A stretch of 64,000 nucleotides of DNA from Hyaloraphidium curvatum SAG 235-1 (GCA_025558095.1 JAIVFI010000017.1:372001-436000), one strand, 5' to 3'. Positions 1-64,000 are shown, numbered from the stretch's first letter. The notes: generated by a model not told the origin, from the letters alone. Numbers and translations: made by a program.

Positions 1-117
1 CCGTCGATCAGGGGGCGGTTCCGGGGAGGATCCAGGGGGTTCGGCCGATCCCATGTCGACTCACATGAGGACAGAGAGGAGGGCGCGAACTCCGAAGGGG
101 TTGTGCTCGGCGCTCAT
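1..117 (-). CDS. Possible first coding exon of a gene running off the window (weak resemblance to NOT2/CDC36)
   Basis: ATG at 117 reads MSAEHNPFGVRALLSVL, then a GTGAGT donor and a CTGAT branch-like site; divergent from TOA2. The family guess rests on one short motif. Confidence 0.3.
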
Positions 118-449
118 TCAACCACGATGCCGGTTTCTGTCGCATCACGGTGAGTTGATCGGGCAGGGGAAGGAGGGCGTCCCGCGGGACAAAGGGGGAC
201 GATTCCGTGTCAGACCAAGATAATGCGGCGGACGGCACCAGGCAGGCGGGCCAGGGCACAGCCGGTCGAAACACGTACCGACAACGAATCCGCTGATCGA
301 GGCGCGTCGGGAGAACCCTCCGATGCCGGATTCGCGTGGCGCGTGACTTCGGAGTTGAGCCGGAGTGACGGCCTTAAGCTTTGCGTGGATGTGTGATCTG
401 ATCAGGTGAACTCCTAACCGCATTCGTCACCTCGCACCCCAATCGCGCG

Positions 450-1110
450 ATGGCGGCGACGCACGAGCTCTATCGGCGGTCAAAGATTGGCACGTGTCCA
501 GGGCCCCTCTCTGCCCATGCCCCGGGCCCGCGCTGACCCGAGCCCCGCCCCGCGCCCGCAGGGGAGGCGCTCACCGAGACGTTGGACGAGATGATCACCA
601 ACAACCTCATCGACGCCAAACTGGCCATGCTGGTCGTGCGCCAGGTAATCATCGTTGATTGGGCGGAGCGGGAGGGCCGTCGGCGGGCGGATATGTGGCT
701 GCTCGCGGAGTTGAGACGTGGTCGACCGCGGTCGTCGAATGGCGGCACGCCGCGGCATCGGGAGCGGACTTGGGCGGCCTTGGAACTCCGCTAAGTTCTC
801 TTTCCCCTCTCCTTCCTTCCTCTTGCTCGATAGTTCGACGCCACTATCGCCGAGGCGCTGAACTCGAAGGTGAAGAGCAAGCTCACGCTAAAGGTTGGTA
901 GATCCGGGCCGTCCCGCTTCCGAAAGAGAAGCTGACGCCGCTGCGCTGCGTGTTTAGGGGCACCTCAACACCTACCGGTTCTGCGACGACGTGTGGACCC
1001 TGCTGGTGGACGACCCGACGCTGCGCTTTGACCAGGCCGAGGTGGTGACCGCGGAAAAGGTCAAAATCGTGGCCATGACGGCGATCAAAAAAGAGAATGC
1101 ACCCGAATAG
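450..1110 (+). CDS. TOA2: Transcription factor IIA small (gamma) subunit, 4 exons
   Basis: Spliced product [25 protein letters not shown]...FDATIAEAL...[14 protein letters not shown]...KIVA matches TFIIA-gamma; introns 490-561 (GC-AG), 645-833, 894-957. Confidence 0.95.
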
Positions 1111-1252
1111 GCGGTGCGGGGGGCGAAGCTGCGCGACGATGGACTGGATGGGGCTCCCAGCCCTGTGGATTCTGTGTGATACCCAGATTGGTTTTGATTC
1201 ATTTGTGAAACCTGCCGTCAATTGGCACCGTGAAAAAGATACATCATCTGCC

Positions 1253-2360
1253 TCATCGCTTCGACCTTTTCCTGGGTCCGCCTCCCTTCCCGCCGCCTCC
1301 CTTGCCGAAGAAGTCCTTTGCCTTCCGCTTGCCCCCCGAACCGCCTTTTGGCGGCCCGGCCTCGAGCCCCTCGATGTCCGCGAAATCGTCGAACGTGTCA
1401 AACTCGTTTCTGAACCTGCTCATCCCGCCCGACGCCGCCAGCTTCTCCCTCTCCTTCCGCTCCCGCTTCGACATGTTGAGCCGCACAAAGTTGTCCTCCT
1501 CGAACCTGTCCCTCTCGGCCATCCGCTCGTCCATCTCCGTCGCCATCTCCACGGCCGAGTAGCCCGTGCCGCCGGCGGAGAGCTCCTCGGGCACGTTCTC
1601 GAACTGCGCCCGCACGTCGCGCATCAGCCGGGAGCGGGCCGCGCGCTCGCGTTCCCGCGCGCCGAGCTTCTTCTTCTTGGACGAGCCGTCGTCGAAGAAC
1701 TGGGGAGCCACGCGGGGGGCCTTGTACTTTGCGGGGGCGGAGGCGCCGCGGGGGGCGGGTTCGGGGTCCGGCTCGGCGGCGGCCTCCATCGCGAGCGGGT
1801 TGGGCTTGAAGGCGAGGGGATCGGCGACTGTGGGAAGTGGACACCACGGTGAGCGAATGGAGATGGCAATGAACGAGCTGGCGGCCCACATCCGGTGCTG
1901 TCCACCGCCTCTGGCGCCCCGCCCGCCGCTGCGCTCTCGAGCGCCGCCGTCGCCGCCTTGACCAGCTTCTCGATCTGGTACCTCAGCTTGGTCTCGAGCG
2001 GCCTCAGCTTCTCCAGCACCGTGCGCGCCTCGATCATCCTGTCGACGGCCGGGTGCTCCTCGACCCGCGCGCCGTCGACCTTCAGGAGGAGGAAGAAGGA
2101 GAGGTTGGCGAGGTACGAGAGGAGGGCGTGGATCTTGACGTCCAGGAGGGAGAGGCCGCTCTTGGTGTGGATGTTGGACGTCCGAATCCTGCGAACGTGG
2201 GGCAATGAGGGGTGGAACTGGCGGGGGAGCCCGGGCGAACGAACCGCTCGGTCGACTCGCGGACCTTTGCGCGGAGGTCCCGCACCTGGCCCGCCAACGT
2301 CGGCACCAGCTTTTTGAACGCCTCCACATCGAGCTCAAAGGAAGAAGAGTCGGCCGCCAT
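1253..2360 (-). CDS. LCP5: Lcp5/neuroguidin, Sas10/Utp3/C1D family SSU processome protein
   Basis: GLSLLDVKIHALLSYLANL...RTVLEKLRPLETKLRYQIEKLVKAA, LAFKPNP, KYKAPRVAP, EEDNFVRL; 2 introns. Confidence 0.9.
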
Positions 2361-2954
2361 TGTGCCCGACCTGAGGAGGGAACGGCATCAGCATGTGCCG
2401 AAAGATATGTGGGAACCAGAAGGGCGGCCGGGACCCGACGGGCCCGCGACCGCGGAACAGTGGCGTCCGCCTCTTTCTCCCGCGCTTAACCACTTCGGCC
2501 ACTCAGGAGTCGTGGGAAGAAATGCCTGCGGGCCGTCCGCCGCCGGCCCCTTCTGTTTCGCTGTTCCGCGGGCCGGCGGCGTCCGTCCCAGAGTGTGCGC
2601 GGTTCCTCGGCAGCCGATGGTGCCGGACGCAGTGTGATGCGGTCTGCGGTCCTGCCGGCCCTCCACTTCCCTGTCCTCACCTCCTTTTGCGATCACGGGG
2701 CCACTGTTGTCGGTTGTTTCTAATATTTGCGATCGTGCGGTCGTCCGGCATCGATCACGGCGCGCATCCACTTTGCCATCTTGGGCGAAGGCCGGCCTTT
2801 CATCCAGCTCCCCGTCCCAAGCGGGCAGTCGGGTGCGGCGATCGGCGAGGCATTGCCGCCGCGGGCACGCGAGCGCACGCCGCACGGGCGCAGCGGGTTC
2901 GACGTGCGGGAGGGCGCGCCGCAGCAGGGCCCGCCGGCCGACCGCGCACCCGCG

Positions 2955-4175
2955 ATGGAGCGACGCCTGGCGCGCCTCAAGTCGGCGCTGCGGACGAATG
3001 TGAATGCGGGCGATGTGGCCGCGGGCGCCGGCGGCAAGGGGGCGCCGCGCGGGGCCGAGGCGGTCCTGGCGAGGCTGGGCAGGCGGCGCGGGTCGGGCCC
3101 GCTGCCCCCGCACACCGCACCGGCAGACGGAACCCCCCGGCGGGACGCGCGCAGCCTGGACATCTTTGTCGGCGGCTCCGTCGACGACATCCTCGACGCT
3201 GCGCGGCTGCGGCGCTCGCCGGATGGCCTGGGCCCTGAAGCGGACGGCCGCGGCGGCAAGGGGGAGGAGAAGCTGCAGCGCAAGGACTCGGGCACGGATG
3301 TGAGGAGCATGGTCGACGGCTCGACCGGCGGCGCTGGATCGGGCGAGGCACGGGCCTGGCCGCCGGCACACGCGACAACGTCCGGCCCGGCGCGATCAAA
3401 GGCGTCGGCTGTCCCCAAGGCGTTGGCCGGCCTGCTGAAGCTCTTCAAAACAAAGTCGGACGCGGTATCCGGTGCAGAGCTGCTCTCCGGAATTGCATCG
3501 GCCCTGCAGGCCGAGGACTCGCGCGATGCGAAAGGCGCAGCAGGATTCCGCCTCGAGCATCCCGTTCCCAGCGCGCTCTCCGGGGCGGAGACGTCTATTC
3601 TTACATCGCTCGACGTGTCTCTGGAGCTTCTTGAGTTCCCGGAGCTTCCTGAACCGCTGGACGAGGACCTCTTTGGGTACTACGGTGACGAGGAAGCCGG
3701 CTCCGACTCCGAAACGGACCCGCAGCCGCACCTGGCCGCACAGGATCAACCCGTTGCGCATCTCCATCTCTCGGAGGAGCAGCAGCAGGTCATTTTTGCC
3801 CGCTCGCACGGCAAGCTCGTCAGCCCTCGGCGCTCGCTGCACGAGCAGGTCCTCATCTCCAACCTCATGCTCCGCTTCGTGGCCGCGAACCCCTTTTCCG
3901 TCGTGGACATGCCGACGACCTTCGTCCCGCCGCCCGAGGCGGCGCGGAGGAAGCGCCGCCGCTCGCGGCGCAGCTTCGCGGGGGTGCGCGCGGTGCCGTC
4001 GTTCGAGGCGGACGAGCCGGCACCGTTCCGCGCCGTGCGGCCCGGGAACAACGGGCTGCGCATCGTCAGCGACCCGGCAATCGAGTTTGCCGCGGCGCCC
4101 GCGGTGCGCAGGACGATGGGATCGAGCAGACCGTCGTGGGACGACGAGGTGCCGCTCCAGAGGCTGCGATTGTGA
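2955..4175 (+). CDS. Zds1-like protein (Zds_C domain, PP2A-Cdc55 regulator); start uncertain
   Basis: IFARSHGKLVSPRRSLHEQVLISNLM resembles the Zds_C motif IYRLSHxKLANPRRPLxEQVLLSNFM; the rest is low complexity. Confidence 0.7.
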   Translation: MERRLARLKSALRTNVNAGDVAAGAGGKGAPRGAEAVLARLGRRRGSGPLPPHTAPADGTPRRDARSLDIFVGGSVDDILDAARLRRSPDGLGPEADGRGGKGEEKLQRKDSGTDVRSMVDGSTGGAGSGEARAWPPAHATTSGPARSKASAVPKALAGLLKLFKTKSDAVSGAELLSGIASALQAEDSRDAKGAAGFRLEHPVPSALSGAETSILTSLDVSLELLEFPELPEPLDEDLFGYYGDEEAGSDSETDPQPHLAAQDQPVAHLHLSEEQQQVIFARSHGKLVSPRRSLHEQVLISNLMLRFVAANPFSVVDMPTTFVPPPEAARRKRRRSRRSFAGVRAVPSFEADEPAPFRAVRPGNNGLRIVSDPAIEFAAAPAVRRTMGSSRPSWDDEVPLQRLRL

Positions 4176-4515
4176 CGATTTGAACTGCTGTCTAACTACT
4201 GCGCTTCTGTATCCACTCTAATGCATCAAGAAACAGCATCTTCGCTGCACATCCCATGCCAGCCCGACCGTCCCCTTCTACCAGTCCCCTTCGACCTCTG
4301 AATGCATGCGATGCTCGCCTACCGCATGCCATCCCTCGTCAACTAACAAAGAAGCTGACCAAGCCTATGATGCTCCCAAGTTATCGTAAACGTCGTGTTG
4401 GGCTCCAGGTACCGTCGGGGGAGTTCAGAACTTGAAGTCACCAGCAAAACGATCCGCCCGCTCGGCTGCCCGTTTTCTCCTCAAAGATGACGGCGCCGGC
4501 GGAGCGCGCCCGCCG

Positions 4516-5169
4516 ATGAGCCGCCCTGCCCAGGCGCAGCAGACGCATCCCGGCGTTTCCCTGGCCGCTGTCTTCGCCGCATTCGCCGGCCCGCGCGCCG
4601 CATCGCCGCCGCTGCCTCCCATGTCCCTCGGCCCGGCCGGCACCGCGATGGGCAGCCTTTTGACGCGCCTCGCCTTCCCGTCGCCGCCGAATACTTCGTT
4701 CCCTTCCAACGAAGAGGAGCGCGACGGCTTCGAGGCCGCCGAGGGGGTCGATTTGGGGGAGGTGGACGACGAGGAGACCGTCGTCGGACAGAGCACGAGG
4801 GGCCCGGGGACGCCGCTGCTCGGCGGCGCCGCGGGTGCGAACATGGCTTCCTTGCTGAGCGCAGCGGGCAACCGCGACGGCGGGGGCAGCACGGGCGGCG
4901 CCGAGACGGCGGCGAACTCGCCCCCCAGGACACGGACCGAGCCGGAACCCGCGGCGTGGAGCCCCAGCGCGGCTAGGCTGAGGCTGCTCAACGGCAGCGC
5001 CAACGTGTCGATGGCCACGGACGAGGAGGACAACGAACGGTGGGAAGCCGTCCCGTCGGCGGGACCGGCTCTGCTTCGCAGTGCGGCGTGGAGACCGCAA
5101 CCCGGGAGGACGGTGCTGGGCAACGAGGAGGAGATTCACGATTCGAGGATCAACGATTCGAAGAAATGA
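4516..5169 (+). CDS. Hypothetical disordered protein
   Basis: Open frame with acidic patches (EEERDGFEAAEGVDLGEVDDEE); the antisense frame shows the Ser-run shadow typical of a real + gene; no domain recognised. Confidence 0.4.
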   Translation: MSRPAQAQQTHPGVSLAAVFAAFAGPRAASPPLPPMSLGPAGTAMGSLLTRLAFPSPPNTSFPSNEEERDGFEAAEGVDLGEVDDEETVVGQSTRGPGTPLLGGAAGANMASLLSAAGNRDGGGSTGGAETAANSPPRTRTEPEPAAWSPSAARLRLLNGSANVSMATDEEDNERWEAVPSAGPALLRSAAWRPQPGRTVLGNEEEIHDSRINDSKK

Positions 5170-5228
5170 GGCCACCATGCACCGAGCTACGCTTGCGAAA
5201 CCCCGACGACGCCCCAACGCCCAGTCCA

Positions 5229-6899
5229 TCAGCTCCAATCCCGGTCCCTCGGCTGCTGCTTCCACCCGTTCCACCCGGGCGGATTTCCGCCTCCCATCTT
5301 GGGCTGCCACCCGCGCGAGAGCGACGACGAAGCGGGCGGGTTGGGCCCCGGCCCGGGCGGGCCGTGGCGGTCCATACCCATCCGGCCCTGGTCCATCCCC
5401 ATCCGGCTCTCCATCCCCATCCGGCTCGAATAGAACAGTCCCGTCGGCTGGCCCGGCTGCCCGGAAGGGCCCGGCCCGGCGGGAGGCTGCTGCTGCCACG
5501 ACTGCCGCGCAAACTGCGAGACCCCTGGCGGCGGCTGGCCCGCGCGCTGGTACGGGGGCTCCTGGTAGCGGTGCGGCTGGTACCCCGCGCTCATGCTCGA
5601 CGGCTGCGGTTGGTAGCCGGCGCTCATGCTCGACGGCCGCGGCTTCGGCTGCTGGTGCCACTCCTGCTCGCGGTAGCCGCCCTGGGAATGCGAGTACCCG
5701 TGGCCGAAGAAGGGCCGGTCATTGCGCGGCGGCACGGGGCGCGCGAAGCTGTCCGTCGTCCGCGGCGACTTGCTCGGGAAGGGCGGCGGGGAGAGAGGCG
5801 GCGAGCCCGGCCGCTTACTCCCAGCGCGCGGCGAGGTCGCAGGGGTGGTGCCCTGGGCAGGGCGTTCGGCCGAAGTGTCGATTCTCGGCGCCTTGTTAGC
5901 GCCGGAAGGCTCCGCACCGGCCTTGGCCGGCGGCTCCTCGTCGACCGAGAAGGTGCTGGCGTCGCCCGTGGTCCGCCGAGAGCTCGACGGCTCCACGTCC
6001 TTCATGTCCAGGTCCACGGCCTTGGTGGCAATCATCGCAAATACCTTGCGCTTCTCGGAGCGGAGCTCCTCGATGCGCTGCAGGATGTAGTCCTCTGACG
6101 GGAGGGGCCCAGAGAAGCCGAGCGCCTCGGCCGACGGGGTTCCGGGAGGAGTCATGTCGTGGTTCGGGGAATGCAGGAGCATGGGGGTGGTGGGTTCGGT
6201 GAACATTTCCGTCGCGGTCGGGGTGATGGACCGCGGCGTCACTGCGCCGCCCGAGTTGTCGTCTATCCCAAGCAAAGGGCTCGTCAGGCCACAGCCATGC
6301 TTTGAGCCGCAACTCAACCCACCTTTGAGCCGCTCGAAAGCCATGGAAAGCTCCAGCTCGTCCTCCCGGTCGATCTCGGGCTTGCCGCCCGGGCGCTTCA
6401 TCTTGCGCTTTCCTGACCCGCCTTCGTCCCGTTCCTCGGCCGCACGATCGACGTCCACGGAGTCTTTTCTTCTGCGCTTGCCGGTCTGCGCCGGTTGGGC
6501 GCGGCTCGAAGCGTTCATCTGTCGCCTGTGCTCAAAGTTGATGCTCTGCATGAGCCTGGTGGCCATGGCGCGGCGGATGAGCGGCGGCGCTGCACCCGAC
6601 AGCGCCGGCTGCAGAGTCGCAGCGACGATGATGGCTGCATGGTCCCGGTCGCCGGCCGACGAAGCGGCGTCGCTGGCCTCCTCGTCGAGGCCGATTGCCG
6701 AAGACGGGGTCCCCGGCTGCCGCAGCTCCTCGAGCGCCTGCTCGTCGCCGACCATGTCCGCGTCGACCGTGTCTGTGCTGCCCGCAGCCCGCAGCGGCCC
6801 GCCGTCGCCGGCCTTTGTTGGAGACAAGGACTTCTCGTCGGTCAGGGGCGGGGAGGGCGGGGTCGTCGGCCCCGCGGGCGACGGCGGCGACGCCGGCAT
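5229..6899 (-). CDS. Hypothetical disordered protein with a short coiled coil and a Q/P/G-rich C-terminus
   Basis: 556-codon ORF containing a probable in-frame intron 6263-6322 (GTGGGT...CTGAC...TAG); basic NLS-like clusters; YILQRIEELRSEKRKVF helix. Confidence 0.7.
   Translation of the reverse strand: MPASPPSPAGPTTPPSPPLTDEKSLSPTKAGDGGPLRAAGSTDTVDADMVGDEQALEELRQPGTPSSAIGLDEEASDAASSAGDRDHAAIIVAATLQPALSGAAPPLIRRAMATRLMQSINFEHRRQMNASSRAQPAQTGKRRRKDSVDVDRAAEERDEGGSGKRKMKRPGGKPEIDREDELELSMAFERLKGGLSCGSKHGCGLTSPLLGIDDNSGGAVTPRSITPTATEMFTEPTTPMLLHSPNHDMTPPGTPSAEALGFSGPLPSEDYILQRIEELRSEKRKVFAMIATKAVDLDMKDVEPSSSRRTTGDASTFSVDEEPPAKAGAEPSGANKAPRIDTSAERPAQGTTPATSPRAGSKRPGSPPLSPPPFPSKSPRTTDSFARPVPPRNDRPFFGHGYSHSQGGYREQEWHQQPKPRPSSMSAGYQPQPSSMSAGYQPHRYQEPPYQRAGQPPPGVSQFARQSWQQQPPAGPGPSGQPGQPTGLFYSSRMGMESRMGMDQGRMGMDRHGPPGPGPNPPASSSLSRGWQPKMGGGNPPGWNGWKQQPRDRDWS
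5575..5638. repeat. Two near-identical 33-nt tandem coding repeats (PSSMSAGYQP units)
   Basis: gcgctcatgctcgacggc occurs twice, 33 nt apart. Confidence 0.8.
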
Positions 6900-7691
6900 G
6901 AAAGCGCCGCGCGCAGTCGTCCGCCCCGCGCGCCGCGCCGCGCCCGCGCCCGCGCCGACCCGCCGGTGAAGCCGCCGAGCTCGCCGGCTGCCGCGCTGCC
7001 CGCGCGCGGTCCCGCCCGCGCCGCTGTGTGCCGCAGCTGCGCCGGTCGACTCCGGGCGACCTCGCGCCGCGGCCCCCGCTCTCTCCGCTCCGAGCCCCGA
7101 AGGCGCCTAACAGGGAAACAAGGGCAATCGAGTGGTACTCCGCCGCGCCGCTAGGCTGGCATTTTGGACGGTCTGTTGTGGCCGCGACGATGCAAAAAGC
7201 CGTGCCCCTTCGCAGCGGGGCGGGCGTTTCCACGCGCTCACACGTCGCCGTTCGCGGAACCCCAAGCTGCACGCCTCCAGCGTCCCGCCACGCAGCGAAA
7301 ACAGGAGCAGAAGCACCGTGAATAATGGGCCGATATTCGGCGGCTCGCGATCGCGGCCCCCTCTCGCAGCTGGGTGCTGCGAAGCTCGTGCAAGTGATCG
7401 GCGCGGCAGAGGTCGCAGAAACACTTAGGAGCCGTTCCTCGTCCGATCGCCGTGGCAATCTGAGCAAAAAGGAAGCACTTGGCACCACTGGACTCGGGCA
7501 GCCGGTGACTCGACGGGGTTGGGGGCTCTCGAGCGAGGCTGTGCGATCCCCTTGCTGGTTTTCGCAGGGACCACCCAACTCGTTCGACTCCGCGCACAAT
7601 TCTCAAACCAGACCTCCACGTCCGAGCACCAGGCCGGCTAAAAGACAGCAGCAGTTCGATTGCCGACGTCCTCAAAAGACCCAGTGTTGCC

Positions 7692-8725
7692 ATGGCCCGC
7701 AAGTCCTCGTCGCGGAGGTCGTTTGCGCTCTCCGCCGTCGGCGCCCTACTCCTCGCCGGCTCTGCCGCCGCACAGAACCTCGAGAACGGTAATTGGCTCC
7801 ACGGCATGCTATACCGGAGCGCTGCTGACGATGCTGCTTGCCTCCTGCCCCGGGCGACGTCTTCTGCCTCGGCGCTCGGGCCCGCAACTCCTCCCCTTCA
7901 TCACCCCGCTGCCCTCGACCGGCTCCTCGGCCCGGTGATCCCTGATCATGCACCTGCACTGCAATTGCGTTCGGAACGCAGGCATCGGCGTCATCGCCCC
8001 CGTGCCCTTCGCCCTGTCGGGCCAGACCTACCGGCCCGGGGACCAAATCCCGCTGCAGGTGTCCACTGTATTCAACGATGTGTTCGATACGGAGGGCAAC
8101 GGCGTGCTGAACCCGATCGTGATCAACGCCGAGATCTGGTGGGTGCCTGCTCCGCATGCGCACGGGGTGCGGCGCTCACGGTTCCATGCGTGCATCAGGG
8201 CGACGCAAAACATCAACGTTGGGAGCTGGAAGCCGACAGAGCTCACCGTTGGGCGCACATGGACCGTGCCGGATGGGGTGTTTCGCAACGAGACCATGAT
8301 CTGTGGGTTGCTCCTTCTGTTTTCCGCCCTCCGGCATTTGACGCATCGCACCTCCAGATACCCTATTCTTCAGCGGCCCGTCGCTGTTCTACAACTGCCC
8401 CAAGCCCGCCACGCTCGCCAACTGCAAAACGGCCGAGGGCACATCGGGCAGCGTGGATATCGCCATCAGCGGGGAGCGCCTCGCACCCTCCACCACGTCG
8501 CGCGCCGCCACCACCACCCGCGCGACGACCAGTGCCGCTGCAACGAGGACCACCTCGTCCGCCGCGGCTCCCACCACGACGCAGGCGCCCAGGCCGACGA
8601 CAACCTCGGAAGTCGCCGCCACCACCACGTCGGTCCCCCAGGCGATCCCCGCAGGCGCCGGGAAGATGGTGCCTGCGACGATCGCCGCAATGCTCGGCCT
8701 CCTCTTTGCCGTGGCCATGTTCTGA
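7692..8725 (+). CDS. Secreted, probably GPI-anchored surface protein with a Thr/Ala-rich stalk
   Basis: Signal peptide (FALSAVGALLLAGSAAA), 3 GT-AG introns, Cys pair NCPKPATLANC, TTSRAATTT stalk, hydrophobic C-terminus MLGLLFAVAMF. Confidence 0.8.
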
Positions 8726-8907
8726 GGTGCTCTAGGCTGCAGCAACGAGGATACGCTGACTATGCCCGGACTCTGCTGGAGGTTTCCTGAGCCGCCGTGC
8801 TGGCACGGCGGCAGCTTTGCGTATGGTTACGGCGCATCAACCATTGTATATTGATCAATCCAGTTGGTATCAGACCTGACGTCGAGTTCTGACCGCCTCC
8901 CACGGCT

Positions 8908-10405
8908 TCAGTCGTACGAGATGTCGTCGCCCGCGTCGCCGTAGGCCGGCCTCGCTTCCGGCTCGTCCCAGTGCCGCACGTGCTTCTGCTTCTTCCGCTT
9001 TTTGTTGTGCGGGTGATCGCTTGCCCAGGGGTCCTCGCCCGGGTGGCCGTGGAAACCGTTGCCCTGTTCCTCATCGTGCTCTTCCGCGCCGGCGAAGCCA
9101 ACGTCCACGTGCGACGGCTCATCTTCCAAAATTGCACCGCCGTCATTGGCATCGGGCTCCTGTCCGGCGATGGCCTCCTCCAGACCGCCGTCGTTCGCCC
9201 CTTCCTTCCCCGCCTCGGGACGTTCAGCAGCCAGGTAGTCCCTCATCGCTTCCGACACCGTGGCAATATGGCTCCTCCCCGGATCGCTCAAGTCCACCTG
9301 CCCAAAGGCTCCGGCGATGGCCACGACGACCATGTTGAGTCCCGCGACGGCGGGATGCGAGCCCGGCACGCGTTCGGGCTCCGCCCCGTCCTCCGGCTCC
9401 GGCCCGAGGGTCATGCCACCGATCCGCTTGCGCAGCATGCGGCACGAGCGGCTCAGCTCCCGCAGGACGGATACGAGGTCGCCCGTGAGCAGGTCCGGAT
9501 CCAGGTGCAGAAGCAGGCTCGAGACCCAGCGCACCTGCGAAGAGAGCAGGTCCAGCTCGACGAACAAGGGGTGTTTCATCCACTGCAGGTGCATCCGGAG
9601 GAGCTGTTCGATTTCCGTCGGGTTCAGGCGCGCGGGCAGAGTGAGGTGCTGCTTTTCCGTTGTCGGTGCTGAAAGGCCCAACGAAACCCCGTTCTGCGAA
9701 ACCGATTCTCGAGGCGGAGGGACCTCCCCGTTCTCCGGCTCTCCATTGTCCGCCGGGCCATCGCCATGTCGATCTTCCACATCGATTTCTTCCGGATTCC
9801 GGTCCAAGGGCTGCTGTCCGCGAGTTTGATCGGCTTCTTCGGCCTCCCCGTCCTCCTCCCCGTGGTGTCCATTTGTGTCTTCCCTGTGCTCCGGATAAAG
9901 CAGCCGCCTCCAGTTCTGCTGGTCGCTCATGGCAGGAAGCCGCTCAGGTACGTCCGCCATCGTCATGCCCATGGCAATCGCGTCCCTCCGTCGGGCACGG
10001 AAGCCGGCCACGGCTCCCCGCATTCCGTTGAAACGCGACAGGTAGCTATTCCGCCATGATTCCCGCGGGATCAGGTCCGGTCTGGTGGTGCAAGCAACGT
10101 CAAAGTCGGCGTGGAGCACCGCCGCGGCGACGTCAAAGTGCTGCACGAGGGGATGTGACGGCGCCGGGGCCGATTTTGCGGCCAGGCGAGCCACAGGGAC
10201 AACAACTGTATCCGGGAGAGCGCGTGTTTCGGCGCTGCGGGGCGTCCGATGTGAGACACGGTCGCGATGAGCTCCGAGAAACGCACCGCACGAGCGCGAG
10301 GTATTCGCTGCCGTCCGTCGGGTTTCCGTCCTCCGGGGGCCGCTCCGCTACGGGGAGGACAGCACGCTGCGCTGTCACAGGGTAATCGTCCTCGCCGCGG
10401 GCCAT
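8908..10405 (-). CDS. GEMIN2: Gemin2/SIP1/Brr1-like snRNP assembly factor
   Basis: N-terminal PTDGSEYLALVR; core RWVSSLLLHLDPDLLTGDLVSVLRELSRSC and VVAIAGAFGQVDL. Confidence 0.8.
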
Positions 10406-10487
10406 TGCGGAGGACTTCCGGGGGTCACGAAGGGCGATTTGCCTTCCCGCGGCCGCAGCCAAGACAACAATCACACAACGCTTCGAA

Positions 10488-11431
10488 ATGTCGTCCCTCA
10501 GGTCAGCGCGGGCTCCTTCGCGCCGTCAGCTAGTTCTGAATATGCCGTACAAACAGGAGAGCCGTCAACCGGCGGACGTTCAAGGAGCGGGCCCAGCCTG
10601 CGGCCCGCGAGCGCCTCGGCATCCTCGAGAAGCACAAGGACTATGTCCAGCGTGCCCGGGACTACCACCGGAAAGAAAAGAGACTCAAGTCGCTGAAGGA
10701 GAAGGCGGCCTTCAAGAACCCGGACGAGTTCTACTTTGGCATGGTCAATTCTCGAACAAACGTGGGACACCCTTCTTCCCTGGCCGTTCGGTTCGCCATT
10801 CTCCAGGCTTACTGCTGCAATGTCAGGATGGCGTTCACGTCGGGAAGAAGCAGCGGCAGAATTACTCGGTGGAGACCCTGAAGGCATACAAGACTCAGGA
10901 CCATGGATACTTGCGATACCACGAGAGCGTGAACCGCGCAGTGGGTGGACTGTGCGTTGGGGTGGCCCTGCCTAGTCTGATCGATGGCATGCGATTGCTT
11001 GCTGTGTACAGAAAGTGCGCCGCTTGGAGGAAGAAGTGGAGCTGGGTTTGCATCCGGACGAACCAGAGGCGTCCACTTTGGATGTCCCGGTGCCGCGACG
11101 GACGGTGTTTGTGGATACTGTGGACGACGTTGAGGATGTGGACGTGTCGTCACACTCACGGAAGCGAAGACGGCCCGCGGCGGAAATGGACAGCGATGAC
11201 GGTGCCAGCGACGATGGGGACGAAGAGGCCTCTTTTCGCAACGGACCCAAGAAGCCCTCCCGGGAAGAAAGGGAGCTCGCCGCTAGGAAGGAACGAGATG
11301 CTCAGCTGAAGAAGCTGGAGATGGAGGTGACGATCCAGAAGAGCCTGATGGGAAAGGGAACGCGCAAGAAGGTCGGCGAATACCCCAACGGACTTCCCAA
11401 GTACAAGTGGAAGAACGAAAGGAAGAAGTAG
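10488..11431 (+). CDS. UTP11: U3 snoRNP protein Utp11
   Basis: Spliced [19 protein letters not shown]...[18 protein letters not shown]...[10 protein letters not shown]...KTQD...YKWKNERKK. Confidence 0.95.
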
Positions 11432-11609
11432 CGGACTGCAGTGTATTCCCAGGTCATCGAGCGGAAGCAGCCGATGCTTGCGAGTCGGGCCGTTTCGTAG
11501 TCCCATGCTAGCTCGGGGTTTCGGACATCGCCCATTTCTCGGCCGCAACGCACCGTACGGGCCCGGACGACCCGGGAACGTGACCGCAGGGGGGTCGGTT
11601 CCACGCCAA

Positions 11610-11975
11610 AAGTGGTGTCAGATTCCAAAAATACCCACTGCCCATTGTGATGGCGCGGGTGGGGGCCGCGGGCGGTGGGGGGTGGAGCGCGCGCCCAAAA
11701 CCCCGACGCGCGGAACCGCCGTCATCGCTGCTCCATCCTGCGAACGAAACACAGACTGTAGACGAAAGTAGTCGCAAGGCAGCGCCCGAAAGACCTACCT
11801 CTTTCCGTCTGGCAGGGGCCGGGGTAGGCTCGCGGGCCTCCGCCGGCCGCGGGGCGCCCGCCCGGCCCCGCCGCTCGCCGGGTCCACCGCGCGTGGGACC
11901 CGCCGAGTCGCTCTGCATTGCCTTATTGCGTCTGCAGAGACGCTCCTCGCTCCTTGCGGTGTTGTGTGCGCGTAT
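11610..11975 (-). other. Candidate structured non-coding RNA (several helices, possible pseudoknot, Sm-site-like AUUUUUG)
   Basis: Inverted repeats 11815-11823/11861-11869, 11879-11885/11896-11902, 11911-11917/11933-11939, 11726-11731/11779-11784; ATTTTTG on the minus strand at 11626-11632. Confidence 0.3.
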
Positions 11976-12101
11976 GCGGACGGGGACCGCGAGCGAGCGC
12001 GATCTTTGCGTCACCACCCATCACCCCCATAGATCAGATCGCAGGACTCGAAGCAACGCTCCGCCAATGAATGAGGCGCGCATCTCTCATTTTGACCGTG
12101 T

Positions 12102-13579
12102 CTAGCCGTTTACATGGCGTTTGCAGCGGTAGGCATACACCTGAAGACCATTCTGGGGATTGCCGACGGGTCTCGGTCCGATCAACGCGACCTCGCGTTC
12201 CGTGCGCTCGCAAATGCTGCAAGCCTTGTCGACAATCACCCCGTGCCCCTCGAGGTGCTCTGCAAGTCGGCTGACGTGCACCTTCCGAGAGCACCGACCG
12301 TCCTGGTTCGTGCACGCCGCCACTGCCGTCCCGACGGCCGCAGAGATCGTTTTCAGCAGCTGCGACTGCAATCAGGTGCCGTCAAGCACGTTTCTACGAT
12401 GGTGTCCACGACCTTCTCGGCCACCACGCCGTTCAGACGAAGCGGCAGAGGCGTCAAGGGGGTCCATGTCTCAATTTCATTGGATTCCTTCGCCCGGCCG
12501 CCCTCACTGATGCCCACCGTGACATGGGCAACGCGACTTCGTGTCCGGATAGTGCGCTGAGCATCAATCCGCCGAACGCTGACGGCAATCACCCTCCCGC
12601 TGAGTTCGCCGAAAGCATACGCCTCAAGAGCAACCTCCGCGCCCTCTCCGCCGTTTGTCCGCAGGTACTCCGGGTCCCTGCCCATCGACAACGTGACGTG
12701 ATCGGCCGTCAACTTGGCAACCCAACTCCGCTGCAACGCAGGGTGCTCGGTCAGAGCCTTGGTGCTCCGCGCGTCGAGCAAGATTCCGGTGTAGAGCACA
12801 GTCTGTTGAATTCTCAATGGGCTAGTCGGCGGACGAAAGGAATGGTGCGCGCGCTCCGGCGTGGTCCCGGCGGCGAGGCTGGCGTTGAAGCGAGCAACCA
12901 TCCCCGCAACCAGCTGCTTCTCCATGTGTGCAGGCAGCATCTTCCTCTGACTCGCATCCTGCCGCACCAGGGAAACGCGAAAGGTGTCGATCGCGTGCGA
13001 TTTTCGGAGGTGACGGAGCTCCTCGTAAAAATGCTTGAGCTGATTGCTTCGATCGTCCCACACGCGGACGTCCCGGATACCCTTTAGTGCCTTGAGTGTG
13101 CACAGTGTCCGCAAGACGTCCCTTTTGAAGTCCATGGTAGTTTGGTAGGCGGCGGCGTTCTCCCGCAGGAAAAAGAGCGGGAAGTCCAGTTCAATTCCGG
13201 CACAGATCGCAACGATGCGGGCCATGAAACCGATCTTCCTTCCAGTCAGCAGGATCGCGAGGCAGTTCGGATCCGCTAGCGCTTCCCTCGCGTCCCTCAC
13301 GACACCGGCGTCGAACCAGTCTACTCCGGGTGCTTCCGGCACATTCGGCGGCGACAAAGTGCCCGGATCCGAAAACCACGTTCCGCTCGAGACGAGCCAC
13401 GTTGTGGTAGGGCTGTCCCACAGCACAGGGTTGGGCTCGGGAGAGCGAAAGAGGGTGGAATCAAAGTCGAACACACACAGCGAGGTGTACGGCAACACCC
13501 TGGCTCCATCGCCGAGTCGACGGAGCTCCGACTGAACGAACGCCCTAATGCGTCCAGGGAACTCGACCTCTTCCGCCAT
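12102..13579 (-). CDS. 'Swiss Army knife' RNA-repair-like protein: HAD phosphatase + 2H phosphoesterase + probable Cys/His-rich tail
   Basis: CVFDFDSTLFRSPEPNP (HAD motif I), LLTGRK, VWDDR; two HxT motifs (DHVTL, AHVTV). A probable ~47-nt intron near 12366-12412 joins a Cys/His-rich exon ending at 12102; the unspliced ORF stops at 12353. Confidence 0.85.
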
Positions 13580-14190
13580 CAAGCAGTCTCGGAAGGTGCC
13601 GTTTCCGTTTTCAGCCGCTTCAGTGCAAGAGAATTGATGCAATAGTGTCCTCCTTGGTCCTTCGGTCCGATAATGTGACCGAGGTGGGAGCTACAAATGG
13701 AGCACCGCACCTCGACCCTCCGGCCGAAGCGAGATTGCTCCGGCAATTCCAAGACGGCGTCCTCTAACGGGCCAGAGAACGATGGCCAGCCCGAATACGA
13801 ATGGAACTTGGAGCTTTCCGCAAATACCGGGGCCGAGCAGGCCGCACAGACGTAGGTGCCCTCGGTTGTAGCTTCCTTCCGCCAGTAGCGCCCCGAAAAG
13901 GCCGGCTCCGTGCCGCCCTGACGGAGAACGTTGAACCGATCCTCAGACAACCGTGCCCGCCATTCTCCTTCTGACAGCCCGGCGAAGAACTGCCTTCGTT
14001 CGCTGCGCTGTGGATCCTCGTGGGAATACTCGATCGGCGTGCCTCCGCAAGATGCTTCAACAGCGTTCCGCGATAGAAGTGCAGCGCCGCCAGCAGCCGC
14101 AACGATTATCGATGCTAGTCCAACGGCCAGTCTCGAAGCCAGGGTGAAAAGCTGGATGGACGACGTTGTTGACGTGCGAACACGCCGCAT
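13579..14190 (-). CDS. msrB: Methionine-R-sulfoxide reductase MsrB with an N-terminal hydrophobic leader
   Basis: EWRARLS...VLRQGGTEPAFSG, CAAC, SGWPSF, RVEVRCSICSSHLGH, YCINS. Confidence 0.9.
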   Translation of the reverse strand: MRRVRTSTTSSIQLFTLASRLAVGLASIIVAAAGGAALLSRNAVEASCGGTPIEYSHEDPQRSERRQFFAGLSEGEWRARLSEDRFNVLRQGGTEPAFSGRYWRKEATTEGTYVCAACSAPVFAESSKFHSYSGWPSFSGPLEDAVLELPEQSRFGRRVEVRCSICSSHLGHIIGPKDQGGHYCINSLALKRLKTETAPSETA

Positions 14191-14215
14191 CACCGGTCCC
14201 GAACAGTCGCCCACG

Positions 14216-15619
14216 ATGGACCAGAAGCTGCAGCAGATCGCGTCGAATCCGTCGCAGAAGGTGCGATGCGGCGACTGTGGTCGGATATACGCGCCTGACG
14301 CGTCGGCAATCGCCACGGACCACAGGACAAGGCGGCGCAGTACCGGGAGGCTCTGGACGGAATCTTCGCTTCCGGGCGCCCGGCCTCCGATGTGCTCCGC
14401 GATGGAAAGGCGTTCCTGTCCCACATCATTCAGGAGTCCGTCGGTCTCGTGATTTCGCGGCAGATGTACTCGGATTTCGTGGAGAAGACGGACGCGTGGT
14501 TCCGCTCGAACCAAGGAGCTGTCGACACGGACGAAATGAAAGGCCTCTGGCGCTATGCGATCGATCAGACTCAGAGCCGATTGGTTGCCTTTGAGGAGCA
14601 GGCGCGTCTGGGCGGCGGGTTGGTTCTTTCCAGGCTGATCTTCTTGCCGCAGGTCTCCACTGTGCGTGAGAAGCTGGCGCAGGTCCTGGAGGACGAGGAG
14701 GAATGGAGCGAAGCTGCCAAGACGCTCATGAACATCACTTTCGAATCCGGCCACCGCACCATTCCCGACGCTTACAAGGCACGCACGTACATCCACATCG
14801 TGCAGCTCTTGCTCGAGGACGAGGACGCGACCACTGCGGAAACCTACCTCAACCGCGCGTCGCTCATTCTGCCCAATGTCTCGGACAAGCAGCTTCTGCT
14901 GCAGTTCAAAGCGTCGCAGGCGAGGATCTCGGACTTCAAGCGCCAGGTGGATGTCGTCTCATCACGTCGCAACGCGTTCGCTGGCTCACTTTCTGGAATA
15001 GTTCTTGTCCGCCGCATCAAAATACCACGAGCTTTCGTACAACGGCGACATCGCGGACGAGGAAAAGATCTCTTGCCTGCGGCAAGCGGTCATCTGCGCG
15101 GTGCTCGCTGGCGCGGGACCGCAAAGAAGCAGGATGCTCGCCACCCTCTACAAGGACGAACGCGTGCGAGAACGGCCGGAGCTCCGCGAGGGCGGTGTCT
15201 ACCAGATCCTGGAGAAGATGTATCTGGACCGCGTGCTGAGGAAGCAGGAGGTGGAGGAGTTCTCGAGCAACCTCAAGGCGCACCAGCTCGCACGTCTGGC
15301 AGACGGCGGGACCGTCTTGGACCGCGCGGTGATGGAGCACAACATCCTCGCTGCCTCGAAGCTGTACAACAACATCCTGTTCGACGAACTCGGCGCGCTC
15401 CTCTCTATCCCTGCGGACCAAGCCGAGCAAGTCGCGAGCAAGATGATGACCGAGGGCAGATTGGACGGGAGCATCGACCAGATTGCCCGGCTCATCTTCT
15501 TCCAGGACAAGCACCTGCTTCCGACGTGGGACCAGCACATTGCCGGAGTGTGCTACCAGGTTGATGAGATCGTCGAACACCTGGGCAAGACCAACCCGAT
15601 GGTGGGTGAACTGCTGTAA
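14216..15619 (+). CDS. CSN4: COP9 signalosome subunit 4
   Basis: [64 protein letters not shown] (PCI domain); 3 introns, one GC-AG. Confidence 0.95.
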
Positions 15620-15739
15620 TCGCACCGCTGTCGACCTCATAGTTGCGAATTCTTCAGTGGCTGCAAACCACGGTGGTGTGAATCGATACCTGAGACACAG
15701 ATACTTTCGTTGGCCAATGGGCTATGTACAGGGAATCTA

Positions 15740-17560
15740 CTACGTCGTGACGCGCTCGCGCTTCGCAGCCGGTATCGGGGCTTCGTCGCGGTCCGATCGC
15801 TTCCCGAGCACCGACGAAGCAGACACTGCAGGTGATCCGGAGCGCTTGACTGCCGCCGGATCCGGTGACAGTGATCGCGCGCGACGGCTGCCCATTTCCT
15901 GATGACACGAGTAATGCCGCAACTGGAAAGGCGCGTTGGGGGATGGCTCAGAACCCGTGCCAAGGATGATGCCCACCTTTCCCTCGAACATCATGGCATC
16001 CCGCAGCATCCATTCCTCCTTCTCCTCGTCCCAGTAGCGCACGAACTTTTCATGGCAGACTGGACACACCAGGGACGACGTATCACCCTCCGGAGCCTTC
16101 ACGCTGGGCACGGACGCCTCGATCTTCGCCGCGAGCTTCTTGGCCTCGGCATCTGGCTTCAGCACGTCCATCCCAAAGAACGGCGACTGGTCGTCCGACG
16201 TTTTCGCCTCGCGATTCTCCAGCCAGTCTTCCTTGGTCACAAACCAATCGCGGCTCACGAGCTTCTTCCCCTTCTCCATGACACGCTTGTTCTGGCGGAA
16301 ATGATAGTCCATATGCAAGCCCATCCTTTCCTTCCCCTCTTCGCCAGCAGGGAACCGGAAACCGCACTGACGACACTGCTGCGGATACGCTTCGTAGATG
16401 ACGGCATGCGCACCCGGACGTTTGCGGTTGATGTCCTCCGTCGTGAGCATCACGCGGCCCACGCGTGCGACAGTTGCCCGCCCAAGCTCGTGCGACGTGA
16501 CTTCCACGGAAGGAACACCGACAGGCCCTTGCATCCTGTTGATGACGTTGCTCGCATCCTCAAGGAAGGACGATGCAAGGCGCGGGGATAGCCTCGGAGG
16601 TTCGGCAACAACAGGAAGCGGCAGGGCAGGAGCCGGAGGAAACGTCTGCACGTACATATGCTGGACATGATTCAGCACTTGCTGTAGCGTCGATGGATCC
16701 GATGTGGCCGCCAAGGCACCCGACTCGACCATTTGCTTAAGCTAAGCGGGCAGGTCAAACCAAGGGCAAACGGGCCGTTCAGACACCACACCTGCTGGAG
16801 ACCGCTCAGTTGCTGGTTGTTGACGGCATCGGCGGGAAAGATTGCCTGCGTCTGCAGTTTTGCAACCAGCAGGGCATCAATCTGGTGGGCCAGCTGGGCG
16901 AGAAGTGATGCAGAGCCAGGAGCGGCAAGAGGCAGTGCAGGGCCGGCCACCATTGGACTAGCGTAGGAGGGCTGCAGATGCACCCGCCAGATCAGCACGG
17001 GCCGGCAAAGATCAAACTGACTATTCTCACGGCAAACGGGGATACTGCAGCAACCGGAGGCGCCCACGATGCCTTCCATTGCCGCACAATGGACTCGAGC
17101 GCAACGAGGATATGGTTTGGAAAGACGCTCTGCACCCTCCAGGTCTCCATGAGCCGTTCCAACCGCTGCTTCACCTCGTCGTCGACCATCTGGAAGGCGT
17201 TGCCGAAGACCTTGACGATGTTCCGCGTGAACGACGCAACGTAGGCCTGGCGAACATTGTCTGGCCGGGCAAATTTGCAGATGGAGTCCATCAAGTACAG
17301 CGCAGGGAGCTTTTCGTCCGATGGAGCCTGACCGCCGCGGCAACCGATTTGAGATCGTCCTCGGACCCCAAGCTACGACCGCTTACCGTTTTGATTCGCT
17401 CTTCGATTGTAGCCACGATCACCTGTGCCGCAGCCACGGTCTCCTGCGCAACGACGGTGAGGCTGTCGATTAAAGGTTTGCTGTTGAATGTGAGTTCCAG
17501 GAGACCGTTCATGTACTCGGCGGCGACGGACTCGAGGTCCAGCTTCGAAGCCGCTTGCAT
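15740..17560 (-). CDS. PCF11: mRNA cleavage/termination factor Pcf11
   Basis: CID domain LTFNSKPLIDSLT...KLPALYLMDSICK; Zn fingers QCRQCGFRF...HMDYHFRQN, SRDWF, CPVCHEKF...WM; ~4 introns. Confidence 0.93.
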
Positions 17561-18007
17561 GGCGCCGAGTGCAGATCAAGTCCAGGGAGCGAGGGGAAAG
17601 CCGGTGGGGAAGGCGAATCCGAGGATGGAGCAGATCCGGCGGCGCCCGAGAGCCGCGCCCGAATGCGCCCCCGACAAAGAAACCAGAAAGGCGAGGCAGT
17701 CCAGTCGACAACGGGGCGAACAACGTAGCCGCGGGAGCCTCGCCGCGGATGGGACCTCAAAACGGCGCGGATACGCCCGCAGGGCGCGGTGCCCCCGACC
17801 ACTTTATTTCCGGCACATCCGTCGACAATCACCCTCCGTCTTTCGCATGCGCACCCGGCCGCCGGTCCGAGGCGGCGCGGGACTTCGCCCGAGGCGGTTT
17901 TCGGTTCTCGGGGTTTTGGGTACTTGCCGGAAGTCAACCCGAAAATTAATAGCGCGCTCACCGATCGCCGACACGTTGACCATTCTTCGCGCTTCTTGGG
18001 CCGCAGG

Positions 18008-19686
18008 ATGAGGCCATTCCGCCTCCTGCCGCTGGCAGCCGCCGCGGTTTGCCTTGCATTGTTACCGGCATCGGTTGCCGCGGATTCCGCGGCCGCCGCG
18101 GCGCTCGTCGAGCGGGCAAAAGAGCTGGCGCACGAGGGCAAGTTCAATGAGGCCCTGGCAGCATACTCGGAGGGTCATGCAAAAGACCCGCAGAATGCCA
18201 TGATCCTGTTCCGGCGTGCGGCGTTGAATCTGCAGCTGGGCCGCTCGCAGGCTGCGCACGAGGACTTTTCCGCGGCCCTTGCCGTGAAGCCAGATTTCGA
18301 TCAGGCCCTGCTGCAGCGCGGGAAGCTGCTGCTCCGGGAGGGCAAATATGACGACGCGGACAAGGATATCAGGAGGTACCACGGCCTCCACAGTGCCGAC
18401 GACAGCGCGAAAGCCCTCCTGGACGAGGTTGCGATCGGCAGGGCGGCGGTTGCGGAGGCGAGGACACTCCTCAAGTCGGCGAAGAGCGCCGAAGAAATGG
18501 ACCGGGCGATCGAGCTACTTTCCCAGGCGATCCTCATCTCGCCCCAATCGCCCGAGCTGAGGATGCTCCGCGCCGACACATACCTTCGAAAAGGGGACAA
18601 GGAGATGGCGGTCGGGGACCTCGTGCGGGCCACAAAGCTGAAACCGGACAGCTTGCAGGCCCTGCAACAACTTGCAAACATCCACCTGTCGCTGGGGGAA
18701 CCCGGGGAAAGCTTGACGCACGTGAAGGAGTGCCTCAGGGTCGATCCCGAGGAAAAGACCTGCAAGGCGCTCTTCCGGCGGCTGAAGAAGCTGGAGAAGC
18801 AGCTCAAACAGGCGGAGGATGCTGCCGGCGCCGGGCAGTACGTCAAGTGCATGCAGATTCTGGAAAGTCCGGACGGCGGGGGCCTGATCCAGGACGTCGC
18901 GGGGCTCGACTCGCCGAGGCTCATGATCCAAGTTTACGGACTCGCTTGCAAAGCCCAGACCGGCATCAAGAAAGACCACACGGCGCTCAAGTTCTGCAAC
19001 AGGCTGCTGGAGCTCGATGGCGACAACGTGGAGGGCCTCGCCAACCGCGGCGAGATCTGGATGGAGGAGGAAGACTACGAGGCTGCGATGCGTGACTTCC
19101 AGAACGCGCACAAGCTGGACAACTCGAATCGGAGGGTGGGCACAACGTGGAGCCGGTCGGCATTTGACGACATCGACTAACCGTCCCCGTCGCGGACGCT
19201 CTGAACACAGGTCGTCGAGGGCTTCAACAAGGCCCAGCGGCTGCACAAGAACGCGTCGCGGAAGGACTACTACAAGATGCTCGGGGTGACAAAGAGCGCC
19301 AACAAGCGCGAGATCAAGAAGGCGTTCCGCAAGCTCGGTGGGCCGACCCCCGCCCCTTTCCCGGACTCTGCTAACGGTCGTCCGCATTTGCAGCCCAAGT
19401 ATACCATCCCGACAAGTACTCGGGCGAGATGTCCAAGGAGCAGGTCCAGAAAAAGATGGCGGACCTCAACGAGGCGTACGAGGTGCTCACGGACGACGAG
19501 ACGCGACAAAAGTACGACAACGGCGAGGACATTTTCGGCAACCAGGGCGGGCCGCCGGGCGGCAACCCGTTCGGCGGGAACCCGTTCTTCTTTGGCGGCT
19601 CGCCGTTCGGCGGGGGAGGGCCCTTCGGCGGTGGCGGCGGGCCGTTCGGGGGCCAGAACATGAAATTCGAATTCAGGTTCGGCTAG
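18008..19686 (+). CDS. DNAJC3: ER TPR + J-domain co-chaperone (DNAJC3/P58IPK, Jem1-like)
   Basis: Signal peptide, TPR repeats, KDYYKMLGV...IKKAFRKLAQVYHPDK after splicing, GGNPF tail. Confidence 0.9.
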
Positions 19687-20207
19687 AGCCGCGGGGAACA
19701 ATAGAATCTTCTCTGTCTTCCGTGTATGCTTGGGGGTGGGGAAGCAGGAATCCGCATCACCGGATCCCCGCGAAAGTCGCCTTTCCCTTTACCCAAATCA
19801 TGGCAGCTACACCCGAAGACGGCTCGCTTTGTGAGCAACATACGTACCGATGTATTCCAGCTAATCTTGTCATTGAATGTGCTCGCGTTGACAGAATCCG
19901 GAATACCGCATCAGCATGGCTGACCTGCTTCACCACTGGACTTCACCACAATCTCCGGAACACAAAAAGAACTGCTTCGCCGCCTGCCATCGGCTCTTCA
20001 AACCGGCCTAGCACTTCCTTCGAGACTCCGCTTCGCTTTGGTCGCACCGAGAACGCGCCCGCTTGCGAACCGAGGCCGACCCAACGCCCGCGCCCGAACG
20101 ACTCCTGAACCCCTCCAACCGACCCGGCAACGTCGGAAGCCTAGCTGAGGCGGCTTCCTCCGAACATTTTGCTTTGGACACAGTACCAAACGAGCGCCCA
20201 CATCTCA

Positions 20208-21053
20208 ATGGAAACAGACTGGTGAGTTCTGGGCACGGCGTCGATTGTTCGATGGCCTTCTCTAACCCCTGGTCCGTCAAGGTGTTTGAACTGCGGGGGC
20301 CATGCAACAGGGCCATACTGCTCGGCATCATGCCATGCAGAAGACGTCGCCCGGGCGACGTACAAGACGCCTTCAGTGCCCGAGCTGGAGGCCGCGTGGG
20401 ACGGGTCAGCCTCGGTGTCAAGCGCCACGAGCACACTGTCACGCAGCCCCAAGGCCGCGCCTTCGAGCTTCCTGGATGGGGCTACCCCGACGGACTGGTT
20501 CGCATCCCGGTACGTGCCGCGAGGTGGTTGATCTGCCAGGCCGATAGCTGACGGCTCCTCCCGCAGCTCCCCTCGCCAGCGGACCATGGCCGGCAGCCTG
20601 GCGCCACCGGAAGAGCCGCAACCGGTATTCGTGCTCGACGATGCAGAGCCGTGCTCCTATCTTCGTACGCAAGGCGGGAATGCCTGGTATTTTGATCATG
20701 GGTCACCAGATCACGGGTCGGAAGTGGTAGATCACTTCCCGCTGCCGGATTTTCCCTTGGCTACTTCGAACGCCACTTCCGGACAGTCGGCCGCCGCGGC
20801 CAGGGTGGCGAATAATCCGGCGATCGACGCCGGGGTCGCCATTGCCGCGATCGAGGACATCCTTGCGACCATCCAGCGCCCCGGGTGGTCGTTTAGACTC
20901 TCGCGCTCCTCGGACCAGTTCCGTGGGGTCGTCGACCGTTTCGTGGTCATGATGGGCAGGCGGAGAGGGAAGAAGCCGGAAATGCAGCCTCAAGAATGTT
21001 GGCGGGAGAGTAGCTGGAAAGCCTGCGGGCAGCTCGGCGCCGAGATCCAATGA
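20208..21053 (+). CDS. Ecl1-like zinc-binding protein (extender of chronological lifespan family)
   Basis: Spliced METDWCLNCGGHATGPYCSASCHAED; introns 20222-20281 and 20510-20566. Confidence 0.75.
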
Positions 21054-21178
21054 ATAGCCGAAAAATCGTTGGAAATGAAGACGGCGAATCCATTCGGAGG
21101 TCGTGAGAATGAATCAGATTCACGCAAATGCTCTACAATGAGTCCCAGAGGCAAGAAGCAAGCCATCCTTGTCTGCGA

Positions 21179-24067
21179 TCAGGGAAGCATGGTGTCCCCC
21201 GAACTCGGCGGCTCCTTTTCCTTCTGCACCACGTCCTCGCCGCTCTTAGACTGGATGAACTCGATGGCGCCCTTTTCCTCGAAGGGCCGCGGCCCGAGCA
21301 GCGCGATCATGTCCTCCCGCCCGATCACTTCCTTCTCCAGCAGCAGCATGGCCACCTTCTCAACCTCGGCCTTCTTCTCCGTCAGCAGCTTCATCGTCCG
21401 CTCGTACGCGCCGTCGATGATCTTGCGAACCTCCTCGTCGATCAGCCGCGCGGTCTCCTCCGAGTACGGCTTCTGCAGGTTCTGCCGCATGTCGTCGCCG
21501 CGGCCGAACGAGACGGGGCCAAAGTCGGACATGCCGTAGGTCATGACCTGCGCGTAGGCCATCCGGGTGATCTGGTAACGGTCGGAGGTGAGAAGACATT
21601 GCGAACGGCGAAGCACAAAGCCCACCTTTTGCAGGTCGTCCTGCGCGCCCGTCGTGATGGAGCCGAAAAAGATCTTTTCCGAGACGCGCCCGCCCATGGT
21701 CATGACCATCATGTCCGCCATCATCCGTTCGCTGTGCAGGAACTTTTCCTCTGGCAGGTACTGCGCATAGCCCAGCGCAGCCGACCCGCGCGGGATGATG
21801 CTGACCTGGAATCGGGGCCGATCTCAGCGAGGGTCGACCGCGTGCGGCGAGGGACAAACCTTGAGCAGCGGGTGGGCGTACTGGAGGAACCAGCCCGCGA
21901 CGGCGTGGCCGGCCTCGTGGTGCGCGACGATCTTCTTCTCCTCCGGGCTGAGCACGCGCGACTTCTTCTCCAGCCCCGCGATGACGCGCTCGATGGCCTG
22001 CTCAAAGTGCTTCTCCTCCACAAACTCGGACATGCCGCGGGCGGCGATCAGCGCAGCCTCGTTGCAGACGTTGTGCACGTCGGCGCCCGAGAAGCCGGGG
22101 GTGAGCGCGGCGAGCTTCTTGGCCAGGCGGTCGAGGTCGAGCTTGGTCTTGATCGGCTTGAGGTGCACCAGGAAGATCTCGGAGCGGCCCTTGATGTCGG
22201 GGCGGTCGATGGCGATGTGGCGGTCGAAGCGGCCGGGCCGCATGAGCGCAGAGTCGAGCACGTCGGGCCGGTTGGTGCCCGAGAGCACGACGACGTGTTC
22301 CGAGGTGTCGAAGCCGTCCATCTCGACCAGCAGCTGGTTCAGGGTCGACTCGCGCTCGTCGTTGCCGCCGCCGAACCCGCCGCTGCGCCCGCGGGCCTTG
22401 CCGATGGCGTCGATCTCGTCGATGAAGATGATGCAGGGGGCGTTCTTTTTGGCGTTGGAAAACAGGTCCCGTACGCGAGAAGATCCGACGCCGACGAACA
22501 TCTCAACGAACTCCGAGCCGGAAACGGAAAAGAACGGCACTCCGGCCTCGCCGGCGGTTGCCTTGGCCAAAAGGGTCTTGCCGGTGCCGGGCGGGCCCGA
22601 AAGGATGGCGCCCCGCGGGATCTTGGCGCCGAGCTTCTCGTACTGCGGGAACAACGATTAGACACGTTCAGGAGGCTCCAAACGCGCAGAAAATCACATT
22701 CTCTGGATGTTTAAGAAATTTCACGAACTCCATGATCTCCTCCTTGGCTTCGTCCATGCCCGCGACGTCCTTGAACTTGACCTTGACGTCCGTCTCCTGG
22801 TTGTACAGCTTGGCGCGGCTCTTGCCGATGCCGAAGATGCCCTGCGGCCCGCCACCGGCGCCCGCGCTCGCCCGCCGCGACAGCCAGACCAGGAACCCAA
22901 TCATGGCCAGGGTGGGCACGACGTTGATGAAGATGTTGGTGAAGGAGACCTCGTTGCCGTACGTGACGGGGATCCGCTCGCGGAGGGGGATGCCGAGGTC
23001 GCGCTGGGCGAGTTCCAGGCTGCGTTCGAAGGATTCGACCGAGCCTGGGGGCCGGGGGTGGTCAGATCGGGGTTCGAGGGTGGCCGGCCGCAAGATCGGA
23101 GATCGGGTCGGCGTCGGCCAACGCGCATCCCCATCCCGCGGCCGCAGAGCAAGAGAATCCCACCGATAGTAAAGTAGAACCGCGATCCGGTGCGGGTCGA
23201 GCCCTGGAAGGGCACCCCGGCCCGGCCGCCGATCTGCGCGGGGGCGTCGGGCCTGAGGTAGACCCGGACGATCTCCTTGTTGACGACGACGAGGTGGTCG
23301 ACGTAGCCCTTCTCCAAGAGGCTCGTCCGGAAGTCATTGAACGAGATCTGCTGCGACGAGTCGCTCCCCGAGGTGTACTGCCACATGAGGTAGCCGATCG
23401 GGACCGCCATGTACAGCATTGTGGCCGGGGTCAGCTCAAAGCCCTGTCCCGGTGGTCGTGGTGGCATTTTGGGTCCGGCTGCAAACAAAACGAAAGGCGG
23501 CGAGCGATGGGATGCGGGTGGGGGTGGGAGGTGAAGGACGGAGGAAGGGTGGAATCGGATCGGACACGTCAGATCATGCCCGCAGAAACGAGAGATCGGG
23601 GCGAACCCACCCTTGCCCTGCTGCGACTTGCCCTTCTGCTGACGCTTGCCGTCCTGTCCTTCCTCCGTCCCGGCGTCCTCGTCCTTCTTCCCGCGGCCGC
23701 CTGGTTCCTGGCCGTCGCCGGCCTCGCGTGCCTCGCGCTCCTTGGCGCGCTTCGACGCCTCCGACGGCTGCTCGAAGAAGTTCTCGAAGCCCTTCGGCAC
23801 GTAGTTGCCGTCCTTTGGCGGCATGCCAGGCGGCGGCGTCGGCTTCTTCGCGCTCGGGTCCGGGTCCACGGGTGTGGCCAGGCCGCGGCGCTGTGGCCGC
23901 AGGAAGACGTGGCGCGCGGGCGGCGGGCGCGGCAGTGCCGCGGCAGCGCACAGAGGGCGCATCGCGGGCAGCGGGCCGCGGAGGGCGCGCAGGCCGCGGG
24001 CGGCGCGCGGCGCGGCGGGGGCGATCCGCGGCAGCGCGCTCGCGGCGGCCCCGAAGGTCGCCGCCAT
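21179..24067 (-). CDS. AFG3: Mitochondrial m-AAA protease subunit (Afg3/Yta12 type)
   Basis: Presequence, 2 TMs, [44 protein letters not shown] zinc motif; ~5 introns. AFG3 versus YTA12 not resolved. Confidence 0.93.
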
Positions 24068-24416
24068 CGCTGCGGCGGCGGGGAGCGGGTCGCCGGGTCC
24101 GACACGCTCCGAGGCTCGGGCCGCGGAAACAGACAGAGGATCACGCAAGCAGTCGCACGGACAGTTGTGCCGTCCCCGCGATCCCCGCCGCTAAGCACGC
24201 AGGCTAGGCTCCGCCGTTGATACGGGAAAATCGGCGCCCCAAACAACGCCGAATCCCGCTTGCCCCGCGGCCCGCCTGGACCTCTGCCGGCGCCGCCGCC
24301 GGGCCGACGAGTGCATTTCGGGCACATCGCCCGCCCGCGCCCCGGAAGACAGCGGCCCCGGGCCCCCGGCCTCGCCCCACCCCCCGGCACCCAACACACA
24401 CGCACACGCCGCCGAG

Positions 24417-26830
24417 ATGATCTCCACCAGCGCGTCCTCGAGCAGCCTGCAGATGGACCCCCCGCTCATCGAGAAGCGCACAACGTTCGGCCGCGGCCAC
24501 GTCGGCCGACACCGCTTCCATATGGGCGCGAGCGATGCAAACCTCGCGCGGCCGCAGGCCGAGCCCAACTCGGCCGACGCCGGCATGGGCCTCGCGCACG
24601 AGCAGAAACCGCCGCGCCCGCTCATGCCCGAGCACAGCGACGACGGCCGCTCGGAGCTGGAGATCCCCACCATGGTCGCCAAGCTGTCGGCCGTCGGCCT
24701 CAACAAGCGCGACTCGGAGGCCACCCAGACGGACCTGTCCAGGTTCGCGTCCGTGCAGGACTTTGGCGCGCACCAGCAGCAGGCTGCGGTGTCGCCGGGG
24801 ACCGTGGACGACTGGGTGGCGCCGACTCTGAGCGCCACCGACTCGGGCATCGAGATCCTGCTCCGGAGGGCGAAGCAGTCGGCGACGTCCACCAAGGCGA
24901 GCAGCTTATAATCGGCATCCGTACGGTCGTGTCTTACATGGAGCATTGCTTCAGATTGTCGGCGACTTTTTCCAGCAGCGCGCCAACATCGAGCGGACCT
25001 ACGGCCGCGCCATACAGGAGCTGGTGCGGAGCACGCTGAGGGAGCTCGAGAGCAAGGACGGACAGGGCAAGGAGCAGTGCGTGTCTAATGTCGGACCGGC
25101 GCCCATTCCTCTGACGCCGAGCACTTGACAGGACGTTCGGCTCGCACTTCCGCGCCTTCCTCGGCGTCCACGACACCATCGGCCAGAACGCCCTCGTCCT
25201 CGCCGACCGGGTGCAGGAGATTTCCGTGGACAGCTACGCTAATGCCGGCGAGGTCACGCGGCGCCGGAAAGCGTGCAAGGAGGCCAATGAGCGCATCGCA
25301 CAGGAGATGTCTGCGTCGCTGAAGACGCTCGCAAAGGTTGGTGCGCAGCTGCCGGTCGCTTGAGCCCCGCCCAATTCACCGCAAACCAGGCCGAGCAAAA
25401 GTACCAGCTGGCGGCCCAGGACTGGGAAAAAGCCCTCCACGGCGCGGAGCTGGTCGAGATCGAGCAGGGATTCAACACCGCGCCCACGAGCCCGCTCAAG
25501 AAGCCCTTCTTCAAGACCCAGAGCCCGGCGGAGAAAGTGCGGGCCCAGGTCGACGACGCCGTGCGCAAGACGGATGCGGCCAACGTGTCCTTCAACGTCC
25601 AAATTGCGCAGACAAACAAAGACCGCAAGGACTACCTGACGCAGAAGATCCCGTCGGTTATCCAGGTTCGTGTCGGTACGCTGACCATCCATCGGGGTTC
25701 CTCACGCCGCTCCACGCGCCCGCAGAGCCTGAAGCGGGCGATCGACGACGCCGATGCCAACCTCCAGTTCAGCCTGGAAAAGTACAGCGTCAAGTACGAG
25801 GAGCGCGTCATGAGCGACGCCACCGCACTCAGCCCCCTGGACCCCAACGCCCCGAGCCTGAAGCGCACCGTTGCCGGGATCCGCAACGACCAGGACCTCT
25901 CGGACTACGTCCGCGGGGCCCTGCGCACTGCGTCGAACGGCAACGACGATAGCGTCGAGTACATCCCCCTGGCTTCCGAGGTCAAGAACCGGGACGTATT
26001 TGGGGAGACCCTCGAGGCCATCTGCGACCGCGAGGGCAGCGACGTGCCCTACGTGGTGCGCAAGTGCACCGAAGTCATCGAGCGGTTCGCCATCAACGCC
26101 CCGGGGATCTACCGCAAGAACGGGAACCCCTCAGACGTCCAGCGGCTGAGGGCGCTGTTCAACGCTGGTGGGTGGAGCTGTCATTCGGACCGGCTGCTAG
26201 ATGCTGACCGGCCCGCAGTCGAGGTCGACGGGGATGTCGTCATCTCGGACAACATGGTCGCGGGCGAGAACATCCATGTCATCTCATCGGCGCTCAAGCT
26301 GTTCTTCCGGGAGCTTCCCGACCCGCTGCTCACCAGGCAGCTGTATGAGGGCTTCCAGCAGGCTGCCAGTGAGTCTGAGCCTCTGATCGGATTGATTGCT
26401 TGCTCATCGCTACACCATCAAGTCCTTGCCCACGACGTCATCCGGGGTCAGCAGATCCACGACCTGGTCAACCACCTCCCCGACCGCAACTACATCGTCC
26501 TGAAGCATCTCATCCGGCACTTTTTGAAGTGAGCATCAACTGGTCATCACACCGGTGATCCGCTCACAGTGTCCCCGCAGGATGTGCCAATACCAACACA
26601 TCACGAAGATGGGCCCCATGCAGCTCGCCGTTGTCTGGGGCACCATCCTCGTCGGCGGCCCTATCCGTCAACCGACGTCCCCGGTAAAGACCGGCCAGGC
26701 CAAGGGCAGCGCCATAGACCTCTTCGGCCTCGGTCCCAAGGACCAGGGTCCGGCGGCTACCATTCAGAATGATGCCAAAATCCTGGAAATCATCATCCGC
26801 GAGGCGGACAAGATGTTCGACTTCGTCTGA
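24417..26830 (+). CDS. F-BAR + RhoGAP protein (Rgd1-like)
   Basis: GIEILLRRAKQS...FFQQRANIE (FCH), VFGETL...VPYVVRKC...GIYRKNG (arginine finger), ALKLFFRELPDPLL; ~7 introns, the first GC-AG. Confidence 0.9.
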
Positions 26831-26939
26831 TCCGGAAAACATAGACCCGAAACAGCAGCCGTCGCCCGAGTCGGACATTGGCTCCTGGTATTCAGCGGCC
26901 TGTAGATAGTGAATATCATTGCCCGGATTGACGGGGCCT

Positions 26940-28450
26940 TCAAACGAAATCCGGCTTGCGCTGGCGAAGCCAATCGGCTGCCCGGGCAGCATGTCAGGGA
27001 CGTCCACGCGCTAGCAATCGCAGCACGCACTCATTTGCTTCCAAAAATCGGCGACGACCTGCGAGTCCTGGTGCCGCTTGGACCGCGAGAGGTCGAGGGT
27101 GACCACGTTCCAGTCCTTTACGGGATCCTTCAAGACCTCATCCTGATATTTGAAGTAAAACCCCCGCACTGGACGCGCCAATGGCGTTAGCGATAGTTGC
27201 TCAGTGACCCCACGACGTCCGCACCGGCATGGAAGAGCTCCTGCGGTTCCCGGAAGCGGGGGTTGTAGTTGTGGAACTGCCATTTCTGCCCCTGCGCGAC
27301 CACGCCAACGACTTTCGCCCACTCGTCCTGCTTGAGCGACCCAGCCGAGTCGATGAAGCGGAAGACGATCGGGGTCCCGTCGGCCTTGGTCCGCTTGACG
27401 TCGACGTACTGCGGCTTGTCCATCGTCTGCACCATTTCCGTCGTGACGGGCCGGTAGTTCTTCTCGTTGAAAAACGCGTTGGCGTTGTACAGTTGGATCA
27501 TCGCGTTTGCGGACGACGGAAGGAGGACAAAGACGCGTGTCGGGCCCTTGGAAGCAGACGCTGACTGGGATGAAGTCGACCGAGACTGCTGCGGCTGCGA
27601 ACGGGAAGAAGAGCTCGCGGGCGGTGCTCGCGAATCGCGCGAAGCTGTTGGATTTACAGTCAGCAACGCAGCGGCGCGGCGACGTCGAACGACTCACCTC
27701 CGTTCGCTGCATGAAGAGCCTGCCCCCCCGCGGACAGCTTCTCCAAAAGAATAACCCCCACACGGCGAACTGTTTCGAACCCCTTTCCGGCCCCCTTGGC
27801 GGACATGCACGTGTGCCGGTTCTGAATCGTCCGTTCCCGGTCCGTGATCTCCTTGACGGCCGCAACGTCGTCGAATCCAGCCCGCATCCTCTTCCTTGAA
27901 TCGTCTTCGGAAAGCAAGCTATCGGCAGGCCGTTTGACTGGATGACGGCGTTCCTTTAGTGAAGATCCTGGGACAGTGCCACTGGAGTCTCACCGCCAGA
28001 AGTCGCCGGAGCTGCGCCATCCCGTTCCTCCTTAGCCCTCTCCGTGCGGGCAACCTCCCGCTTGTCCTCGAGCGCGACGACATCGTCCTGCGGCGTCTCA
28101 AGCCACGCAACGACTCTGTTGACCTCCACGAGCGAAACAACGCCGACGTTCCTGCTCGAGCACGCCAGCACATAGCGAGTGTGAGCGAACTGCGTGGAAT
28201 CCGCCGGGTAGTTGGCGATGAAGAAAATAATCTCCCCGACGGTATAGCGCGCAGCTCCGCCGGAGACGTAGCCCGACGGCGCCGACAGTGGGAACGACGC
28301 GGGTCCGTCTGGGGACGCGAACACCGCAACATTGTCCGGGGCTGCGAAATCGTCCGTGCGATCCCCCGACGGCGACCGCAGCTCGTAAGGCTTTTCCGAT
28401 TGTGCCCGCTGGGCGAAAGCAACGCGCAGGAACCGGGCAGGGGTGGCCAT
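26940..28450 (-). CDS. CDC73: Paf1 complex subunit Cdc73
   Basis: ITDRERTI, LLPSSANAMIQLYNANAFF, EWAKVVGVVAQGQKWQF, WNVVTLDLSRSKRHQD...FW; 4 introns. Confidence 0.9.
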
Positions 28451-28642
28451 CGCGTCGTCTTGGATGGATAGATTGGCTCCTCGGACTCTTCTCAGAACTT
28501 TTCGTGTCGTCGACAGAACTTGCTCGGACGCTGCTCATCGAGAGCTAGCTTTTCACACTCTCTCGACGGAGAGTTACGGCAGAATCGGAAGCGTCCGGTT
28601 TGGTACAGTTCAGAACCGGTTTTCTAGATCTAGCACGCCAAG

Positions 28643-30157
28643 ATGAGGTGGGCATGAGAAGGGGGGTACACTGGACTCCTGCTGACGCGAATCGGCGTGG
28701 AAAGCGTCGTCGACAAGATTAAGGAGATAGAATTGGAGATGAGCAGGACCCAGAAGAACAAGGTGGGGTATCGCGTGGAGTTCTGGGGTGCCCGTTCTTA
28801 TATTCCACTCGGTCGTCCATCGAAATGATACTAGGCAACCGCTATGCACCTGGGTCTTCTGAAGGCGAAGCTTGCCAAGCTGAAGCGAGAGCTGATTACG
28901 CCCTCTGGAGGGGGTGGCGGTGGAGCGGGCGTGGGATTCGACGTGGCGAAGGTGACTCTCGAACTCCTCGGCAATCGATCGACTTTCTGTCTGCAACGTT
29001 GCTTCCATTTCGCAGACCGGTGTGGCGCGCGTCGGATTCGTCGGATTTCCCTCGGTGGGAAAATCTACGTTGATGAGCAAGCTGACGGGAGTCCACTCGG
29101 AAGTTGGAGCGTGGGTTGATTCGCTGCTCCTCCTGTTGCGACAATTCAAGCCCATTGCAGTTACGAGTTTACGACCCTTACAACTGTACCGGGCGTCATC
29201 CAGTACAAAGGCGCCAAGATCCAGATGCTGGATCTCCCGGGTATCATTGAGGGCGCGAAGGACGGCAAGGGTCGCGGTCGTCAGGTACTGTGGAGCCCTG
29301 CGCTTTCGTAAGGTGTCACCTAACAGGAAAAAAGGTCATCGCTGTTGCTCGCACGTGCTCCCTCATCTTCATTGTCTTGGACGTGCTGAAACCGCTGACC
29401 GACAAGCGGATCATCGAGCGGGAACTCGAAGGCTTCGGGATCCGGCTGAACAGGCAGCCGCCGGACATCACGATCCGGAAGAAGGATCGGGGCGGTGTCT
29501 CGTTGTCGTCCACCGTAAGCCTTACGTATCTGGACCTGGAGCTGATCAAGTCGATTCTTGGCGAGTACAAGATCCACAACGCCGACGTGTCGCTGAAGTG
29601 CGATGCGACCGTGGACGACCTCATCGACGTCATCGAAGGGAACCGGAAGTACATCCCTGGTTTGTGCTGTCCTGATATCGGGAGAATCGGGCAGCTGATC
29701 GCTTTGTCAGCCCTTTATGTTCTGAACAAGATCGACCAGATCACCATCGAGGAGCTCGACGTCGTGTACAAGATTCCGCACGCGGTTCCCATTTCGGCCC
29801 ACCACGGCTGGAACTTTGACGACCTGCTCGAGAAGATGTGGGAGTACCTCGACTTGGTCCGCATCTACACGAAGCCCAAGGGCCAGCTCCCCGACTACTC
29901 GGCACCGATCGTGCTTCGGCGAGAAGCGTGCACCATCGAGGATCTGTGCAACTCTATACACAAGACACTGACGAAGCAGTTCAAGCACGCGCTCGTGTGG
30001 GGCAGCAGTGTCAAGTATAACCCTCAAAAGGTCGGGAAGGATCACACTCTGAAGGATGAGGACGTCGTTCAGATCATGTGGGTGCCGTGCCGGTATCATT
30101 GCTTCCGACCAAGACGGCTAATGGGAACTGTTCGTGCTTTGCAGCAAGAAAATCTGA
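28643..30157 (+). CDS. RBG1: Developmentally regulated GTPase DRG1/Rbg1
   Basis: EMSRTQKNK...[56 protein letters not shown] domain; ~7 introns. Confidence 0.96.
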
Positions 30158-30249
30158 AAGCAGTGCGCGGACAGATGTCTGATCGGTCATCATTCTTTGC
30201 CACGGTAGCGGACTTGTAGGAAAGATGTTGGGATGAAGACATCAAGATC

Positions 30250-32142
30250 TCATTTGGAAAAGAACTTGGTGATGCTAGCCTGCGTTGCACTGGCCTTCCC
30301 CGTCTTCGCCTTCTGCGATGCTCCGACAGGCTTCTTTCCCGACGCCGGAGACGCAGTTGCGGACCGTCCGCGGCATCCGCTGGCATGCTGTTCGATCTCC
30401 GCGTTGGGAAAGCTGCGATCGCAAAGTGGGCACACGGCAGAAGCCGAGGCCGACGGGGTCGCAGACGGGGTTTCGTCATCAGAGTCGAGCGCAATAACGC
30501 CGTCGCGGCCTGTTGTCGCATCACTCTTGATCGCCGTCCTTTCGACATCATCCGGCACCGTCTTCTCGGCAGACGACGCCAAGGGACGTTGTCGAGCAGC
30601 GCCGCCGAACAGCTTGGCAAAAGACTCCTGCTTATCGCGTTTCGCGTCGACAAGGTCTCCGAATAGCCCCTTCACTTTCTCCGCTTTCCGCGATGCTTCC
30701 GCGGGATCTTTGCTCCAGATCACGGTCGGAACGATCCTCGTTGGCTTGACAAAGCGCACGAAATCCCGCAGCTCAGAGAAACTGCTGTGCTCGCTGTACG
30801 GCACCTGAACGAGCTCGAAGCGCGAGCCTTCAGCGGTCGTTTTCTCCTGCACGGCGTAGCCCTTGTCCCCGCTCTTTTTGGACAGCTCCCACGTCCATCC
30901 CGTAGGGACGAAGGCCATGACGTCGGTATACAGAGGAACGTCGCGACCCGATTTCTCGATCCGAGTGTTCTCAAAGACAAGGCTCTGCGCAAAATAGCGC
31001 CAATCGGCCAGGAACGTCCAGCCGCCGGGGGCTGATTGGCCGAGCAGGCTCCACGGCAGCACGTGGATCGGGGTTTCCGGCGCATCAAGCGTGAACCACC
31101 GCGAAAGCGGCGGCTTCGCATCCACGTCCTTCTCGGCGCCCTCGACGCGACCCATAATGTCCGAGAGCTCCAGCAAGCTGAGCACTGCCCACTTCCGCTT
31201 GCTGACCAGCATTCGGAGTCCCGTCCGCGCGAACACGGCATCCAGGACCTTCTCTTTTCCGATCGTGTACGTGGCGATCAGAAACAGGGTCCGCCGTGGA
31301 GCTTCGCTCGCCAGGCGCTGGGCGATGAGATCTGCGATGATGCCCATTGGGACCTCCTGCCGCGGAAAGAGATGTTTCGGGTTCGCATACGTGTTGTCGA
31401 GAAAGAGCTCGTCGATGGAGATGCGGATGGGAACGTCGCCGTCGGGGGCCCGCTGCGCTGACCAATTCTCCCACCAGCCGGGCCAAGCCGGAGTTCTCTC
31501 GGGGTCGAACCGGAAATCACCGCAATGAAACACTGCCCATGCCTGGCGAAGGTGCTCCCGGCCGCGCTTCAAGGACCCCACAGCAGCAGCGCCATTCGCA
31601 GCAGCAGCACCCTTCTTGGGAGCTTCCAGTTCCCGAGGAGCAAACCCCCGGAAAAGCACGCAGATAGCGCCAGGGCAATGATTGGCATTCATCGCTCGGA
31701 GCTCGACGCCGTCGATCCATACGCTGGTGTCGAGCGGGATCGGCCTGATGTACTCGGGCTTGACGCCGAGCACGTGGCACAGAAGGCGGCCCGTGGTCTC
31801 GCTGCAGTAGATCGGGCCGGTGTCCCATCGTTCGCTGATCCCCTGGTAATGGTCCGAGTGGAAGTGGCTCAGAAGGTAGACAAAGTCCGGGGATCTATGC
31901 CGGAACGCGTCGACGAGAATGCGTGAGTCGCGGATTCGCTTGTACGACGGCAAGTCGCGAGGAGACTGCAGTTCCGCAAAGGACGGCGTGGGAGCACCGG
32001 GCGGAGACAGGCAGGAGGCTGGGAGCGGCGGCAGATCGATGACAGGAGTAGGGGCCGCGTCGAATGCGTCGTCTTCGGCCGACGCGAGGAATCCGTCGCC
32101 TTCGGTTTCCAGGTGGAGGTCTTCATCGTGTCCTCCGCTCAT
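30250..32142 (-). CDS. PSO2: Pso2/SNM1 DNA cross-link repair nuclease (MBL/beta-CASP)
   Basis: LSHFHSDHYQG, ANHCPGA, HCGDFR, LFLDNTY, YTIGKE, VPYSEHSSFSEL; C-terminal UBZ-like finger and PIP box. Confidence 0.92.
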   Translation of the reverse strand: MSGGHDEDLHLETEGDGFLASAEDDAFDAAPTPVIDLPPLPASCLSPPGAPTPSFAELQSPRDLPSYKRIRDSRILVDAFRHRSPDFVYLLSHFHSDHYQGISERWDTGPIYCSETTGRLLCHVLGVKPEYIRPIPLDTSVWIDGVELRAMNANHCPGAICVLFRGFAPRELEAPKKGAAAANGAAAVGSLKRGREHLRQAWAVFHCGDFRFDPERTPAWPGWWENWSAQRAPDGDVPIRISIDELFLDNTYANPKHLFPRQEVPMGIIADLIAQRLASEAPRRTLFLIATYTIGKEKVLDAVFARTGLRMLVSKRKWAVLSLLELSDIMGRVEGAEKDVDAKPPLSRWFTLDAPETPIHVLPWSLLGQSAPGGWTFLADWRYFAQSLVFENTRIEKSGRDVPLYTDVMAFVPTGWTWELSKKSGDKGYAVQEKTTAEGSRFELVQVPYSEHSSFSELRDFVRFVKPTRIVPTVIWSKDPAEASRKAEKVKGLFGDLVDAKRDKQESFAKLFGGAARQRPLASSAEKTVPDDVERTAIKSDATTGRDGVIALDSDDETPSATPSASASAVCPLCDRSFPNAEIEQHASGCRGRSATASPASGKKPVGASQKAKTGKASATQASITKFFSK

Positions 32143-32294
32143 CGGATCTTCGACTTCAAAGAGCGGACTCCGGGCCAGTTGCGTTGGGAAGCAAGATATG
32201 CGAACGCGTAAAACACAGTAGTGACGCTCGGACCGCCGCCGTGCAATTCTCCGAACTCCGACGAGCGCTCGGTCCACTTCATCGGCGAGGAACG

Positions 32295-33276
32295 ATGGCC
32301 TCGCTGAACGGATCCGACGGAATGGCGACGCTGGCCGGAGAGCTCTCTCGCACGATTGCCCTGTTCCCGCTGCACCATCTCGAGGACCACCTTCCCACCG
32401 CCGCCATCACCGCGCTCCTCTGTCAGCTGGCCTACCTCTCCTCCTTCACCGTCTTTGAGTCCCTGTCAAAAGCCTACCGTACGCTTGAGCGTGCGAAGAA
32501 GATCGACTTTGGCACCCGCGTGGTGTCGACATGTTTCAGCACTTACGCCGTTGCAGCCTCGCTGATGACCGTGGGCGATCCGCGCCTGGGCAGCGACAAG
32601 CTCTTTGGCTACTCTTACGAAGCTGGGCAAGTGATGGGCGTCGCTCTGGGTTACTTTCTCTGGGACCTGTTCATCTGCACCCAGCACTTCCGCCTTTTCG
32701 GACCGGGCTTCTTGGTGCATGCGATCTGCTGCATCAACATCTACCTGTGGATCATGCGGCCGTTCCTCATGTACTTTGGAGTGAAGGTCTTGCTCTGGGA
32801 ACTCAGCGTGAGTGCGTGGCGTCATCGACGGCACTCCGATCCTTACACGCGTAGATCAGACTCCGTTTGTCAACAACCATTGGTTCATGGACAAGCTGGG
32901 CTACACGGGATCCAGCTTGCAGCTGGCAAACGGACTTCTCCTCATCGGTGCATTCTTCGGCATCCGCATCGTGTACGGCAGCATCACGAGCACCAAGTTC
33001 TTTTGTGTGTGCGATCGGCCATTCCCGTGAAAGCAAACTGACATCCATGCCGCTGGACCAGACGAAATGATTTCGCGGCGCGACGAGCTCCCTCCTTATC
33101 TGCCATACATCTATGGAATCGGCAATCTGACACTTAACTTCCTCAACTTGTTTTGGTAGTGTGGGCACCCCACCGCGCAGGCGTCAGTAGCTGACCGGCA
33201 ATCCAGGTTCTCCAAGATGATCCGCAGCGTGCACTCCAGGTTCCACAGCAGCGAGACAGAGATCAAGAAGCAGTAG
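32295..33276 (+). CDS. TLC (TRAM/LAG1/CLN8) domain membrane protein, TMEM56/Tda4-like
   Basis: GYFLWDL, GFLVHA, WELS-TPFVNNHWFMDK, FFGIRIVYG, LNFLNLFWFSKMI; 3 introns. Confidence 0.88.
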
Positions 33277-33318
33277 CAGACGAAGTAGCATCGGAAGTGT
33301 AAATCAAGAGTTTTTGGA

Positions 33319-34755
33319 TCAGAAGAGTGGAATGTCGGTCGGATCTCCGGCAACGTAAACGTCCTCGGCGGTCAGTAGCTTCTCCCCCGCCTTGATCTGC
33401 TTGTCCAGCAGGACCATGGCTCGAGCTCCCCGCAACCGGAGCCCGACACCCTCAACGTCCCGCGGCACCTTGCATTCAGCCTCGCCGGGATTGATCCGAA
33501 TCAGGAAGCCCGCCCCATGCGCAGAGCGCACCAGCGATTCCGAGACGTTGCGCAGCACAGGGTTCGTCAAACCGGCACCGACTTCGATCACCACGATCCG
33601 CGGGGGTTCGTTTTCCATCACTGCCGTGAGCTCCCGGAGATGGGCATCAAAGCGATCCTTCTGCACATCCACGCGAGCGGTCTTGAACTCCGAGTCGCCC
33701 AGCATGAGTATGTTAGGCCGCATGATGGACCCACAAGAGGTACAGCGAGGGATTGTTTTGACGTCGGCAAGCATCGTCTCGCGATCCACCTTGACACCCA
33801 ACCGACCGTCCTCGCGGCCCACCGAGTCGCTGACCCGCGTTACTCCGCTGGTGCAGTTCTTGTCCAAGCAGGCCAGGTGGTTGATCGAGCCGTGTATCTC
33901 GAGGATATTTTCGGCAGGTAACCCAGCCCTGCGGAACAACCCCTCGATTTGAGTGGTGTATACGAAAGGTGGGAACCGCCTGGTGTTTGCGTAATTCAGG
34001 AGGACATGGTATCCTTCATGCGGTTGTGCTTCCAGAGCCCTGTCATATCTGGTCGCGTAAAAGGCCCACGCCATTCGTGGATTGGATCTGAACTTGGATA
34101 GAGAAGCCACATCGTACAGGGTCAATCCGAGTGCGGCGAACGCTGGGAAGGCCGCCGCGAAGCCTTCGGGCGTGCGTAGATCCGCGACGCCGGACTCGAA
34201 CGCAAAGCCAGCCCCAGCAGTTACGATGATCACGTCGGAGCGAGCGATTTGCACGGCCGCGGCATGCAGAGCGTCCCGCAGGGGTCTACTTGGAGGATGC
34301 TTCGCAGAATCCGACGTGACCGACCCATCGTCGGGCGCTGATCCGGAGGAGAACGTTCGAGACAGGGGAAGCGAGGTCCGAGAATAGCGGGGCAGGCTTC
34401 GTCCCGAAGACGCCTTAAAAGGGCGAGATACCGCCCATTCTAGGCCGGGAAAAGACACCGGCACTCGCTTGTTGTTGTGCTCAGGGTCGGAGCCCACGAT
34501 GTGCAGATAGACGGAGAGGCCGGAAGCAGCCAAAGCGGGAGACGGCTTGCGGGACGAGGCAGCCGACGCAGCCGACGCAGCTGTAGCAAATGCACGCGTC
34601 CTTTGAAGCACACCACCGAAAGGCACAGAGAGGCCCGCGGACGGGCCCGGAGGAGCAGGCTGTGGCGTCGACGTGGCGGTGAACCGGGGTCGCGTAGTTC
34701 TGGGGAGCTCCACCGGCCGGTAACAAGGGGCCAAGAGCCGCCAAGAACTGCGCAT
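33319..34755 (-). CDS. Divergent bacterial-type sirtuin (SIR2 family) with a presequence-like N-terminus
   Basis: VTAGAG, AWAFY, PHEGY, EIHGS, CLDKNC...CTSC, RPNILMLGD, IEVGAG, LIRINP. Confidence 0.85.
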   Translation of the reverse strand: MRSSWRLLAPCYRPVELPRTTRPRFTATSTPQPAPPGPSAGLSVPFGGVLQRTRAFATAASAASAASSRKPSPALAASGLSVYLHIVGSDPEHNNKRVPVSFPGLEWAVSRPFKASSGRSLPRYSRTSLPLSRTFSSGSAPDDGSVTSDSAKHPPSRPLRDALHAAAVQIARSDVIIVTAGAGFAFESGVADLRTPEGFAAAFPAFAALGLTLYDVASLSKFRSNPRMAWAFYATRYDRALEAQPHEGYHVLLNYANTRRFPPFVYTTQIEGLFRRAGLPAENILEIHGSINHLACLDKNCTSGVTRVSDSVGREDGRLGVKVDRETMLADVKTIPRCTSCGSIMRPNILMLGDSEFKTARVDVQKDRFDAHLRELTAVMENEPPRIVVIEVGAGLTNPVLRNVSESLVRSAHGAGFLIRINPGEAECKVPRDVEGVGLRLRGARAMVLLDKQIKAGEKLLTAEDVYVAGDPTDIPLF

Positions 34756-34939
34756 CGTGACTCGGCGACGTCGTTATCGCGGCTCAATCGAGCGGATTCG
34801 GAGTTGTAGGGCGCTTTGGCGCACTGTCGCCCGGGCAGGCTTCCCCCGGTCGGGGAGTGCACGCAACCCGCAGTCAACATCCTTCAGGGACCTCCGGCCC
34901 GATCGTCGTGATTTTTGAAGATCTATCAGAACAAGCCAG

Positions 34940-37127
34940 CTAAAATTTGAACTTCTCCTTCCCCTTCTTGTCCTTGTCCTTCTTCTCATCTGTGGTCTTC
35001 CGCCGCTTCGCCTGCTTCTGCGCGTGTTCCGCGACCAAATCGGAGAAGTCCTCCTCTTCCCCCCGCGAAGCCTGCTGGCTCTCGTCGTACTTGCGCCGGA
35101 TGGCGTCCTCGTCCAGCCCTTCTTCGAGGTCCTCCGGGTTGAAGGCCAGATCCACACCGTCACCCGCCGCCGCCTTCCGCTTCGAAGTCCCGCTTCCCAT
35201 CGCAGCCGCAGCCGCCAGCGCCGCGGCACTCGCCGCCGAACCGGGCCCTGCCTTCGGCAGCAATCCGCTCGTGGGAATCGCGGCCGTGGGAGCCTTGACG
35301 CCCCCGAGATCATAGACCCGCTCGGATCCCATGAAGCCGGAAATGTCCTGCTGTCGCTCCTGGATGACCTGGTAAAGCTGTTTCGGGCCATCGTCCTCCG
35401 CAGCCCTGCGAAAGGAGGAATGAGCGTGCGATCACAAGGAGGCACAACTCATCCCACCTCCTGGCATCCTTGCGAAGCTCCAGAAACTCGGGCGTCTCCA
35501 GGCCGCTGGGCACGGAACTCGCCAGGCCGCTCGGAGTCGCCAGACCGGCTGGCGTCTCGAGTCCGTCCTGCGAGTAGTTATCCCCGGCACCTTCGTCGGC
35601 CTCCTCCTCCTCGTCCTCCTCCTCTTCCTCGGCCTCCTCCTCTTCTTCCAGCTCACCCCAGGGCGTCTTCTCGATCGGGGCCATGTGCTGCGAATGAGCG
35701 GCCGAGGTTAGCAGAGGTATAGAGTGCCAGCCGCGAACGCGTTACCTCAAGATTCCTCTGCACATGGACCATGCCAAAAACGTCGCCGTAGAGGGGCCGT
35801 CCAAATTCGTCGACCGGCGGCTTTCCCCAGCCGCCCGGGTGGAATCCCCACTGCGCACCGTCGGGAATCGGGGCGTTCAGCCCGGGTATCCTCAAGTTTG
35901 GGTAGGAAGGAGGCGGGCCGTAGCGCTGCATGTTGACGAGCCACGGCGGCGGCGCCAAAGGGGGCATGCCCAAGGCCTCCTTGAGCTCGTCGCTCAGATG
36001 CCCCGGCTTCTTCTCCTTGAGCTTCGCCTCGAACTCCTTCCCCTCGTAGTAAAGATCGCCGTGAGTCGTAAGGTACGGCTTCGTTTGCCACTTGAAGAAG
36101 GCGTCGTGCATCTTTTGGTAGTCGATGTTCAGCTTGTTCATTTTCGGCTGATGCCGCTCCCTCGTCTTGGACTTGAGCTTCGCGGCATCCTCCTTCTCCT
36201 TTGTCGCAGCACGCATCTCCATGATCCCCGTCGCTTTGATGAAATCTGACCGCCGGAGAACGACAGTCAGCGGGATGGATCCGCGCTATAGCCTTGCATA
36301 CCCACCAGGAAGCTCAAAAGGAGGTTTCTCGATGCCCCTCTTCCCCTGCAAGTATTTGCGCTTCTGATTCCAGTGCGCCGGGAGAGGTACCGTATTCCGC
36401 AGGGATTTGAGGTGGACCAGCAGCTTCGGGTCCGCCGCGGTGACATCGACCCACTGCCGGCAAAAGCGTGTCACAAATGTGCCATCAGAGATGACAACGT
36501 CCAACGACCCACCTCGACGACCTCGGGTTTCTTCACCAGCTGTTTCAGCTCCGCGACCGTGAGCCGATTCAACCGCCGTATCTTGGCCTTGCTCATGGCT
36601 GGCTTCTGCTCATCCTCCTTTCCTTCCTCAGGCTTTGCTTCGTCGTCGTCCGAAAGCAGCGCTTTCCGCTCCTTTTCCTCCTCCGTCTCCTGCTTCTCGC
36701 CCGAAGGCTCCCCGAAAACCGAGCCATTTTCCGCTCCCTCCTTGGGCAGCGAGAACCGCTCGAAAACCGATGCAAACTCGGCAAAAGCCGGATCGTCCGA
36801 CGGAATGGTCAGAGGCGGCGCGACGTACTCGATTTCGACGTCGAGGTCGACCTGAAGAGGGGACATCGTTGCAGGCGGGAAACGACACAACCCGACGCGA
36901 CCCACGGTGCCGGTGTCGTCCTCGTCCGTCTCGCTCGCGGCATAGCTCCGACCGTTCGCGCGGCGCGCGGCTCTCCGCTTCTTCTTCTTCCGCGATTTGT
37001 CGGTCCGGCCCGCGGTCGTGACTGACGCTGTCTCCGAGTCGGACGCGTGCGGGTCGCGCGCCGCCTCGAACGACCGGCCGGCCAGTTGCGGGAGCGAAGA
37101 AGAGTCGATGATGCGCGCCGAGCTCAT
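34940..37127 (-). CDS. SF3B2: Splicing factor 3B subunit 2 (SAP145/Cus1)
   Basis: RLTVAELKQLVKKPEVVE, NTVPLPAHWNQKRKYLQGKRGIEKPPFELP, PPPWLVNMQRYGPPPSYP, GGWGKPPVDEFGRPLYGDVFG, C-terminal KFKF. Confidence 0.96.
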
Positions 37128-37432
37128 TGCGACTGACAGGCGGGGGTTTCGCGTGCAGTAGGTTGGGCCGGCAGTACAGCCAAGCGAAAGATGATGATCT
37201 CCTGCAGACGCACTGCGCACTTCAAAGACTCGGCCGTTGTCGCCCAAACTACATCAGAGAACATCAAAGGGAAATAGAAACGCCTATCCTCGCTCATACA
37301 GTGGCTCTCCGGGGTCCTTCGCTCGCTTCGACCTCAGCTTCGCGGCAGAGTCGGCTTGCGGCCTCGCAAAGCGGATCCATCCGCCTCCTCGGCTTCAGCG
37401 TTCATATCCAGTGTATATCCTCGTGCTCTTCC

Positions 37433-37900
37433 TCAGCAGTCCTCAACGCCGTGGATGACATGCTTGCACATGAGCATCGTGGATGGTTCGAAGTGGTCTG
37501 CGGGATCAGTCAGTTGAACACTGGTAAAATGCTGCCAGCTGTACCCACAGGTGACGTCGACAAGCTTCCCGGCGGGAGGCATGTTGGGATTTCGCAGCTT
37601 CACGCGCAAGGCATTCGGGGCCTCGTGCATCTCCACAACGGAGACTGGGGCCGACCCTCCTCCAAAATCCATCTCGTACATCGGCTGAAACAACGCAATG
37701 TAAGCAGGAAGAAACACCGTAGTTTGAGAGGAAACAAAGAGGAGGCCAAGGCAGGGGCCCACCTTGAGATTCTCCACGCCTCGGGCAAGCTCGTGTTCGC
37801 CGAGAACGACGATGCAGTCCGGCTTCAAGTGAGCCAAAACCCCAGCCAGGTCGCGCGAGTTGTAAGCCTGAAGGTAATCTTTGAATGCGGCCTCCGCCAT
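37433..37900 (-). CDS. Small SnoaL/NTF2-like protein
   Basis: YLQAYNSRDLAGVLAHLKPDC N-terminal helix pattern; two GT-AG introns. Confidence 0.7.
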   Translation of the reverse strand: MAEAAFKDYLQAYNSRDLAGVLAHLKPDCIVVLGEHELARGVENLKVGPCLGLLFVSSQTTVFLPAYIALFQPMYEMDFGGGSAPVSVVEMHEAPNALRVKLRNPNMPPAGKLVDVTCGYSWQHFTSVQLTDPADHFEPSTMLMCKHVIHGVEDC

Positions 37901-38048
37901 TTGGCCTGAATGGTGTGCGTCCGCCCGGTGGAGCAATGTTGTTTTTGGCCTCGCTCCGGACAGGCCTGCCCGCACGTAACCTGGGAGCCTGAAAGGCATC
38001 CCGAATCTGGTTCCTACTCATACGTATGCAAGCCAAAACTTACAAGCG

Positions 38049-40805
38049 CTACGATGGCCTATAGCTCCGAGGTAACGAGCTCCGCCGCGGGATCCCCTTG
38101 GTGGCGCCGGCGAAAGAGTCTGCCCTCATGGACGCCGCGTCGAACGTGCCGTCCTCGATCGAGAGGGCAAGTGAAGCGACGATCTCGTCGAGGCGTTTCC
38201 GAACGTCGTCTGCATTGCCCGCTGGCAGCGTCCGATAGTGCACCTCGCTCCGCGTATGCGTTGGAGGCGGCAAGATTACCACTGGCGGACCCGAAGCAGC
38301 AGGATGCGCCGGCGGGTCCGTGAGCGAACCCCCGGGAGGCAGGGCCGTCTCCGAGGACCGCCGAGCCGGATCGTGCCCGTGCAAAGTTCCGTCCGAGCCC
38401 TCGCTTCGCGCGGTGGTCCCCGTCCTATCCCGCGGGTTCGCGGTGAGCAACGAATAGAGCGCCTTCATCTCGCGGTAGCTCTCGAGCTCCGCCCAGGACG
38501 AGGGGAGCGTTCGCGCCTTCATTCCAAAGGAGGCGCAGTTGCCTGCGAGGGTGATCAAGGCGAGAGTGTCGGTGAGCTTGGCCTCGACGAGGATCGCAAT
38601 ACCGACGCAAATCAGAGGTACCTCGCGCACCAACTGGGAAGAGTCAGGCATAGAGACGATCCGACGCTGCATGTGTCACCCACCAATGCGACACGGTAGA
38701 GAATCTCGCGTGCGCACACGAGACGCAGCCTGAGTATCTCGCTCTTGATGTAGGCAATCTGCCAAACGACGGGCCTCACAAGGCCCTCGATGGAGTTTGC
38801 GGGCACGTCCATGGACGTAGCTCGCTGATACACGGCCGAAAGAACGGCCGCAAAGAAGTTCAAAGCAAAGAACACCGTCGCAACGATGACGAGGGCGCCG
38901 TAGACAGCGGAGAGTGTGAGTCCGGTGGGAAAAGAGCCGAAGCTGTACCAGTTGAGCGACAGAGTGATGGCATCGACGAGCGTCCGGAAAGCCAGGAACA
39001 AGATGGACAGCATCAAGCTGTTTGCCTTTCGGTGCTTCACGGCGATTGGCTGTGCAACGAAAGCTCGCGAGCCGCCCGCGCCAGTGGCGGTAGAGTCGGC
39101 GCCCTTCTCGGGAGCCTTCTCCAGGTCCGACGCAGTGGCTTCAGCCGTCTTGCGGCTGGCGAACGGGGATCGTGGCTCCTCGGTCGCAAGGCGTTCCGCA
39201 TCCCCGCGTGTCCACAGGTCCTGGTCGTACTCCACGGGTCCGACCACTGCGCGCAGTCCGCCCGTCCAAGACCGCACGAGTCTCGTTTGGTAGATGGCGG
39301 GATCGACTGCCGTGGTCACTGCGGCCGCATCCCCGTCCTCCCACCACCTTCCCTTTTCCTCAAAGGTCCAACGGGCCTCCGCACGGCGGTTCAGGTCCTC
39401 GTCCAGCTCCCGCTGCGTCTTCATGGTCGCCTCACCGGGCAGCGCGACCGCGACGGATTCTCCCGTACCGAGCAGCCGCCGCCGCTTCTTTTCTTGCCAG
39501 GCATACCATCCCCACACGCCGGCCGCCGTAGCCAGGACGAGGCCGGCGGCAATGCACGCGGAGATGAGGAAGATCTTGGATTTGGTGTCCGCGTTCTCGT
39601 TGGCGACGTCCGTCTTCACCTGCTCGAGAATGCGGATGCCGTTGGTGCAGGTGAGGCTGTCCAGGACGGCCATTCCGATGGGGAATAACGCCGAGATGGG
39701 CACGAAACCGTTCTCCATCACCACGTCGGCGGCCTCTTGAGGTGGAGTCTCGTAGCCCCAGTATAGATAGCGCACTAACGTGCATAGGGAGGTGCACGTT
39801 AGGCCATGCCAGACTTCGCGACGCAATCCGGGACCCACCGAGCTCGTACGCGTCGCTGCAGCTCGGCGGATGGTGCTGCCTCACTGCGACGTAGATCGGG
39901 CCCACGAGCGGGTAGCTGAAGAGCCCACGGCCGTTGACCATGGAAACGTAGCTGTTGTAGACCGGCACCTTGTCGACCATGTTGGAAAAGTCGTTGACCG
40001 CTGCGGCGAGGTGCAGCGGCAAGGGCGACACGAAGAGGCTCGCGGCGTTCTGGAGCTTGGACGTCGACAGCTTGAATGCGTTGGCCGTGCCAATGTCGAG
40101 GAAGCCGACGGCATACGGGCGAAAGAGGAGCTCGCCGGGCAGGTCGTCGCTGCTGAAGCCGTGGCTCGCAGGGAGGATGCCCAGGCTTCCGTAGTGCGTC
40201 ACGGTCCCGTGGGTGCGGTTCCACTCCGAGCTGATCTGCGACAGCGCAGCCGTGAGGATGCGCGCCTCCCCGGAGGAGGTGCTCGAGAGGTATAGCACGT
40301 CCAGCCGAGTCGAGGCCGTCCCGTTGGCCGGAAGGACCGAGGCCAGGTACGGGTTCCAGCTCAGTATCCGGCGGTCCCGGACGTCGGTGATGTTGCCGTT
40401 AAAGAGACCGAGCAGGGCCTCCTGGGATACGTTGAGAGAGTATCCCGAGCCACGGAGCTCCCGGATGTTGTACACGATGGCCACACCGCCCGCGAGGGCC
40501 GGAATCAGGCGCACGCCTTCGGCGAGGTCCTGCTCGCTGAGCGGAACGTCGACAGCGGCCCATGCCATCGAGCCGTTGCGCAGCGCCAGCAATCCTTCCC
40601 CGGAAGAGCTTTCCGTGTACGGTACGGCTAAGGCTACCCCACGGAACACCTGGGTGACTGGATATAGATAAGACAAGGCCTTGTAGGGCTCGGCGATGTA
40701 GGGCGTGCCGGTCCCGCGCAAGTTAATCTTCTCCGAGGCATCGGCGCCGGCGGCGGAGGCTGCGAGCAGGAGCAACGGAAAGAGGAGGGGGCGGCGCGCG
40801 CGCAT
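38049..40805 (-). CDS. Membrane protein with an extracellular PstS-like (PBP type 2) domain and ~5 TM helices
   Basis: Signal peptide; LRGTG, SSSGEG, AWAAVDVPLS, IPALAGGVAIVYNI, LFNGNIT, SYPLVG; TM followed by KKRRR; further TMs; two GTGGGT-AG introns. Confidence 0.8.
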
Positions 40806-41165
40806 CTCTGAGGGCGGCCCTCGAGACGAGGGCGCGGTGCGGGCGGCGAAAGTGCGGCTCAGCGCGGTGAAACTGCAGAGAAAGCGCCGGAGCGCATCCG
40901 CGGTTTGGGGTTTGGAGGGGATGTCCTCGATGACGTCTTGATCGTGGGTGCTAGAAGAAGGCGCAGCTGCGTCAGCCCCGCCGTCTCCTCGGATCCTTGA
41001 GTCAAATTCGCGAACGATCAGGATCGAGGCGAAACGGTCTCGATTCTCTAATTCATCCATCTAAACATCAAGCCCGAATTGGGCCGTAGGATTGAGGCCC
41101 GCACGAACTCGCAAAACCCGTGCAATAAGTCTACACACCAGGGAACAGCAGAGCACCACGGGAAG

Positions 41166-41811
41166 CTACTTTCCCTCGTTGAGCTTCCTTTCCAGATCGC
41201 GCAGCACCCTCAGGCTCTCGTCCATTTCCGCCTTTTCCAATCTGGGGCCGCGGGGAACGCAATTGGCAGTCACCAGTGGTCAGCTGAACGACAGTACCGC
41301 GGCCAACTGAAGCCCACCTCGGTGCGGGAGGCGGCTCGAGCCCCCTTCGCAGCATCTCCCGCGTCAGCTCGTCCCTGCGCTCCTTGAACTCCTCCCAGGA
41401 CTCCTCGTACGTGTCCCACACGCAGTGCGCGCAGCCCGATCCGCAGCACGTATCGGGCCGCTCCGGCGGCCGCATATGGCGCAGCAGGTACTCGATGACC
41501 GGGGTCGACAGCCGGTCGAGCTCGGCGGGCGACGCGGTGGTCATGGTGGAGGACGGGTGGGCGGGCGGGATGCCGCCGAGGTAGCGCGGCCCCGGCACTT
41601 CGGTCGCCGTCTGAAGGGGATCGTCGCGCACGGGGGCCGAGGGCTGCGGCGGGGCCGGGTCCGGCCGGGGCGGCGACTCCGGCGCGGCCTGCGAGGAAGC
41701 GGGCCGCCGCGTGCAGCCGGCGGCCGGAGGGGGCAACAAGCGCCGCCGGGCGCCAAGCCGCGGTGTCCGCAGGGCGTGCAGACGTGTCCGGACGAGCCGA
41801 ATGCCGTCCAT
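41166..41811 (-). CDS. Oxidoreductase-like domain protein (OXLD1/UPF0651 type), probably mitochondrial
   Basis: PPERPDTCCGSGCAHCVWDTY; Arg-rich presequence; last exon MDESLRVLRDLERKL. Confidence 0.85.
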
Positions 41812-41887
41812 CGGTGTGCGTTCGGGCGATCGGAGTCGCAAGCGCGTTGGCGTCGGAAGCGTCGCCGCCGTAAACACAACACACCCG

Positions 41888-43703
41888 ATGCTGCCCCGCG
41901 CGCTGTGGGCCGCGGCCGCGCGGCCCGGCGTCGCGCCGCGGTGGGCCGCCTTTGCTCGCCGCGGCCTCGCCACGGCGGCGCGCGCCGCGCACGAGCCGTC
42001 CTTCACCGCGCCGCCGGCGACGACCCGCGTCACCACGCTTCCGAACGGCCTGCGCGTCGCCACGGAGGACCTGCCCGGCCACTTCTACGCGGTCGGCGTG
42101 TACGTCGACGCGGGCACGCGCAACGAGTGCGACGCGGGCGCGGCCGGCCCCGGATCGGTCAGCACCGAGGGCGTGGCACATCTGCTGGACAGGATGGCCT
42201 TCAAGGTGGGCTCTCTGCGCAGGATATCCAGATCGGCACATCGCTGGCATGCCGAAGGCCCGTGATCTCTGCGGAACGCGGTGTCAATGCCGCCGCCTGC
42301 GATCTGGCGTCCCGTCCCACCAACTGACGCCGTTCCGTTTACAGTCGACCGAGAACCACACATCGTCGGACCTGGTCCAACAGTTTGAGCTGTTGGGCGG
42401 CAACGTCGTCGCGCACTCGTCGCGCGAGTCCATCATCTACCAGGCCTGCGTCTTCCCCAAGGATCTGGAGACCATTGTCCGCCTCTTCTCCGAGGTCATC
42501 CTGCGGCCGGCCATGATCCCGTCGGAGCTGGACGAGGTCCGCGAATCGACGCTTTGGGAGATTGGCGAGCTGCAGAACAAGCCCGACATGGTGCTCCCCG
42601 AGATCCTCCACCAGGTCGCCTATGGCGGCAAGGACGGCCACCCCAACACCGTGGGCCGCCCACTGCTCGTCAGCCCGGAACGGCTGCAGAGCATATCCGT
42701 GGATGCGATCCAGGAGTTCCGACAGCAGTGGTTCACGCCGAACCGGATGGTGGTCGCCGGGATCGGCATGCCGCACGACGAGCTGGTCAAGCTCGCCGAG
42801 GCGCACTTTGGCTCGATGAAGGCCCCGAGCCAGGACCTGCTGGCGAGCCAGTCGCGGCTCGCCCTGCCTGCGACCTACACGGGCGGTGTGCTCCACATCA
42901 ACACCCTGGAGCACCCGCTGCCCCCCGCCAACCCCGACCACCCGCACCTGACCCACGTCCACATCGCCTTCGAGGCCCTCCCCATGACGGACCCGGACAT
43001 CTATCCGCTGGCGACGCTCAACACCATGATGGGCGGCGGCGGCTCCTTCTCGGCCGGCGGCCCCGGCAAGGGCATGTACTCGCGGCTGTACACGCGCGTG
43101 CTCAACCGGCACCACTGGATGGAGAACTGCCAGATGTTCAACTTCTCCTACCTGGACACGGGCCTCTTCGGCATCCAGGCCAGCGTGCCCAGCGAGCGCG
43201 GCGCCCACGCGCGCGTGCTGGGCGTGCTGTGCGAGCAGCTACAGGGCATGACGGAGCGCATCGGCGCCGAGGAGCTTCAGCGGGCAAAGAACCAGCTGCG
43301 GTCCAACCTGCTCATGTCGCTCGAGAGCAAGGTGGTGGAGCTCGAGGACGTGGGGCGGCAGGTGCTTGCGCACGGCCGCCGCGTGGGCGCGTTCGAAATG
43401 TGCGAGCTGATCGGCAGGATCACGGAGGACGACGTGCGCAGGGTGGCCAGGCGCACGGTGTGGGGGATGGACCTGCCGGCGTCCACGGTGGGACCGAACG
43501 CGCATCCGGCGCTAAGGGACTCGAAGCCGTCGATCAGGACCGGCACGGGGGAGCCGACCGTGGTGGTGCAGGCGCCGCTGAAGCAGGGCGATCCGCTCTG
43601 GGATGTTGAGGCCACGTTCAAGCAGTACCGGATCGGGAGGAAGAACAGCGGGCTCGGCAAGATTCCGGGACTGAGGAGGTTGTTCGGGCGGGCGGAGGCG
43701 TGA
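41888..43703 (+). CDS. MAS2: Mitochondrial processing peptidase alpha subunit
   Basis: TTLPNGLRVA, GVAHLLDRMAFK, MGGGGSFSAGGPGKGMYSRLY, ELQRAKNQLRSNLLMSLES; 1 intron. Confidence 0.95.
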
Positions 43704-43791
43704 TTTGTTGGCAGCCCCGGTCAATACATCCCCCATCGCGAGCGGAGTGATGTGTCGGCGCGCCGAGCCACCCACTCCACCTCTTCGCGCG

Positions 43792-45106
43792 ATGCGCGCG
43801 AACGCGGCACTTGCGACGTGTTTGACCCGTCCGAGGCCGCGTTTGAGACGGATCCCGACGGCGCAGAGCGTGTGCTGCGCGGGATTACTGCCTCCGGCGC
43901 CATCCGAGCGCCCTCCCGTGCTCGCTCAGCGCCGGACCTACGCGAAGCACAGCTTCACGGCCGCTCCCGTTGATCTCGCCTTCGACGAATATGGTCCCGA
44001 GCTTACGGCGGATCGGACCGCGCCGATTGTCATCCTGCATGGCTTGTTTGGCTCGAAACGCAACTGGCGCGGCCCGGCAAAGGCTCTGGCTTCAAAGGCC
44101 AAGACGCACGTCTTTGCGCTGGATCTGAGGAACCATGGGAACTCTCCGCACACTGCCGACATGGATTACGAATCGATGGCCAGGTGTGCGACGCCACTGG
44201 ACTTGAAATACTTGGGTCTCTCATGTCCCCTGTCTCTCTCTCCTTCCTGCTCTTGCGCTGCAGCGACGTGGCGCACTTCATAGAGTCCAAGGGGCTTCCT
44301 CCACCGACCTTGCTAGGGCACTCCATGGGAGGAAAGGTCGCCATGACCCTCGGGTCGGTTGACTTTGTCCGCCAGCCTCACGCGGGCTTCTGACTAGCGA
44401 CCAACCTCCCGATTGTGACCAGGCTCCGGAATTCGAAATTGACGCACTCGCTTATCGTCGCCGACATGGCTCCAGTGGCTACGAAGCCCACGTCGTTGTT
44501 TCAGAACTACGCCAGGGCCCTCCGGAAGCTGGCAGCCGCAAAGCCCGACGATCTGAAGCACGCGGACCAGCTTCTTGCGGCTGATGTTCCGGTGAGGCAC
44601 GCCGCTCGCGGTGGGCGCTGGCCATCTTAATACTTTTCAACCAGGAAAAGGGCATCCGGGCTTTCCTCCTCACCAACTTCCAACCCGATGCCACCCTCGG
44701 GCACCTAGTTCCCCTTCCAAACCTCGACGCGATCGCCCAACATCTGGACAACATCTTTGATTTCCCCGAGGGCAAAAGTCCCACCTCGCACTACAACAAG
44801 CCGTGCCTCTTCATCGCCGGCGCCAACAGCAACTACGTCAATCCGTCCCACAAGGACATCTATGCCAAGCTTTTCCCCACCGTAGAGATTGTGCAGATCG
44901 CCGGCGCAGGGTGAGTCGGTTTCACGCGCATGTTGCTTGCTGCTGACCATCGCGCAAGACACTGGATCCATGCTGACAAGCCTCATGAGTTTATAGACAC
45001 GGTGGTCCGGTTCATAGGCCACGGGCACAGGCCGGACCGCGTTGTCGTGACGGACAAGGAACGGTTCAGCTCCCACAGCCACGCTCCCCATGATCGGCGC
45101 AAATAG
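43792..45106 (+). CDS. Alpha/beta hydrolase ABHD11/Imo32/YbfF-like
   Basis: ILHGLFGSKRNW, DLRNHGNSP, GHSMGGK, ADMAP, GHWIHADKP; 4 introns. Confidence 0.9.
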
Positions 45107-45142
45107 AACCATAGATCATCGTGCGTACATACTGCCATGATG

Positions 45143-46811
45143 TCAGTCAAAGACTCTTCCTTCCGAGCAATAGCCCTTCCATGGCAGAACAGTCTCCTCC
45201 AGCAGGTACTCTGCAATACGCTTCCCGTCGAAACGCACCCCCTCCTTGCCCTCGGTGTAGTGGAAGCAGTCCGGCGGCGGCACCAAGAAAGCCTCCGACG
45301 CAAAGCACGCCGCATCGTCGAAGGGCGCGGCCTCGACGACGTGCGGGTTCGCTGTGACAGGCTCCGGAGCCTTGGTGTCCGCGGTGGTGGAGTTGCCATC
45401 CGCCGTGGCCGAATTGGCCTCTTCGGGAGCGGGCGCGTCCGGCGGCATTGGGGCCGGGGGGTCGGCCGGAGCCTCAACCTTCTCCCCAACGACCTTCTCC
45501 CCGTCCAGCCGGACCCGCCAACGCCTCCGCCAGCACGAGCCCCAGCGCACGGCTTCCTGCGCCCGCTTCGTGTACGCCTCTCCGTTGTCGTGGAACTTGC
45601 CCAGACTCCAGTGCCGCGATCCGACGAAAAAGTCCCAGTTCCGGAAGTTCTCAGGGGAGTTATCCCGATACGCAGACACTAGAAATCAGTCAGCATAAGT
45701 GCTCGAACGACAAGCGTCCAAGAGGACTCACGAGGATACGGGAAATGCAGAAAGGAGGTCGGGAACCAGCCACACATCAGGCCCTTGTTCTCAGGTATCC
45801 GGCCCAAATCAGTCTGCAAGGGGCACTTTTGGGCGCTGAACGCCTCGGGCGTTGTGTTGAACATGAAATTGCCCATGGCGTTGAACTCGGACATGCTGCC
45901 CGAGGACTTGAGTCCGGCAACGAAAACCGTGGAGAAGGGTTCGCGGTAGGGGATCTTGTGGTAGTCGTACATCGCCTTGCGCAGCTTGGGAAGCATCGAT
46001 TTGGGTGCCAGAGGAGGATAGGCCTTGACACCTGGGTGAAGCGGTCAGAGCTTTCGCACAGAGGAAAGAGCGAGCGACGCCTACCGAAAACGTGGGGGTT
46101 AATTCCTATTGCAGCCCGCGCACCGGGGCCCCATTCGTCCGACCCTTCGCCATAGAACCACAGCGGCTTCCCCTCGTCGTCAAACAGTGACCGGCATGTG
46201 ACCGGCAAAGCGAGCAGCGTGTCCGAATCGAGGAACAGGATGAAGTCGGCTTCCTCGCGTACGTAAAGGTCGGCGGTCAAGCGGGCGTACTGGTGCTTGA
46301 ACTTTTTGTCCCACGGAAAGTCGGTGAAGAACGTGTCCTCGAGCAGCCACACCTTGTACGCGTGCTTGCGCGGCAGACCGATGTTAAAGGGCGGGAAAGC
46401 CTCTCCGGTCGCCGCCGGACGCGTAAAGAGGATGTGAATGATGCCGATACACGGCAGTAGCTCGTCCAGCGAAGCCATGGCGAGGTGGAACATGGCGATT
46501 TCCGAGGTCGTGGACCCCACGTTGATGTGAATGTCGATGTTTCCGAAAGGGCACGAAGGCTTCCGCGCGGGACCCGTTTCGAAGCGGTCCGGCTTCGGTC
46601 TAAGGCCAGGTTCGTCCGGGAACTCGGTCTGCGGCGCGTCCGGGACCCGGGGCCGCGAGGAAGTCCACACCGACGATACCGCCGAGCTCCGCGGATCATA
46701 GGAAGTCAAAGAAAGCACGTTCCATCCCACGATGGCCAGCAGAAGCGCCACGGCAACGCTTCCCCATATTTGCTGCGGCCGCCAGGCGCCGATGGAGCCC
46801 TGGTCAGACAT
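45143..46811 (-). CDS. Type II membrane putative glycosyltransferase (GT-A fold, DxD)
   Basis: N-terminal anchor, Pro-rich stem, RLTADLY...FILFLDSD, SEFNAMG; 2 introns. Confidence 0.65.
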
Positions 46812-47130
46812 TGACCTCCGGGGGGGCCGGCCGAGGGCGTAGGCAGTCTAAGGAATGAAACCTTCGAGCGCTCATGCGGCGGAACCGTGCCGCAGAGGGC
46901 CGGCGGCGAACGTGTCGCCGAGGAATGCACCGCCGCCGGCGTGACTGCCTTTTGAGAGGCCGTGCCTGATGCTAGTGCGAACGCGACGCTAAGACTGCTG
47001 GCGTATGCAGCACCCGCTGCTTGCGGCCTAATCGTCCAGGGAACGGTGGCGGGCAGCGGGGGCGCTTCCGTTGGTCTTGTAGGACGTGATTCCTTGTGGG
47101 CCGAACCTTGCGGGGGACAGGCCTCCCGGG

Positions 47131-48717
47131 ATGTTCAAGACTGGAGCCTTTAAGCACATTGCATGCCCGTATTTTCCGGACTGCTACCGTGGTCTCGACT
47201 GCTGGTTCGACCATCGGTTGCCGAAGCCGCCAGTGGAACCTGCGGAGCAGCTGGCTGCTGCGAAGCGGACAGCTCCCCCAGAGACCAAAGCCGATGTCGT
47301 GGAACCGGAGGCTAAGCGCAGGAAGCTGCAGAATGGCTACGATGGGCTCGATTCGACGATTGCTCCGCCTAAAGAAGCTCGTGTGGAGCCGAAGGCGCCC
47401 TCGCATTCGCGGGTGACGGTCGTCGAGCGGACGAAACCGAAGCCCGCGCCCGCACCGGCTCCGAAGAAGCCGGCCAAGGCGCCGACCGATGCGGAAAAGC
47501 CGCCGTTTGTGGCGCTGCATGTGCACAACAAGGTGCCGATACACACCCGCCAAAAGGCGGTCGACAAGTTCTTCGAGGAGTTTCGCCGGATCTACGGCCC
47601 GAAAGTGCTCGCTGACGTGCCGGATCTGGCCCATCGGCACGCGTTGGAGCAGGAGGAGAGGGTGCACGAGAAATCTACTGCCCTGACGTACAAGCAGGAG
47701 GCGGCAAACATGCTCGGTCGGCTGCGCAGACGGCCGCACGCGCAGTCTGCGGACGACGTGGGCATCGAAGGGGAGTACAAGTCGCCGGAGGAGCGCGAGC
47801 GAGATCGGGTGCCGAAAGTCATGCTGAGCGGGGAGGTGCTGAGGCCGCACATCCTGGATTCGAGGCAGCGGCAGGACTACGGGTACCTTGCGTTGGATTT
47901 CCTCGAGACCCTGGACGTGTTCGAGGAAGCCGTTAGCGAATCCCGGGAAAAAACCTGCGAGCGGTGCGGGCTGAAGTTTGCCGTCAAATCGGAGCTCTCG
48001 GAGGAGGACCTCGAAGCTTGCAAGCACCACAGGGACAGACCTCGGGTGGAGAAATCGGGCGGCGAGAAGAAGCAGGTCTACCCTTGCTGCGGTGTCACGG
48101 TGGGCTCGTCCACGACGCAGGCTGGCTGCAGCACCGGGCCACACGTCTTTATCGAGACGGATTCGGCGCTGCTGCATTCTTCCTCGCCTTTTTCCAGTCT
48201 TCCCGATCGGACCGAGGGAACTGAGAAGGCGGATGTCGTGGGCTTGGACTGTGAGATGGTGTTTACCTCCCTCGGCTTCGAGGTCGCGCGGGCGTCGCTG
48301 GTGGACGGAAAAGGAGAGGTCTTGCTCGACGCTTTCGTGCGGCCTCGTGGGAGCATCATCGACCTCAACACGCGTTGGAGCGGGATCACGCCCGAACATA
48401 TCGAGCGCCCGGACGCCCTGACGTTCGAGGGCCTGCGCACCCGCATGGCAGAACTGATGGACGCCGAGACCGTCATCGTCGGCCACGGCTTGGAGAACGA
48501 TCTGCGGGTGCTGAGGCTCCTCCACGAGCCGATTGTCGACACCGCCGTGCTCTTCCCGCACCCCAAAGGGCTCCCCATGCGGAACGGACTCCGGTTCCTC
48601 AGCGAACGCCACCTGGGGCGCCTGGTGCAGCAGGGAGGGGCGGGCCACGATTCGGTAGAAGATGCGATCTGTGCTCTGCAGCTCGCCGCGCACTTCCTCA
48701 AGCAGAACAAGAGCTGA
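47131..48717 (+). CDS. DEDDh RNA exonuclease Rex3/REXO1-like
   Basis: N-terminal CCCH-type motif, CERC...YPCC...GC...H, GLDCEMV, GHGLENDL, GHDSVEDA. Confidence 0.92.
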   Translation: MFKTGAFKHIACPYFPDCYRGLDCWFDHRLPKPPVEPAEQLAAAKRTAPPETKADVVEPEAKRRKLQNGYDGLDSTIAPPKEARVEPKAPSHSRVTVVERTKPKPAPAPAPKKPAKAPTDAEKPPFVALHVHNKVPIHTRQKAVDKFFEEFRRIYGPKVLADVPDLAHRHALEQEERVHEKSTALTYKQEAANMLGRLRRRPHAQSADDVGIEGEYKSPEERERDRVPKVMLSGEVLRPHILDSRQRQDYGYLALDFLETLDVFEEAVSESREKTCERCGLKFAVKSELSEEDLEACKHHRDRPRVEKSGGEKKQVYPCCGVTVGSSTTQAGCSTGPHVFIETDSALLHSSSPFSSLPDRTEGTEKADVVGLDCEMVFTSLGFEVARASLVDGKGEVLLDAFVRPRGSIIDLNTRWSGITPEHIERPDALTFEGLRTRMAELMDAETVIVGHGLENDLRVLRLLHEPIVDTAVLFPHPKGLPMRNGLRFLSERHLGRLVQQGGAGHDSVEDAICALQLAAHFLKQNKS

Positions 48718-48732
48718 TGTACATCGGCTGAT

Positions 48733-49218
48733 CTACTCCCTGGCGTACTGTGCCGCGAGATCGCCCATCTGTCGCGTGCGATCTGTCAGCTTTGCTGTTC
48801 TCGGCGTCCGTTGCGAAAGGCTCACGTGGGTCTTGTCGAATCGAGCAAGCAGCTCCCTCTCCGCAGCCGATCCTCCGATCTGTCCGCCCCGCACGAATGA
48901 GAATAGCGTCACGAACGTGAAGACCGTGACCTTGGGCAGGGGCGAAAGGCTTCGGTACCACGGGACCTGCGCCCTCAGAAGCCGGTTGCCGAGGCTTGGA
49001 GCGAATCAGCTGCAGCGGCGAGCGAGCGAGCTCCGCAACGTCGTACGTCAGACCGAGGGCAGATGCAGCTCCCCATTCAATGGCCTGCTTCTTGGCTCTG
49101 GCCTCGACTGGCGACGGGTTAACCGAGGCGAGGCGACGGATCCGGCGACCGTACTGCATTCGCGATCTCCGTGAGAAATGCTCTTGATGCGGCCGGGCAT
49201 TTCCCTCCAGGAGGACAT
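48733..49218 (-). CDS. Small 109-aa two-TM protein, resembling the Rcf2 N-terminus/ENOD93; not in the ORF track
   Basis: Exons 49218-49155, 49107-49047, 48994-48826, 48768-48733 (330 nt, all GT-AG, frame conserved): ...AIEWGAASALGLTLGNRLLRAQVPWYRSLSPLPKVTVFTFVTLFSFVRGGQIG... Confidence 0.7.
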
Positions 49219-49366
49219 CGTGACAGATGGCGCTATGGTCGAGGACGGGTTGCCCGCGGCGTGACCGGAAGTGGGCGAATGACGTGTCACTTCGAGTCCG
49301 TCGCCAAAGGTCGGCGGTCCAACGGTCCCAACGCGCACATCAACTCCTTGCCGAAATGCCGGCCGG

Positions 49367-52300
49367 ATGTCGGACTGCATTTTGATTCCCGACGGCGCGT
49401 CTTCCGACCGACGGCCCGCGCCCGGCCCTCCGCCCCGCACGAACCCCGACGCGTCGGGTTCAGCGCGCACCAACCGCGCTCCCGGCCACGCGCACGCGCA
49501 GCCGCCCTCCGCCGCCGCCGCGACCTTTGTGCCCGCCGCGTCCGTCGGGCAGCCGGCCGCGAATCGCACGCTCTCGCCGGGCAAAGGGCGCTCGGGCGCG
49601 CTGACCTCGAGGGCGCGCCTTCCCGACCCGGGGCTCGCGGCCGCAAGACCACCGCGTGGGCCGCGCGACGCGAATTTCATCTCCCGCGAACACAAGCCCC
49701 TCGCCGACGCGGGAGGCTCGGGGCGCGAGCGGTCGCTCTCGGTCAACAGCGCGGACGCAGGCGCCGAACAGGAAGACCACCTCCTCCTGGATTACTTGGC
49801 GGAGCTCGGGGAAGCCGCTCCCCTCTCCCGCCAGCCTTCACCCGAAAGAGACGCCGGCGCGGGGGTTCTCCCGAGCCCGACGACTCCGTGGACGCCTGAC
49901 GCCGGAGCCATGCCGACCACCGATGCCGAGCCGTCGCCGGCTGCCGACACGCCGGAAGCTTCTCCCGTCTCGCCGTTGCCGGAGCAACCGATCAAGGGCA
50001 TCGTTGGGACGACCGCGGACAAGAAGTACGATGACGCCGGCGGCTTCGAGCGGTTGAAGGAGGTGAAGGCCATTCTCGTGACCCATACGTGCTCTGCTCA
50101 TCGACGGATTGGCAAACAGTTCAACATGGACAGCTTTTTGGCCACGATTCAGAAGATGGGAGCCAAGGGTCTGGCTCGAAACCGGCAGCGCGGGATCCTC
50201 AAGGATCTCGCGAAGGAAATGGAGGCCAAGATCTGCGACAATCTCAAGGTTCTCGCGCCTTTCGTCGCCCAGAACACTGGTGATTGGAAAGCGATAGGTG
50301 CGATTTTGCCGCGCGTGCAGGGCAACGACATCACTCACTCGGTTCTCGCATAAGATCCCACCCCGTCGTTGCCTCCCAAGCTGGCCCAACAGCTCCAGAC
50401 TTTCCTCAGCAGCTTCCACCACGACGAGCTCGCGGTTCTTTACATGAACTCCCTCTACGCCGCCGTGACCAGCGAGCTCCTGGACGTCAAGGTCCACCAC
50501 GCCGGCTCCGGGGCCTCGGATCGCCGCATCCTGATGCGCCTTATCGAAGGGATCGTTCCCGAGGTCCTGTACCGCGAGCTTCCTTCCGATTTGGACGCGG
50601 AGGCAGAGAGGGGCAAATCCGTTCTCGAGGTGGTGTGGAAGAAGGCGCAGGGCGACGAAATCGAGACCCTCGGAGGTTACGTTGCCTGGGCAATGTCCAA
50701 CCAGCGCGCGGATGTCGGCGCTCCGGCAACGGAAAAGTCGCCCAAGCAGCGCGCTGGACTGCTCCCGCCGCGGACCGTAGCGGCGTTCTACAGGTGCTTC
50801 CTGGAGGACCACGCGATCGTCGAGCTCGAGATGGATGCTTCAGCATTCCCGCTTTGGCTCGGGCTCATCTGCGGAACGACCATGGACTGCTTGAAGCAGC
50901 TGACGAATCCGAACCTCCGCAACGTTTCGTACAAGTTCCCAGGACACATTCCCCGGGATCAGTTTGAGGCGCATCTCAAGTACGTGTCCAAAGCGCGGAT
51001 CGGGCTCGCCAAATCTGGAGGCAGGTCGGGCACTCGGAGAGCGCCCAAGGAAGGCGGGAAGACTGTCGATCCGGTGAAGATGCAGGTCGACCTGTACGAG
51101 GGTTGCAAGGTACGAGGTTGCCTGGCTGCACAGCACGCTCCGAGCTGACCGTGGTGCAGGCAGCACTCTTTCCTCCTGCTTCGGTCGCTCAGGAAAAGGC
51201 AGCCGGGGACGCTTCGCTTGCTGCTCTCGTCCTCGACGATGGAGGGAGCGACGTCTCGCAGCCAAAGCTCTTTGAGACCTGGTACGCGGCGCAGAAGAAG
51301 AACGCGGCCGTGCCCTACGTCGGCCCCGAGTACCAGAGCCTGCTACTGGCGCTCCTCGCCAGCCGGAACGAGCCCGGGGTGTATCTTGCTTGGACGAGGA
51401 TTGCGGGAGATGACTGGGCTGGGAATGGCGCGTTCATTGCCTTCCTGGAGTCTGTTGCGCGCCAGAGAAAGGCGGCACGGGGAGCAGGGCTTCCGGATCT
51501 GCCCACCGCGAAGGACAGGTGGACCTCGCTCGACAAGAGGCGCCTCAAGCACGCTCTGGAGGGCTTCGCCAACAGCGCAGCCTTGGAACTGGACGATCTG
51601 ACGAAGCGGAAGCGCCTTGGGAAGCAGAGCGATGGCGACGGAGCCCGCAGGCGGCAGATCGAAGGGACTGCCAAGGGGATCTCTTCTCTGCTGGCCGCGT
51701 TCCCGCGCGAGGGTTCCATGCTCTGGGCAGTTCTCCGTTTTGCTTGGCGCATGCTGCTCTTCCTAGTGGCGATCGTGTTTGGGGTTTCTGCGTTGACAAA
51801 CGCGTTCCCGCAGCTGACGCGGATGAGGCTCAAACCGGACGCGCCGATCGTCAAGGACATCGAGGATTGCCGCGGTGTACACGGAAAGACCTGGTGCTCC
51901 GCCAGAGAAGCCACGGCATCGGCCGTGAGGGCATCGCGGGACTCGCTGAGCTCGGTCGTCGCACCGGTGTTCGAAGCGCACGTGCAGCCGCTCTACGACA
52001 ACCACGTCAGGCCCTTGTACGATGCCTACGGAGCTCCCGTGGCCCGGCAGGCGGCCGAGTACCTGCCGCAGATCCGGGACGTCTTGCAGCCCGCCGTCGT
52101 CGCTGCAGGAGCAGGCGTCCTGCAGGGCGTCACGATGCTGGAAGACACGGCCGACAACGTTGTGGGATGGACCATGAACCAGGACTGGGCAAAGCTCTCC
52201 GCCGATGGCCTTGATGCCGCACAGAAGACGGCGCGGCTGGTGCGCCAGAAGACCGGGGAAGGCTGGGAGGCCGCTAAGCCGCACGTGCTTTCGGCGACGG

Positions 52301-53913
52301 AGCGGATCGGGCTTGCCGCGCAAAGTGCTTACGACAAAGCCATGGAGGTACCGGCCCTTTCCAAAGCAGCGGGCTTCCTTCACCAGAACGTCGTCGGCCC
52401 GGTCAGCCGCACGTGGGAGGCAGTCACACCGCAGGCTAGCCTCGCGGGGGAGCTGTGGCTCAACGGCACAAAGGCAGCCTACCTTTTCCTGCGGCGCAAG
52501 CACCCCAAGTTTCCAGGAGAAACGTGGGAGCAGAAGTTTGCGGAAGAATCCGTGCTCGAGGACATCTACAATGCCGCGGACTTCCTGGCGATACGCGCCG
52601 TGGACTACTCGCGCGCAGCTCGGCACCGGCTGAGCGGATGGGGCTCGTTAGCGTGGAAGAAATGGGACGCGTTCGTGGGCTGGCTGGAGGACTCTGTCGG
52701 AATCGAGTTCGGAGACCTGGATTTAGACCTCGACTTCTCGTCATCGCCCCCTGAAGCGCCGGCAAAGGAGGAACCGGTGCCCGCCGATCCGGCTCCGGAA
52801 TTGCCTGCCGTTGAATGGGAGCCGATCGACGCGGATGACCAGGTGGAGACTTTTGAACATGCGGTGGCCGCCACCGAAGACCACGTATCTGCTGAAGAGG
52901 GTCATCTGCGGACTGGCGATTTGCATCATGGCTCTCATGACGATGCTGAGCACGTTGCAGCTAGCAGTGGCGACGAAGATACCCCAGCCTCGGAAGCAGA
53001 ACGCTCAACCGGTTTCACGGAGGCAGTATCAGGAGCCGACGCAGCCGCCGAGGACCCTCACCCGCCCGCGGAACCCGATTTGGAACTTGAGGAGCGCGTT
53101 GTCGAGGGACTCAACGAGGTGGAGCAGGAGGAGGCTCCGGCTGTCCTCGAGACTTCTGGCGAAGACATCTTCGAAGATGTCCAGGTGGAGGCCCCGGCCG
53201 TTCACACTCCCGAGCCGGATTCGGACCAGACCGACGGAATGGACTCTGTTCTGGAAGCGTGGGAACGTGACCGCGAAGCACAGGGTCAAGTAGAGTCACC
53301 ATCGCCTCCCGCTCCCGCCGATATCGGTGGCGGAGAGCCGGACGATGCTGGCAGCGACTCTGTCGGATCGGAGCAAGGACCCGCGGATGCTCCGACCAGC
53401 AGTCCATCGGGAGACGAGGAACTTGGCGACGCTTTTGCTGACATTGAGATCACGACGGAAGTCCTTGGTGGGATCTACATCCGGGTTGTCGAAAGCACTC
53501 ATTTACGTTACGACTCCGCAGACGACCCTCCGGCGGACGCTGACTTCGACAGACACATCGAAGTCGTGACGGATGCTCACGCCGAGGAGATCGGAGCCAC
53601 CGAGGACGAAATGCAACAAACGACAGCGCCTGAGGACTCCTCTTCGACCCCGGAAGAAGACGTGGCCACAGCAGCTGAATCCCATTCCGATCCCGAGCCT
53701 TCAGCGGCTGGTGATTCCGTTACCACTTCTGATGAGGCCGAGGCGACAGGGGCTGCCCAGCCATCCAACGAGGTTGAGCACGAGGCCTCCGCCAAGCCCT
53801 CCCGACGGGACAGGATGAGGAACAGATACCGTCGGATGCCCGCTGAGGATTCGGGGCACGCGGACGCCGATGCAGGTACAGAATGGAGCGAAGAGCTACC
53901 TGTTGAGGCCTAG
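49367..53913 (+). CDS. Large membrane protein, possibly TMEM214-like, with a long acidic tail
   Basis: Three frame-linked ORFs joined by GT-AG introns; helical core with ILKDLA, RILMRLIEGIVP, YLAW motifs loosely recalling TMEM214; TM at ~51720-51800; D/E-rich C-terminus. Confidence 0.6.
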
Positions 53914-54597
53914 GAGCAAAGGCAGCTCAAACATGCTCTCGATGATCGAATGCGCTCCCGCTGCTTGCATGTGCGTCCGATCCACGTTCCCAGCCAGGCC
54001 GACCACGGTGCAGCCCGCGAATACCCCGGCCTCGATCCCCGCAACAGAGTCCTCAACGACGACACAACGCGCCAGGAGCGAAGCGCGCTCGGGGCCCCGT
54101 TCCGGGAGCACGATCCCGCGGGCCGCCAAGCAAGCCTCGGCCGCAGTCAGATAAAGATCGGGTGCCGGTTTCGCACGTGGAACGTCCTCGTACGAATAAA
54201 TACGTCCCTCAAGGGCGCTCGTTATCCCCAGGCGCTCCATTTTAATGTGCAGCTCCTCCTTTCCGCTGTTGGAGCAGACCGCAACGGGTATTCCCGCCTC
54301 GGAGAAGGCTGCGAAGGCCTCCAGTGACCCTGGAACAGCCCGTGTGTCCTTCCTCATGAGCTCCGTAATGTCGTTTTGCAATGACTCGGCGAAATCGTCC
54401 GGCAGATCGATGCGGCGACGGCACAGCGGAACCATCTCCGGCAAGGACAGGCCCACAAACAGGGCGTGGGCCTCCGGTCCGGTCATGCTCCAACCGAGTC
54501 TCGTAAGAGTGGCTGCAACGAGCTCATTTACAGCTCCTTCGCTGTCGGCAAGGACCCCATCGCAATCAAAGAGGCCAGCCAGAGGAGGTAAACTCAT
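53896..54597 (-). CDS. HAD-IA hydrolase (CbbY/YieH/beta-PGM-like)
   Basis: FDCDGVLADSE, VCSNS, KPAPDLY, VVEDSVAGIEAG; intronless. Confidence 0.9.
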   Translation of the reverse strand: MSLPPLAGLFDCDGVLADSEGAVNELVAATLTRLGWSMTGPEAHALFVGLSLPEMVPLCRRRIDLPDDFAESLQNDITELMRKDTRAVPGSLEAFAAFSEAGIPVAVCSNSGKEELHIKMERLGITSALEGRIYSYEDVPRAKPAPDLYLTAAEACLAARGIVLPERGPERASLLARCVVVEDSVAGIEAGVFAGCTVVGLAGNVDRTHMQAAGAHSIIESMFELPLLLGLNR

Positions 54598-54855
54598 TTG
54601 TGCCACACCGCGAGAAGGAACGGAGCGAAGCACAGGAAAAGATCCGATTGCGTTGGTACGGTGTCCTTTGAGCGGCACGTCGGAAGAAGGTGCCCGGGGC
54701 ACGGGGACTTTCCGATCGCGTTGCTTTGGAGTGAGTGACTGACTGATGTCCGCGGACGTTCGGGCCGGGCAACCCCTCCATTCCTCTCCCGCGATCGCAG
54801 ACGCGGTCCAGGACCAACGGAAGGTCTAGTCGGTCATCGCTTCTGACGCGGGCCG

Positions 54856-55565
54856 ATGGGCGCCGCGGCGTCATCTCCGTCGGGGAACGGACCTCCTCCG
54901 ACCAGAACCCCGGAGCCGACCCCGGTGCAGTGGGGCGACTTCACGAACTTCGAATACCACGAGCGGCTCAGCAGGGAACATTTTTCGGCGATGTTCCCTC
55001 TGTATCTGTATCCTGGCGCCGACGGGGACCCGGGAGGGAACGTGGCTCGCTCCGACGGAGACTCGGGCCGACGAAGACTCGGCCGGACACAAAGCCCGGC
55101 TGAATCCTCGCTGGTCCTAGAAAATCCACCGGAAGATCAACGGAGCTGTGCTATTTGTCTTCAGCCGGTGGGTCCGGAGGCGATTCCTGTCGACCTCTTG
55201 CGCTCTGACCGGGGGGGACTCTCCAGTTTCTCCCAGGGGAGCAGGTCCGATTGCTGCACCACTGTCACCACCTCTTCCACGACGATTGCTGTTCCAAATG
55301 GATGACCGAGCGCAAATCGCAGTGCCCGGTCTGCCGATTCGAGTATGGACTGTTCCGGGTGGAGGCGGGCACTTTTGTCCATCGGAAGCAGCGGACCACG
55401 CGTGCCACCCGGGCCCATGACCCGCCTTTGGATCCCATTACCCCGGTGCCTGATGCTCTGGCAGTGGAAGGGAAAACGGGGAGCGACCCCGAGACGCGGA
55501 CATCGTCAAACTGCTTTGGCACTATACTTCGGGGTCGGAGAGGATCGACCAGATATCCTCGATGA
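54856..55565 (+). CDS. RING-H2 E3 ligase, possibly N-myristoylated
   Basis: Spliced CAICLQPFLPGEQVRLLHHCHHLFHDDCCSKWMTERKSQCPVCR; N-terminus MGAAAS. Confidence 0.85.
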
Positions 55566-55630
55566 ACCCGCTGTATGATCCACGATGCCCCGAAGACACA
55601 TCTTCCCGATTACTTCTCATCCATGCCTGA

Positions 55631-56234
55631 TCAGCGCTCGAACCCCACCCAGACCTTAACCCCGATGGTGCCCCGGCGGCTGACAAAGAAGGACTTGCCG
55701 TAGTCCACGTGCCTGTTGGCGAAATCGTTCGTCCCGAGCTTGCCAAAGGCAAAGTCCTGCTTCATCCCCCGGTCGCTTCCCTTAAGCCTGCCGTTGAGCT
55801 CGATGCGGAAGCCTGTGATGCGGGCCCGATCCTGCATCGCCGCCGAAGGTTCCCGAACGTGCCTGAGGAGCACCTCCGGCAGGGGAATGTCCGTGTGGTA
55901 CTTTTTCGGATCCAGCTGCGTGGTCGCGACGGGCACCTGCTCGGCCGCGCGCTTCCTGCGGACCGGCACCGCGACGACCTCCTCGGCGTCCTCCGCGGTT
56001 CCCTCGGCGGCATCGGCCCCCTCCTCCGCAGGCGGAACATCAAAGGCGCCGACCGCGCCTCTCCCACCGCGTTCGTACATGTCGAACGCAGCCTGCGCGC
56101 GGAAATGAAGGTTGGCGTCGCGACGCCGTCGGCCGCGAGAGACTCACCCCTGCGCGCCTGTTGACCCGCGCCAGCTGCCTCAAGAAGTTTAAGTACAGTG
56201 GCTTCGCGCTACGGCTCGCGGCGCGTTGCGACAT
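55631..56234 (-). CDS. rps3: Nuclear-encoded mitochondrial ribosomal protein uS3m (C-terminal S3 domain)
   Basis: ITGFRIELNGRL...FGKL...VDYGKSFFVSRRGTIGVKVWV; basic presequence-like exon 1; intron 56093-56147. Confidence 0.8.
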
Positions 56235-56521
56235 CGCGATGCGGGGCGCGGCTCGCTCGCAGCCTTCTCCTCTACGACTGTTGACTTCGGGGCGTCAGTC
56301 ATCAATCCCCATCAGGCCCCCCCCCCGATACATCACGTCACGCCATATACACTGAATTCGGGGAAGAGGGGAGGGGTTAATGTCCGCCGAGCTGCCGGGT
56401 ACAGGCCTCCTTGAACCTGTTCATAAGCTGTTGGCAGCCCAGTACGCCCCCCCGCTGAACAACGGCGCGCAGACGGCCGGTCTGGCGGGCCATCACAGTG
56501 CCCGCGGTCTCTTGCCGATCA

Positions 56522-58183
56522 TCAATCCAAATACACCCGATCCTTGCTTCGACTGGCCATGAGTAGCATGCCCGTCCCTCCGAGAAGCGCGACGGCGAAC
56601 ACACACGCCATCATCCCGAAAGCGAATCCTCCCATCTTTTCGTGACCCTTGCTCTTTTCCTGGTGCTTCCAGGCATCCTCGACCCACGCGGCAACGTAAG
56701 TTGCTTCGGCTTTGCGAGCCTCGATCACCGACGGCGGATCCTGCGGATGCGCCGCACGCAGATCGAGGTGGTGTGCGCCGCCGTCGATCAGGATGACGGG
56801 CATGCGGGAATTGGGTTGCTGCAGCACGCATCCGGCGGTCCAAGGATCAAGTGTCCCGGCGGAAAAGACGATGTTGGAGCCAGTGTGCTTGAGGTAGGCA
56901 CTGACGTCGTGACCCAACCCGAAGTTGGTGAGCACCCAGGACGGGCGAGGTGTTACGCCGTAGCTTCTCTGGCACTCGAGCGCCGTCTCGGTGGCGTTCC
57001 AATCCGCAGGAGGGAACATTGAAGTGGAGGCAAACGAAGCCATTGGCATGAACATCTCGGTGCAGTACTGGAAGCCCCAATTGTCCTCCCCGTTGGGGTC
57101 GGCTCCGAGGTCAAAGCAGTGGTCCACCTGGCCCGAGTAGTTGTAAAAAACTTCTGCCCCGGCCGCGATCTTTTCCAGGAGCGTTCCATTCGTCGCATCC
57201 ACCGCTTTGCACATGTGGGCGATCGGAAAAGCGGGAAGTGGCGCCAAGAAGGAGGTCGGCATCGGGTAGTTGACCATCGCGGCCGATGCGTACGCCGAAG
57301 AGAGCCATCCCATGACTGCTTCGGCGGAAGAGACGTCGCAGGCGCGGAAAGTGCGACCGAGCTCCGCCAAACCGCCCCTTGCAGCTGCCACTTCTTCGAT
57401 CGCTGCCCATGACGCGTTGATGGCATCCACACAGGACTGCGACGCGGCTCGAAAGTTATCCGTGACGATGCGATCGAACGAGTCGACCTCGACGAGATCG
57501 CCGAACCAGCGCACCGGCGCCGAGGAGGCAACAGCCCCGGTGATGACGTGAGGGTACTTTATGCGCATCCACGCCGCGAGCATTCCACCGTAGCTTCCCC
57601 CGAACGCAATCACGGGATGATCCGCAATGGACATGTTGCTCTTCAGGCTCAGAAGGAGCTCCGCAAAGTCGGCCAGAGCCTGTTCGGCAGAGAGGAGCGA
57701 GAGATCGCCCGCCGATGGGAACGATTGGCCGTAGAATCTGTGCTCGGCGAACACGATCAAAGCCTTCTGTTGCTTCGCAAGCTCCCACATGAAGCCAGTG
57801 TTTGCCGCGAACCAGTCGATCGCGCCTTCGTTCCCCGTGTAGAAAAAAACTGGGCCCCTCTCTCGATTGAAGTACGTGTCATTGATCAGGTAGCGTTGGC
57901 TCCACGTGGCATACGAGTCCTTATCGAACGAGAAGTGGTCTTTGGTGTTCAGGAAGAAGCGCGTTTCATAGGAGTAGAGTCCCTGTGTTTGGTTTGCGAG
58001 GGTCCGGAAGTGCTCAGCCGTCGGACGGGGGAATCGACGCGGAGGATGAAGCCCTCGTCCGCGTTCCGGAAGGCTCCGGAGGTTTTGAGCCGTTGCGTGC
58101 GGGAAGCGACGCGGAGGCCGTGCCCCCTGGCAAAGCGCGCAGAACGCGCAGAGCACCAGGAAAAGCACCAAGAGGCGAGCCAT
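56522..58183 (-). CDS. PRCP: Prolyl carboxypeptidase (peptidase S28) with a C-terminal TM
   Basis: Signal peptide, DHFSF, FYTGNEG, AEHRFYG, GGSYGGML, DPW, GAHHLDL. Confidence 0.93.
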   Translation of the reverse strand: MARLLVLFLVLCAFCALCQGARPPRRFPHATAQNLRSLPERGRGLHPPRRFPRPTAEHFRTLANQTQGLYSYETRFFLNTKDHFSFDKDSYATWSQRYLINDTYFNRERGPVFFYTGNEGAIDWFAANTGFMWELAKQQKALIVFAEHRFYGQSFPSAGDLSLLSAEQALADFAELLLSLKSNMSIADHPVIAFGGSYGGMLAAWMRIKYPHVITGAVASSAPVRWFGDLVEVDSFDRIVTDNFRAASQSCVDAINASWAAIEEVAAARGGLAELGRTFRACDVSSAEAVMGWLSSAYASAAMVNYPMPTSFLAPLPAFPIAHMCKAVDATNGTLLEKIAAGAEVFYNYSGQVDHCFDLGADPNGEDNWGFQYCTEMFMPMASFASTSMFPPADWNATETALECQRSYGVTPRPSWVLTNFGLGHDVSAYLKHTGSNIVFSAGTLDPWTAGCVLQQPNSRMPVILIDGGAHHLDLRAAHPQDPPSVIEARKAEATYVAAWVEDAWKHQEKSKGHEKMGGFAFGMMACVFAVALLGGTGMLLMASRSKDRVYLD

Positions 58184-58337
58184 TTGGAGCTGAAAACGCG
58201 TTCTCGTGCCGTTTTACGCACGCGACTCTCCCGTGTCGGCGGGGGCCGATCGCGCGTCTATGCAGTCCGCGCGCGGTCGCAGACCGGGGCGGGAGCTTTC
58301 ACTTCCCTTTTGCGCGTCAGGGGCCTGACGGTTCTCG

Positions 58338-59102
58338 ATGCGACCAGTGCTACGAAGCCTGCTTCCCCCGGCGCGACCGTTGCTACGAAGGAGCTTCTCG
58401 TCCTCGGCGGACACGGACATCCCAAGGCTACATAAGCTACAACCGGCCTCCGTGCACCTCCAACCCTCCGCACTGCTCCGGCACTTGCTCTCGGACGCGG
58501 ACCTGAGTCCCCTTCGTTATGATTTCGCGGAGGAGCTCGAACGGCACCCCGAATTTGCCTCGCTCCTGGGAGGGCGTTACGGGAACGACCACCGGACCGC
58601 ATCGTTGGTCTACTTCGTTCCTCGGACATACGCGTCGAGAGCCTCGGACTCTGTGTGCTTCCGCTCGGAGCATCCCGCGGACGCCAGAATTGAAGACATC
58701 TGGTTGGTCGGGGCAGCGAGCTTCACCGAATACGTTGCTGGTCCTGCACCGGACGCGGTGCACGGAGGCGCCATCGCGACGCAGTTGGACAACCTCTGCG
58801 GCTTTGTCTCGAACGGCCTCTATTACACGGGCCACCGGACAGCGTCTCTGCACGTCAATTACAGAGCGAGAGTGCCTACGGTGCACACCGTTGCTTTCCG
58901 TGCGCGGATCGATCGAGTTGAAGGTCGTAAAACGTTTGTGTCGACGGCATTCCTTGATCCGGACTCGGTTATCCGACACGGCTTCTATTGGAACACGGGC
59001 CACGGTCACGGACCATCACACGGGCCGACGGTGCTTGCGGATGCGGCGGCGCTCATGATTCACGTCGGGAAGACGCATGCCAAGGCTCATATGACAGCCT
59101 GA
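58338..59102 (+). CDS. Hotdog-fold acyl-CoA thioesterase (THEM4-like), probably mitochondrial
   Basis: GPAPDAVHGGAIATQLD, TASLHVNYR, EGRKTFV; presequence. Confidence 0.85.
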   Translation: MRPVLRSLLPPARPLLRRSFSSSADTDIPRLHKLQPASVHLQPSALLRHLLSDADLSPLRYDFAEELERHPEFASLLGGRYGNDHRTASLVYFVPRTYASRASDSVCFRSEHPADARIEDIWLVGAASFTEYVAGPAPDAVHGGAIATQLDNLCGFVSNGLYYTGHRTASLHVNYRARVPTVHTVAFRARIDRVEGRKTFVSTAFLDPDSVIRHGFYWNTGHGHGPSHGPTVLADAAALMIHVGKTHAKAHMTA

Positions 59103-59130
59103 GATACAATGGAATCGGACCGCCGAACCG

Positions 59131-60728
59131 TCAGTTCATGTCCATATCCCCCGCGCTCGACGGCTGCCACCCGTTCAGACTCAGACCGTCCAAACCCGCA
59201 GGACGATGAGCACCGGGCGTCCAAATCCTGACGGTCTTGTCGAACGAACACGAGACAACGGCGGTCAGGTCTGCGTCGTAGCAAATGTCGCGCACGATCC
59301 CCGTGTGCCCCGCAAGCTGCGCCACGGACCTCCCCGTTGCCACCTCAAACACCCAGATCCGGAAATCGTCCGAAGTTGCAAAGATGTACCGTCCATCCTT
59401 GGACCAGGCGCAGCGCGGCTGCGAGAAGCCGTCGTTCTCGGTGCCGTAGATGTTCTTGGCCTGGCCGGCCGAACGAGCTCGGAAAACGATCATGCGGCCA
59501 GACTTCTGGTCGGTGAAGCAAAGCACGTGCGCGCCGGTCGGACTGGGCTGCAGGTCCATAGGCGTGAAGCTGACCCAATCATCGCCGTTGCTGTTGACGT
59601 TGTACCGCAGGTGCGGAAAGCTCTCCTCCGGGATCAGATCGATGTAGTTGAGGTAGTTGTCGTCGCGCGAGCCGATCACGACCGTGGAATACGCCTTGCC
59701 CTCGGGGTTGGCGTCGGAAAGCGGAGGCGAAGGAAGGAAGCACATGGATTCGACGGCGCCGTTGAAGGTGATGGAGTGAACCTTGTGGAAGCGCGGAGCG
59801 GCAGAGTCGTGTAGTCCGTCCGCGGTCGGCAGCAGTTTGCCTGAACCCGTCTCCGGATCCCTCCGGTAGATGTTGCACGTCTTGTCGTAGGACGCGCTCA
59901 CGAGAAATTCGCCGTCCGGAGAAAAGCCGACCCTGGTGACGTACTTCTTGTGGTCCTTCCACCGCTGCACGACCTGCTGCGACTCTAGATCGATCGTCTG
60001 GTGCGAACCATCCATGCTCGACGTGGCCAGCAAGGTAGGGTACCCCGGGCAAAAGTCCATGGAGAGCACGGCTCCACCAAAGTCGCTGAGGATCGTGAGC
60101 AGCCTGCCCGTTTCGGCATCGGAGATTCGCACGGTCTTGTCCGCGGCCCCTGTGACCACGGCTTTGAAAGCTGGTTTCCCGGACTCCGCGCTGCCCGGGA
60201 AGAGCTCCGACGGAAGCGTCTGGGTGCGAACCGCAATGATGTTGTTCACGTGCACATCCTCCAGAACCTTGAACTGGGCGTCCGGGAAGACCCCGTCGCC
60301 GCGGGTGTCGAGGACCGTGTCCGTTTTCCTGGACGTCGTTCAGCTGCAGCGGGCGGGCGAACTGTCAAACCACGCACCTGTCGAGCGCAGCCTGGTTCAG
60401 CCTGTTTGACGCCTCGCTCAAGGCATGATCCTCCAAAATAGCCATCAGAGGTTTCTGCGGCGGCTCGCGGTGACTGTGCTTCCGGATATCCTCGAACACG
60501 GCCTCCGCCTCGGCAAGGAATGTCTCCGCCGTTCCTTCGTAGCCTGACAGCACGTCAGACACGATGGACAACACGAGCATTGAGATCAGTACGAGTACCT
60601 TGATCATAGAGAAACTTTAGAACAACCTGCGACGGAGACCGCAACTCCGTTCAGCCTCCTCCGGGTTTCGCGTCGAGGAAAACGCTACGCACCTGGTGGG
60701 CCGCCCATTTCACGTCCACGTCGACCAT
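59131..60728 (-). CDS. LisH + WD40 repeat protein
   Basis: Spliced N-terminus MVDVDVKWAAHQ-VVLKFLYDQ-GYEGTAETFLAEA (LisH); WD repeats (TGAADKTVRI, SASYDKTCNIY, GHTG...SCSFDKTVRIW). Confidence 0.85.
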
Positions 60729-60921
60729 CGTTGCAAGAAGCGCTGGGGCCTGGAGTGCAAATCGCTGCCGCAAGCCGTCGTCGCGTCCAGACGACGCCTA
60801 ACCGTGCCGTTCTGTTTAATACACGCGCGGCTCGCGATCACGCAGACAACGCACACGTGCCCCGAACGCCAGATCATCCCGGCAACGGAAGTCGTCGCTT
60901 TGCGCATCAGTGACCGGAACG

Positions 60922-61827
60922 ATGGAGGGCGCGGTCTACTTCTCGAGCTCGTCAGTGCCAAAGCTTCCCGACCTGGACCTGCCGTTTCCCGAGCCTCTCG
61001 CCAACATCGGGCCTCTCGACTTGCTGCCTTTGTTGGATTCGCCTTTGCCGGACTCGGTCTCGGTCGCCGACATTGTCGAGGGCACACGCGAGCGCCTCGC
61101 TCCGGACGTCGACAGTGCATTCGCAGACAGCGACCTCCAGAAGGTCGCCTCGAGGCACCGCGACGTCGACCATGCAGTCACCGTCGTGAGCTCCCTGGCG
61201 AATATGACCTTTGGACCAGAGCTGTGGAGCAACGATCTGTCGTCGCGCGTTGCACTCATCGGGGGCCGCTCCAAGGAAGGCGCATTGTGCGTCACTCTCC
61301 GCGCCGGAAGCTACTCGATCTCTCCGACGAGCAAAGCAGCGGTCGTCTTTGCCGGAGAGTTCGTCCTGTCCTATCTCGACGAGCAAATGCGTGAGGAGGA
61401 ACAGCCCGGGGAGTCGCCGTCGGCTGCAGGAAACCCGAGGCTGAACGGCAAGCTGCTGCCGATCGTAGATTTCCGCGGTTTCTTCCCCACGCCGGCGCAC
61501 CTGCCTTTTGCCGTATGGATCTTCAACTCGGTGATCAGCGCCTATTCGGATCGGGTGGAGCGCCTTCTCTGCTTCGGTGCCGGCTGGCTGCTGAGCTCTC
61601 TCTGGGCCGCGCTCAAGACCATGGTCCCCGCATCCTCGACAAGCATTGTGGAGTTCGTGGACGAGAGAACCATCTGGGACTGGGTTGTCAAGGACGACTT
61701 TACCGCCGTCCCTCTGCACCATCTTGTGGCGAAGCGGCTGGAGAATCGTCCGGAGGAAGCCGTTCCCGCAAACGGAGCCGAAGTGAAGGAGACCGAGGAA
61801 GCCCAAGCTTTGAGCGACATTGATTGA
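60922..61827 (+). CDS. CRAL-TRIO/Sec14-like lipid-binding protein
   Basis: IVDFRGF, AYSDRVERL, WLLSSLWAALKTMVPASSTSIVEFV. Confidence 0.75.
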   Translation: MEGAVYFSSSSVPKLPDLDLPFPEPLANIGPLDLLPLLDSPLPDSVSVADIVEGTRERLAPDVDSAFADSDLQKVASRHRDVDHAVTVVSSLANMTFGPELWSNDLSSRVALIGGRSKEGALCVTLRAGSYSISPTSKAAVVFAGEFVLSYLDEQMREEEQPGESPSAAGNPRLNGKLLPIVDFRGFFPTPAHLPFAVWIFNSVISAYSDRVERLLCFGAGWLLSSLWAALKTMVPASSTSIVEFVDERTIWDWVVKDDFTAVPLHHLVAKRLENRPEEAVPANGAEVKETEEAQALSDID

Positions 61828-61874
61828 CTGGTAGAACTCCGATACATCTTCACTCTTCCACGAATGCAAAGTTG

Positions 61875-63272
61875 CTAAATCGCCGATCGGAACGGGGTCG
61901 GGTCCTGGTCGCGCCTGTCTCCAAGCCGCAGCGGTTGACCTTGTCCGTTGCCAACTTTCGCGGCGGTCTGCTCTAAAGCCTCGCGCATCTTGCGTCCGGC
62001 GTGAAGGCTCATGTCGCGGGGAACGGAGATCCTGTCGCGGATATATCGCAAGATTGAATCGCCGCGGGACGGCAGCTGGGCGTCCGCTGGTTCGCCTATG
62101 CGACCGAGAAGGTCCTTCTCGAAGGATCCGCGCACCATCGTGGTCAGCGCGGCGCGGAGGCACACGTCCACCTGCTCCGGTTGGCCTTCTTTGTTGACGC
62201 GGATGACGGTCTTTGCATGCTTGAGGACACGGCGCAGAGCTTCGGCCTCGGCTCCGTCAGGGCACGGAAATCCAACCTCGGGAATCTCGGGTCCCCACGG
62301 TCCGCTGTCGACCAGTTTCTTGGCAACCAGCTGCGCCGGAGTGCCATTCTCAATGCATGAGCCCATCTGCGGGGGCAAATCGTGCGCGTGCGTGTGGAAA
62401 TCGCTCTCCATTCCGCGGTACGTCTCCCGCTGCTCGAGAGCATCGAACCACGCGGCGATCCGGGGATGCTTCACTGGATCACGGAGCTTGTAGCCTTTAA
62501 AGTAGAACAACGATGCGTTCATGCGCTCGACGTAAGGCACGAAGACGACATCGGCGATAGAGAACTTTTCGAGGAAGAAGGGGCCCGGGGTCGCACCCAG
62601 CGCTTGCTCCATTTGCTCGACGGTTGATTCGAAGGCAGCAGCGGCGGCGATGTCCGAGCTCCCAGCACCCGTGCGGCACAGCCAGTGGCACCAGTCGTAG
62701 AACAGTTCCCTCTCAAGCCGACGGAGGCGCATCACAGTCGGATCGAACATCGACCTCTCGAGGGGCCCGAATTCCTTCTCCAGCGCAGCGAGAATGTCGT
62801 CCGACTCGGTGATGACCTTGCCGTCGAGCTCCAGCGCCGGGAGCATGCCCGAAGGGACAATCCGTTTGTACCAGGCCTCCTTCTGCCCGTAGCAGAACAT
62901 AGTGACCTTCTTCACTCTGAAAGGGATGCGCTTTTCCTCCAGGAAGAGCCCTGCGGAACTAGGGCTTCAGCAAAAGAACAACGGGGAAGACGAGATGAAT
63001 GGCTCACATGTCTTCTGGCAGTAAGGACACCATGCGTGGAAATCCCGGTAAAGCGTTACGCGCACGTCTGCTTCAGAGGTGCCGAAGAGCCGGAGGTTGG
63101 ACTGCGCCGACGTGGGACCGTTGGGATCGTAGATGTTCGGCGGCGGGTTCTTCTCGGAGGCTAGCTCCGAAAGCGACGAGAGCTGCTCCCAGCTGTACGC
63201 TGGCACGGTTGCCATGCTCGCTTTGCTAGTGAAGAAGCGGGATGGGATCGCAGCGACGATGCTTCGCAACAT
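61875..63272 (-). CDS. Cys-type glutathione S-transferase (cyanobacterial/algal CPYC type)
   Basis: [25 protein letters not shown]...VTMFCYG...VPSGMLPA...[33 protein letters not shown]; intron 62951-63007. Confidence 0.9.
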
Positions 63273-63445
63273 GCGAAGTGAAGGGGGTGACGGGCGATCG
63301 GATCGCCGCGGCGCGTAAACATCCGCCCGCGCTTCGGCCGTCCGCATCCAGCGCAAGCCTGCTGGGAGACGTGGCATTGCGTGATCCTGAAGACTATGGA
63401 GCAAGTAATACGCCCATCTGTACATCAGTGATCGTTACAGCTGAA

Positions 63446-64000
63446 TCAATCAATCTCGGCGGGAATGAACCAGCTCTCCTCGCGCCGCGCCACCCCGAAC
63501 GCCCGATCGATGCCCGCGAGGTGCATGCGCAGGCCCCGCCCCATGACCGTGACCCGCGCGATCACGTCGTCCCACTCGTTCTTGGACACTGCAGACTGCG
63601 GCACGGGCGTGTAGTCCCAGATCCCGAACGCCCAGTTCAAGATGAAGAGCGAAGCTTCCGGCTCGCGGGCGGTCCCGGCGCTCGAGAGCCGCACGAGGCC
63701 CTTGACGCGGTAAAACTCGTCCTTGGGGATCGCAGCGAGCCATTCGTCGAACGCTGTGCGGTCAAGCGCGAGCACCCGTTCCCTGGGCCCGTCCTCGTGG
63801 TTGTGGTCGCCCTTCTCCCCCGCGTGCGAATGGTCGTGCCGCTGCACCCCGGCGTCGGCGCACCCCTCCACGCCGCAGTCCTTGCGCTCCACGACCTTGC
63901 CCGAGATGTTGCGCACCACCTGCACGATGTCGACCTCCTTTGCCTGGTGCTCGCTGTCGACCAGGATGCCGTACTCGGGGTCCTCGGGGTCGGCTTCCGA
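63446..64000 (-). CDS. C-terminus of a CobW/COG0523 (ZNG1-like) metallochaperone, partial
   Basis: His-rich linker HDHSHAGEKGDHNHE, FYRVKGLVRL, LNWAFG, RVTVMG. Confidence 0.8.
   Translation of the reverse strand, partial: SEADPEDPEYGILVDSEHQAKEVDIVQVVRNISGKVVERKDCGVEGCADAGVQRHDHSHAGEKGDHNHEDGPRERVLALDRTAFDEWLAAIPKDEFYRVKGLVRLSSAGTAREPEASLFILNWAFGIWDYTPVPQSAVSKNEWDDVIARVTVMGRGLRMHLAGIDRAFGVARREESWFIPAEID

What the first reader, a model, noticed from the sequence alone, without database searches (positions are those of the whole stretch)
12102..14190. MsrB stop overlaps the start of a HAD/2H RNA-repair gene (TGATG): possible translationally coupled bicistron in a fungus
Seen: on the minus strand the MsrB TGA (13581-13579) shares its A with the ATG (13579-13577) of the next gene. 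There is no intergenic DNA, and the only earlier in-frame ATG (13642) lies inside MsrB. Known: stop-start pentamers drive termination-reinitiation in bacterial operons and in viruses (UAAUG in influenza B BM2 and hypovirus CHV1) but are rare in nuclear genes. Inference: one mRNA may co-express protein (Met-sulfoxide) repair and RNA end-healing as an oxidative-damage module. No calicivirus-type UGGGA TURBS motif was seen in the ~100 nt upstream.
Basis: partly seen in the sequence, partly recalled or inferred. Interest (0 to 1): 0.8.

Follow-up and report, generated by a model that had tools for sequence, protein, structure and literature searches.

The report
Candidate two-gene messenger in a fungus
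In a tightly packed fungal genome, the stop signal of a protein-repair gene overlaps the start signal of a predicted RNA-repair gene, and the first gene has almost no internal start signals, so both proteins may come from one messenger RNA, as in green algae, although two separate overlapping messengers are nearly as likely.

Summary
The TGATG junction is real. MsrB (14190-13579, minus strand, 203 aa) ends on the start of an intact HAD_SAK_1/2H gene (13579-12353, 408 aa), and an RNA contig crosses it unspliced with no differences. Corrections: 13642 is TTG, not ATG; the second gene ends at 12353, not 12102. The contig does not show one mRNA, because contigs of this run join up to nine neighbouring genes on both strands. 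New here: MsrB holds 1 internal ATG against about 7.5 expected, a hallmark of green-algal bicistrons read by leaky scanning; but 1 of 20 other genes in the window is equally ATG-poor without a partner. No TURBS motif was found, the pair's conservation could not be tested, and nothing supports an oxidative-damage module. Earlier scan notes report similar junctions, with other genes, in an arthropod-like genome, a diatom and Ostreococcus (unchecked). New member of a known kind; interest 0.4.

The parts
13579..14190 (-). ORF1: methionine-R-sulfoxide reductase MsrB, 203 aa, intronless in the RNA contig; N-terminal 44 aa have 5 Arg, 10 Ser/Thr, no Asp/Glu and a hydrophobic stretch (organelle-targeting-like, inferred)
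   Evidence: Pfam SelR 113.3 bits, cut-off 24.9; PDB MsrB hits; alignment; N-terminus; unspliced
13577..13581 (-). TGATG stop-start junction; ORF2 is in the -1 frame relative to ORF1
   Evidence: Sequence; RNA contig identical across it
12353..13579 (-). ORF2: HAD_SAK_1 phosphatase plus 2H phosphoesterase, 408 aa; lacks the C-terminal domain of chytrid relatives
   Evidence: Pfam HAD_SAK_1 101.6 bits, cut-off 25.6; tRNA_lig_CPD 17.7, below its cut-off 23; motifs D38xD40, T112, K152, D176, H294xT296, H352xT354; model pLDDT 94.8; fold matches to CNPase, a fungal RNA kinase entry and Pnkp1
13943..13963 (-). The only ATG inside MsrB: a 6-codon ORF (MAGTVV) with A at -3 and G at +4, ending 363 nt before the ORF2 start
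13582..13960 (-). ATG-free stretch of 379 nt before the ORF2 start (4.7 expected); the nearest upstream ATG is farther from this start than from any of the other 20 starts examined
13640..13642 (-).
12076..12352 (-). Likely 3' untranslated region; the RNA contig begins at 12076; TGTA at 12139 and 12114; the Met-less 81-codon frame 12347-12102 lies here
14216..14218 (+). Likely start of the divergent COP9 subunit 4 gene, 25 nt from the MsrB ATG; its first intron (about 14259-14323) is spliced in the contig. A shared promoter is inferred

Best explanation
MsrB and the HAD/2H gene abut with a one-base overlap and are likely transcribed as one minus-strand mRNA (about 14200 to 12076) from which both proteins would be made separately, the second probably by leaky scanning. 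Shown: two intact, separate ORFs; the overlap; no splice across it in the RNA contig; one internal ATG in 606 nt of MsrB. Inferred: the mRNA starts shortly before the MsrB ATG, squeezed by the divergent COP9 subunit 4 gene 25 nt away; some 40S subunits pass that ATG, scan the ATG-poor MsrB frame, skip or reinitiate after the 6-codon ORF, and start at 13579. On this reading the TGATG pentamer is what an intergenic gap of zero looks like and does not itself drive expression of ORF2.
For: ATG is the most depleted of all 64 trimers in MsrB (1 observed, 7.4 expected, Poisson P 0.005); observed/expected is 0.13 against 0.62-1.74 in 16 other coding stretches; the antisense strand is normal (8 vs 7.1); 49 MsrB homologues back-translated with local codon usage gave 1 or fewer ATGs in 0.18% of 4900 simulations. 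0 of 299 overlapping 606-nt windows from 17 other coding stretches had 1 or fewer. AUG depletion in ORF1, a shorter ORF1 and a very short spacer are the reported marks of green-algal bicistrons (PMC11892635); here ORF1 is 612 nt, ORF2 1227 nt, and the gap is -1 against about 148-305 nt for 4 other tandem pairs. ATG 13579 is the true start: chytrid homologues begin a few residues before the same N-terminal motif and residues 7-22 form a confident helix. No contig retains COP9 intron 1, a weak hint that the MsrB leader is under about 70 nt. No TGTA lies on the minus strand between the MsrB stop and 12139, also weak.
Against: No stranded or full-length RNA evidence exists: the bridging contig also joins opposite-strand genes, and another joins nine gene models over 15,149 nt. 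My first control set missed a counter-example: the thioesterase gene at 58338-59102 has 1 ATG in its first 606 nt (6.4 expected) and no same-strand partner, so the empirical rate is 1 of 20 other genes, not 0.5%. With the protein held fixed, the out-of-frame count alone is unremarkable (P 0.08-0.37), and absence of internal Met has P about 0.05. Most of the signal is the last 379 nt (P 0.009); the first 224 nt give P 0.063, so a HAD start site inside MsrB explains it as well. Start contexts do not follow the algal pattern: the one internal ATG is in a textbook-strong context, MsrB has G at -3 (7 of 19 other starts), ORF2 has T at -3 (1 of 19). Absence of TGTA from 1227 nt of coding sequence has P 0.28. 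Conservation was not shown.
Confidence: 0.44

Rival explanations
1. Two overlapping, functionally monocistronic mRNAs. The HAD gene has its own start site inside the MsrB coding sequence (possibly from the promoter shared with COP9 subunit 4, giving a long ATG-free leader); the MsrB mRNA ends inside or after the HAD gene but yields only MsrB. The junction is a by-product of genome compaction.
For: Transcript overlap is pervasive. Divergent starts lie 12, 25, 74, 76, 82, 154, 192 and 447 nt apart, and one convergent pair overlaps by 18 coding bases, so promoters and leaders likely sit on neighbours' coding DNA here. The 100 nt at 13700-13601 are the most AT-rich bin (0.50) of the 25 bins from 14400 to 11900. 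Overlapping transcription at more than 80% of analysed loci is reported for Encephalitozoon cuniculi (PMC2803860 passage); genes in Plicaturopsis polycistronic transcripts are also transcribed independently (PMC4503453 passage). An ATG-poor ORF can arise without a partner.
Against: The other 4 tandem pairs keep about 148-305 nt between ORFs. The ATG-free run before ORF2 (384 nt) is the longest of 21 starts (others 56-370), so this reading needs an unusually long leader or luck. The sequence upstream of ORF2 scores like coding DNA, not like leaders, in a small dinucleotide classifier with weak separation. PMC2803860 says transcription signals lie in adjacent coding sequences only rarely.
Confidence: 0.4
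2. One mRNA, with ORF2 made by termination-reinitiation: ribosomes finishing MsrB restart on the overlapping AUG.
For: The geometry matches the overlapping stop-start of influenza B M1/BM2 (PMC3035654, listing) and of the SART1 retrotransposon (reference title). AUG scarcity near the stop could be selected under reinitiation (PMC11892635 passage). Fungal viruses CHV1 and HvV190S reinitiate using upstream coding sequence (PMC10275272 passage), and selected yeast can reinitiate by 80S ribosomes without cis-elements (PMC11952965 abstract). The unusual T at -3 of ORF2 matters little under reinitiation.
Against: No UGGGA or GGGA in 200 nt; no folding beyond shuffles at 13700-13560. Depletion extends 380-600 nt upstream. 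Reinitiation after long ORFs is described as presumably very rare outside viruses. TGATG precedes 8.6% of all ATGs here, including MsrB's own.
Confidence: 0.11
3. A single MsrB-HAD/2H fusion protein made by splicing or by a -1 frameshift in the 111 nt where both frames are open.
For: The ORF2 frame is open from 13690 to the junction.
Against: The contig is unspliced; no 45-90 nt intron candidate matching my donor and acceptor patterns spans the stop, and MsrB has no X XXY YYZ heptamer; 0 of 151 HAD homologues carry an MsrB domain; the search for longer MsrB relatives returned 1 protein, without HAD_SAK_1; ORF2 has a normal family N-terminus.
Confidence: 0.02

Closest known systems
Nuclear bicistronic genes of green algae translated by leaky scanning (Gallaher 2021, PMC7896298; PMC11892635)
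   Same: Two independent ORFs, a shorter ORF1, a very short spacer, AUG depletion before ORF2; ORF1 possibly organelle-targeted.
   Different: Here the spacer is -1 (algal medians 40 and 183 nt), ORF1 is longer (612 nt vs medians 291 and 357), start contexts do not show weak-ORF1/strong-ORF2, and there is no long-read, proteomic or conservation evidence. The host is a fungus.
Overlapping and read-through transcription in compact or fungal genomes (microsporidia, PMC2803860; Plicaturopsis, PMC4503453; budding yeast, PMC8573964)
   Same: Neighbouring transcripts overlap throughout the gene-dense clusters of this window.
   Different: In Plicaturopsis the genes are also transcribed on their own, and overlapping coding sequences are called very rare in E. 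cuniculi; here the two coding sequences touch.
Viral and retroelement stop-start termination-reinitiation (influenza B BM2, calicivirus TURBS, CHV1, HvV190S, SART1)
   Same: Overlapping stop and start codons in a pentamer.
   Different: No TURBS motif, no notable structure, a nuclear housekeeping context, and the pentamer is UGAUG.
Pfam HAD_SAK_1 (PF10307) HAD-plus-2H proteins of chytrids and other early-diverging fungi
   Same: HAD and 2H motifs, fold, and conserved N-terminus; 32-38% identity to chytrid-type proteins.
   Different: Forms a separate clade with two unnamed proteins (P0001, P0002; SH-aLRT 99 in a quick tree), and lacks the C-terminal domain. An RNA-repair role is a family prediction, not tested.
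MsrB/SelR methionine-R-sulfoxide reductases
   Same: GWPSF, HLGH, two CxxC pairs and the catalytic Cys184 are present.
   Different: His replaces the Arg two residues before the catalytic Cys and the preceding loop is 1-3 residues shorter without the usual Asp; activity may be altered (role of these residues recalled, not read).

Membership tests
Green-algal-type nuclear bicistron | Two separate ORFs, each with its own start and stop | tested here: met
Green-algal-type nuclear bicistron | Both ORFs consistently and exclusively on one mature mRNA | tested here: inconclusive
   One unspliced contig bridges them, but contigs are unstranded and bridge all neighbours; no long reads were listed
Green-algal-type nuclear bicistron | ORF1 shorter than ORF2; spacer far shorter than for other tandem genes | tested here: met
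   612 vs 1227 nt; -1 vs about 148-305 nt for 4 other pairs
Green-algal-type nuclear bicistron | AUG depletion upstream of ORF2 | tested here: met
   Observed/expected 0.13; caveat: 1 of 20 other genes is as low, 0.16
Green-algal-type nuclear bicistron | Weaker start context at ORF1 than at ORF2 | tested here: inconclusive
   ORF1 -3 G/+4 C, ORF2 -3 T/+4 G; 19 window starts give only a weak consensus
Green-algal-type nuclear bicistron | Pair conserved in relatives | not testable with these tools
Green-algal-type nuclear bicistron | Both proteins translated from the shared mRNA | not testable with these tools
   Needs ribosome profiling or reporters
TURBS-type termination-reinitiation | Stop and start codons overlapping or adjacent | tested here: met
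TURBS-type termination-reinitiation | UGGGA motif upstream of the junction (motif from the finding and from recall) | tested here: not met
   None in 200 nt
TURBS-type termination-reinitiation | Structured RNA element upstream of the stop | tested here: inconclusive
   13700-13560 folds no better than shuffles, z -0.12; pseudoknots are not modelled
Overlapping monocistronic transcription in compact genomes | Neighbouring transcripts overlap generally | tested here: met
   Contigs of 5,402 and 15,149 nt carry introns of both strands
Overlapping monocistronic transcription in compact genomes | Own capped start site for the downstream gene inside the upstream gene | not testable with these tools
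   Contigs cannot show RNA ends
HAD_SAK_1 (PF10307) with 2H domain | Pfam score above cut-off and HAD motifs | tested here: met
   101.6 vs 25.6 bits; D38, D40, T112, K152, D176 invariant in 13 sequences
HAD_SAK_1 (PF10307) with 2H domain | Two HxT motifs in a 2H fold | tested here: met
   H294xT296 and H352xT354; Foldseek matches to CNPase at E about 1e-4 with low TM-scores, 0.36-0.46 by target; Pfam tRNA_lig_CPD stays below its cut-off
HAD_SAK_1 (PF10307) with 2H domain | RNA end-healing activity | not testable with these tools
   Family annotation only; best sequence hit in PDB is Pnkp1, E 0.0014
MsrB (SelR, PF01641) | Pfam score above cut-off; catalytic Cys, HLGH, GWPSF, two CxxC | tested here: met
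   113.3 vs 24.9 bits
MsrB (SelR, PF01641) | Conserved Arg two residues before the catalytic Cys (role recalled) | tested here: not met
   His at 182 where the other 11 aligned sequences have Arg; does not remove family membership, may affect activity

The most novel reading that the evidence does not exclude
An early-diverging fungus makes two unrelated enzymes from one nuclear mRNA with a zero-length spacer, having purged ORF1 of AUGs, and its tightly packed housekeeping clusters hold more such bicistrons: functional bicistronic translation as a genome-wide strategy in fungi. A bolder sub-case (about 0.1) is TURBS-free termination-reinitiation on a cellular mRNA after a 203-codon ORF.
Probability: 0.3. 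Interest if true: 0.7.

Novelty: new member of a known kind. Interest (0 to 1): 0.4.

Why it matters
[quoted passage not shown] A native fungal case with touching ORFs would extend the mechanism to a new lineage and give one locus where leaky scanning, short-ORF reinitiation and stop-start reinitiation can be separated by a few point changes. If the second gene has its own internal start site, the locus is an ordinary result of compaction.

Tried and rejected
No whole genome is held, so no genome-wide gap histogram. No RNA holder is on record and only contigs were available; run X1 is judged RNA from its spliced introns; run X2 gave only short scattered pieces. Conservation: first metagenome scan 0 of 169 candidate stretches; second 4 of 73, one fungal-type and three that look prokaryotic or viral, none with MsrB; prokaryote genomes 0 of 1; viral contigs 0 of 3. 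A leader-versus-coding dinucleotide classifier trained on 19 starts separates poorly and is not decisive. TGTA as a 3'-end signal: 16 in 4500 nt after stops, 12 of 18 genes, against 1.3 per kb overall; too weak to place the MsrB 3' end. Horizontal origin of MsrB: the named hits among 116 look bacterial, but the atlas gave only leads under 0.9, mixed in domain, and no eukaryotic reference set was at hand; not concluded. An extra exon to 12102: rejected. The careful tree did not finish; only the quick tree of 36 rows is cited. The wide structural search was not run. The paper I recall as defining HAD_SAK_1 (Burroughs and Aravind 2016) is not held; searches for it gave 0 papers or unrelated ones. 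A search on the MsrB catalytic triad gave nothing useful. In one search the frame chosen for DRMBL was a shadow frame, which affects the in-frame/out-of-frame split and the codon table of that call but not total ATG counts; one search used a codon table from up to 8 other stretches. No supplements were read; the algal papers' datasets might list bicistrons with overlapping ORFs.

Full report
Observation. On the minus strand an ORF runs 14190-13579 (203 aa) and the next 13579-12353 (408 aa); the TGA of the first and the ATG of the second share the A at 13579. Pfam calls them SelR/MsrB (113.3 bits) and HAD_SAK_1 (101.6 bits), with a sub-threshold tRNA_lig_CPD match at the C-terminus of the second. 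Two details of the finding are wrong: 13642 is TTG, and no in-frame ATG lies between the in-frame stop at 13693-13691 and 13579; and the second gene ends at 12353, not 12102. Its two closest homologues end at the same place and the relatives' extra C-terminal domain is absent from all 3 frames downstream.

Host. Introns of 50-75 nt with GT..AG ends, a Zds_C domain (fungal range recalled) and named HAD homologues from Chytriomyces, Polychytrium, Rhizoclosmatium, Powellomyces, Borealophlyctis and Polyrhizophydium point to an early-diverging fungus. The lineage was not determined. In a quick tree of 36 rows the protein groups with two unnamed proteins, apart from the named chytrids.

Both genes are real and separate. 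ATG 13579 is the start: several chytrid homologues begin a few residues before the same N-terminal motif, and residues 7-22 form a confident helix in a model of mean pLDDT 94.8. HAD motifs and two HxT motifs are intact; the model matches CNPase, a fungal RNA kinase entry and Pnkp1, with low TM-scores, and the best PDB sequence hit is Pnkp1. RNA repair is therefore a family prediction. MsrB keeps GWPSF, HLGH, two CxxC and Cys184, but has His where 11 of 11 aligned relatives have Arg before the catalytic Cys. A fusion is unlikely: 0 of 151 HAD homologues have an MsrB domain, the one longer MsrB relative lacks HAD_SAK_1, and no slippery heptamer or intron candidate spans the stop.

RNA evidence. 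Run X1, judged RNA from its spliced introns, has one 5,402-nt contig identical to 12076-14258 without gaps. That confirms the junction and the absence of splicing in the main path. It does not show one mRNA: the same contig continues through the plus-strand COP9 subunit 4 gene and the minus-strand PCF11 gene, and a control lay on 25000-44900 gave a 15,149-nt contig through nine of my gene models on both strands. Contigs give no ends, strand or level.

Context. The clusters are very compact. By my own gene models (gene names from Pfam or from recall) 8 divergent pairs have 12-447 nt between ATGs, 4 other tandem pairs have about 148-305 nt, and one convergent pair overlaps by 18 coding bases. 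MsrB's ATG is 25 nt from that of COP9 subunit 4. So promoters on coding DNA are likely here, which makes an internal start site for the HAD gene feasible; yet the -1 gap is far outside the other tandem gaps. The pentamer alone means little: 131 of 1525 ATGs in the window follow TG, including MsrB's own.

The ATG test. Green-algal bicistrons show AUG depletion in ORF1, a short ORF1, short spacers, short leaders and weak ORF1 start contexts (PMC11892635: passages, section 8 whole). I applied the first test. MsrB has 1 internal ATG in 606 nt against 7.4-7.5 expected (P about 0.005); ATG is its most depleted trimer of 64; the antisense strand is normal; 16 other coding stretches give observed/expected 0.62-1.74; back-translated homologues reach 1 or fewer in 0.18% of simulations. 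Against this: a window-wide scan found 16 spans of 560 nt or more with a single ATG, MsrB's among them and several antisense to genes or GC-rich, and a thioesterase gene that my first control set had left out is as poor (1 vs 6.4) with no same-strand partner, so 1 of 20 other genes matches MsrB. Split up, absence of Met has P 0.05 and the out-of-frame count P 0.08-0.37. The last 379 nt carry most of the signal (P 0.009; first 224 nt P 0.063). The single internal ATG opens a 6-codon ORF in a strong-looking context, 363 nt before ORF2, which scanning ribosomes would have to skip or reinitiate after; reinitiation after short ORFs is the common type (PMC5972666 passages). Start contexts do not show the algal pattern.

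Mechanisms. I favour one mRNA read by leaky scanning (0.44): it explains the zero gap and the ATG scarcity together. A separate HAD mRNA from a start site inside MsrB (0.40) explains them too if its leader is long, and fits the pervasive overlap; such overlap is reported in microsporidia (PMC2803860 passages) and fungal polycistronic genes are also transcribed alone (PMC4503453 passages; yeast bicistronic RNAs, PMC8573964 abstract). Termination-reinitiation at the pentamer (0.11) lacks a TURBS motif or notable structure, though fungal viruses use other upstream elements (PMC10275272 passages) and selected yeast can reinitiate without cis-elements (PMC11952965 abstract and passages). These odds are my judgement, not a computed result.

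Functional link. Nothing supports a co-regulated oxidative-damage module. Of 4 related loci, none has MsrB in the DNA held; the one fungal-type locus has only about 300 nt upstream. The DNA around the two closest homologues was out of reach, so conservation is untested rather than refuted.

Novelty. The kind is known from green algae (PMC7896298 passages). A search for bicistronic, chytrid and leaky scanning together found 0 papers; broader searches listed no chytrid case among the papers shown (14 of 16, 12 of 16 and 15 of 93). The library lacks most subscription papers, and I read no supplements. Earlier scan notes describe similar junctions with other genes in an arthropod-like genome, a diatom and Ostreococcus (unchecked, seen after I had read the algal paper); none concerns this genome or this protein. 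Verdict: a real but unproven candidate bicistron, new member of a known kind, interest 0.4.

Noticed in passing
window 53896-53913: Tail-to-tail overlap of 18 coding bases between a long plus-strand ORF (ends 53913) and a minus-strand HAD-like hydrolase (ends 53896).
   Followed up: partly
window 58338-59102 (+): Thioesterase-superfamily ORF of 254 aa with a presequence-like N-terminus has 1 ATG in its first 606 nt (6.4 expected) and no same-strand partner; a convergent WD40 gene ends 28 nt away.
   Followed up: partly
window 14190-14429 (-): MsrB's own ATG also sits in a TGATG; the TGA closes a 79-codon ATG ORF that is antisense to COP9 subunit 4 and crosses its first intron, probably a shadow ORF.
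   Followed up: partly
window 32282-32295 and 14190-14216: Divergent gene pairs whose first ATGs are only 12 and 25 nt apart; the first depends on which ATG (32282 or 32142) the nuclease gene uses.
   Followed up: partly
window 13640-13680 (-): The MsrB active-site loop is shortened and has His for the conserved Arg; it lies in the most AT-rich 100 nt of the locus, possibly reflecting a second role as promoter or leader.
   Followed up: no
window-wide, after stop codons: TGTA occurs 16 times in 4500 nt downstream of 18 stops against 1.3 per kb overall; a possible 3'-end element in this organism.
   Followed up: partly
window 25000-40921: One 15,149-nt RNA contig runs through nine gene models on both strands, indicating continuous transcript overlap across the cluster.
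   Followed up: partly
window 11500-11600: A short repeated element: many contigs of both runs pile up here with loose ends and one shared difference.
   Followed up: no
L002:888-2904: In a prokaryote- or phage-like metagenome locus the HAD_SAK-like gene overlaps the end of an upstream 327-aa ORF; no MsrB is present.
   Followed up: no
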